From a virus (Duplodnaviria > Caudoviricetes), in the IMG/VR virus record IMGVR_UViG_3300010354_000194, positions 1 to 41,484 of that record: 41,484 nucleotides of DNA. One strand, written 5' to 3'. The notes under the pieces are model-generated. The model was not told where the DNA came from. It worked only from the letters and a program-made list of their open reading frames with translations, and did not search any database. A program made the translations under genes and the position numbers. Position 1 is the stretch's first letter. Each line of letters begins with the position of its first letter. Positions 1-41,484 of this stretch are shown piece by piece.

Positions 1-254
1 GTTGGTGTCCCTCCTTCGTTCAGGTGCTGGCGCATTATATCGTCGTCACCGGCCTCCTTCATTGCGCGCCGAATGGCTTTCCGCAGGTCGCAACCATTAA
101 ACCAAACCGGCTGGCCATCCACGTTCAGCCAAATCGTGTTTGAATCGAGCAGTTCCTTGTCCTCCCGCAGCGCGGCGTTTTCCCGCTCCAGCTCGCGTAT
201 CCGGCGTGCGGCTGCATCGGGATTAGCTTTCGCCCATTGCCACGTTGCGCTCAC
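1..254 (-). CDS. Hypothetical phage protein, partial (runs off the left edge); not in ORF track
   Basis: GTG at 254 overlaps the stop of 251..589 (GTGA); reads MSATWQWAKANPDAAARRIRELERENAALREDKELLD... open to position 1. Confidence 0.75.
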   Translation of the reverse strand, partial: MSATWQWAKANPDAAARRIRELERENAALREDKELLDSNTIWLNVDGQPVWFNGCDLRKAIRRAMKEAGDDDIMRQHLNEGGTP

Positions 255-589
255 GGCTGCGCCTCCTTTCGTGCAGCGTCGAGAGCAGCGCGTGCAATCC
301 TAAACAACCCACGGGCAGCAGATGGAGGGATGTCTCCACCCGTGTCCTCCCATGCGAGCCACGGGGTGAGCGCAGCACGCAGCGCGGCGTTCTCGCGCCG
401 TAGACTTTCACGTTCGTCGATGGCTTGCTCGTACATGACGCATAAATCTTCGCGTGACCATGCGGTATGTTTGTCTCGCATCGTTGTGAGCGCGGCCCGC
501 AGCGATGCGTTTTCTGCGCGCAGGTCGCGTACGGTGTTAACGACCTCTGTCGGGATTTCGACGATGAGTGTGGGGGGAGGATAGCTCAC
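251..589 (-). CDS. Hypothetical coiled-coil phage protein
   Basis: 112 aa; GTGA-coupled on both sides; internal repeat RAENASLRAAL / RRENAALRAAL. Confidence 0.75.
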   Translation of the reverse strand: MSYPPPTLIVEIPTEVVNTVRDLRAENASLRAALTTMRDKHTAWSREDLCVMYEQAIDERESLRRENAALRAALTPWLAWEDTGGDIPPSAARGLFRIARAALDAARKEAQP

Positions 590-975
590 TGTGCACCTCC
601 CATCGCCGCCACGACCTTGGCCGCGTACTTCTCAGTGGCCGGCTTGGATGCGCCGCGTGGCCCGCCGTTGTGTATCCGGGCCAGTGTTACGACGTCGCCG
701 CGTTCCCACGCCTGCGGCGCGTATTTCTTCAGGTACGCGCTGACCACGCGGACGCTGTAATCGTAGTCGGCGACCTTGGTGTAGTCGCCCGCAACTTTGC
801 TGTCCTTGTGGTACGGCCGGTGGATCTGCAGCGGGCCCAGCGCGCGGCCGTTGTCGCCGACGATGGCGCCGGCGCGGCCGCCGGTCTCGACTTGGTGCAG
901 GGCCTTGAAAAAGGCCGGAGGGGGAGCGGCGTGCGCAAGCGCAGCCAGCCCGAGGTAGGATGCTAGGGTCTTCAT
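586..975 (-). CDS. Secreted lysozyme-family muramidase, i-type/destabilase-like
   Basis: ALHQVETGG (catalytic Glu), GPLQIH, ARIHNGGPRG hallmark; likely ATG 975 gives signal peptide MKTLASYLGLAALAHA; TCCCTACC upstream. Confidence 0.8.
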   Translation of the reverse strand: MKTLASYLGLAALAHAAPPPAFFKALHQVETGGRAGAIVGDNGRALGPLQIHRPYHKDSKVAGDYTKVADYDYSVRVVSAYLKKYAPQAWERGDVVTLARIHNGGPRGASKPATEKYAAKVVAAMGGAQ

Positions 976-1073
976 GTGTGGTAGGGACGCCGTGCCAATC
1001 GGCGATTGCGCACCGAAATTCAATCTTAATTTACGGCACCGGGTCGGACGGCCTTAGTGGGGTATAGGGGACC

Positions 1074-1087
1074 GGTAATACAACAAG
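1074..1087 (+). promoter_or_regulatory. Operator-like motif GGTAATACAACAAG, copy 1, in the divergent intergenic region
   Basis: Exact 14-bp match to 2136-2149 and 12-bp match to 4465-4476; all at gene boundaries upstream of + strand genes. Confidence 0.6.
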
Positions 1088-1141
1088 TAGTGGTTTGTCC
1101 TTGTGTGTTGAAAACTTATCCGGCTTTTTCCGCGCGTCCCC

Positions 1142-1489
1142 ATGAAAGTCCCACGCACCCAGCGCCGCGCCGTGACGACGTTGCGCCCTCCCCAGAAGAT
1201 TGCTGACGCGATCGACTGTCACGCCCACCACTGGAAGCTGCACCGCTCCGAGGTTATCCGCGGAGCTCTCGACAGCTTCTTGTCTAATCCGGGGACGCAC
1301 CCGCCGCATGGCCCGGTGCGTCTGTTATACGCGAAGCTCAACAGCAAGTTGGTCGCCGCACCGCTGGCGTTTTCCTGTGAGCCCGGGCGCCTGAAATTCT
1401 ACCGCCAGTCGGCCGACGAGCTCGGTTACGGCAGTCTCGCGGGGTTAGTCTCTATCGCTGTCGCGTCCGTGCACAGAATTGAACCATGA
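1142..1489 (+). CDS. Tandem ribbon-helix-helix transcriptional regulator
   Basis: AVTTLRPPQKIADAID...HRSEVIRGALDSFL fits the RHH strand-helix-helix pattern; second degenerate unit PLAFSC...SLAGLVSIAV; first gene of the rightward arm. Confidence 0.6.
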   Translation: MKVPRTQRRAVTTLRPPQKIADAIDCHAHHWKLHRSEVIRGALDSFLSNPGTHPPHGPVRLLYAKLNSKLVAAPLAFSCEPGRLKFYRQSADELGYGSLAGLVSIAVASVHRIEP

Positions 1490-1689
1490 ACCTGAAACAA
1501 CTCGAAGAAGCTGTCATCGCGCTGCGTGCGCGGGGCCATCATCCACTGACGCCAGTTGTGGTGCAGGACTGTGACCACAGTACGGTTCCGATCGACCGGC
1601 TCGAAATTCGGCGCGGCATCGTCACGCTCCTACCTGACTGGGTCGAGGCTGTGCCTGACGATGACGATGACGAGGAGGAATTCGCATGA
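1486..1689 (+). CDS. Hypothetical protein with acidic tail
   Basis: 67 aa; ATGA overlaps on both sides. Confidence 0.7.
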   Translation: MNLKQLEEAVIALRARGHHPLTPVVVQDCDHSTVPIDRLEIRRGIVTLLPDWVEAVPDDDDDEEEFA

Positions 1690-1796
1690 GCCGTGTCATC
1701 GAGTGGATCTACCTCTCCGCGTTCGCGGTGGTCCTGTTCGTCCTGTGGCCGTTCATCCGCGGGCCGAAAGGAGGCGACGATGAGCAGCTACGCTGA
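1686..1796 (+). CDS. Small single-pass membrane protein, 36 aa; not in ORF track
   Basis: ATGA-coupled; MSRVIEWIYLSAFAVVLFVLWPFIRGPKGGDDEQLR. Confidence 0.6.
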   Translation: MSRVIEWIYLSAFAVVLFVLWPFIRGPKGGDDEQLR

Positions 1797-2136
1797 GTCC
1801 GCGTCGAGCGCCATCCGCACGCTCGAATTTTTGATGACCAAACACGGCAAGGCTTTTGACAAGCCCGCCGCGCCGCGAGTGCCGCGTGACGTGTTGGCGG
1901 CGATTCCGCGGGTTGCCGCGCACACGCCGCAGGTCCTCGTCAAGGTCACGCCTCAACTGCACGACACCATCTACGCGGAGGCGACGACCACGTTTCGTTC
2001 GCACCGCGAGATCGCAGCGCACTTTGGCGTGTCTGCGACCAACGTGTCGCGTATCGCGAGCCGGCGGCACCCGATGTACGACCCGCAACGCAGTGAGGCG
2101 TTCCGGTACGCGCACCTTAAAAAGCCGGCGGCGTAG
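1780..2136 (+). CDS. HTH DNA-binding protein
   Basis: ATG 1780 follows AAAGGAGG; C-terminal SHREIAAHFGVSATNVSRIA helix-turn-helix. Confidence 0.7.
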   Translation: MSSYAESASSAIRTLEFLMTKHGKAFDKPAAPRVPRDVLAAIPRVAAHTPQVLVKVTPQLHDTIYAEATTTFRSHREIAAHFGVSATNVSRIASRRHPMYDPQRSEAFRYAHLKKPAA

Positions 2137-2149
2137 GTAATACAACAAG
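2136..2149 (+). promoter_or_regulatory. Operator-like motif copy 2
   Basis: GGTAATACAACAAG identical to 1074-1087. Confidence 0.6.
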
Positions 2150-2187
2150 GCCCTTCACACCGAGGCTGCACCCGCTATTCCGGCGGG

Positions 2188-2676
2188 ATGCAGCCTTCGC
2201 TTTTTGTGGCCATCGATCCCGGGGCGTCCGGCGCCTACGTGGTTCGGCGGCCTGACGGCGCGTTGTCGTCGGTTGGCGAGTACTCGGACCCGGCCGACGT
2301 GGTGAAGCTCTGTGCATTTCTGCGCGCTAACAATTTGTCAATTTTCCCGATCGTTGCGGTCATCGAGCAAGTCTGGGGGTCGCCCGTGATGGGGGTGTCG
2401 GCGGCGTTCTCGTTCGGAGAAAACTACGGCGGCTGGTGCATGGCAATGCGGGTTGCCGGGATCCCTCTCTTCTCGGTGACGCCGCAAGCGTGGCAGAAAA
2501 TCGTGGCGCCCGACGTCGCCGGCCAAGGGCCGGACCGCAAGCGGGCGCTTAAGGCCCGGGCGGCATCTTTGTTCCCCGATCTGCGCGTCACGCTGGCCAA
2601 CGCGGATGCGCTCCTGCTGTCGCAGTATTGCGTGGAGCAGCTCCGCGCCGGCGCGTCGCTCGGTAAATCCATCTAG
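2188..2676 (+). CDS. RuvC-like Holliday junction resolvase
   Basis: VAIDPG, VIEQV, AFSFGENYG, PQAWQK and ADALLL acidic motifs. Confidence 0.85.
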   Translation: MQPSLFVAIDPGASGAYVVRRPDGALSSVGEYSDPADVVKLCAFLRANNLSIFPIVAVIEQVWGSPVMGVSAAFSFGENYGGWCMAMRVAGIPLFSVTPQAWQKIVAPDVAGQGPDRKRALKARAASLFPDLRVTLANADALLLSQYCVEQLRAGASLGKSI

Positions 2677-2680
2677 ACTG

Positions 2681-3964
2681 GTGCAACCGCTCCCGTTCCA
2701 GACCGACGCGGTGGCGCACCACGTCCGCCTCCTGCGCGAGCGCGGGGCCTCGGCGGAGGCGAGCGTCGCGGGGTTCGGCAAGACGTTCGTGGCGTCGTTC
2801 GTCGCGAAAGAGCTGCAGCACCCGATGGTCGTGCTGTGCCCGAAGGTGGTCATACCGCACTGGATACGTGCTGCGCAGGCCGTCGGCGCCCCCGTCCGCT
2901 GCGTGAGCAACTACGAGCAGTACAAGCTCGGCCACACCGGCACGGGCGAGTGGGCGATAAAAAATCGGCGGTGGGCGTGGAAGCTACCCAAGCCGTCGCT
3001 GTTGGTGTTTGACGAGGCCCACGTCTGCAAGACCCGCACGTCGCAGAACGCGAAGCTGCTCGTAGCAGCGAAGAGGCAGGGCATCCCGACAATGGTGATG
3101 AGCGCCACTCTGGCGGTGGACCCGATGGACCTTTACGCGGCGGGATACCTGCTCGGCCTGCACAGCGGCGACCATTTTGACTGGCAGGGCTGGCAGTCCC
3201 GGTTCGGCGTCATCCGCAACGGATTCGGGTTTGCCTTTGATCCGCGACACGACCCGACAGCTCTGAAGCGTCTGAATTCCGAGCTGTTTCCTAGTCGCGG
3301 CCACCGGAAAACGTACGACGAGATTCCCGGATTCCCGGAAGCCACGACCGACGTTCGTGAAGTGCACGGTGATCTCGACAAGCTGCAAGCGATGGAGGCG
3401 GCGTGGGTGCGCACAGGCCAACTTGAGCAGCTCAGGAATGAGGCGATCAACGCCGCGGTGGAGCGGCTGCGGGCCCGGCAACTGGCGGAGTTGGCGAAGG
3501 TGCCGGCGATCATAGACCTCGCCCGCGACCTGATCGCCTCGGGACTTTCCGTTCCAGTCTTCCTGAATTTCCACGACTCGATCGACGCGGTGGCCGCGGC
3601 CCTTGAGTGCCCGGTCATCGACGGCCGAGCAAGCGACTCGGCACGCATTGCGGCCATTCAGGGGTTTCAGATCGATCGCCACCGTTGCCTCGTGTTGCAA
3701 ACGGGAGCCGGCGGAGTCGGTATCAGTCTGCACGATACGATAGGTCGTCACCCGCGGCACGCGCTTATCAGCCCGCCGGAGAACGCCCGCGACCTGATCC
3801 AGACGCTCGGCCGGGTGCGGCGCGTGGGGCAGAAGACTCCGTCTTTCCGTTCAATCGTCACGCTGGCGAACAGCATCGAGCGGCGCGTGAAGGCGGCCGT
3901 TGAGCGCAAGGCCGCGCAGATCGAGACGATTAACGACGGAGATCTCGACCCACTTCACGCATGA
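2681..3964 (+). CDS. SF2 (SNF2/DEAH-type) helicase
   Basis: GFGKT, FDEAH, MSAT, GVGISL, QTLGRVRR; probable GTG start at 2681 just after the resolvase stop (track ORF begins 2606). Confidence 0.9.
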   Translation: MQPLPFQTDAVAHHVRLLRERGASAEASVAGFGKTFVASFVAKELQHPMVVLCPKVVIPHWIRAAQAVGAPVRCVSNYEQYKLGHTGTGEWAIKNRRWAWKLPKPSLLVFDEAHVCKTRTSQNAKLLVAAKRQGIPTMVMSATLAVDPMDLYAAGYLLGLHSGDHFDWQGWQSRFGVIRNGFGFAFDPRHDPTALKRLNSELFPSRGHRKTYDEIPGFPEATTDVREVHGDLDKLQAMEAAWVRTGQLEQLRNEAINAAVERLRARQLAELAKVPAIIDLARDLIASGLSVPVFLNFHDSIDAVAAALECPVIDGRASDSARIAAIQGFQIDRHRCLVLQTGAGGVGISLHDTIGRHPRHALISPPENARDLIQTLGRVRRVGQKTPSFRSIVTLANSIERRVKAAVERKAAQIETINDGDLDPLHA

Positions 3965-4275
3965 AGTCTAAACAACGCACTAAGAAACCGTCCACGAAAC
4001 CGCGCCCAGCCCGCACCCGTCAGCAGATCATCGACTGGCTCAATAAGCTCGGCATAAGCCTGATTCTCGCCGACGGTTTTGAGGAGGCGTTTCTTGGCGT
4101 CGATTATGACGACAATGACCTGCCGCGCGCCGTGTACTCGCGCGACAAGTGTATCGAGATACTGTCGCGCGAGATGCAGCACGAAGAGGCCATTGAATTT
4201 TTCGACTTCAACGTCGACTGCGCTTACGTGGGTCACCAGACCCCAATTTACATCGACACGATCCCACAGCCTTAA
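3961..4275 (+). CDS. Conserved hypothetical phage protein
   Basis: ADGFEEAFLG...AVYS..KCIEIL...EEAIEFFDFNV..AYVG..TPI pattern common in aquatic phages; ATGA-coupled. Confidence 0.8.
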   Translation: MKSKQRTKKPSTKPRPARTRQQIIDWLNKLGISLILADGFEEAFLGVDYDDNDLPRAVYSRDKCIEILSREMQHEEAIEFFDFNVDCAYVGHQTPIYIDTIPQP

Positions 4276-4288
4276 CAGCCGCGTTGCG

Positions 4289-4468
4289 ATGGACCTCCCA
4301 CCCCAACCAAACGGCGCGCAGCAGCTCCACACCGAGATGCTGGCGCTGATCAACCGTTATATGCACGAGGCGGACATCTCGATCTGCGAGGCGATCGGCG
4401 TCATGCGGTTGGTCGAGGAAGACGTATTGGAAAAGTTGCGACAGCTTAATCGGCCCGATGCGGTGTAA
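4289..4468 (+). CDS. Hypothetical protein, 59 aa
   Basis: ATG 4289 within track ORF 4079..4468; helical MDLPPQ...RPDAV. Confidence 0.6.
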   Translation: MDLPPQPNGAQQLHTEMLALINRYMHEADISICEAIGVMRLVEEDVLEKLRQLNRPDAV

Positions 4469-4493
4469 TACAACAAAGTGGGCTTGTAATACA
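4465..4493 (+). promoter_or_regulatory. Operator-like motif copy 3 plus a second TGTAATACA palindrome
   Basis: GTAATACAACAA at 4465-4476; TGTA-A-TACA at 4464-4472 and 4485-4493. Confidence 0.6.
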
Positions 4494-4537
4494 TCCCTAA
4501 GCGTGACTCTGCCGGCGCCTTTGCGACTGTCGCCGGC

Positions 4538-5683
4538 ATGAGCAACGAACGCCCGCACGCCGAGCGCAGCGCCTCCCAGCAGGGATCTCTGGCGGTGTGT
4601 CCGGGCTACCGGCCGCAGCCGTCCGGCAAGCGGGCGCACTGGGTTACTGAGCAGGGAACGCGGGGCCACGCGGCTCTGGAATCCGGGGACTCCGGTGAGC
4701 TGGAGTCCGGGTTCGAGGAGCGCATGGTGGCGATGTGCGAGCAGTACGCGTCGCAGTTCGTGGAGCTCGGTTCGACCGTCATCGACGAGTTCAAGGTCGA
4801 CACCATTGAAGGTCGTTGGGGTTACTGCGACCGCTTGGTTGTCTGCGCCGACGGCACTGCGCACTTGCTGGACTGGAAGTTTGTTCGGGCGAAAGAGGTA
4901 GTCGACGCCGAGGTCAACTTGCAGGGCAAGGACTACGTGGTCGGAATTTTTGGTGACGCGCGTTTTGCGACCGTCAACAGCCTGCACGTCCACTTCGTGA
5001 TGCCGCGGCTTGGTGCTGTCACGCGGACCAGCACCCCGTTCACCCGGGCGGACGTGCCTCGGCTCCAGCTCGAGATCTTTGCCAACCTTGCCCGCGCCAA
5101 GGCGACTGACACAAAGCGGTTCCGAGGCGCCTCACTAAACCCGAGCTACGACGTCTGCCGTTACTGCGGCGCCGCGGGCCGCTGCGTGGCGCTGCGCAAG
5201 ATCGCCGACCAGCTCGGTCGCGCCTATGATCCCGAGGGTTACGGCAAAAAGCCCGCTATCCCGGTGCAGACGCACGCAAGCGAGGTCAAAGACCCTGCGG
5301 CCCGTGCACAGCTTCAGGAGCTGGCCGGATTGATGGAGACGTGGTCGGCATCCGTGCGGCACCACAACCTCACCGCTGCGCTCGCCGACGAGAAGAATCT
5401 GCCTGCCGGTTACGTTGTGGACTGGTCGCAAGGGCGCCGTCGCGTGACCAGCGCCGAAGGCGTTCTCCTCGCCGCTCAGGAGTTCGGCATTTCCGCTCAA
5501 GATCTTATCGACGCGGCCAGCCTGAGCTGGACAAAGGTTGAGGAGACGCTGCGCAGCCGCGCTGCCCGCGGCGAAAAGGCGCAGGTAATCGCAGCCTTTG
5601 GCCAGCGGCTGGTTGAGCTGGACGCCGTCCAGAGGCCAGACCCGACCCCGAAGCTGGTGCGCGCCCGCCCCGCCCGCGTGTAA
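4538..5683 (+). CDS. DUF2800-like / Cas4-like PD-(D/E)XK exonuclease
   Basis: HAERSAS..CPG, GTRGHAALE, GYCD...DWKF, CRYC-x5-C; typical position upstream of SSB and PolA. Confidence 0.8.
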   Translation: MSNERPHAERSASQQGSLAVCPGYRPQPSGKRAHWVTEQGTRGHAALESGDSGELESGFEERMVAMCEQYASQFVELGSTVIDEFKVDTIEGRWGYCDRLVVCADGTAHLLDWKFVRAKEVVDAEVNLQGKDYVVGIFGDARFATVNSLHVHFVMPRLGAVTRTSTPFTRADVPRLQLEIFANLARAKATDTKRFRGASLNPSYDVCRYCGAAGRCVALRKIADQLGRAYDPEGYGKKPAIPVQTHASEVKDPAARAQLQELAGLMETWSASVRHHNLTAALADEKNLPAGYVVDWSQGRRRVTSAEGVLLAAQEFGISAQDLIDAASLSWTKVEETLRSRAARGEKAQVIAAFGQRLVELDAVQRPDPTPKLVRARPARV

Positions 5684-5694
5684 TTTTTCCTACC

Positions 5695-6474
5695 ATGAGA
5701 ACAAAAATCAGCCCGAACGCCGCGGAGGAGGCTCCCTCCACCGCCCTTGCCACGGTCGACGAAACGACGACGACCCTGACGCACTACAATGCCGACCAGT
5801 ACGACGACGTGTCCCGCGACGTCGAAATCCCCGTGTTGGCTCTGGTCAACAACGTCGGCCCGCTGGCGACGCAGTTTCGCAACAAGGCCGGCAACTTTGT
5901 CCTCGGCGACAACCTGCTTGGCGAGAAGGTACGGGTCATTCCGGTGCAGGTAATGAAGTTCTATCGCGAGACGTGGCGCGCTGGTAAGGAGATCAAGTAC
6001 GGATCGCCCGAGGACAAAACGCGCCGCACGTTCAACTCCGCGCAGGAGGCCGCGAAGGCGGGCTACGCGATCGACTTCGACGGCGTACACTCAAACCGCA
6101 TTGAGGAGTGCGGTCGCGTCGGCTACCTCGTGCTCAAGCCTGACGGCGACAAGAGCGGGGAATTTATCCTGAAGGCCGGCTCGCTGGAGCTCGCTCAGGC
6201 GAAGTGCAGCTACCAGCGTGGAGGTTACCGCGAGGTGTGGCGCCGCATCTTCGAGCACGCGCACAAGCTCGCCCTTGCCGGTGGCTTGAGTACGAAGGGT
6301 CTTAACCACGGACAGGTCTTCTCCGCCGCCAAGGCGTGGACCCATTCGTGGACTATTTCTGCCGCTGTAGTTACCGGCGCGCAGAATTCGTGGTATGAGC
6401 CGCGCATCGCGAAGGGTGAGGCGCTGCCGCCGGAGGTGGTAGAGTGGATTACCACCAACTACGGCGCGCTGTGA
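5695..6474 (+). CDS. Putative ssDNA-binding/annealing protein
   Basis: 259 aa beta-rich ORF between nuclease and polymerase; function inferred from synteny only. Confidence 0.5.
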   Translation: MRTKISPNAAEEAPSTALATVDETTTTLTHYNADQYDDVSRDVEIPVLALVNNVGPLATQFRNKAGNFVLGDNLLGEKVRVIPVQVMKFYRETWRAGKEIKYGSPEDKTRRTFNSAQEAAKAGYAIDFDGVHSNRIEECGRVGYLVLKPDGDKSGEFILKAGSLELAQAKCSYQRGGYREVWRRIFEHAHKLALAGGLSTKGLNHGQVFSAAKAWTHSWTISAAVVTGAQNSWYEPRIAKGEALPPEVVEWITTNYGAL

Positions 6475-6480
6475 GAAAAG

Positions 6481-6512
6481 CCCGGGGGAGACGCGCGAAC
6501 GTCTCCCCCGGG
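6481..6512. terminator. Perfect 13-bp hairpin, possible terminator or processing site
   Basis: CCCGGGGGAGACG-cgcgaa-CGTCTCCCCCGGG; followed by TGTATT on + and CTTTTCT on -. Confidence 0.65.
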
Positions 6513-6540
6513 TGTATTCACAATCCCTACCAGAGGACAC

Positions 6541-6750
6541 ATGAACACGGGTGACATCCTTCATCACATAACGGTGGCCGGCAAGGCCGAAGATCCCGTC
6601 CAGACGCGGGACGCACTGCTGACCTACCACGAGTGGTTGGTGCGCGAACGGCAACGCATCCGCACCAAGAGCGGATGGCCCGTCGAAATTTACAAATCTC
6701 CGACGACCGGCGAGATCTCGCTGGTGCTGCTGCGGACGAACAAGCGGTGA
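6541..6750 (+). CDS. Hypothetical protein
   Basis: 69 aa; GAGGA and TCCCTACC upstream; GTGA-coupled to the polymerase. Confidence 0.7.
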   Translation: MNTGDILHHITVAGKAEDPVQTRDALLTYHEWLVRERQRIRTKSGWPVEIYKSPTTGEISLVLLRTNKR

Positions 6751-8807
6751 GAGAGCAGATCCAACAGTTGTTGGCCGGCGCCATCGCGCAGCGGCCGGAC
6801 GCGGCGTCGTTTGTCGCAATCGACTTCGAGACGTTCTACCGCAGCGAAAAGGTTGCACGTAAGACCGGCAAGAGCCCGTGCACCGTCGAGCTGTCGGGCA
6901 ACTGGGGGTACTGCCGCCACCCGGAGTGGGAAGCGTACATGGTCAGCATCTACGCGCCTGACGTGCAGTATGTCGGCGACCCTCGTCGCGCGCCGTGGCA
7001 CAAGCTGTATCACCGCACTTGGCTGTCGCACAACGCCAACTTCGATCGCCACGTTTTTGAGCGGCTGGTGGAGCTCGAGATTGTGCTGCCGGTCGACTAC
7101 GTGCAGTGGCACGACACGGCCGACCTCGCGGTTTATTCACACTTACCTCGGTCGCTCGCCAACGCAGCGACCTGTGAGTTCGGAGTAAAGCTAGACAAGC
7201 AGGTGCGGTCGAGCATGGACGGGGTGCGGTGGGCCGACGTCGCGGAGGACGAGCGTAAGCGCGTGCTCGATTACGCGCTCGAGGACGCGGCGCTGTGCTG
7301 GCTGTTGTGGGCCCGGCTGTCTGAGCGGTGGCCGGTGCATGAACGGGCCGCCTCGGTCCACACCGGGCAGATTGAGTTCCGCGGTATTCCCGTGGATTCG
7401 ACCGCCGTCGACCGGGACATCGCGGTGCTTGAGTCGGCGCTGCACGTCACACGGACGCGGATCCCGTGGGTCGACAGCGAGGACGAGAACGGCAAGCCTG
7501 TCGCGTTGCGAAGCAAAGCGGCGCTCGACCGCGAGTGTCTGCGCTGTGGCGTTCAGCCGCCGTCAAGTACGGCGTCGAAGTCGAAGGAGTTTCTGGAGTG
7601 GCTCGACGAGTACGGCGAGCGCGTACCTGCGGTGATCGAGCTCGGCCGATACCGGCGCATCGACCGCACGCTGTCTGTTTATCGGGCGCTCAAGGCGCGG
7701 ATCCGGCCGGACGGGCGGGCGGCGCTCGGCCTCAAGTACATGGGGGCCGCGAAGACCGGAAGGTGGAGCGGGGCGAACAAATTCAACCTGCAGAACTTAA
7801 TGAAGGCGCCGTTGCTTTTCGACGCCGGCTACGGTTGGTCGGAGGATGCAAAGTCCGCGACCCATGTCGTCGACGTCCGCGCCCGGATTGTAGCCTCGCC
7901 CGGGCACAAGCTGATTATCGCCGACCTCTCTCAGATTGAGCCGCGGATGCTCAACTGGATCGTGCGAAACGAGGAGTTTCTCAAGCTGTGCGCGGCGGGG
8001 ATGGGCCCGTACGAAGCTCACGCCCGGGCCTCGATGGGTTGGACTGGTGGCAATCTAAAGAAAGAGAACCCGCAGTTGTACGCGCTCGCGAAGGCGCGCG
8101 TGCTGGCCCTCGGATACGGGGCCGGCTGGCACAAGTTCATTGAGATGGCCCGCGGTTACTTGGGCTCTGAGCAGGAGTTCCTCGCGATCTTTGCGGCCGA
8201 GCCGCCCGAAGGCGCGACGGAAAAGTTCCTCGACTATCTCGGCTGGATGGTCGGCCGACTGGCGCACGCGTCGTCGAAGAAACTGCTTAAAGAGTGGGAC
8301 GTGCTCGATGCGCAGACCCGCAACATCTGGGTGAACGCGTGGGTGCAAGTGACTGAGTTCCGGCGCAGCAACCAGAAGATCAAGGAGCTCTGGCAGCAGT
8401 TTGACGAAGAGATCCTGCACAGCGCGCAGACCACCGGCCCGCAGCGCGGGATACACGAGACCGAGCTGCCGAGCGGCCGCGTCCTGACGTACTTCGAGGT
8501 CACCCGGGCCAACGGCTCTCAGGCCCGACCCAACGACCGCATGGCGATCCCGGTCCGTGCTTACGGGGGCCTGCTTACTGAGAACTGCGTGCAGGCGTGC
8601 TCGCGCGACCTCTTCCTGCACGGCATCCTGAACCTTGAGGCAGCCGGCTACCGCGTTTTGTTTCACGTCCACGACGAAGCAGTGGTCGAGGCAAAGGAAG
8701 ATGCCGACCCAGCCGACGTGGTGCGGCTGCTGACTGCGGTGCCTGAGTGGGCCCGGGGGCTCCCAGTTGCCGCGGAGGCGGAAGTCGCTGCGCACTACAA
8801 AAAGTGA
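6747..8807 (+). CDS. Family A DNA polymerase with 3'-5' exonuclease
   Basis: Exo motifs DFET, HNANFD, YALED; TGRWS, NLQN, motif A DLSQIEPR, motif B KARVLALGYG, motif C HVHDE; GTG start 6747. Confidence 0.95.
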   Translation: MREQIQQLLAGAIAQRPDAASFVAIDFETFYRSEKVARKTGKSPCTVELSGNWGYCRHPEWEAYMVSIYAPDVQYVGDPRRAPWHKLYHRTWLSHNANFDRHVFERLVELEIVLPVDYVQWHDTADLAVYSHLPRSLANAATCEFGVKLDKQVRSSMDGVRWADVAEDERKRVLDYALEDAALCWLLWARLSERWPVHERAASVHTGQIEFRGIPVDSTAVDRDIAVLESALHVTRTRIPWVDSEDENGKPVALRSKAALDRECLRCGVQPPSSTASKSKEFLEWLDEYGERVPAVIELGRYRRIDRTLSVYRALKARIRPDGRAALGLKYMGAAKTGRWSGANKFNLQNLMKAPLLFDAGYGWSEDAKSATHVVDVRARIVASPGHKLIIADLSQIEPRMLNWIVRNEEFLKLCAAGMGPYEAHARASMGWTGGNLKKENPQLYALAKARVLALGYGAGWHKFIEMARGYLGSEQEFLAIFAAEPPEGATEKFLDYLGWMVGRLAHASSKKLLKEWDVLDAQTRNIWVNAWVQVTEFRRSNQKIKELWQQFDEEILHSAQTTGPQRGIHETELPSGRVLTYFEVTRANGSQARPNDRMAIPVRAYGGLLTENCVQACSRDLFLHGILNLEAAGYRVLFHVHDEAVVEAKEDADPADVVRLLTAVPEWARGLPVAAEAEVAAHYKK

Positions 8808-9184
8808 AGACTCAGCAGCACAACGTCCGCCGCTGGTTAGGTCGCGCAACCGAGGCCCGGTTCGTCGCGGATGCCCAAGCTCGCGGGCTGTTGGTCAGCC
8901 GGCCGTTCACCGAGGCGCCCGGGTACGACGCGGTCGTTGACAACGGGCGCAGGCTGATCCGGGTGCAAATTAAAGGGTGCACGCCGAACCCGAAAGGAGT
9001 TTGCCGGATCAACATTAACCGGCACTACCGCCGCCGCGCCCCGCACTTCGACGTGCTGGCCGTGTGGATGACGTCGGTCGGCCGTTGGTTTTTTCTGCCG
9101 AAGAAAGTTCGGTACGTCGAAAAATTAAATCTCCGCGCCAACGGCTGCTACGCCCAGCGCGGTTGGGAATCTCTCACACGATGA
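8804..9184 (+). CDS. PD-(D/E)XK endonuclease (PDDEXK_5-like)
   Basis: GRATEARF...PGYDAVVD....IRVQIKG; GTGA and ATGA coupling. Confidence 0.75.
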   Translation: MKTQQHNVRRWLGRATEARFVADAQARGLLVSRPFTEAPGYDAVVDNGRRLIRVQIKGCTPNPKGVCRININRHYRRRAPHFDVLAVWMTSVGRWFFLPKKVRYVEKLNLRANGCYAQRGWESLTR

Positions 9185-9543
9185 CGACACTACCAGACAC
9201 AGGTGCTCGCACTGAGTACCAGACCGGAGCGGTTCGCGACGCTTCCGAGGGAAAAGGGCATTTCCATGCCATTCCTCCGGGCGCACTACGTCGAATCGCC
9301 AAACGATTTGAAGACGGCGCGCGAAAGTATTCGCGGAACAACTGGATGAAGGGAATCGCGCTGTCGCACTATCAAGACAGCCTGACCCGCCACATCCTCG
9401 CATGGGCCGAGGGGGACACGACGGAAGACCACATGGGCGCGATCCTATGGAACGCTGCCGCGATGGACTGGACCGAGCAGGAGATCGCCGCAGGAAGACT
9501 GCCGGCCGAACTGAACGACCTGCCGTACCGCCGCACGCCATGA
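9181..9543 (+). CDS. dATP/dGTP diphosphohydrolase-domain protein (DUF5664-like)
   Basis: GAVRD..GKG, GARKYSRNNWMKG, DSLTRH, EDHMGAILWN. Confidence 0.8.
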   Translation: MTTLPDTGARTEYQTGAVRDASEGKGHFHAIPPGALRRIAKRFEDGARKYSRNNWMKGIALSHYQDSLTRHILAWAEGDTTEDHMGAILWNAAAMDWTEQEIAAGRLPAELNDLPYRRTP

Positions 9544-11675
9544 GCATCGCGTTCTACATCCCAAACCATTCCAGCTCCGAGCTGCGGAGGGCGGAGCTGT
9601 CTTCGCTTCCGACGCTGTCGACGCGCCCTGAGTTTCCGTCGAAGAAGGAGTTTGCGGCGTGGTGCCACGACAAAAACACCGAGCACGTTTTCTACACGCT
9701 GGCCGAGCCGGAGCAGCCGGCCTTGCGGTCGTCGAGCCACAACCCGGTGAAGTATCTGCACGGCGTCGTGGCGGACTACGACGGCATGGCAGACCTGATC
9801 CAGAGCGAGCTGGCAAAGTGGGAGCCAGCTTCCGGCAAGGCCCCGACGTGGGTGACCACCACGTACTCCGGGAAGGCCCGGTTGATCTGGGCGTTCGAGC
9901 GTCCGGTGCCTGTGTTTAACTCGGAGATCCTCGGCAAGTTCATGTCGTTGCTGGCCCGCACGCTGGCCGTAAAAACGGCGTTGCCGGGCCTAGACGAGGG
10001 CGCGTGGGCAAACCCGCACACTCCGTACGAAGTCGGCACCAACTGGCGGCAGCCGTGGGGCGACGTGCGTCTCTCGTCGGCGTTCGTGATGACGGCGCTG
10101 TACGATGCCAGCGAGAAAGCTAAGTGGAAGGCGGACGACATCCTCATCCCGTTCGAGGCGCTTGCCGCGGAGGTCGATCGCCGCTGGCCGGGCCGCTGGG
10201 CCGGTCCGTTCGTCGAGGGCGCCCGCGGAGTGCGGTTTTGGGATCCGAAGGCGGACAACTCGACTGGATGCACTCTGCGCTCCACCGGCGTGCAGGCGTG
10301 GACCGGCGAAGCGAAATTCCTTCCGTGGTCCGAGGTGCTCGGCGTCGAGTTCGTGAAGAAGTACCGCGAGAACCGAATCGGCGGGGCAATCAGCGAGATC
10401 TACTACGACGGGATGCACTACTGGGAGCGCGACGCGGTCGGGCTGTGGCAAGCGTTCTCCGGGCAACAGATGAGCCGGCGCCTCACGACGGAGCACGGGC
10501 TTTCAAACGAGTCGCGCCGCGGCGCTCCGGCCGAGACCGCGAAGGCATTAAGCGTCATCGAAAACACGCACCGGGTCGACGGCGCGTTCCCGTGCCTCTA
10601 CCTCAAGGACACGGTCATCCGCGACCAGAACAGCGTCTACCTGAACATTTCCCGGGTGTCTGTTTCCCCGGGCACCGGGAAGACGCGGGAGTGGGGAGAC
10701 GGGTTCCCGTGGACCGCCAACTACCTGTCCGGCCTCTTTGACCGCCAGCAGCTCGACGTGCTGCTTTCTTGGATCGCTCACGCGTACCAGCCGGCGGCAG
10801 CGGGCAAGCCGCGCAAGGGTCACGCCCTGTTCATCGCCGGCGACGCGAGCGCCGGTAAGACGTTCCTGTCGCAGTTCCTGATCGGTGGGTTGCTGGGCGG
10901 CCACCAAGAGGCGACTAACTACATCGTCGGCAATACCAACTTCAACGAGCAGCTTTTTCACTCGCCCGTGTGGACCGTCGACGACGCGACGGTCGGCAGC
11001 GACTCCAAGCGCCACGCGCTCTACAGCGCAGCGGTAAAGAAGTTCGTCGCGAACCCCTATCAAGAATTCAGCCCAAAGTTTCGGAAGGCGGTCACGCACA
11101 AGTTCCTTGGCCGCCTCGTCATCACGCTCAACCGCGACGCCTCCTCGATCACCATGCTCCCGCAGATCGAGGGGTCCATCCGCGACAAGCTGATCATTCT
11201 GTCGGCCAACAAAGCCGATACGGACTTCGCGAATTGCGAAGACCACGTCAGGAATGAACGTGCGGCGTTTGCCGACTTCATATCCGGTTGGCAGATACCT
11301 GAGTGGCTCAAAAGCCGGCGGGATGAAGTGAATCGGTTCGGGCACGACGCTTGGCACCACCCGGAGATGCTTGAGATCGCATCGGATGCCTCGCCGTCGG
11401 CCGCGCTGCGCGAGACGATCGAGGCGTGGCGCATCCAGTATTTTCGGCAGTCCAACGACACGTCGTGGTTCGGCACCGCGAACGATCTGGTGACCGAGAT
11501 CCAAAACACTGACATCCTGCGCGGCCAGTTGCCGCGAGTCGCCGACCTCCGCAACCACGTCAAGCAGCACCTGTACCACCTGTGCGAGCAGAACATCTGG
11601 TGGCTGGAGCCGCACCGCACGAAAACCAAGCGCGGGTTTGTCATCGCCCGGCCGCGTCCTGAAGAGCTTCCATGA
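9540..11675 (+). CDS. Primase-helicase (AEP-like N-terminus, SF3/DUF5906-like C-terminal ATPase)
   Basis: VVADYD, TTYSGKARLIW; Walker A GDASAGKT, Walker B WTVDD, ITLN; ATG 9540 in ATGA overlap. Confidence 0.8.
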   Translation: MSIAFYIPNHSSSELRRAELSSLPTLSTRPEFPSKKEFAAWCHDKNTEHVFYTLAEPEQPALRSSSHNPVKYLHGVVADYDGMADLIQSELAKWEPASGKAPTWVTTTYSGKARLIWAFERPVPVFNSEILGKFMSLLARTLAVKTALPGLDEGAWANPHTPYEVGTNWRQPWGDVRLSSAFVMTALYDASEKAKWKADDILIPFEALAAEVDRRWPGRWAGPFVEGARGVRFWDPKADNSTGCTLRSTGVQAWTGEAKFLPWSEVLGVEFVKKYRENRIGGAISEIYYDGMHYWERDAVGLWQAFSGQQMSRRLTTEHGLSNESRRGAPAETAKALSVIENTHRVDGAFPCLYLKDTVIRDQNSVYLNISRVSVSPGTGKTREWGDGFPWTANYLSGLFDRQQLDVLLSWIAHAYQPAAAGKPRKGHALFIAGDASAGKTFLSQFLIGGLLGGHQEATNYIVGNTNFNEQLFHSPVWTVDDATVGSDSKRHALYSAAVKKFVANPYQEFSPKFRKAVTHKFLGRLVITLNRDASSITMLPQIEGSIRDKLIILSANKADTDFANCEDHVRNERAAFADFISGWQIPEWLKSRRDEVNRFGHDAWHHPEMLEIASDASPSAALRETIEAWRIQYFRQSNDTSWFGTANDLVTEIQNTDILRGQLPRVADLRNHVKQHLYHLCEQNIWWLEPHRTKTKRGFVIARPRPEELP

Positions 11676-11866
11676 AACTGATCCCTCAATTCGCGTTTAC
11701 GTGGGGCAACGAGCCCCTCGACATTCGGCTCGGCGTCATCGCCGGGTCGCAATACGACTACGTCCTGCTGTACGGCGACAAGACGCCGCGGCGTTGCCTG
11801 CGCTTCGATTTTACGGTCGGCATGGTGTGGGCCTGCCTGCGCGTGGGGGTGATCGTCCATGCGTGA
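11672..11866 (+). CDS. Hypothetical protein
   Basis: 64 aa; ATGA-coupled. Confidence 0.55.
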   Translation: MKLIPQFAFTWGNEPLDIRLGVIAGSQYDYVLLYGDKTPRRCLRFDFTVGMVWACLRVGVIVHA

Positions 11867-12167
11867 GTACTCGGCGCTGGTGCCGGTTGCCGGGCGGCTG
11901 GTCCGCATCCACTTCGACGCGATCGACGAGCGCGACGCGCTGAATGTCGCAATGGCGTGCCGCGGCGGCCTCACCCCGGATGCCGGGGAACCTGTCGCCC
12001 CGGGCCCCGTGGCGTACGATGTGAAAAAAGCCCGGGAACTCCTTGGCGGAATTTCCCGGGCTACGGTGTACGCGTGGCTGGCGGTCGGCCGGCTCGAGCG
12101 GGTTCCCGGCACGCGCCGGGTGCTGATCACGCGGACTTCGATTGAACGAGTGGCGAGCCGAACGTGA
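11859..12167 (+). CDS. xis: Excisionase-like winged-HTH protein
   Basis: YDVKKARELLGGISRATVYAWLAVGRL...RRVLITRTSIE; converges on the integrase. Confidence 0.7.
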   Translation: MREYSALVPVAGRLVRIHFDAIDERDALNVAMACRGGLTPDAGEPVAPGPVAYDVKKARELLGGISRATVYAWLAVGRLERVPGTRRVLITRTSIERVASRT

Positions 12168-13320
12168 CCTTGGCGGCCGCCGCGAGCGAGTGCCGGCTGC
12201 GCAGGTGGCGGTACGTGCGCATCAGGAGCACGCCGCCGTCTGCGTGGCCGAGCCAGTCGGCGACGGTCGGGATGTCGACGCCCTCCTCGATGCACGCGGT
12301 CGCGAAGTAGTGTCGCAGGTCGTGGTGCCGGAGCGGCTGCAGCCCGAGGCGGGAGCAGGCCCGCTGCATCGCGTCGATGCACGTCTGGACGCCAAGAATC
12401 GGGCCGGAGATGCGCTTCAGCCGGATCTGGTCGAGGAGCGCCCGCAGCGCCGGCAGGATGGGGACGACGCGCTCCGACGTGCTGGTCTTCGTGCCCCGAA
12501 CGTGCAGCCAGTCGCCCCGGATGTCCTCCCACCGGGCGGCCTGAGCCTCCGACAACCGGAGCCCGGAGTACGCGAGAAACCGGGCGTGCTCGGCCGCGTT
12601 TTGCGCGCAGGTCGTGTAGTAGGTAAGCGTGGCCTCGTCGACGTTCTCCGCGTGCGGCACGCGGGCCATCTCGGCGAAAATCCGCTCCATCGTGGCGTTG
12701 TCGGGGATCTCGGGCCGGCGGGTCGCGTCGGGCGCGTAGATCGACTGCCGGATGGCGCCGCCATCGACGAAGGGGTTTGCGAGGATGACGTGATGCTTGA
12801 CTGCGATGTTGAGCATCAAGCGCAGCGCGGCGAGCGTCTGGTTTACCACGGCCGGCTTGTACCCGTGCCGGTCAGGCTGCTGGCGCCGCGGCGCCTTCGT
12901 GAGCAGGTATTCGCGGAGCTGCGAGATGGTATCGCGTGATACCAGTCGGGCCTGCGCGACCTCGAAATCGCCGTGCTGCCAGTTCTCGCGGAGGCGCTGA
13001 ATCCAAACGGAGTATCCCGCTTTCGTGGCGGGGCTTGCGTTGCTGCTCTGGATCTCGCGCTCAAGGGCGCGAGCGAGGGCGCCGAGCGTTTTCAAATCGG
13101 CGTCGATCGTCGTGCCCAATTGCCTCGCGTGCTCGATCACGCCGGTGCGCGTGGCGTGTCGTAGTTTGGCCACGCTGAATACCTTGGTGTGCAGGCAACG
13201 GAAAGTGCGCTTCCCGTTGATGCTGTAACGGCTGTAATACTGCCCGTCAGCGCGCTGGTAGAGTCCGGGCGTGCCGGTCTTTGTCCATTCGGTGGGTTTG
13301 GTAGGGATGGTTGTGTCCAT
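12127..13320 (-). CDS. int: Tyrosine integrase
   Basis: GLRLSE (R), GTKT (K), HDLRH, LGH, RTYRH (Y); N-terminal arm-binding-like GLYQR...YYSRY; likely ATG 13320. Confidence 0.95.
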   Translation of the reverse strand: MDTTIPTKPTEWTKTGTPGLYQRADGQYYSRYSINGKRTFRCLHTKVFSVAKLRHATRTGVIEHARQLGTTIDADLKTLGALARALEREIQSSNASPATKAGYSVWIQRLRENWQHGDFEVAQARLVSRDTISQLREYLLTKAPRRQQPDRHGYKPAVVNQTLAALRLMLNIAVKHHVILANPFVDGGAIRQSIYAPDATRRPEIPDNATMERIFAEMARVPHAENVDEATLTYYTTCAQNAAEHARFLAYSGLRLSEAQAARWEDIRGDWLHVRGTKTSTSERVVPILPALRALLDQIRLKRISGPILGVQTCIDAMQRACSRLGLQPLRHHDLRHYFATACIEEGVDIPTVADWLGHADGGVLLMRTYRHLRSRHSLAAAAKVTFGSPLVQSKSA

Positions 13321-13334
13321 GCACGTCGACCTAT

Positions 13335-13520
13335 TGGTATCGGCGCATGGTATCAAGCACCAAAATCAGCTCTGAGCACCATAGTATTTCTTGGACGCAC
13401 AGGGATGTCTGCCTGTGTCTGGTGATGTCTGCCGCTCTCTGAGGCGGGCGGCGGTGTGGTGGTAGAGCAGCGCCGGTTAGCGCGAGCAACTGCGGCTTCT
13501 GGTATCGGGTCGGTGGTATC
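13335..13520. other. Putative attP region
   Basis: Noncoding next to the int 5' end; paired TGGTATC repeats (13335, 13348 and 13500, 13514) flank three TGTCTG repeats at 10-bp period (13406, 13416, 13426). Confidence 0.6.
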
Positions 13521-13600
13521 GACAAAAGATTTTTTAACTTTTGTATTGCGCTAATAAAAAACGTGTGAATCGTAGGCGTCGTCAACACGACATCCCTACC

Positions 13601-13945
13601 ATGAATAACAACCAAATCGTAAAGCTCCTCCGCGCCATCAAGGCCGCATCCCCCTACTCCTCCCGCAACTTCCGGTGGGAGGTCGGGATGAACAGTCACC
13701 TCGCCGACCCGTACGCGTTCGACCAAAATCTTGGTGGTTACGATGACATCACCTCGTGGAGTTATGGCATCCGCGACGTCAAAGTCGGCACCACGGTGGA
13801 CTTCTACGTTTTCCAGAACCGCGGCTGCGTGGTGCACCAAGATTGGGACTGGGTGACCAACTACATCGTCACCGTCACCTCACCGTCTACCGCCACCATC
13901 CGCGTCACCGGCCAGCCGGTCCGCGATTTTAACCTCGCCGCCTAA
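13601..13945 (+). CDS. Hypothetical protein, first gene of a small operon
   Basis: ATG 13601 directly after TCCCTACC and an AT-rich promoter-like tract; 114 aa. Confidence 0.75.
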   Translation: MNNNQIVKLLRAIKAASPYSSRNFRWEVGMNSHLADPYAFDQNLGGYDDITSWSYGIRDVKVGTTVDFYVFQNRGCVVHQDWDWVTNYIVTVTSPSTATIRVTGQPVRDFNLAA

Positions 13946-13966
13946 ATTTTCGACTTTGTCCCTACC

Positions 13967-14791
13967 ATGAACACGATCAACATCGAAGACGTCCGCCGGC
14001 TCGCTCCGGCGGCTTTCAGCAACACGCCGGACAGCACGCTGTCTGCGTCTTACGCCCACGTCACCACGGCGCACGTTCTCGCTGCGCTACAGGACGACGG
14101 CTGGCGTATCACCGACGCCCGGCAGACCCGAGCCCGCAAGCCCGAGTCGGCCGAGCACAACAAGCACGAGATTTGCCTGACGCACCCGGACCTTCCGGTC
14201 CACGCCGAGGGCGCCCCGGTAGCCCGGATCGCGAACAGCTCGGACGGTGGAAGCGCCGTGCGCCTAATTGCCGGGTTCTTGCGGTTCGCGTGCACGAACC
14301 AGCTCTACGCCGGCATCAAGGTCGCCGGCGGGGTGTTCTACCACAAGGGCGCCGGCCTTGAGGACCGCGTGGTCGCCGGCGCTCGCGAGCTCCGGGCGAA
14401 CTTCGACAAGGTCATCAGCCGCGTCGACCTTTGGCGAGCGATCGAGCTTTCGCCGGACCAGCAGTACGCGTTCGCTCGTCGTGCGGTGAGCGCCCGCTGG
14501 CCGGTCGAGGCTAAGGCGCCCGCCTTCGTTTCGTTTCGCGACGTTCTTGCGCCGCGCCGCGCCTCGGACACGGGCCGCGACCTCTGGTCGACCTTCAACC
14601 GCACGCAGGAGGCACTGGTCCGCGGTGGCTTCCGCGCCTCGTTCCGCCGGTCTGACGAGCAGGGCAACCCTCTCGGGGTGGTCGAGCGCAGCGTGCGCAA
14701 GGTCACCGGGCTGACCGCCAACGAGCGCATCAACACGCAGCTCTGGGATCTCGCGGAGTCCGTCGCGAATGGGCAGGAGGTGCTGGCGTGA
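13967..14791 (+). CDS. DUF932/DUF945-family protein
   Basis: SYAHVTT..V...L...GW, KHEI.L, NSSDGGSA, AGFLRFACTN, DLWSTFNRTQEAL. Confidence 0.85.
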   Translation: MNTINIEDVRRLAPAAFSNTPDSTLSASYAHVTTAHVLAALQDDGWRITDARQTRARKPESAEHNKHEICLTHPDLPVHAEGAPVARIANSSDGGSAVRLIAGFLRFACTNQLYAGIKVAGGVFYHKGAGLEDRVVAGARELRANFDKVISRVDLWRAIELSPDQQYAFARRAVSARWPVEAKAPAFVSFRDVLAPRRASDTGRDLWSTFNRTQEALVRGGFRASFRRSDEQGNPLGVVERSVRKVTGLTANERINTQLWDLAESVANGQEVLA

Positions 14792-14949
14792 AGTTCGGGC
14801 GACCCATTAAAACCCCCGAGCTGGGGCCGCGCCTGCCGTTCTGCGTGCGGCTCCCGGTCAAGACTCTCGCCGCGCTGCGCTTGCTGGCAAAGCGACGACG
14901 AGTGTCTCAGGCCGACGTGGTCGTAGACCTCGTCAGTAAAGCGCAGTGA
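14788..14949 (+). CDS. CopG/Arc-like RHH protein, 53 aa; not in ORF track
   Basis: GTGA-coupled; MKFGRPIKTPELGPRLPFCVRLPVKTLAALRLLAKRRRVSQADVVVDLVSKAQ. Confidence 0.7.
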   Translation: MKFGRPIKTPELGPRLPFCVRLPVKTLAALRLLAKRRRVSQADVVVDLVSKAQ

Positions 14950-14953
14950 CACG

Positions 14954-14982
14954 AGCCCCGGGAAACCGGGGCTTTTATTTTT
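14954..14982 (+). terminator. Rho-independent terminator where the small operon and late arm converge
   Basis: AGCCCCGG-GAAA-CCGGGGCT followed by TTTATTTTT. Confidence 0.85.
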
Positions 14983-15151
14983 CCTGCTCGGCCGACTCAG
15001 GCTTCTCTTTCGGCAGGCTGTTTTTCCAGTCCTCGTACCGGCGCAGGGCGGTCAAACTCTTCTTAGCGTTGAGCGAGGTGTATCCGACCGGCTTAATGTG
15101 CTGCCGGGCGCCGTCCACGAGCTTTTTGAGGCGAGGGTCAGGGCTGTTCAC
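14975..15151 (-). CDS. Small basic hypothetical protein, 58 aa; not in ORF track
   Basis: GTG 15151 after AAAGGA; MNSPDPRLKKLVDGARQHIKPVGYTSLNAKKSLTALRRYEDWKNSLPKEKPESAEQEK; fills the gap to the terminator. Confidence 0.55.
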   Translation of the reverse strand: MNSPDPRLKKLVDGARQHIKPVGYTSLNAKKSLTALRRYEDWKNSLPKEKPESAEQEK

Positions 15152-18100
15152 GATAATCCTTTGTGCTTACTTTCTGACCCCTTACCGCCTGCGCTGCGAG
15201 GTATTTCCGCTCGGCCGCAGCCATCGCAGTTGGCGACAGGTTTTCCTCCTTCATGGCCTGAGAAATCTGCGCATCCCGGGCCTCGCGCATCTGCTTGAGC
15301 ATCGCGGTGTCACGAGATTTCAGAGTCGCACCCTCCACCACGACGCCGCTCAACGTCTTCAGGAAATTGATCGACGTGGAGTTCAGCGTCACCCCGTTCA
15401 GGACGAAGGTGCCGTCCGCCTGCGGTTTAAGCGCATAGGCATACTGTCGGAAGTCGCCGAGATCTTCGATGTTGGCCCATCCGCGGCGCCGCCACTCGCG
15501 CTTCTCCGCGAACCACATGATCGCCTGCAGGTCGTCGGCGCCGATGGTCCGGCCCAACGTGTCGGCGAACTGTTCGTTGATCCGCTTCGTCGTCTCCGCG
15601 AAAATCTCCTGACCGAGGAAAAAGTCGCTGTTGCTGACACCCTGCTCGGCCATTGGCAGGATCCGCCAGACGGCAGAAAGCCCGTCGTGACCAAGCCGGC
15701 GGAGCCAGCGCGCCGCCCACACGTCGATCGTAGCCCGGGTGGACAAGCCCGCGAGGTTCTCGGTGAAGTTGGGCGCTTTGGGGGCGTCGGTCTGCTCGCG
15801 CCAGACGCCGTCAAGGATCTGGAGGATGCGGTCGGTATGCACGCCATACTTGCCGCCGCCCTCGCCAGCGCGCTCCAGCTTTACGCCGTTGCGCAGGTTG
15901 AAGAGCACCCAAAACATTTCTTCGTTGAACGCGGCGCGGGATTCCCTGCGCGCCTCGGCCCGCGGAACGCCGTCGGCGACCATCGCGTCGAAGTAGTCCT
16001 TTCGGAACTGTTCCTCGGCGCCCGGCTTGAATACCCACTCAGACAGCGGCTGTCCGTCCTTGATCGCCTGCTTACCGCTTTTGAGGAGGACAGGCTTCAG
16101 CTCGGCGTACTCTCCGACGTTCGCGTCAAACTCGTTCAGCACTCGCCGGTAGTTGTTCAGCAAGCCGTCCAGCTCGCCCTTCTTCCAGCGATTGAACAGG
16201 TCGAGCGCGTACAGGAAGTTCTGCTCGACCGACGTGTTGGGCGATGTGCCGCCGAGGAATTCCAGAAACTTAGTGCGATCGTTCTGGTCCGGGATGAGCT
16301 GCTTGAAGAACTCGGCGATGTCCGAGTACCAGCCGGCCGCCGCCTTGACGTCGGGGTCGGCCGCGTACCGGCGGAAATCGGCGATGGCCCGATCCGAGTA
16401 CGCGTTGACCATCGACGTGAGCGCAGCCTGCTCGTCGGCGGTAAGAGCCGACTGAACGTATCCCGCTTTGACCTTCCCCAGCGTTGTCGTGTTGAGCTTC
16501 GTCTTGAGGGACTGGAGAACGTCCGGGTCGATGTTGAGCGCGGCGACCACCGGCGATTCGTAGAAATTGTACTCCCGCGTCGCGACCTTTGGCCCCTTGT
16601 CGTCGGTCTTGACGACGCCTTTGGAGTTCACCGAAAACTCCAGCGGCAGCGCCTCCGCGTGAACCATCTGGTCCGCGTACCGTTCGGCGACGGTCATTGT
16701 GACAGCGCCCCCCTTTTTGCTCGTTACGGTGAATTTCTGCTCGCCCACTTCGCCGATCGGCCGGGACTTTTCTTCCGGGCGATACCGGATGTCCGGGTTC
16801 TCGGGGTCGAAGGTGCCGGCGTTGTCGGTGGCGGACTTGATCTGGCTCGGGTCGAACGCGACGTAAAATGTCTGCGGGTCTGGATTCAACGCCGAGTCGG
16901 CCAAGTTGTCTTTGATGATGATCCCGTCGAACCCGACCTTTTTGAGATAATCTACGAACTCCCGATTCGACTCAGGGGTTGCGTTGTATGTCTTAACTCC
17001 CGTGTACGTTTCGTAGTCTTTGAGGAGCTGCTCAAATCCCTTCGTGCCCTCATAGACAGCAGGCTCTCGGATGTTCAGGTACGTCTCAAACAAAGGCCCG
17101 ATAGTCTTGTTGCCGTTCTCATCAAAACTAGCGCGGAACTTGTTCGCGTAACTAGGATCTTCTGCAAACCACGAGCCGATGGCGCCCCACTTAGCGTACT
17201 TTGCTTTTGATGGATCGAAGACGGTAAACTCCTTTGGAGATCCGTGAAAAACAACTTTAGGTAGTCCGTAAGCTCCGACCACTTTGCTGGCTCCCTCTGG
17301 GTCAGCCTCCCAATCACCAAACCAATTTTTGAACTCCGGCGTCTCGATCTGCTCGGGCCTGAACTGCATCAGCTCCTGCGGAACGAGGAAGTTCTTCTGT
17401 TCGCCGAACGGACGCTCCTGCGGCGGGACGTAGCCCTCTTCACCCTTCTTCGGGATCGAACCGTCGGCCCGGCGTAGGTGAGCGCCGAAGTTGACCCACG
17501 CATTCTGCGCCAGAGTCTCGGCCGCGACGGCGCCCTGAGCCCCCTCGGAATACATCCGGGAATGACTCTTCCACGCGTTGAACTCGCCGCGGGGACCGAA
17601 CTGCAGCCCCTGTTGCGTGTGGCCGAAGTAGTCGTGGACGACGCGGAAAACGTCGTTCACCAGCAGCTCGAAGTCGCCGATCTTCAGGCCGCTCTTTTCC
17701 AGCAGCGGATTGGCGATGTCCTGCGTGCCCTGCCCAAAGGCGTTGTCGGTGCGCAGGAAGTACAGGTGCTTGTTCTCGCGGACGTCGCGCATCATCTCTT
17801 CCGAGGACGCGTACGGCTCGCCCTTGCCCTTGTACGGCTCCGGCTTGATGCCGGCCGCGATCATCGCCCTGTACTGCTCGATCGTCTCGTCAGCCATCGC
17901 CCGGTAGGATCGCAGCACATCCGGCGCGTCGGGCTGATGCTTCGCGACGTTCTGGAAGTAGTCTGCGATCTCCTTCAGCCGGGCCTCCGGCGCCTCGTCG
18001 TAGACGGTGTGCGGTTCGTACTCCCGGCCGAATGCATTTCTGACGTATTCCGCGGCGATCCGTGTCGTCTCGTCGTTGGCTTCCGGGCGGAACTGCAACG

Positions 18101-21100
18101 AGTCTTCGCCGCGGTTGATGATGCCGCGGCCCGGAGCGTCCGTAGCCGTGGTGATCTTGTCGTATACCGGGTGGATGCGCCCGCGTACCTCGATCTCTCC
18201 TACCTTCTCCCCGACCCGCAGCACCCCGCGAGTCGTCGGACGCAGGCGAGGTTCGCTCTTCTTGTCCTCGTATCGAGCCATCTCGACGGGCGTATCGAAC
18301 TGCGAGTTGAGCGTGTAGAGGTGGTCCTTGCCCATCTCGACACTGACCAGAGTGCTGGTCTGAACCGGAGCCTCGCCGACCCACTTCCAGCCGGCCGACT
18401 GCTTGAACAGATTGGTGCGGATTTTCCGGCCGCTGGTCGGAGCTTCGACCTGAGTATCCGATGCCCGGAGACTCGGCTTTCCTGAGCTGACGTCGATCGA
18501 GCCAGACGAGTAGACGCGCCCGGTCACGTCCTCGCCGGACGCGACGTCGAAGTACTTTCCGCCCTTGGTGTATTCCTGAATGTCGAACCGCTTGAAGAAG
18601 CCCGGAGCGTCGACCTTCTTGCTTTGACGGTCGCCCTCCTCGCCGGTCCCGGTGAACCGTTCCGGGATCGGCAGCACGTCGGGTCGCAGATTCTCCGACA
18701 CGCGTCCGTAGTCGGCGCGGAAGGCCGAATCCAGCACCTTCATCTGGTTGACGCGATCGATTCGCCGCGACTGCACGACGCCGATCTTGCGGCCCTGCGT
18801 GTCGCTCATGCCCTGCAGCACCGGGTTGCGCTCCTTCTGCACGTTGGTGAGCTGGCCGAACAACGCGTTCAGCGCATCACGCTTCTCCAGACCCAGCCCC
18901 TCGGCGCCCTCGCGGCCGGCGACCGTGTTGTCGATGTACTTGAGCAGGTCGGCCCGCGCCGCCCGCACGTCGCCACCCCACGCCTCGAGCATTCCCTTGC
19001 GGGAAAAGAACTCGAGGTTCCGCAGCACCTTCTCCTGCGAGAGGGTGTTGATGAGGACGCCGCCCGTCTTGGAAATCAGGATACTGATCGGGGTCTCGAC
19101 CCGGTTTGTCACCGCCCGCTGCTTGTACAGGCGGCTGCCTCGCGTCATCGCGGGCTGATAGACGAAGTGAACCTCGTTGCCGGGCCGCTTGCCCAGCAGG
19201 TCGGTCACCATCGCCAGTGTCTCGAGCTGGCGCGGGTTGTACTTGTTGCGCGACTGCAGGGTCTCCAGCACGTCGGCGGGGATGTACTTGCCGCTGTAGA
19301 TCGTGCGGCCGTCCTTGGTCGTCACCGCCCGCACGCGCCCGGGCGACAGGTCCGGCGAGGCGTCGAGGGCCTGAATCAGGTCGTCGACGAACTCCTGCTC
19401 CCGCTTCTTCGCTTCACGGGCGGAGAGGAACTTGCGCTTGCCCGTCTTCGGATCGACGTCGACGTCGAAGCCAGACGACACGAGGTCGAGGAGCTCGGGG
19501 TTCGAGGCGATCTCCTGCTCCGAGTAGATCGTCGGGGTCTCGGAGAACGACTCCACCTGACCGCCGCGTTCCGACAGCGTCATGCGGTCGTATTCCCCGA
19601 TGATCTGGTTCACCGCGGACCGGAGCTCCGGGCTCATGTCGGCGCTGAACAGTCCGGTGCCCTTGGCGTGCTGCCCGCCGTCGGTGAAGACCGCACCCGT
19701 TGCCATCAGCGCCCGCTGCAGGACGCCGGAATTCATCACCATCTCGGAGCGGGCGAACTGCTCCATCGCCTGAGCGATCGGGCGGGCGTTGCGCCGCAGG
19801 GCGGCGATGCCTGCGAACTCGCCGGAAGCGTTGGTCGCGAGCAGCGAGGAGACGCCGGCCTCGGCGATCACCTCGTGCAGGATCAGCTCGGGGTTGGCCT
19901 CGTACGCGGCCGTGTCCTTGCCGGCCCGGCGCAGGGCGGAAAGGTACTCGTCCCGGAACGTCTGGAACTCGGGCTTCGGCTGCAGCGTGCCGTCCCGCAT
20001 CTCGGTCAGGAACCCCGGAGTCCCGGTCTTCTCGTCGCCGAGGAACCGGCGCTTCAGGTCGGACGCGATGTCGGGGTTCCGGGCGATGTGGTGCGAGACC
20101 TCGTGCGCCAGCAGGGGGACCAGCGGGATCTTCGAGTCGAGGTCGATCGTGGCCTCGCCGGTGCCGTCCGGGTTGACGCGGTAGGATCCGCCCGAGCCCT
20201 TCTGGCGGACGAAATTGACCACGAGGTTCGGGTTGGTCGCCTCGAAGGTGGACGCGGCGAGCTGCAGGTTGCGCGGAGCCGCGTCGAAGAGTTGCTGCTG
20301 CAGCCCGGTGCGGCGGGAGCGGGCGTCGGCGATGTCGCCGAGCTGACGGGCCCGGACCATCCCCGGGTCGCGCTCCATGCGGATCGTGCGAAGGCCGCCG
20401 CCGAAAAATCCGCCGACGAGACCTTCGCCGGCGCCCTCGGCCGAGTCGCCCTGAAGGAGTCCGAACACGCCGCCGACCGCGGCGCCCTTAACCGCGCCGT
20501 CGATCCCCTCGGCCGCGCCGCGCCCGAGGCGGGCGACGAACTCGACGCGGTTGGCGTTCTGCGCGGCGAAGCGGGTCCAGCCGTCCGTCTCCTTGGCGAG
20601 GCGCTGGAAGTAAGGCGTGGACGACTCCATCGTCCGCATGAGCCGGCCGGCGGCCGATACGTTTTCGCCGAGGTCGTTGAACCAGCCGGCGGTGCGCTCG
20701 ACCACCGAGGGCGAGACTCCAGCCACGCGCTCGAACACCTCGTCGCCGGCCTGCACGGCCTCGCCGCTGGTGCCGAGGGCGCCGGCCCGCTTGTTGCGCA
20801 GCCAGTCGACGCCGCGCTGCACCCGGTCGGCGGCTCCGCTCAACACGTCGCCGGCCGTCTCCACCGCTCCGGCTGCGAGCTGCTGCGTGATCGGCCGCTT
20901 CGCCAATTCCAGCGCCGCATCGTCGGCCCGGCGGACGAACTCGGACTGCATCCGCTCGATCTGCGTGCGCAGTTCGGAAATCTTGCTCGCGTTGTCGGCC
21001 AGCGCCTTCGTCTTCGTCAGCGACTCTTCCGTCGCCTCGATCAGGACGCGCTCCTTCTGCAGGACGGCCATACGCTTGGCCGAATTCATCAGGGCCCCGA

Positions 21101-21968
21101 AGTTCGGCATTTTGTTGCCCGCGGTCTCGGCGGCCACGCGGTACAGGGTCTCGGGGATCGAGCCAGCGTAGGCCCGGGTGCTGTTGATGAGTTCGGCGAC
21201 CTTCTCGGCGCCGACGCTTGTGGCCGCACGCTCGGCCGCCATTGCAGAACGGGTGGCGACCTTGGCGCCCAGCTTGGCGCCGGCCGCGGCTCCCGCGGTG
21301 AAGGCAACGTCGAGCACCTCGGCTGCGCCGCCGGCCGCCCTAAGCATCGTTTCACGCTCCGAGGGCGCGTAGGCGGTGTTCAGGTCGAGGCCCCCGACGA
21401 AATTGTCGGCGATCAACAGTGCGTCGTCTATGACGCCCTGCACGTCGCGCACGGAGCGGTCGTTCGCCTGCCGCACCGCGTAGACTTTGCGCCGGTTTTC
21501 CGGGGTATCCTGATACCCGACCGCCAGCTTGGTGCCGACCTCCTTGAACGCACCCTTCACCGTCTCGCCCATCATCGCGTACGAGCCGCCAATGGCCGCT
21601 GCCGCCTGAGTCGTAAACGCCACCTGCCGGCGCAGCGCCTTTTTCAGTTCTTCGCCGTCGGCCGAGATCGCCGCGCCAGCACCCGACAGGACGTTTTGTC
21701 CGGTGAGCTTACCGGCCATACCGACCTGCGAGACTAGATCGACGGCGGCGTCACCCATGCGGGAGAGGAACCCCGGGCCTCCGGCGGCCTCGTCCGCCTC
21801 CTTGGCGAGGATGTACGCGTCGAGGTTCTCCGGCGCCAACAAGTCGACGGCGACCGGCTCCGGTCCGGCCATCTCTGGCATCAGCCGAGCCAACTCTTCG
21901 TCCGAGACCGGGATAGGGTCAGGGCCGGGCGTTTCCTTGAGCTGGCTGGGACTGGCGAGAGGATTCAT
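15138..21968 (-). CDS. Giant polyvalent (probably virion-ejected) protein: zincin, unknown, HDxxGH, ART-like and HhH-GPD-like modules
   Basis: 2276 aa; last of the internal-virion genes; HEVSH plus HEVIAE; HDYFGH; FKNWFG..VFHGS..YVAFDPSQIKSA; WY..SPNTSVEQN..TIDVW..QAIMW. Confidence 0.85.
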   Translation of the reverse strand: MNPLASPSQLKETPGPDPIPVSDEELARLMPEMAGPEPVAVDLLAPENLDAYILAKEADEAAGGPGFLSRMGDAAVDLVSQVGMAGKLTGQNVLSGAGAAISADGEELKKALRRQVAFTTQAAAAIGGSYAMMGETVKGAFKEVGTKLAVGYQDTPENRRKVYAVRQANDRSVRDVQGVIDDALLIADNFVGGLDLNTAYAPSERETMLRAAGGAAEVLDVAFTAGAAAGAKLGAKVATRSAMAAERAATSVGAEKVAELINSTRAYAGSIPETLYRVAAETAGNKMPNFGALMNSAKRMAVLQKERVLIEATEESLTKTKALADNASKISELRTQIERMQSEFVRRADDAALELAKRPITQQLAAGAVETAGDVLSGAADRVQRGVDWLRNKRAGALGTSGEAVQAGDEVFERVAGVSPSVVERTAGWFNDLGENVSAAGRLMRTMESSTPYFQRLAKETDGWTRFAAQNANRVEFVARLGRGAAEGIDGAVKGAAVGGVFGLLQGDSAEGAGEGLVGGFFGGGLRTIRMERDPGMVRARQLGDIADARSRRTGLQQQLFDAAPRNLQLAASTFEATNPNLVVNFVRQKGSGGSYRVNPDGTGEATIDLDSKIPLVPLLAHEVSHHIARNPDIASDLKRRFLGDEKTGTPGFLTEMRDGTLQPKPEFQTFRDEYLSALRRAGKDTAAYEANPELILHEVIAEAGVSSLLATNASGEFAGIAALRRNARPIAQAMEQFARSEMVMNSGVLQRALMATGAVFTDGGQHAKGTGLFSADMSPELRSAVNQIIGEYDRMTLSERGGQVESFSETPTIYSEQEIASNPELLDLVSSGFDVDVDPKTGKRKFLSAREAKKREQEFVDDLIQALDASPDLSPGRVRAVTTKDGRTIYSGKYIPADVLETLQSRNKYNPRQLETLAMVTDLLGKRPGNEVHFVYQPAMTRGSRLYKQRAVTNRVETPISILISKTGGVLINTLSQEKVLRNLEFFSRKGMLEAWGGDVRAARADLLKYIDNTVAGREGAEGLGLEKRDALNALFGQLTNVQKERNPVLQGMSDTQGRKIGVVQSRRIDRVNQMKVLDSAFRADYGRVSENLRPDVLPIPERFTGTGEEGDRQSKKVDAPGFFKRFDIQEYTKGGKYFDVASGEDVTGRVYSSGSIDVSSGKPSLRASDTQVEAPTSGRKIRTNLFKQSAGWKWVGEAPVQTSTLVSVEMGKDHLYTLNSQFDTPVEMARYEDKKSEPRLRPTTRGVLRVGEKVGEIEVRGRIHPVYDKITTATDAPGRGIINRGEDSLQFRPEANDETTRIAAEYVRNAFGREYEPHTVYDEAPEARLKEIADYFQNVAKHQPDAPDVLRSYRAMADETIEQYRAMIAAGIKPEPYKGKGEPYASSEEMMRDVRENKHLYFLRTDNAFGQGTQDIANPLLEKSGLKIGDFELLVNDVFRVVHDYFGHTQQGLQFGPRGEFNAWKSHSRMYSEGAQGAVAAETLAQNAWVNFGAHLRRADGSIPKKGEEGYVPPQERPFGEQKNFLVPQELMQFRPEQIETPEFKNWFGDWEADPEGASKVVGAYGLPKVVFHGSPKEFTVFDPSKAKYAKWGAIGSWFAEDPSYANKFRASFDENGNKTIGPLFETYLNIREPAVYEGTKGFEQLLKDYETYTGVKTYNATPESNREFVDYLKKVGFDGIIIKDNLADSALNPDPQTFYVAFDPSQIKSATDNAGTFDPENPDIRYRPEEKSRPIGEVGEQKFTVTSKKGGAVTMTVAERYADQMVHAEALPLEFSVNSKGVVKTDDKGPKVATREYNFYESPVVAALNIDPDVLQSLKTKLNTTTLGKVKAGYVQSALTADEQAALTSMVNAYSDRAIADFRRYAADPDVKAAAGWYSDIAEFFKQLIPDQNDRTKFLEFLGGTSPNTSVEQNFLYALDLFNRWKKGELDGLLNNYRRVLNEFDANVGEYAELKPVLLKSGKQAIKDGQPLSEWVFKPGAEEQFRKDYFDAMVADGVPRAEARRESRAAFNEEMFWVLFNLRNGVKLERAGEGGGKYGVHTDRILQILDGVWREQTDAPKAPNFTENLAGLSTRATIDVWAARWLRRLGHDGLSAVWRILPMAEQGVSNSDFFLGQEIFAETTKRINEQFADTLGRTIGADDLQAIMWFAEKREWRRRGWANIEDLGDFRQYAYALKPQADGTFVLNGVTLNSTSINFLKTLSGVVVEGATLKSRDTAMLKQMREARDAQISQAMKEENLSPTAMAAAERKYLAAQAVRGQKVSTKDYREQP

Positions 21969-23421
21969 CTGGAATCTTGAAGGTCTTGCCCGTCTCGTCC
22001 CTCACGAGAACCATCCCGTCAGGAGTCGTTCCGAGCTTGGTGTAGCTTTTACCCTTATAGCTCAGGCTGTTGGTGGGTGTCGAGGGACCGTCGGGCGAGA
22101 TGCGCCGGCTGCGGATGGAATCGCGGCTCCAGTAGCGCGCATCGACGTCAAGGCCGTTCTGCCGCGCCGTGGTCGCCATTTTGTTGAAGAGCGCCTCACG
22201 CGAGGCCCGGTAGCCGGCCTTGGCGCGGTTGCGGAAGAACGGAACCAACACCGACGCGTCAGTTGGATCCTGCGCAAACTTTTCGAGGATCTTCCACTCT
22301 GCCTCAGTGACGGCGCCCGGGCCGACAATCGCGAGACGATTGGTAGCTTGTATCAGCTTGGCCAGCACACCAGCGCGGCCGGAAAGTTCGGGGTCGGCGA
22401 TCTTCTTCGGGTCGGCGGCAATCTGATTGGCAACGTCCTCGAGCTCGTAGATGAGCCCCATCGAAGTCTCCGTAGCCGCGGACTCCTCGCCGATCTTGGC
22501 AGCGACGACACCGCTGCGGGCCTTGCCGGCAAAACCGGGCACCGTGAGGGCGTTTTGTTCGTCGCGGAACTTCTGTTCCTGCATCCTCTGGTCCTCAAGG
22601 TCGCGCTTGTCCTTCTCGCGCTTGCGCGTGAACTCGGCCGCAGCCTGCACGGCCTTGTAGTACTCGCCGGAAAAATTGGATCCGGGCACGCCCATGACCG
22701 TCTGCACGTCGGCGTCCTGCTGAACTGCTTCGATTTTCGCCATGTCGCCGGTGGCCCGAGCGGCGTTCAGCTTCGCCATCGCCCGCGCCTCGACTTGCGG
22801 GTCGGCCTGCCCTGTAGGCAGGAAAAAGCTCATTGGAGCGCCACCCATAGGGTTGGGGCGCGTCACCAAGCGCAGAGCCTGCCCCGGAAACTTCATGCGG
22901 GCGTCCGCCTCGGTCGTGGCGTACTGCGCCGTGCTGATGTACTCTTGCAGCTTACTTTTCTCGTTGGCGTCCACCAAAGCCAAAGTGCTCTGCATCTGCT
23001 TCTGCAGGATCGCAGCCACCTTGGGGTCCTTGTTGAAACGGGCCGCTTGGCTCTCGAGCTGCGCGATTAGTCGGCGCTGCTGAAAAGGGTCCGTCATGTT
23101 CTGCACGCTCGCCAGCGCCGCATCAATGTCCGGCGCAACCCGGTTGTACTCTGACCGGATGTCGGCCAGCTCCTTTGCAACGCGTTCGTCTTCGCGAAAC
23201 TGAATCTCGCGAATACCGATTTCGGCACGGAGCGCCTGCTGATTCAGGTCGCTGGTCGCAATATCGGCGGCGTGCTTTTCCTGCCGCATCATAAAATCCT
23301 GCTCGGCGAATCGGCGGCGCTGGGCCCGCTCCATGAGCGAAGACGCGGCTTCAGCCGACTGAATCCCGAAGGTAGGAAGGGCGAGGCCGGCGTTGCCGGC
23401 TTGGAATTCGGCGAATGGCAT
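21919..23421 (-). CDS. Internal virion/ejection protein
   Basis: 500 aa helical, Q/A/E/K-rich; GPGAVTEAE motif; podoviral position. Confidence 0.6.
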   Translation of the reverse strand: MPFAEFQAGNAGLALPTFGIQSAEAASSLMERAQRRRFAEQDFMMRQEKHAADIATSDLNQQALRAEIGIREIQFREDERVAKELADIRSEYNRVAPDIDAALASVQNMTDPFQQRRLIAQLESQAARFNKDPKVAAILQKQMQSTLALVDANEKSKLQEYISTAQYATTEADARMKFPGQALRLVTRPNPMGGAPMSFFLPTGQADPQVEARAMAKLNAARATGDMAKIEAVQQDADVQTVMGVPGSNFSGEYYKAVQAAAEFTRKREKDKRDLEDQRMQEQKFRDEQNALTVPGFAGKARSGVVAAKIGEESAATETSMGLIYELEDVANQIAADPKKIADPELSGRAGVLAKLIQATNRLAIVGPGAVTEAEWKILEKFAQDPTDASVLVPFFRNRAKAGYRASREALFNKMATTARQNGLDVDARYWSRDSIRSRRISPDGPSTPTNSLSYKGKSYTKLGTTPDGMVLVRDETGKTFKIPDESSRQSQPAQGNARP

Positions 23422-23426
23422 GGTGA

Positions 23427-24200
23427 TTAGCCGTCGACAGTGTACGCAGTCATCGTGTTACCCCGAGCGTCGGGGCGCCTGAGAACTCGGCTTTGCGGCC
23501 GCTGGCTTTCCATCATCGCGTTCCCAGCGAAGTTGCTGGCGTTCATAAACGCGCCGGCCATCATCATGTTGTTGTAGTTGCTCGCGGCGGCGTTGGCGTT
23601 GTAGCCGGCTTGCTGGGTGTTGTACGCCATCTGGTTGTTCTGAGTCTGCACGCTAATCGCCGCGTTCGGGTCGACCATCATAGCCATTGGCGACATTGGG
23701 TTCACCCGTGGAGTCATACCGAACACCGTCGACAGCGTATTGAGCGCACGGGTGCGGCTGGCGTTCTTCCAGTCCATCAAGTTGAACCCAAAATCCTTGA
23801 CGAGATTGAAGCCGTTGAAGTTTCCGCTCGTGCCGCGGGTAACGCCCTTTTCCGCGGCGTAGCGGGCGATCTGCTGTTGGACCTCGGCAGGCAGGCTGTT
23901 TTGATTTGCGAGGTCCTCGTTGATCTGCGCCATCAGGCGCTTCTGCGTGGCACCAAACCCCGGCATCGCGGACTCAAGCAGGCGCGTGGCCTCGCTCTGG
24001 TTGAACGAATTCGTCTGCGACGCCACGTCCTGAGCGCCGGCCATGTTCTGCAGGTTGCCCGTGATGGTCTGCTTCTGGACTGCGGCGGGATCGACCGGCG
24101 TGTACGACGCCTGTTGCGGCGCCTTCTGTTTGCCGAGCACCGAGCCGAGGATTTGCCCTCCGGCCTGCACTAGCATCGCGGTGGTGAAGGGGTCCATCAT
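23427..24200 (-). CDS. Internal virion (pilot-like) protein
   Basis: MDPFTTAMLVQAGGQILGSVLG N-terminus; Q/N/A/M-rich. Confidence 0.6.
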   Translation of the reverse strand: MMDPFTTAMLVQAGGQILGSVLGKQKAPQQASYTPVDPAAVQKQTITGNLQNMAGAQDVASQTNSFNQSEATRLLESAMPGFGATQKRLMAQINEDLANQNSLPAEVQQQIARYAAEKGVTRGTSGNFNGFNLVKDFGFNLMDWKNASRTRALNTLSTVFGMTPRVNPMSPMAMMVDPNAAISVQTQNNQMAYNTQQAGYNANAAASNYNNMMMAGAFMNASNFAGNAMMESQRPQSRVLRRPDARGNTMTAYTVDG

Positions 24201-24201
24201 G

Positions 24202-25038
24202 TTAGAAGTCCTTCCGCAGGAAGATCAGCGCCTTGTACGGTGGGATGATCTTGAACGTCCCGCTGTCGATCGCAGTGGGCGTGTTGTTGCGGTTAGGCGT
24301 CGAAACGATCTCTTTGTCGTCGATCGTGATCGCACCGATCGCGGGAGATTCGCGGCTTCCGCCTTGCGCCGCGGTTCCCTTGGCGCTCCATGCGATGCTG
24401 GCCCGACCGCCCTCCGTGCCGGCGCCGTAGTCAGTCGAGGCGCCGATCGGAAACTTCCCGGCGATCGAGCTGAAGACCGACCAGCCGGGGTTTTTGGCCA
24501 GCGCGTCGTCCTCGTCGGTCGCGTCGACCATCTTGATGTCGCCGATAGCGCCGTCGAGAGTCGTCCAGCCCTGCGTCGTGTAGCGCAGCAGGCGCGCGAT
24601 GTCGGTGTCGAGGTAGAGGTAGTTGACCGGAACGTCTTTTGGACGGTCGGCCGTGGACCCCGACGGGAAAGTGTTGGTCGTCCACTGCGAGCCGTCGTAG
24701 ATCTGCAGGCCGGACTGGGCGTCGTAGAATAGTTCGCCCTTCTTTGCTCCGGCGGGCTTCGCGTCACCGGACTCGACGACCAGCGGGACGGCGACCCATT
24801 CGCCGCTGGTGAAAACGAACATCCCGATCGGGCGCAGGTTGGCGGGATCCAGCTTCAGCCACGCCTTGTCGCGATCGGCCGCGACCGGAGTCGTGGTGCT
24901 GCGGATGACGCCGGTCAGATTCTGGAGGCCGGAGACCTGCAGGTACGCCGCGACGAAATTGAGCAACGCCTGAGCCGACGCCGGAGGAAACGGCGCGTCG
25001 ACCGGGGCGGTTGCGGGCTGGATCGCTAGGTTAGGCAT
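24202..25038 (-). CDS. Tail-associated protein (fibre/collar-like)
   Basis: GELFYD..LQIYDGSQW and GKFPIGA motifs; follows the tail tube gene. Confidence 0.55.
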   Translation of the reverse strand: MPNLAIQPATAPVDAPFPPASAQALLNFVAAYLQVSGLQNLTGVIRSTTTPVAADRDKAWLKLDPANLRPIGMFVFTSGEWVAVPLVVESGDAKPAGAKKGELFYDAQSGLQIYDGSQWTTNTFPSGSTADRPKDVPVNYLYLDTDIARLLRYTTQGWTTLDGAIGDIKMVDATDEDDALAKNPGWSVFSSIAGKFPIGASTDYGAGTEGGRASIAWSAKGTAAQGGSRESPAIGAITIDDKEIVSTPNRNNTPTAIDSGTFKIIPPYKALIFLRKDF

Positions 25039-25063
25039 GGGACGCGGTGGTACTTGTAGCTGG

Positions 25064-27046
25064 TTAGTTGATTCCCGCCAAGGGGGAGACGGGGTGGGTG
25101 TGCCAAAACGCCGGAGACACGGCCCACGTCGGAACGGTCACCACGTCAGTCTGGTGCGCCGCTGGCAGGTTGTCGGCGTACGGGTTTAGCAAGGAGACGC
25201 GCTCCTGAAAGAGCTGGAGGTAGTCGAGTCGAGCGAATCCCTCCCACTCAACACGAACCTGAAACCCGGTGGCGCAGGAGATCAGGCGGCCCGTGGTCGG
25301 GTCGACGTGCTCGACAGGCGTCCGGGTCGACAGGAGGCTGCGGTGCTGCGGCACCACGCGGCCCCAAGCCTGCGTGGGCGGGGCATCGACAGTAAACTCG
25401 TCCCACCGAACCCAGTACGGATACTTGTCCGGCTTGAAGTACAACCGGACGACCAGACCTCCGCGGATGTCCGAGAACTGGACGTCGCAGCGTCGCAGAT
25501 TTTTTAGGACTCCGGGCGAGTCTCCAAACAGCATCCGGGTCTCCACAACTTGCGTCGGCTCGTCGCCAGCCTGCTCAGAGGTTTCGCGCAAGACCTCCCA
25601 AAGACCGTTGGAACCGCTGACGTCGCGCCCGAGAACGAAGCATCGTTCGGTTCCCGAGACCGTTCCGGTGAACATTTGCGCTACAATCACGCCGTCCCAT
25701 TCGCCGTCGTAGCACGGCGGGCTCTTCTGGCCGCGGCCGGAGATCGAGTCGAAATTAAACGCGATGATGCCCTGATTGAGCGAGCGCGGTCCGTAGATGA
25801 ACGGCGAGTGGGTGCAGAGAACCCGGTTGTCGAAATACACCACGCTGGCGTCCTCCAACAGGAACGGAGTGTCGTAATCAAATCGGTGCCGCACCTCGAC
25901 CGAGAGCGGTGCGAGTCCCGGCGCACTGTAATCAGCAGTCGAGGTGCGGACAGAACGGAGCCCGTCACTGCTCCGAAAGTACAGGTCTTGGTTGACCGGG
26001 ACGACGGCGTTGCCGCCGGCAATTCCGCGGGTCGGCAGCAGGATGGTCTGAAACCCGACCTCGCTCCACAAATCGCGCTGTGTGATCTGCGTCTTCAAGG
26101 TGAAGACGGCGTTTTCGCAGCCGACAATCAGCGCCCCCTGTCCGCTTCCGGTGTCGACCACTGGAAGGACAGCAAGCGCCTTTACCGGCGAAGGGAACGC
26201 AAAGTCGCCGCCTCCGATGAGGTTGTTGGTCTCTGTAAACTTGAGCTCGCTTTGATGCTCCGTCTGTCGGATGTCGCCCAGACGAACGTCGTTGCCGGAG
26301 TTGACGACGACGGCCAGTCGTCCGTTTCCGTACGCCATCGCCGTACCGACGGGAACCTCATCCGTGGCGGAACGGCGGATGGTGGCACCGTCGTAGATGA
26401 TTGGCTTTGACTGGCCGTCTTGCATAACGACCGACCCGACGGTTTCGCAGAACCAAACTCGAGGCTGCGTTGGCGAGTTGGCTAGCGGATCCGTTCCGCT
26501 GGCGTAGATGCTGCCGGGCTCGTTGTACTGCGCGATCACCGTCGTGAGCTCAAGCAGGCCGATTCTCCCGTCTTGGTCAGTATCGGCCGGATGATACGTT
26601 GAAATGACGCCCGGGCCCGGCGCAAATAGGTCGGGTGTCGTCGGGTCGCTGTGGTATTCGCCGGTCCTGACGTTGCTCGGGTTGCTATAATTGTACAGCT
26701 CCTGCACACGGGCGAGGTACTCGGCCGTGATCGGATTGGACGGGGTCGTCGGCAAGGCGAGATCCGTCACGCTCCACGTCGTCGGGTCGACCTCGTGCAG
26801 GCGGCCAGACAGCGAGACAAGGATCTTGCCGTTGGCCCGGAAAACAGTCGCGCCTTGCATCAGGCCGGACGGAAGCGTGGCCCGCTTCTTGATGCGCGGA
26901 CGAGAACGAACGCGCCCGCCACGCGTCGAGAGGTTGCGGAGCAGGTGCGCCTGCTGCTCACCGAGCAGCTCGGGTTCGCGACCGCGGTTCATGCCGTCGG
27001 CCACGGTTGCCTGCGTGTCAGCCAGCCATCCTTCGACGCTCGGCAT
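25064..27046 (-). CDS. Tail tubular protein B / nozzle-like protein with an inserted EF-hand-like segment
   Basis: 660 aa beta-rich; LLRNL..RGG...SRP start, DLYFRSSDGLRS, PLSVEV; insert contains DTDQDGRIGLLE. Confidence 0.65.
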   Translation of the reverse strand: MPSVEGWLADTQATVADGMNRGREPELLGEQQAHLLRNLSTRGGRVRSRPRIKKRATLPSGLMQGATVFRANGKILVSLSGRLHEVDPTTWSVTDLALPTTPSNPITAEYLARVQELYNYSNPSNVRTGEYHSDPTTPDLFAPGPGVISTYHPADTDQDGRIGLLELTTVIAQYNEPGSIYASGTDPLANSPTQPRVWFCETVGSVVMQDGQSKPIIYDGATIRRSATDEVPVGTAMAYGNGRLAVVVNSGNDVRLGDIRQTEHQSELKFTETNNLIGGGDFAFPSPVKALAVLPVVDTGSGQGALIVGCENAVFTLKTQITQRDLWSEVGFQTILLPTRGIAGGNAVVPVNQDLYFRSSDGLRSVRTSTADYSAPGLAPLSVEVRHRFDYDTPFLLEDASVVYFDNRVLCTHSPFIYGPRSLNQGIIAFNFDSISGRGQKSPPCYDGEWDGVIVAQMFTGTVSGTERCFVLGRDVSGSNGLWEVLRETSEQAGDEPTQVVETRMLFGDSPGVLKNLRRCDVQFSDIRGGLVVRLYFKPDKYPYWVRWDEFTVDAPPTQAWGRVVPQHRSLLSTRTPVEHVDPTTGRLISCATGFQVRVEWEGFARLDYLQLFQERVSLLNPYADNLPAAHQTDVVTVPTWAVSPAFWHTHPVSPLAGIN

Positions 27047-27048
27047 GG

Positions 27049-27975
27049 TCAGTAAATGTCTCCGCGTTCACTCATGGCGCCGATCTTGGTCACGTTGACC
27101 GGCACCGGGTGGTGGTTGCGGTATTTCTGCGCCTCGTCGCGAAGGATCTGCGCAGAGGCCGCAAAAGCCGCCTCGCTCGTCTGGAGGTCACCTTTGTCGA
27201 GCAGCGCAACCGCCTTTACCGCAAGCCGGAGCGCGTTGAGGTTAGTGACGAACAGCTCGTCCGTGTCCGCGGCGATGTCGAACAGCCGGCGGCGCACAAT
27301 CGCGTCGACCATCTTTGTCTGGTCGTCGGCGATGGCTGTGTATCGGTAGCAGCGGAACGTGGGGTTGACGTCGATTGAGCGGTAGTCGGCCCCGACCACC
27401 TGCTGTCCGTAGCGGTCGATGAAGGTCAGCACCAAGTCGCCCTCGGTCTTGGGTTTGATGACCTGAGTGATGCGCGACCAGTAGACCGTCGAGGTCGCGT
27501 CGGGCAACGTAAGGCTGACCGACTGCGCGACCCCGTTGGTGTCGAGCCCAAAAATCTTGATCACTCCAGTGTCGTCGCTGTCGGTCGACGTGACACGCAG
27601 CTTGGCCCCCGACGACGGCGGGGTCACATAAGTCGGGGACTCGCCGAGGTCCAAGCCATAATTGGCCCACTCGTTCTTCTGGTACGGGCCCGGCCCGTAT
27701 TCAAGGAACTCGAACCACGGCGGCTGCGTCTCGACCGGCTCGCGGTTGATCGCCGAGTGAACGATCGCCTCGTACTGCGTTGGCAGAGCGACCACGCCCG
27801 CCCGCTGGCGGAACTTGACGCGAGCGTACTGGAACGGCCACTCGCCGAGCGTGCACAGACGCTCCTGAGCGAGGTTGACGACCGTCTTGAGGCGGGCGTC
27901 GTCGACCGTCATTCCCGTCTGCCCGGCTACCCGGCGCAGCTCGTCCTTAACGTCGCCGTAGGTTCGCTTGATCAT
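27049..27975 (-). CDS. Tail tubular protein A / head-tail adaptor-like
   Basis: TYGDVKDEL...VNLAQERL...WPF...LPTQYE pattern; position before the nozzle gene. Confidence 0.6.
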   Translation of the reverse strand: MIKRTYGDVKDELRRVAGQTGMTVDDARLKTVVNLAQERLCTLGEWPFQYARVKFRQRAGVVALPTQYEAIVHSAINREPVETQPPWFEFLEYGPGPYQKNEWANYGLDLGESPTYVTPPSSGAKLRVTSTDSDDTGVIKIFGLDTNGVAQSVSLTLPDATSTVYWSRITQVIKPKTEGDLVLTFIDRYGQQVVGADYRSIDVNPTFRCYRYTAIADDQTKMVDAIVRRRLFDIAADTDELFVTNLNALRLAVKAVALLDKGDLQTSEAAFAASAQILRDEAQKYRNHHPVPVNVTKIGAMSERGDIY

Positions 27976-27979
27976 GGGA

Positions 27980-29434
27980 CTACCAGTTGTAGAAGACCGC
28001 GTCGATTTCGTAGCGGCACGTCACGTTGGCGAGGATGGTTCCGTTCCCGTCACAGGGAGCGACGTAGATTTCGACGCGAGACGTAGGCGTCAGCCCCGTC
28101 ATAATGCGGTTGGCGTCGATGATGGCATCAGCGCCGTCCTGAGAGCTGCGGGCCGCTAGGGAGAAGAAGGAACCTCCGTTGACGCGTGCGTACAGGGTGA
28201 TGTTGCCAGTGTAGCCGATCAAACGGCCCTGCAAACTGACAAGGATCGCGCCGGACGAGTTCGGACTCATTGTCGGAGCGCCGTTCAATCCCCACGAAGC
28301 GTGGCCCGGGCCGTATGCGGTCACGGGGGTTCCGTGAGAGAACGTAAAGCTGGCTCCCGCGCTAAAAACGTGGCCGCTGGCGAAAGAAGTGCCAAACTCG
28401 ACGGCACGGAAATAACGCTCAGAGCCGCCGACGGCCGCGGTCTTGTGGTAGAGCGGATGAAAGATCCGGCCCGCGTAGCCTATGTTGACCGTCTGGATGT
28501 CGCCCGCGGTAATTTTCCCGGCGGAAAGATTTCCGATGTGGGCGTCGGTGATGATGCCCTCGCCGATGTTAGCCGCCTGAGTGATGATCTGGTTAGCGCC
28601 AACCTTGTCGGCCGTGATCGCGTTTGCAGCGATTTTCTGGGCAACGAGGGACCCATCGACAATCATCGTGCCGTCGATCTGGCCGACGAGATCGCCTGTC
28701 GCGATCGCCTTTGTCCACGCACCGTTCACCCGGCGGTACAACTTGCCGTCGGTCTCAAGCCAGACGAAATCGCCGTTGTTGTACCCGGTGCTCGGCAGCG
28801 TCTGGACCTTGACGATCGGACGGATGCCGAGGCCGAAATCAGGGAGGTCGAGAACTTTTTGGACGTCGACCCACTGCGAACCGTCCCAGCGGTAAATTTT
28901 ATTATTCTGGGACGAATTAAAGAAAATGTCGCCAACCTTTAATACACCGCCGGTGTTGGACGGCTGCGTGGCGCCAAACCAGCTCTTGTTGCCGGCCGCG
29001 TTGCCGCTTTCAAGGGCGGTAACCCGGTTGCCGAGGGCGTCGATTTGCGTCGTGTCCGCGGTCATTCGGGCACCGGGCACAACCTTTTTGCCGGCCGCGA
29101 TCATCGTGCCGGCGGTGGCGTTGCCTGTGGCCGTTTGCGCAGTCAGCGAAAGCGATGTGGCCGACAAAACGGCGGCCACGATGAAGCTGCCCGCGGTCTC
29201 GATGTAGACCGGGAGACCCGTCGCCGTCCACGATGTGTTTGTGACCGTCACGGTCACCGCGCTCGCGGCGGCGGGCATGACGAACGGGGCCGTCGTCGTC
29301 GCTTGCGGCGAGACGCCAGCGGCGCCCGCCTCACCCGAGTCTCCCTTATCGCCCTTGGGGCCGCGAGGCCCGGGGATGCCAGAGATCCGGGGGAGAGAAT
29401 TTTGCGGCAGTTCGTTCATACGGAGCCATGTCAC
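27980..29434 (-). CDS. Tail fibre / decoration protein with collagen-like segment
   Basis: GPRGPKGDKGDSGEAG; GDIFF..KIYRWDGSQW; IAANAITADK repeats. Confidence 0.7.
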   Translation of the reverse strand: MTWLRMNELPQNSLPRISGIPGPRGPKGDKGDSGEAGAAGVSPQATTTAPFVMPAAASAVTVTVTNTSWTATGLPVYIETAGSFIVAAVLSATSLSLTAQTATGNATAGTMIAAGKKVVPGARMTADTTQIDALGNRVTALESGNAAGNKSWFGATQPSNTGGVLKVGDIFFNSSQNNKIYRWDGSQWVDVQKVLDLPDFGLGIRPIVKVQTLPSTGYNNGDFVWLETDGKLYRRVNGAWTKAIATGDLVGQIDGTMIVDGSLVAQKIAANAITADKVGANQIITQAANIGEGIITDAHIGNLSAGKITAGDIQTVNIGYAGRIFHPLYHKTAAVGGSERYFRAVEFGTSFASGHVFSAGASFTFSHGTPVTAYGPGHASWGLNGAPTMSPNSSGAILVSLQGRLIGYTGNITLYARVNGGSFFSLAARSSQDGADAIIDANRIMTGLTPTSRVEIYVAPCDGNGTILANVTCRYEIDAVFYNW

Positions 29435-29583
29435 TTTTTACGAAGTGACTTGAAAATGAGGATGCAGAGATGAAACACCGTCAGGAAACCGATCACAGTC
29501 CCAAGAACGGCGTTGAGCTGCTCAACAGTAAGCATGGCGAGAAGTCCTCCCACGCCGGTGACCGCGGTTTTGTGCGCGTCCAT
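29431..29583 (-). CDS. Small holin-like membrane protein
   Basis: 50 aa from ATG 29583; hydrophobic segments and basic C-terminus KSLRKK. Confidence 0.5.
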   Translation of the reverse strand: MDAHKTAVTGVGGLLAMLTVEQLNAVLGTVIGFLTVFHLCILIFKSLRKK

Positions 29584-29625
29584 AAAGGATAAAGCGGAGC
29601 CCCGGTTTGCTCCCGGGGCTCCGCT
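29584..29625 (-). terminator. Terminator after the major capsid gene
   Basis: 13-bp stem AGCGGAGCCCCGG/CCGGGGCTCCGCT (29593-29625), then a T-rich run on the - strand. Confidence 0.75.
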
Positions 29626-29639
29626 GTTAGTCATTTAAC

Positions 29640-30842
29640 TCAGACGTCAGTGGCCTTGGTGAGTACCGAGTAACCGAACTCGGGGAAAATCGGCTTCGCA
29701 CCGCAGCGGATGTCCGCGAGGTAGTAGCCGAGGTTTCCACGGTCGTTGTCACCTTGGAAGGTGCGCTGGTTGATCCACTGGAACTCGCCGATGTAGTTCG
29801 ACGGATCGAACTTCATGCCGGAGAACTGCGTCGGGTCAGTGGACTCATACTTGGCCTCCCACACCTCGCGACCGAGGATCGTGGCAACTTCGTACTCCGC
29901 CAGACCGCCATTCACCCCGTTGGGGTTGTACGCGGAATTGGCGATGTACTTGCGGCCGACCACGGCGTTCGCGTTCACGGTCGGGTAGATCGCGTTGGCG
30001 AGGGTCAGGTCAGCCGCCGAAGCGATGCCGCCAGTCTTGCCGAAGCGGATCGGGAAGAGATCCACAACGGGCAGGAAGCCGTTCACGGCGCCGTCGTAGC
30101 CGAGGCTCTCAAGGTTCTTAGCAGGATCGAAGAACTTGACCTGCTCCTTGGTGTCGCTGTTCGTGAACAGGCGGGCGATCACGCCGGGGCCCGCGTGGAG
30201 CGGGAGCACCGGACGGCCCTTGCTGTCACGACCAACGGCCAGCTCATCAGCCAGACCGTTGCGAACGAGCTGCCAGTAGATCTGCTTCAGGTGGTCCCAA
30301 CCGAGGTAGTCGTTCGGGAGCGAGGCACCGATGCCGGTGAAGTCAGCGGCCTGCGAGTTGGCGACGATCAGGCTGCCGCTGGTGCGGGTAACGGCCTTGT
30401 TGTCGACCATCGCGATGTTCTGGGTGCGATACCAGTCGCCCCACCACACGTTGATGTACTCGGAGAGGGCGCGCTCGAAGCCGGCCACGGTCTGAGCGGC
30501 GTCAACGGCACGCTTCAGGTCGCTGAGGCACACCGTGTCCGTGTTGAACGCGGTCTGGAACAGCTTGAAGGTGCGGGTGATTTCACCGCGCTTGATCGTG
30601 GTCGCCGTCGGGGCGCACTCGGTGTTGCCGCTGCCGTCAGACAGCGTGACCTCGGTCAGAGTCGGGTACGCCGTGGGCAGCTCATGGGTGAGCGTGCGCA
30701 CCGTCGGAGTACGACCCTCAGAGAGGTCGAAAGCACTCATGGGAACCAGAGTGCGGAATGGATTGGAGCGGAAGAGCTTCTGGTAAACAGTCTTGTGGAA
30801 CTGATTCCGGCGCTCGACGAAGTAGTTGTTGATGTCAGCCAT
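29640..30842 (-). CDS. Major capsid protein
   Basis: 400 aa after portal and scaffold; biased codon usage; followed by a terminator; assignment mainly by synteny. Confidence 0.75.
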   Translation of the reverse strand: MADINNYFVERRNQFHKTVYQKLFRSNPFRTLVPMSAFDLSEGRTPTVRTLTHELPTAYPTLTEVTLSDGSGNTECAPTATTIKRGEITRTFKLFQTAFNTDTVCLSDLKRAVDAAQTVAGFERALSEYINVWWGDWYRTQNIAMVDNKAVTRTSGSLIVANSQAADFTGIGASLPNDYLGWDHLKQIYWQLVRNGLADELAVGRDSKGRPVLPLHAGPGVIARLFTNSDTKEQVKFFDPAKNLESLGYDGAVNGFLPVVDLFPIRFGKTGGIASAADLTLANAIYPTVNANAVVGRKYIANSAYNPNGVNGGLAEYEVATILGREVWEAKYESTDPTQFSGMKFDPSNYIGEFQWINQRTFQGDNDRGNLGYYLADIRCGAKPIFPEFGYSVLTKATDV

Positions 30843-30979
30843 TGTCGGAAAGGATTGATGGTTAGATTACTGTCCGAGCCACGCGTGTGCGTTGCCCAGC
30901 GGGCGCCATCCGCCTTTAGAGCTTTCCGATCGCCGGGACCGCCAGTCCCCGGTGTGCAGCTACAATCGTCTTGTCTGGC

Positions 30980-31008
30980 TGAATACTGAAACGGAAGCCC
31001 GAGCGCAA
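30980..31008 (-). promoter_or_regulatory. Candidate sigma70-type promoter for the capsid gene
   Basis: TTGCGC-17 nt-TATTCA directly after the scaffold terminator. Confidence 0.4.
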
Positions 31009-31024
31009 GAGGGTGCCGGGGCAA

Positions 31025-31052
31025 CAAAAAGCCCCGGGATTTGCCCGGGGCT
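31025..31052 (-). terminator. Rho-independent terminator after the scaffold gene
   Basis: AGCCCCGGG-5 nt-CCCGGGGCT then TTTTG on the - strand. Confidence 0.8.
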
Positions 31053-31076
31053 AAGGTATACCGAAGTTACTGCGGT

Positions 31077-32273
31077 TTATCTTCCAAAGTACCGGGCGGC
31101 AGCTTGAATGTGCGACTCAGGCTCGCTCGGTTCGCCTGCCGTCGGAGTCCCAGCTCCAGAGCCAAGCTGCGGGCTTGCGGCGCTCAAAGCCTTCACCTGC
31201 GTCTCCAGCTCGGCGATCCTCGCTGCGCTTTTGCCAAGCTCGGCGTTGTAGAGCGCCGCGATGCGCGGGATCCCATGCGACATGGTGAACTCGTAGAGCG
31301 CCGCCTTGTGCGAAAGATCGGCGACGCCCTTGTCGTCAATTTGACCGAACGCGTACTGCTCGGCCTGTGTCGCGATCTTGGCCAGCGCCTCGTTGTACGA
31401 AGCTGCCGCCGCTTTATCGGCGTCCGCGGCCTTGTCGTCGACCTGCGCCGGGAGAAACGCGTCCTTGTAGGAGCCGGCCACGGCATCGAACGACGCACGA
31501 GACTTTGCTCCGTTCGTCGTCTTCATCGCTTTCAGAGCCTCGTCCGCCTTTGTCAGTGCCTCGTCAGCGCCAGATTGCGCCGCAAAGTACGCGTCGAGCG
31601 ACGCCTGAAATTTTACGCGAGCGTACGGAGTCATCTGATCCATAGCCTCGGAAACAGCGGTGTTCAGCGCCTTGCCTTTCAACGAAAGCAGCTCGTCGAC
31701 GTTGACTTGAGCCTCGTCGCTTTTCGCGATGGCCGCCATCGCCTGCTTGGCTTGCTCCGCCGGCTGAACGTACTTCGAGACGAATTCCGGGTGGGACCGA
31801 AGGTCGAGAACCTTGAGGCGCTCGGAGAACTGCTTGTTCTGCGCTTCGAGCTCGGCAAGACGCGCCTTCGTCGCTTCATCGACCGGGCTAGTTGCGGGCG
31901 CCGCCTTCAGCTTCTGCTCAAGCTCAAGACGCAGGCGTCGTTCCTCGGTGGCGCGCTTTTTCAGCTCGTCCCACCCGGCGCGACTCTTGGCGTTGTCGGG
32001 CGGCGCCTGCAGTCCCTTGTCGATTTCGTCGATGACTGGCGGCTCTGTTGCGGAAACCGGCGCGGCCTTGGGCGCCGCCTTGACCACTGCCGCCAGCGGA
32101 TCTGCTTTGGTCGGCTCCGGTGCCGGCGCCTTGGCCGGCTCTTTCGCAGGCTCCGGTGCCGGCGCCTTGGCCGGCTCGGCGCTTGGGGCCGCGAAGAACT
32201 GGTTCGCCGCGGCTAGATGATCTTCTCCGCCCGCTTCGGCGGGGGAGGTGACGGGACTTGTTTCGGTGCTCAT
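31077..32273 (-). CDS. Capsid scaffolding protein
   Basis: 398 aa A/E/K-rich coiled coil with disordered P/A/E/K N-terminus; between portal and capsid. Confidence 0.7.
   Translation of the reverse strand: MSTETSPVTSPAEAGGEDHLAAANQFFAAPSAEPAKAPAPEPAKEPAKAPAPEPTKADPLAAVVKAAPKAAPVSATEPPVIDEIDKGLQAPPDNAKSRAGWDELKKRATEERRLRLELEQKLKAAPATSPVDEATKARLAELEAQNKQFSERLKVLDLRSHPEFVSKYVQPAEQAKQAMAAIAKSDEAQVNVDELLSLKGKALNTAVSEAMDQMTPYARVKFQASLDAYFAAQSGADEALTKADEALKAMKTTNGAKSRASFDAVAGSYKDAFLPAQVDDKAADADKAAAASYNEALAKIATQAEQYAFGQIDDKGVADLSHKAALYEFTMSHGIPRIAALYNAELGKSAARIAELETQVKALSAASPQLGSGAGTPTAGEPSEPESHIQAAARYFGR
32113..32177. repeat. 29-bp direct repeat (36-bp period) encoding EPAKAPAPEP in the scaffold
   Basis: GGCTCCGGTGCCGGCGCCTTGGCCGGCTC at 32113 and 32149. 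Confidence 0.85.
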
Positions 32274-32608
32274 TCAGTTGACGGGAAAACTTCGGACGGC
32301 TCGCGCTGTTCTTTCGGAACGTCGGCGAGTTGCAGGAGCTGGTCGCGATACATCTCCCAGCCTTTTACCTTGGCCAGAAAAGTTACGGCGGCCCTCTCGT
32401 CCCATTCGCTCCGGGCGTAGGAGGGAAACTTGAGACGCGTGCCGGGATGCCTCGCTTCCATCAGCGCAAGCGCCTTTTGGGTCATTGATGTCGCCAACCA
32501 TTCACGCAACTCCATCCGCTCGCGCAGCGTCAGCGGCTCTCGGTTGGCGGCGGGGATGATGACGACTTTGGGTTCCAGTTTTAGGATGCGACGGAGTGCT
32601 GTAAGCAT
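32270..32608 (-). CDS. Hypothetical protein between portal and scaffold
   Basis: 112 aa; ATGA-coupled to the scaffold. Confidence 0.7.
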   Translation of the reverse strand: MLTALRRILKLEPKVVIIPAANREPLTLRERMELREWLATSMTQKALALMEARHPGTRLKFPSYARSEWDERAAVTFLAKVKGWEMYRDQLLQLADVPKEQREPSEVFPSTE

Positions 32609-32644
32609 GGGACTTTGGGACTGGGGACTGTGGACTTGAAAAAG

Positions 32645-34714
32645 CTACTGCGGTGTCATCGCGCCCACTTGACCCGACGGACTAAAACCCGGGCCGGCCG
32701 GCATCTGTTGCGTCTGGTTGTGCATCTTCTCGACCATTCGGAAAATGCCCTCGGCGGCAGACCGTACTGCGGTGAAGCGAGGCCACAGTTCGCCGTACAG
32801 AGCCTCCTGCAGTTTGTCTGCCTTGAGGAACTCGAAGTGAGCTTCAAGGTGGGGCAGGGCGTTCTGCAGCGCGATGAGACCGTTCGGGTCGATGCGGCCC
32901 GTGGTGTCGTAGTTGTTTACGATGACTTCGAGCGGCATGAGGTGCTGCGGCGCGTGGGCCGCGTGGTTGTCTTGCGGATCAACCGGCAGCGGGTTGCCTT
33001 CGCCCATATCGCTGTTCTCCATCAGCGCCAGCCGCTGGCTCTTGATTTCCGCGGTGGCATCAACCGGGTTAAGCGCCTTGCTGACCGCCTGAGCTCCGAA
33101 CTTGGCCGTGACCCACTTCTCCTGCATCCAGCGGCGGTTGGCCTCCGGGAGCTGCAGACCCTGCAAAGCAAGATCGCCCTGCATCGCCAGATTCATGGCG
33201 CCCGGGTCAGCGCCCGTGCGAATCGCAATCTCGCCGGAATAGAACACCTCCGCCGGCATCCCCATCTCGTCGATACACCGCTTTCGGAACATCTTTGCGT
33301 CGGCGTCCGGGTTACCGCGGAGGCGCAGACGACGGAATTGTTCGGAGAACAGATTGCGGGCGACCTGCCGGAGGTACAGCGTCGCGTTGGCCACGTCTAC
33401 CTGCGACTGGATGTTCGCGAGAATGTTGGCCTGCGTCGCAGTGCTGGTCTGCTGAATCTGCCGCCCTTGGTCGCGGTAGCGGGCGTTGTTGTACGACTGC
33501 TGGCTATCCAGCATTTCGATCGTCTCAAGAATGGACCTGCCGGACGGGTAGCTGCCGACCTGCTCAACGTCTTTGGGCAAAAAGTTGAACGGCCCTACGC
33601 TCGTGATCGGAACCGTCTCGCGGCCTCCTTCGGACAGGTCTCGGAAATTGAGTCCGTCGATGAGCGTGCGATCGACGGCCCGGGACTTCAGCCGGTTCTG
33701 CACCGTCGCAAGCTGGAAATTTTTGACGCCGAAACCTTTTGTGCCCCACCAGTCGCCGTTGCCCGCGTCGAAGAAGATCGCGGCCATCGTCTGGGTCATG
33801 CTGTCAGGGCGAGACTCCGCCCCGGTGTCGTCGAACAGGAACTTGTCGTTGTGCTCCTGCGCTTCGGCAAAAATCATCCGCGACACCTTGCCGTCGTAGT
33901 CCCGGACCAGCAGGTGCACGAGCTTCACCGGGTCGTGCCCCGTGGTGACACCGAGCGCGTTGTCGCGCATGAGGCGCTGCAGTTCGAGAACGTCCTGCCC
34001 GGTCACCGGGGTGGACACGTTGCCGTCCTGCTTCACGAACTCGCGAACCAGCATCTCCTCGATTGCCTCGGGGCTCCAGCCGCGCTTCGTAGCTGTGGCC
34101 TTCGCGTCAGGCGTCCGAATGAGATCCCACAAGAAGTCGATCTCCATCTCCTGCCGCACGCCGAACAGCGTCAGCTTCTCGACGCTGGCCTTCGAGCGGG
34201 TCGGCACCTCGACCTCACCAACGCGCACCGCCTCCCACCGCGCCGAGAACTTGTCGTTCCAAAACGCGACACCGACCCCAAACGAGACGTGATTCTGCGA
34301 AAACAGCAGATAGTTGCGGACGTAGTCGGGGCCCCAGTCGTCGATGAAGCGGTTGAAGTTGTGCTGAAAGGTCTGCTCCCACTTCTCGGCGTTTGGGTCG
34401 TCCGGCGTGAGATACTGCACCGACGCAAGGTTCGTCGTATCGTGCAGGAGCCGCCAGTAGCTGATCAGCACTTGCTCAAGCGTGGACGCAGCGTCGCGGA
34501 AATTGACGTTGCAGCGCCAGCTCTGGCCGAGCTCCAACAGCTCCTTGTTTGAAAACGGCGGAGCCCCGTCCAACTGGTTTTGGACCTGCGCCCACTTGTT
34601 CCTGCGGACTTCGGAAGCGGTGCGCAGTTTGCGCCACAAAGACCGCGCAGTAGCGGCGTCACGGATACGGCGCTCCGTCGGTGTCGGAAGCGGAGAGGTG
34701 GCGGAGGATTCCAT
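32645..34714 (-). CDS. Portal protein
   Basis: 689 aa downstream of TerL; STATQAN motif; Q/P-rich C-terminus as in podoviral portals. Confidence 0.75.
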   Translation of the reverse strand: MESSATSPLPTPTERRIRDAATARSLWRKLRTASEVRRNKWAQVQNQLDGAPPFSNKELLELGQSWRCNVNFRDAASTLEQVLISYWRLLHDTTNLASVQYLTPDDPNAEKWEQTFQHNFNRFIDDWGPDYVRNYLLFSQNHVSFGVGVAFWNDKFSARWEAVRVGEVEVPTRSKASVEKLTLFGVRQEMEIDFLWDLIRTPDAKATATKRGWSPEAIEEMLVREFVKQDGNVSTPVTGQDVLELQRLMRDNALGVTTGHDPVKLVHLLVRDYDGKVSRMIFAEAQEHNDKFLFDDTGAESRPDSMTQTMAAIFFDAGNGDWWGTKGFGVKNFQLATVQNRLKSRAVDRTLIDGLNFRDLSEGGRETVPITSVGPFNFLPKDVEQVGSYPSGRSILETIEMLDSQQSYNNARYRDQGRQIQQTSTATQANILANIQSQVDVANATLYLRQVARNLFSEQFRRLRLRGNPDADAKMFRKRCIDEMGMPAEVFYSGEIAIRTGADPGAMNLAMQGDLALQGLQLPEANRRWMQEKWVTAKFGAQAVSKALNPVDATAEIKSQRLALMENSDMGEGNPLPVDPQDNHAAHAPQHLMPLEVIVNNYDTTGRIDPNGLIALQNALPHLEAHFEFLKADKLQEALYGELWPRFTAVRSAAEGIFRMVEKMHNQTQQMPAGPGFSPSGQVGAMTPQ

Positions 34715-34720
34715 GCGTGG

Positions 34721-35362
34721 TCAGGGTCTTGTATCCGAGGTGGTCGGCGGCGGCAAGGGGGCACCGGGCCGTTGCCAGCACCAGTCCGGGAACTCCATTT
34801 CGGGGTGGTTTCCGTCTGTGATAACCTTGAGCGGGAGGTTTACCTTGGCCTGCAAAGAGCATCCGCAAGCCATGCAAACGCTTACGCCGGGTTGCCTGCG
34901 GTCCTTGGGGATAGACGCTTCAATCGCTTTGTACACCGCGGTGCAGGAGCAGAGCGCGGCATCCTTGTTGAACGGGCATCCCCGGCAGACCGCGGCCCGA
35001 GCCGCCGCTTCCTCGGGTGGACACAGCGGCGCCCGGCCGGCAGCCACTTCTGCCAAAGCGGAGACGATTGACCGACCAAACGCGATGGCTTTGCCCGTCG
35101 TCATGCTGGCCGTAAGGTCGTTGATTGGGCGGTAATCTTCGCCGGGCTCGGCCTCGCACTCGCCGTTCGTCTGGCTGGCGCAAATTTGCCGCTGGACGTC
35201 CAGCCGCAGGTTGTCGAACGGGAGGCCCTTGTATTTCCGATGCGGCAGGATTTTAGCAACAAGGTCGTCGAAAGTGTCAGATTCAAAGCGCACGCCCGTC
35301 TCTGGCTGGACGTACCTCCAGCCACCGGAGGGGGCATCGCGAAATCCTTTAAGCAGGGCCAT
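34721..35362 (-). CDS. Cys-rich, probably metal-binding, hypothetical protein
   Basis: CRGCPFN, CSC, CMACGC, PDWCW. Confidence 0.7.
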   Translation of the reverse strand: MALLKGFRDAPSGGWRYVQPETGVRFESDTFDDLVAKILPHRKYKGLPFDNLRLDVQRQICASQTNGECEAEPGEDYRPINDLTASMTTGKAIAFGRSIVSALAEVAAGRAPLCPPEEAAARAAVCRGCPFNKDAALCSCTAVYKAIEASIPKDRRQPGVSVCMACGCSLQAKVNLPLKVITDGNHPEMEFPDWCWQRPGAPLPPPTTSDTRP

Positions 35363-35414
35363 GATGTACGATATACAGGACGTTAAGCCGAGTTAATGTG
35401 CGGCGTATCGGACG

Positions 35415-37169
35415 TTAAGCGGCTTGCGTGCTGAACTCTCGGTCGGGATTCATTGCGTTACTGTAGCGTACGGCCCGCCGCAGCATCCGGGTGTCGCGGG
35501 ATCCGGTCGCCCCGACCGCCGGGCTGCCGGCCACCGCGCCTTTGCGGCGCAGCAGCTCGACAAGCATGACGAACGCGTCGGCCTCGTCGGGGGAGTAACC
35601 AAGGCGCTCCTTCATCTCCTTCTTGGTCTCGATGCGGATTTTCTTCTCTTTGACCGTCTCGTACTGCCGGGCCGCGAGCTGGTCGCGGAGCATCTTGTAG
35701 TCCTCGTTCAGCCCACCGACCATCCCCTCCTCCATCCACGCCCGCCCGGCCCACCAGAGCTCGGAAACGAAGCGGTCGAACAGCTCGGAGCAGTTCTCAG
35801 TATCCGTCTTCTTGAGACGGCGATCGGTCGCCCCGCCGCCAAAGTTGCAGCGGTTGATGTCCGGCGCCCAGTCCTTCTCGAGAATGGCGGCCACGCCGCG
35901 GCCGGCGCCGGTCACGTCGAGGATGAAGTTCTCGCTCTTCACTTCGTGCTTCAGGCACAGGCGCTTCACCTCTGCGGCGATCAGGTAGTCGAGCGGCTCC
36001 GACTTGTCGTTCACGGCGACCTTGATCGGGATCGACGCAACCATGTTCATCGCAAAAGGCGTGTTGTTGGCCGACCCATACTCAGCAATCGCCAGCACGC
36101 ACTGGTCTCCCCCCTCGAACGCGGGGTCGAGCGACGCGACGCGCGTCGGTTTCATCTGATACTCCAATTTCTTCTCGGCCTTGTTCAGCACCGACGACGG
36201 GAAGATGACGCCAAAAAGGCCCTCGGGGGCAAACCAGCCGCGGACGAACGTCCACCAGCGGGGCGAGCCCTCACCGAACGCTTTTGCCACGCTGTCGAGG
36301 TAGTCCTGACGGATGAGAAACGGAAAAACGGTCTTCCCGTGCTTGATGTTGGCGCTCTTCAGGCCGTCCAACCTGATGCAGACTCCGCCGCGTTTAGTCT
36401 CCCAGAACTGGTCGATCTCCGGGTCGATTGTGCCCCAGCCGCTGCTTGGTTCGCACCACGTCCCAAACTCCGAGTAGCGCCGCGTCGGGTTCGCCAACTG
36501 AGCCATGCGGAAATCCGGGTCCGTCATCAGATTGGCCGCTGCCTCAAATATGGCCGACGGCGTGCCCTGCGCCTCGTCGATGACCACGTAGCGCCGCTTC
36601 CGCGAGTGCGTCCCCTGAATCTTTTCCACGGCGTCCTGCCCGCGATCGGTCGCGATGCCTTCGACAACATACTTGTCCTCCTTCGTCCCCGCCGGCCGGA
36701 TCGTCATGTCATGGTTGCGAACGTCGAACATCAAACCGCCCAGAGTATTAGGGGCGATCTGAGCCGTGCGTATTGCCGACACGGTGTCGGCCCACAGACG
36801 TTTGCGCAGACCGGGAAGGTGCGTCGAGGTGAGCGTGATGATCGCGTTCTGCGGGTCAGCGATGAAAGACGTGGCGGCGATGTGCCCGAACGTGTGGGTT
36901 TTCGCGGCGCTCGCGTGGCCGATGACGGAGATCACTCGGTATTTGCACCAAGCCCACGTCAGCAACTCGAGATCGTCCCGCCAGCGCGGAACGCCGGGCT
37001 CAATCTCGCCACCATAGAGCTGCGGCCACATCGCGACCATTGCGTTCCTTAGATGGCCTTGCTGGCCAAGACCGCCCTGATCGGGGGTGCGCGCCTGCGC
37101 GTAGCACGACAACTCGATCATCGCGTCGGACCACCCGTCGGGAAAATTTCCGCCGTAACGGTTTATCAC
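35415..37169 (-). CDS. terL: Terminase large subunit
   Basis: Walker A-like GHASAAKT, Walker B VVIDEA, ANP coupling motif, nuclease SLDPAFEGGD and SPDEADA. Confidence 0.9.
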   Translation of the reverse strand: MINRYGGNFPDGWSDAMIELSCYAQARTPDQGGLGQQGHLRNAMVAMWPQLYGGEIEPGVPRWRDDLELLTWAWCKYRVISVIGHASAAKTHTFGHIAATSFIADPQNAIITLTSTHLPGLRKRLWADTVSAIRTAQIAPNTLGGLMFDVRNHDMTIRPAGTKEDKYVVEGIATDRGQDAVEKIQGTHSRKRRYVVIDEAQGTPSAIFEAAANLMTDPDFRMAQLANPTRRYSEFGTWCEPSSGWGTIDPEIDQFWETKRGGVCIRLDGLKSANIKHGKTVFPFLIRQDYLDSVAKAFGEGSPRWWTFVRGWFAPEGLFGVIFPSSVLNKAEKKLEYQMKPTRVASLDPAFEGGDQCVLAIAEYGSANNTPFAMNMVASIPIKVAVNDKSEPLDYLIAAEVKRLCLKHEVKSENFILDVTGAGRGVAAILEKDWAPDINRCNFGGGATDRRLKKTDTENCSELFDRFVSELWWAGRAWMEEGMVGGLNEDYKMLRDQLAARQYETVKEKKIRIETKKEMKERLGYSPDEADAFVMLVELLRRKGAVAGSPAVGATGSRDTRMLRRAVRYSNAMNPDREFSTQAA

Positions 37170-38584
37170 GTTGGGACCGTGAGGTAGAACGGAACGTGAA
37201 CCGTCTTGTCGTTCACTTTGAATGTCAGGTACTGCCCGCTGGTAGTCCCCGGGGTCTCTCCCATCATAAATTTGTTCGTCGAATTCGGATGAACATCGAA
37301 CTCGGTTCCTCCGAACCTCCCGTTTGAGATCGTTGTGATCCCGGAGCTGTCGATGAAAACGCGGTTGAATCCCTGACGGTCGCGAAGGCCCACAGTAGCC
37401 GACCCGCTGTTGCCGGGGGTGAGAAACACGCTCCCGGGAGCGACACCGTGACTGTTGCCAAAAACGTCAAGCTGACCCCCTGACGCGGAACCGTCAGACG
37501 TTCCTCCATTGACCCGGACGACGCCGGCCGCTTGGTCGGTGCAGATCAGGCACTGGTCGTCGACTACGATTTTACCACCCAAAATCTTGGGAGTCGTGAT
37601 CTGAACATTAGCAGCCAGCGTGTCGACGATCACGTTCGTCAGGGTCACCGTGTTGGCGGCCGTGTTGACGGTGAACGGGGTGATGTTTGTCGACCCGTTG
37701 TAGATTTTGAACACCGTCCCCGAGAACGCGATCTCGGAAACGTCACCGCCGACGCCGCTTGAGGACCGCAGGTTCATCGCGGTCACGACGTTCCCGGCAG
37801 AAACCTTGAGCGTGTACCCGCCAGACAAGTTGCCGTCGGCCGTGGCGCGGGCCTCTGCCTCGGTATTGATGGCTGCCTTGATCGTGTTGCCGGTGGCCGT
37901 CGTCAGCGACGCCTCAATCGCGCTGTTGGCCTGAGCCAACGCTCCGGCCGCATCCACTTTCGTAGTCTGCAGCGTGTTGATGCTGGCTCCGATCGTGCCC
38001 GCAGTGGTGCTAGACAGCGACGCCGAGATCGCGCTGTTGGCCTGAGCAAACGCCTCCGTCGCGGTGACCTTGGTCGTCTCCACCGTCGACACTCGCGCCA
38101 GCAGTCCGGTGCCGGCCGTCTGCACCTGCGTCTCCAGCGTCGCAGTGCGCGTCGCCACGGCGGACGTGTTAGTCGAGATGCTCGTGATTTGCTCAGTGAT
38201 CTTCGACGAGAACGCGTTGAAGCTGGTCTGGACGGTGAGAGTTTGCTGCGCGAACGCCTGCGTCGCGTCGGCGAACGCTACACGAGTTTCCACAATGCTT
38301 GCGTTAGCATTTGTGAGGTCTGTCGTGAATTTAGCCTCTATAGCGGTTATCTGCTCGGCCCGGGCGGAGTCCGCGGTCACCGCAGTCCGAAAAGCGGTCC
38401 CAGCCAGCGCCGATGCGGAGCCCACGGCGGTCGTCAGCTTGGACGCCGCGGCGACAATTTTCTCGTCAAGCTCGGCGGTGGCCGCCTCAAGCTCCGCCCG
38501 CAGAGCGTCCAGCGCCGCAGCACGGGCCTCGGATTCCCGCTTGATGCGGGCCAACAGCAGTTCGTCAGGTACGGAGCTGGCCAT
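37166..38584 (-). CDS. Tail fibre-like protein (coiled coil plus DUF1983/J-like beta region)
   Basis: A/T/S-rich heptads; 37-aa repeat (20-bp identity at 37917 and 38028); YTLKV...SEIAF...PFTV. Confidence 0.65.
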   Translation of the reverse strand: MASSVPDELLLARIKRESEARAAALDALRAELEAATAELDEKIVAAASKLTTAVGSASALAGTAFRTAVTADSARAEQITAIEAKFTTDLTNANASIVETRVAFADATQAFAQQTLTVQTSFNAFSSKITEQITSISTNTSAVATRTATLETQVQTAGTGLLARVSTVETTKVTATEAFAQANSAISASLSSTTAGTIGASINTLQTTKVDAAGALAQANSAIEASLTTATGNTIKAAINTEAEARATADGNLSGGYTLKVSAGNVVTAMNLRSSSGVGGDVSEIAFSGTVFKIYNGSTNITPFTVNTAANTVTLTNVIVDTLAANVQITTPKILGGKIVVDDQCLICTDQAAGVVRVNGGTSDGSASGGQLDVFGNSHGVAPGSVFLTPGNSGSATVGLRDRQGFNRVFIDSSGITTISNGRFGGTEFDVHPNSTNKFMMGETPGTTSGQYLTFKVNDKTVHVPFYLTVPT

Positions 38585-38631
38585 GTGGGGACATTAACCG
38601 GCCGCGGGCGCCGGGGCAACGGGGTGCCGGA

Positions 38632-39063
38632 TCACTTGCCCGACTGCTTTTGGTGCCGGATCCCGATCCACGCGTAGCCGATGGCGAAGCAAAAGGTCAC
38701 GATTTCGGGTTGCAGCCCGCCGAGCTGGTCGGCCGGCAGGTGCCAGACGTACCAGCAGGCGCCGATAACCATCGCCGGCCGAACCAACTTGGTGATCGCC
38801 TCGACTACCGTGAACACACCGTGAGTCCACGCAGGAGCGCCCGCGGGCGGGACATACGAAGACGAGAACCCTTCCTGCGCCTTGGTGAACGCTGCCAGCT
38901 CGCCGATAGCGATGTCCTTCTCTTTGATCGCCTGCAGTTCCGCGATGCGTCGTTTCGACGCGGACCATTCGCGGGCCTCCGCGGCGAACGTGCCGAGGAG
39001 CTGCGTAATTCCGCCGAGGACGGTGCCGCCGGCGGCGGAGATCAGGAAAGACCAGAAGCTCAT
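38632..39063 (-). CDS. Holin-like membrane protein (3TM/GTA-holin-like)
   Basis: ATG 39063 in ATGA overlap; hydrophobic N-terminus, LVRPAM transmembrane segment, C-terminal WIGIR plus basic tail. Confidence 0.6.
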   Translation of the reverse strand: MSFWSFLISAAGGTVLGGITQLLGTFAAEAREWSASKRRIAELQAIKEKDIAIGELAAFTKAQEGFSSSYVPPAGAPAWTHGVFTVVEAITKLVRPAMVIGACWYVWHLPADQLGGLQPEIVTFCFAIGYAWIGIRHQKQSGK

Positions 39064-39611
39064 ACGCTGAAGTGTCTGCGCAGTTGGAGGAAGGTCTTGG
39101 TCGCGATCACGCGCAGAATCCGCGAGCGCCAAGGAAACACAAAGCGGTACGGTCCGCTGTTAGGGGCCAGCTCAGGCAAGTCGCCGCCAAGCACGCGAAC
39201 GCGTACGGGCTTGCCATCAACGCGCCGCAGGTCGAGCCGCACGCCGGTGGTCGCGGCGTGCGATTGATCCGACGCGTTGCCAATGTCCACCAGCGGGTCG
39301 CCTTCGATCAAACCGGAGACAGAGATGTTTCGGCTGCCGCCCTTGATCGTAAACCCCATCCGGGTGCGCGGCGTAAATACCCACCGATCGGCCACAATCG
39401 AGACGTCGCGGCAGAGGTTGTTGACGTCCAGCGCATCCTCGCGGCCGCCGTGCACGACACCGAACTGCGCCGAAAACCCGGTCAGCCCGGTCGAGCACTT
39501 GATGGTGTCGGCAATCTCCTCCCCCGGGATCAGCGGCTTACCCCACGACACGAAGCGGCCGTTGTCGTGGGGGCCGTTGTACGAGAGCAGGTTGATGTCC
39601 CTGCTGCTCAT
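39060..39611 (-). CDS. Hypothetical protein, possible short parallel beta-helix
   Basis: DTIKCS, GGREDALDVNN.CRDVSI, GFTIKGGSRNISV. Confidence 0.6.
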   Translation of the reverse strand: MSSRDINLLSYNGPHDNGRFVSWGKPLIPGEEIADTIKCSTGLTGFSAQFGVVHGGREDALDVNNLCRDVSIVADRWVFTPRTRMGFTIKGGSRNISVSGLIEGDPLVDIGNASDQSHAATTGVRLDLRRVDGKPVRVRVLGGDLPELAPNSGPYRFVFPWRSRILRVIATKTFLQLRRHFSV

Positions 39612-39997
39612 TCCTTCAGCGCGCCGACGGAGATAAGTCCGTTCAGCACGTCGATCGGGATCTTGTTTTTCTCGATCTTCAGATCCTCGTCGGTGAACAC
39701 GGTAGCCGGCACGCCCTCCGCGTCAGCCGCGAGCGCCTCGTCGATCGCCGCCATAAATTCGGCGAACGCAGGCGTGTTGCGCTCGATGTTGAAGTTGCCG
39801 TCGGAGTCGGCTGTGCCCTTGGCGCGGACCAGCGCGATTCGGACCTTCTCAAAATCGGCCTCGGCGCTTTCGCACTTGCGAATCGTCTTGGCGATCTTGA
39901 GCCGCACAGCGCCCGACAGATCGAGCGGCGACTTTTGATCCATCTCGGCAAGCCGAGACAGATGTTTTTTCAGCGTGATGGCTTCGTGTGTTTTCAT
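39608..39997 (-). CDS. Tail-associated helical protein (DUF1617-like)
   Basis: ATG 39997 after TAGTCCC; L.GAVRLKIAK...EKVRIALV...G pattern. Confidence 0.6.
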   Translation of the reverse strand: MKTHEAITLKKHLSRLAEMDQKSPLDLSGAVRLKIAKTIRKCESAEADFEKVRIALVRAKGTADSDGNFNIERNTPAFAEFMAAIDEALAADAEGVPATVFTDEDLKIEKNKIPIDVLNGLISVGALKE

Positions 39998-40020
39998 GGG
40001 ACTAAAAACAGTCTCGCCAA

Positions 40021-40323
40021 TCAGACCTGCGGCGACGGTGCCGACGGATCGACCGGCAATCCTTGGTAGGGAGGAACAATCTCGACGATGGTGGCTCCGA
40101 GCTTGTTGGCAACAAATTCTGCGACAAAATTGTCGTCGGCGCCCCACAGAGCATATTGCCCAGAAGGCAAGTTTAGTTGCCCGTGGTGGAGCGCGTCGCC
40201 GTTGGCGCCAGTCAGGCGGTACGAGATCGATGCGTAGGATCCGAGAACCACGTTGCAGTTCAGGATCTCGATCGTGTCAGCCGCTCCGAGGAACGACGTT
40301 ATCGGTTGGATTTTGATTTTCAT
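40021..40323 (-). CDS. Tail-associated hypothetical protein
   Basis: ATG 40323 in ATGA overlap; G.LNL...QYALWGADD.FV...VA.KLG. Confidence 0.65.
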   Translation of the reverse strand: MKIKIQPITSFLGAADTIEILNCNVVLGSYASISYRLTGANGDALHHGQLNLPSGQYALWGADDNFVAEFVANKLGATIVEIVPPYQGLPVDPSAPSPQV

Positions 40324-40763
40324 GCGGAAGGTTGTGGCAGGGTGCGCGGAACTTGCAGCCACGACACAGTCGCCTCGTCCCACTTATATTTCATTCCTGC
40401 TGCGGGAGGCGTACTGGGTCTCGGAATAGGCGGATACCAGTCGCAGATATCTTCGTTCAGGAGCCAGCTCGGGTAGGGCTTGGGCGGGATGAAGGCGTCA
40501 CGAACTGAGTCGTAAGTGTAGCCCGGATGCGCGTAGTTCTTACGCAACGGAGTTCCTCCGGTACGATGGTGTCCGTGCCGTGTGTTGTACGAGGTTTGGA
40601 CCCAAGTGCCGCCAAAAGGCCGTCGCTCGATTTTTCCGTCGACCAGCACGCCTTTGAAACACTCGGTCGCTAAGTACTCCTGACCGCGGTGCTGCTGCTC
40701 GTCGGGCACGACGAGCACCTGCACGACGAGTCCGTCTGCGTCGATCTCGGCAAAGTGCGCCAC
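40320..40763 (-). CDS. Conserved tail-fibre-associated protein
   Basis: GTG 40763: MAHFAEID..V.QVLVV, WVQTSYN, RKNYA.PGYTYD..RDAFIPPKPYPSW; a common partner of Gly-rich tail genes. Confidence 0.8.
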   Translation of the reverse strand: MAHFAEIDADGLVVQVLVVPDEQQHRGQEYLATECFKGVLVDGKIERRPFGGTWVQTSYNTRHGHHRTGGTPLRKNYAHPGYTYDSVRDAFIPPKPYPSWLLNEDICDWYPPIPRPSTPPAAGMKYKWDEATVSWLQVPRTLPQPSA

Positions 40764-40764
40764 G

Positions 40765-41484
40765 TCAGTTGTTCCTCCACTTGTAGGCAACGACAACAAG
40801 TCCAGAACCGCCGCTGCCGTAACTGCCTCCCGGATTTCCTCCGGGCCAATTTCCGCCACCACAACCGCCGCCGCCGCCGCCACCGGCACCAGTATTAGCC
40901 ACTGCAGAACCCCCAGTTCCGGGTGTGCTACCGTTACCGTCACCGCCTTCGCCGCCGCTGCCTCCTACGCTATTTGCCCCCGCGCCCCCGGCCCCACCTG
41001 AATAGCCGTAAGCAAACCCACCACCGCCACCACCACCACCGCCGCCGCCATAGGTTCCACTATAAGCATTTGCGAATGGAACTGTGTTCACAGTTGTTCC
41101 GGTACTACCGGGAGCTCCAGCCCCTCCGTTACCATAAGACACTCCACCACTGCCGCCAGAACCCCCACTCGCACCTCCTCCCCCGTAAGCCACAACTGTG
41201 GACAATGAGCTATCGTTTCCTCCTCCTGCGCCAACTGTCAAAGTCCACGGGGTGTTTAGTCCGAAATCCCCGGTAGTCCACGCATAGGGGTTGACCAAAA
41301 CTTGTCCCCCATTACCGCCACCGCCGCCGCTACCACCATCTTCATAAGAAAAGTCGTACCCGCTGGGGTCGCCACCCCAGCCATCCTGACCACCGCCTAC
41401 CAGCAACACCTTAACCGAATACGCGCTACTAGCGTACGAGGTAAACGTGATATTTGCCGTCGAATAGAAATAGTGATACTTCCA
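40765..41484 (-). CDS. Glycine-rich tail protein, partial (5' end outside the window)
   Basis: Frame is open to 41484 (WKYHYFYST...VLLVGGG); ANTGAGGGG and GGSGLVVVAY ending. Confidence 0.8.
   Translation of the reverse strand, partial: WKYHYFYSTANITFTSYASSAYSVKVLLVGGGQDGWGGDPSGYDFSYEDGGSGGGGGNGGQVLVNPYAWTTGDFGLNTPWTLTVGAGGGNDSSLSTVVAYGGGGASGGSGGSGGVSYGNGGAGAPGSTGTTVNTVPFANAYSGTYGGGGGGGGGGGFAYGYSGGAGGAGANSVGGSGGEGGDGNGSTPGTGGSAVANTGAGGGGGGGCGGGNWPGGNPGGSYGSGGSGLVVVAYKWRNN

Follow-up and report, generated by a model that had tools for sequence, protein, structure and literature searches.

A question dating from 2017 is whether, and where, the peptidases of polyvalent proteins cut their own chains. 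Self-processing by the MPTase was proposed by analogy with viral polyproteins (Iyer et al., 2017; PMC5512222), and the parts of that main text covered here name no cleavage site or linker ('linker' has 0 matches) and no WYL domain in polyvalent proteins. We addressed this question with P0001, a protein encoded in the virus record IMGVR_UViG_3300010354_000194, which is about 76% complete; the whole stretch of 41,484 nucleotides analysed is called the window. The gene lies in a virion-gene block that also holds tail-like genes and, upstream of P0001, a terminase-like gene (35415-37169; phrog_2, E 1e-7). The relative L002 has the same gene order, and alignments with L002, L004 and L005 begin at residue 1. 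P0001 resembles the proteins described by Iyer et al. (2017; PMC5512222) in being a large phage chain with a HExxH...E zincin, an ART-PolyVal domain and unrelated domains. It joins zincin, WYL-like, ART-PolyVal, DUF7178-like and two further modules in 2276 aa, and a short recurring word, which we call the tag, lies between them. The features are as follows.

15138..21968, minus strand: polyvalent protein gene P0001, a 2276-aa ORF and the final gene of the minus-strand virion-gene block
20361..21968, minus strand: N-terminal region (aa 1-536), Ala/Gly-rich and tag-free; around aa 493-525 it is hydrophobic and Gly-rich
19569..20360, minus strand: zincin-like metallopeptidase domain (aa 537-800), predicted from a model (pLDDT 83.7) and fold matches
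20091..20105, minus strand: HEVSH (aa 622-626), the predicted catalytic Glu and two predicted zinc ligands
19860..19877, minus strand: HEVIAE (aa 698-703), in which E699 is the predicted third zinc ligand
18699..19265, minus strand: WYL-like Sm/SH3 barrel (about aa 902-1090), a structural match with a helical insertion of about 85 aa
18753..18767, minus strand: RRIDR (aa 1068-1072), resembling the Arg-x-x-Arg strand of WYL domains
18678-18692, minus strand: tag 1, NLRPD (aa 1093-1097), the core end, with Pro in 157/161 family rows
18081..18677, minus strand: module B (aa 1098-1296), in 5/11 close relatives
18081-18095, minus strand: tag 2, QFRPE (aa 1292-1296), the end of module B
17352..18080, minus strand: module A (aa 1297-1539), phrog_3170-like (E 4.5e-15), with an HDYFGH motif
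17352-17366, minus strand: tag 3, QFRPE (aa 1535-1539), the end of module A
16773..17351, minus strand: module C (aa 1540-1732), ART-PolyVal ADP-ribosyltransferase domain (PF18760)
16773-16787, minus strand: tag 4, RYRPE (aa 1728-1732), the end of module C
15141..16772, minus strand: terminal module D (aa 1733-2276), DUF7178-related

An earlier note on this DNA had proposed that a linker, [FYL]RP[ED], divides the protein into a core of about 1095 aa and modules of about 195, 240, 190 and 545 aa. All four tags were confirmed in the ORF translation, and the units, tags included, measured 1097, 199, 243, 193 and 544 aa. The pattern has 4 matches in all in P0001 against 0.15 expected, and 4 were reached in 0/20,000 shuffles, a figure that flatters if taken alone because the pattern was drawn from the same sequence. 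The N-terminal region had no match in Pfam or PHROG and, judged from its sequence, is likely an ejection or membrane part. Module B had no match in Pfam, PHROG or Atlas. Module A occurs in 6/11 close relatives and also behind distant cores. The ART-PolyVal match in module C lies between tags 3 and 4 (aa 1568-1720, profile 4-140 of 140, E 1.4e-23, above cut-off), and the codon use of this module is foreign (GC3 0.66 vs 0.87-0.94 in the core). Module D matched PF23802 below cut-off (E 1.3e-4) and DUF7178 clusters in Atlas at 0.95; its invariant Lys and Asp, 18 residues apart, may resemble those of HhH-GPD DNA glycosylases. Relatives add PBECR5, GNAT, PRTase, LPD3 and Kinase-PolyVal domains. A search of 50,697 GenBank phage records found no match and no cultured relative. 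Scans of viral contigs likewise gave no match, whether the query was the core by itself or P0136.

To be a boundary, the tag should coincide with the borders of modules in relatives, and this is what we found. Among relatives whose cores are 74–99% identical, it is at the tag that modules have been gained, lost and swapped. In 13 related proteins, 34/53 downstream homology ends fell within 20 aa of a strict tag compared with 5.5 expected, and 8 of the other 19 ends were at the variants LSPE, YRPS and YSPG. An alternative count that takes divergent patches inside modules as ends gave 37/82 against 10.9 expected. Off-class LSPE joints are present in R-type proteins, and module A lacks an end tag in P0172, P0226, P0230 and P0239. 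The word xLRPE inside module I+E was never a breakpoint (6/6).

The core carries a zincin whose catalytic residues are intact across the aligned family, and protease activity is predicted. In a family of about 800 clusters, counts were made on 161 aligned rows among the matches listed. H622, E623 and H626 are kept in 155/161 rows, the remaining 6 being gaps (155/155 ungapped); Y675 is present in 155/161 and E699 in 157/161 rows, and H698 of HEVIAE is not conserved. No member with a dead protease was found among the matches listed. In the model, strands at residues 46-73 precede a helix at 80-93, so that a three-stranded sheet comes before the HExxH helix. The nearest folds by VIA-align are zinc metallopeptidases, at Z scores from 7.4 down to 5 that are middling by the scale of the tool. 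These neighbours are active zinc endopeptidases and include ArdC (Z 6.1), PprI (5.9), CapP (5.5) and PPEP-2/3. The domain had no Pfam match in P0001, and Peptidase_M48 matched weakly in 8/42 family members (best E 0.0013). Foldseek found no PDB match at E<=0.001 for the zincin or the WYL-like model, and profile and single-sequence searches of the PDB gave only weak or compositional matches, including IrrE at E 0.063. The motif set and predicted fold of the zincin that the earlier note had read from HEVSH..HEVIAE are intact.

Two features go beyond that first reading: a WYL-like domain before tag 1 and a tag code that is specific to each lineage throughout a large family. The domain, which lies between the zincin and tag 1, is predicted to be WYL-like, with a fold like that of bacterial single-stranded-DNA sensors. 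The model of aa 857-1097 has a pLDDT of 92.8, and the best 9 of 48,161 chains in a structure search were WYL proteins (Z 8.1-6.6; rmsd 2.3-4.2 over 81-101 residues), the next unrelated chain being at Z 6.0. Conservation in the 161 rows is high at Y937 (157), R1069 (157), D1071 (151) and R1072 (158), with R956 in 120, and RRIDR takes the family forms S-F-R-L-D-R or T-F-R-L-D-R. We file the domain as WYL-like only, because the W-Y-L tripeptide is absent (the strand reads G-G-V-L in P0001 and G-N-V-x in the family) and Pfam gave no WYL match in P0001 or in 42 family members. As a comparison, Y937, R956, R1069 and R1072 run in the same order as the ssDNA-site residues Y168, R178, R204 and R207 of DriD (PMC9186387, in part), an equivalence by spacing only. 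In the published parts covered, the barrel is like the WYL domains of PafBC, DriD, CapW and BrxR in predicted fold and in the apparent order Tyr, Arg, Arg-x-x-Arg, and unlike WYL proteins in having no W-Y-L, no HTH/WCX partner, an insertion of about 85 aa and a fused protease (PMC9186387, PMC11662680).

Results from the wider family showed that the tag is spelled by lineage, as F-R-P, F-M-P or F-S-P. In 97 proteins, the middle residue of the core end recurred in 160/617 downstream [FY]xP words compared with 66±10.5 when permuted (0/20,000). Spelling matched core lineage in 41/45 proteins, and modules switch spelling at all joints of a protein together. For example, an ART in P0020 that is 71% identical to module C ends RYSL, and all five P0020 joints read [RK][FY]SL. 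In P0186, where the core end is NATAG, a 77% identical module A ends QFSAG, and module K at 68% identity ends RYTPG behind an NFTPG core. By contrast, two ARTs merely 29% identical, both in the clade of P0001, both end YRPE. Spellings cluster by clade (7 changes among 45 proteins), and a tree-corrected test of the code, with 3 to 5 independent pairs per class and none opposite, was not significant (p 0.25-0.5) because there were few independent spelling switches. A set of 54 non-redundant polyvalent proteins with an ART, almost none of them from the zincin-WYL-tag family, showed an excess of each protein's own three-residue tag at positions away from ART ends (75 vs 41±6) and none for a loose two-residue tag (302 vs 284±17, p 0.15). 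Some zincin proteins that lack the WYL motif (P0020, P0024 and P0053) still carry tags, which points to the zincin as the common partner.

Together, these data support the idea that P0001 is a likely injected polyprotein from which its own zincin would release the cargo by cutting at the tags, a reading to which we give a probability of roughly 0.6. A constant core made of the N-terminal region, zincin and WYL-like barrel would be followed by exchangeable cargo, each module ending in an aromatic-x-Pro tag. P0001 would be packaged and ejected as the last of three ejection-type genes. The zincin would recognise the tag, probably on the upstream side of the cut, since the tag moves together with the upstream unit whose end it forms and persists in proteins that stop soon after it. 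After entry, the ADP-ribosyltransferase, the DUF7178-like module and two further modules would be set free. In RNA-virus polyproteins, and with phage prohead proteases such as T4 gp21, a short recurring sequence likewise marks the cuts between units. P0001 differs from prohead maturation by T4 gp21 in its protease class, and the other virion proteins checked do not carry the tag. PprI and CapP are ssDNA-activated zinc proteases whose substrate is a separate repressor, and neither is known to use a WYL domain; for P0001 the proposed substrate is its own chain. PprI/IrrE, CapP and ArdC are its zincin fold neighbours, and nucleic-acid sensing tied to a zinc protease would be a shared logic (for CapP: PMC11662680, in part).

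An alternative is that the tag serves in docking or handling and stays uncut, with module ends mimicking the C-terminal tail of the core and binding a pocket in the core or the ejection channel so that the chain can be packed, unfolded or threaded. In both core models the core-end tag lies packed against the WYL-like domain (pLDDT 76-79), and N1093 co-varies with R1030/D1031 by mutual information, so this tag is also structural. It is kept, moreover, in proteins with nothing left to release, as judged from protein sequences: 9/148 stop within 9 aa of it. Other proteins that carry such peptidases, the N4 virion RNA polymerase, ArdC and TraC1, are packaged or transferred whole (PMC5512222, in part), and the selection and code results would suit any protein reader. 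Against docking, tags occur where the WYL motif does not, the tag profile of the modules lacks the Asn that makes the core contact, and the catalytic residues of the zincin are intact throughout. Relative to the zincin, tags also lie solely on the cargo side; ahead of the core end, the family shows own-class tags in no excess (23 vs 19.8±4.1 on permutation). We consider docking unlikely.

It is less probable still that another protease, from the phage head, encoded elsewhere or from the host, cuts the tags and that the target of the zincin is a host molecule or the cell wall. A gene for such a protease may be missing, because the record is incomplete. By mutual information, no zincin residue clearly co-varies with the middle position of the tag (best z 3.9). 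Two other ORFs of the virion block contain the near-tags RRPD and SRPD, and in a phi24B preprint a comparable peptidase domain is proposed to degrade the wall. However, a check of 12 other minus-strand ORFs, among them those of the likely capsid and scaffold proteins, found neither the strict tag nor HExxH, and the tracking of core lineage by spelling also argues against a protease from outside the chain.

The earlier note had offered a recombination joint as a further role for the tag. Were the tag a mere joint or a duplicated insertion site, a short DNA homology for cassette exchange, crossovers should cluster there, as they do. Near-identical modules are shared by distant cores more often within a tag class (34/1038 pairs) than in other pairs (11/2473), and codons directly upstream of M-type tags agree beyond expectation (15/31 vs 6.8). 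The tags themselves are not alike as DNA. Within genes, same-residue tag pairs used the same codon in 10/28 cases for the R type (11.7 expected) and 47/155 for the M type (60.7 expected), no more than gene-wide usage predicts. Only 4/107 tag pairs had 9-nt identity, Phe and Tyr interchange within the tag, and no repeat joins the tags among the 20 largest repeat families shown. Because codons vary synonymously and none of the repeat families shown marks it, the tag is read as a protein signal, selected as a peptide. Unlike integron or shufflon cassettes, the joints show no conserved DNA recombination site by these measures, and a Pfam scan found no site-specific recombinase among the 37 ORFs scanned, from a record about 76% complete. 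Spelling that changes at all joints together is likewise at odds with a joint, which we hold to be very improbable. Peptide selection fits the cleavage or recognition signal that the note had also proposed, and a DNA joint is not supported as the reason for which the tag is kept. Under cleavage, swapping would be seen at tags because chimeras joined elsewhere would not leave their modules whole and releasable, and a newly acquired module would have to drift to the spelling of the protein that receives it. A plain structural cap closing each domain can be set aside as extremely improbable: ART modules do end D-I-x-aromatic in nearly all polyvalent proteins examined, but unrelated modules share a spelling within a protein and the same module is respelled between proteins.

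The idea of self-processing is already in print. New relative to the published polyvalent proteins (PMC5512222, in part) are the lineage-specific tag, exchange bounded by it and a fixed zincin-WYL-tag core. We found no report of such a tag or core in the literature covered, a scope in which subscription papers and the supplements of PMC5512222, which may show the motif, largely did not fall.

The P0001 family gives exact candidate sites for the question with which we began, natural variants in which all sites are changed together, and a small test construct. The tags provide a rule by which phage polyproteins of uncharacterised make-up can be divided into their individual cargo domains, and a protease that is sequence-specific and comes in natural specificity variants would, if true, be a useful reagent. 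It is possible, although we regard it as rather doubtful, that in a widespread phage family the WYL-like sensor meets ssDNA or RNA at entry and switches on the protease, which then frees cargo at lineage tags whose code defines pools of exchange. Gating of the protease through nucleic-acid binding by the barrel is speculative. The WYL-like domain nonetheless offers a concrete trigger which, if true, would explain how a self-cutting chain stays whole until entry.

The polyvalent protein was said in the earlier note to carry four copies of a linker, here called the strict tag ([FYL]RP[ED]), and all four were found exactly there: NLRPD (aa 1093–1097), QFRPE (aa 1292–1296 and 1535–1539) and RYRPE (aa 1728–1732). 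These are the only such words in the protein, where chance predicts 0.15; four were never reached in 20,000 shuffles, a flattering figure since the pattern was derived from the same sequence. The tags separate a core (aa 1–1097) from modules B, A, C and D.

15138-21968, minus strand: polyvalent protein gene, 2276 aa
17352-18080, minus strand: module A, matches phrog_3170
16773-17351, minus strand: module C, ART-PolyVal domain
15141-16772, minus strand: module D, DUF7178-related

A search with aa 560–1100 gave ten close relatives, 74–99% identical in that region and 1638–2716 aa in total length. Split at their own tags, these yielded whole modules homologous end to end, in differing order: B-A-C-D in the window, B-A-G-H in P0002, B-A-C-I-E-F in P0003, B-C-G-H in P0005 and x-A-D in P0010. 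Module content is thus not fixed among relatives; fixed content was the outcome that the earlier note had set against its own proposal. Breakpoints were taken as homology-block ends in 13 related proteins, determined without use of the motif. Of 66 ends, 47 lay no more than 20 aa from a strict tag; when core ends are left out, the figure is 34 of 53, where 5.5 were expected. Because the 13 proteins are kin, these are not independent events. The predicted coincidence of module gain or loss with RP[ED] was therefore observed. The remaining 19 ends fell at the variants LSPE, YRPS and YSPG (8) or inside the divergent modules G, D and K (11). A breakpoint accompanies 46 of 56 tags, and six of the other ten are xLRPE inside module I+E.

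Module C has foreign codon use (GC3 0.66), with an ART interior at GC3 0.60 and ends with host-like codons. In P0004, whose core is 98% identical, the same tags flank an ART of only 29% identity, which indicates that one ART allele replaces another while the ends stay conserved. Module D has the family motif GPKTPNF..NL.G...TIDVWAAR, with an invariant Lys 18 residues from an invariant Asp, the spacing of endonuclease III-type glycosylases; by this likeness, DUF7178 may have an HhH-GPD glycosylase-like fold. In module A (aa ~1445–1480), a common cargo module, HDYFGH and the G-E-F-N-A-W-x-x-H that follows it persist in distant copies (P0020 reads HDAFGH) and may form a second metal site. Module B had no match in family (Pfam, PHROG) and Atlas searches.

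To compare codons, same-residue pairs of tags in 21 genes with DNA were set against gene-wide codon usage. Codons were shared in 10/28 R-type pairs (F-R-P; 11.7 expected) and 47/155 M-type pairs (F-M-P; 60.7 expected), and 4 of 107 tag pairs were identical across nine bases. In the window tags, Arg is encoded as CGA/CGC/AGG/CGC and Pro as CCC/CCG. No family joins the tags among the 20 largest DNA repeat families listed. Counting against a protein-only signal, the codon preceding M-type tags agrees above expectation (15/31, where 6.8 were expected), an indication that some of the linkers arose by copying. Taken together, the codon and repeat results place the signal in the protein.

A profile search with the core gave 800 clusters at 50% identity (E ≤ 0.001; best 150 of 800 listed). 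The core end reads N-x-x-P in the family, with Pro in 157 of 161 aligned cores. Removal of the 4 without Pro and 9 near-duplicates left 148 proteins, 97 of which carry 300 aa of cargo or more. In these 97, 160 of 617 downstream [FY]xP words bear the core-end middle residue (66±10.5 on permutation); upstream, as a control, it was not enriched (23 vs 19.8±4.1). Met cores have 76 [FY]MP and Arg cores have none. Tag classes cluster on the tree, with 41 of 45 classifiable proteins agreeing; a tree-corrected test, with only 7 class changes and, for each class, 3–5 independent pairs of which none points the other way, was not significant (p 0.25–0.5).

As evidence for a code, single module cases carry more weight than the tree test. 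P0020 has an ART with 71% identity to that of the window, yet it ends RYSL, as do all five P0020 joints. In P0186, module A (77% identical) ends QFSAG, where the core ends NATAG; module K ends RYTPG after a core ending NFTPG. In the window's clade, two ARTs only 29% identical both end YRPE. The nearly invariant core-end Pro is replaced by Ala in P0186 and P0205, and in P0186 every module tag is altered along with it (YTTG, FTAG, FSAG); we read both proteins as putative natural specificity variants. Among distant cores (<35% identity), a shared stretch at least 55% identical occurs in 34/1038 same-class against 11/2473 different-class pairs, a comparison confounded by kinship and shared hosts. 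There are exceptions, such as P0172, P0226, P0230 and P0239, whose module A lacks an end tag. In 54 other ART-bearing polyvalent proteins, the protein's own three-residue tag occurred more often than expected outside ART ends (75 against 41±6); a looser version showed no such excess. To judge by these comparisons, the tag is a lineage code. As judged from protein sequences, the chain stops no more than 9 aa from the core-end tag in 9 of the 148.

The modelled core (aa 537–1097; pLDDT 83.7, pTM 0.55) has two domains. The first resembles zinc metallopeptidases, namely lethal factor catalytic domain (Z 7.4), PPEP-3 (6.3), ArdC (6.1), PPEP-2 (5.9), PprI (5.9) and CapP (5.5); HExxH is present in 155/155 ungapped rows, and Y675 and E699 are nearly invariant in 161 aligned cores. 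For the second, modelled alone (pLDDT 92.8), the top nine of 48,161 chains were WYL proteins (rmsd 2.3–4.2 over 81–101 residues), including PafBC (Z 8.1 and 7.8), BrxR (7.5), CapW (7.3) and DriD (7.0), followed by a designed SH3 barrel (6.0) and Hfq (5.3). The Z values for both domains are middling by the tool's own scale, and Foldseek gave no match at E ≤ 0.001 for either model. The family strand is S/T-F-R-L-D-R, and the conserved Y937, R956, R1069 and R1072 follow, by order and spacing, the DriD ssDNA-binding residues Y168, R178, R204 and R207 (PMC9186387). The domain has no W-Y-L word, is not joined to an HTH or WCX domain and gives no Pfam match, and so we call it only WYL-like. Tags also occur in zincin proteins without the WYL motif (P0020, P0024, P0053).

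Because the spelling shifts at every joint of a protein at once and the signal is not in the DNA, the tags of each protein must have a single reader. Their constant partner is an intact zincin located upstream, and none of 12 other ORFs checked has the strict tag or HExxH; for these reasons we favour cutting in cis by the zincin over, in order, uncut docking, another protease, a recombination joint and a structural cap. With a probability of roughly 0.6, the tags are predicted cut sites of the protein's own zincin. The core zincin would cut the same chain, perhaps after entry, and the WYL-like domain may gate it, by analogy with the ssDNA-activated proteases PprI and CapP (the latter in PMC11662680). 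Against zincin cutting, no pocket residue co-varies with the tag, and three proteins that have such a peptidase domain, N4 virion RNA polymerase, ArdC and TraC1, are nonetheless delivered intact (PMC5512222). A docking motif that stays uncut is an unlikely alternative, and cutting by another protease is less probable again. The recombination joint of the earlier note stands insofar as modules are swapped at the tags, but the signal is absent from the DNA, in codons as in the 20 largest repeat families, and a pure joint is improbable. That the tag is a structural cap is very improbable. Tag 1 seems packed on the WYL-like domain in the model, just beyond its last helix (pLDDT 79), and N1093 co-varies with R1030/D1031.

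The record is ~76% complete, and the polyvalent gene is the last of a minus-strand block that also has a terminase-like and a tail-like gene.

21919-23421, minus strand: 500-aa ORF directly upstream of the polyvalent gene, kept in L002, the locus of a relative
23427-24200, minus strand: 257-aa ORF upstream of the polyvalent gene, kept in L002
13967-14791, plus strand: DUF932 gene, converging on the polyvalent gene
2606-11675, plus strand: replication block with helicase, DUF2800 nuclease, family A DNA polymerase, PD-(D/E)XK nuclease, diphosphohydrolase and DUF5906 primase-helicase-like genes
9064-9543, within this block: dATP/dGTP diphosphohydrolase domain, a hint that there may be base modification

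The two upstream ORFs gave no match in the family search and, by position and composition, are likely further ejection proteins. RRPD near the C-terminus of the 257-aa ORF resembles the core-end variant NRRPE. The polyvalent protein had no match among cultured phages (50,697 GenBank phage records). One 349-kb contig from an Opitutaceae genome record (L006, 10001–14035) has a family member that carries just one short cargo module, and some members are therefore likely prophages of Verrucomicrobiota.

Polyvalent proteins and the idea of their self-processing are already in print (PMC5512222); the main text of that paper gives no cleavage site, linker or WYL domain for them. Passages of PMC9503650 and bioRxiv 10.64898/2026.04.10.717836 name neither the tag nor a zincin-WYL core, and literature searches returned no report of either. 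What appears to be new beside the known polyvalent proteins is the tag at module joints together with the zincin-WYL-like core.
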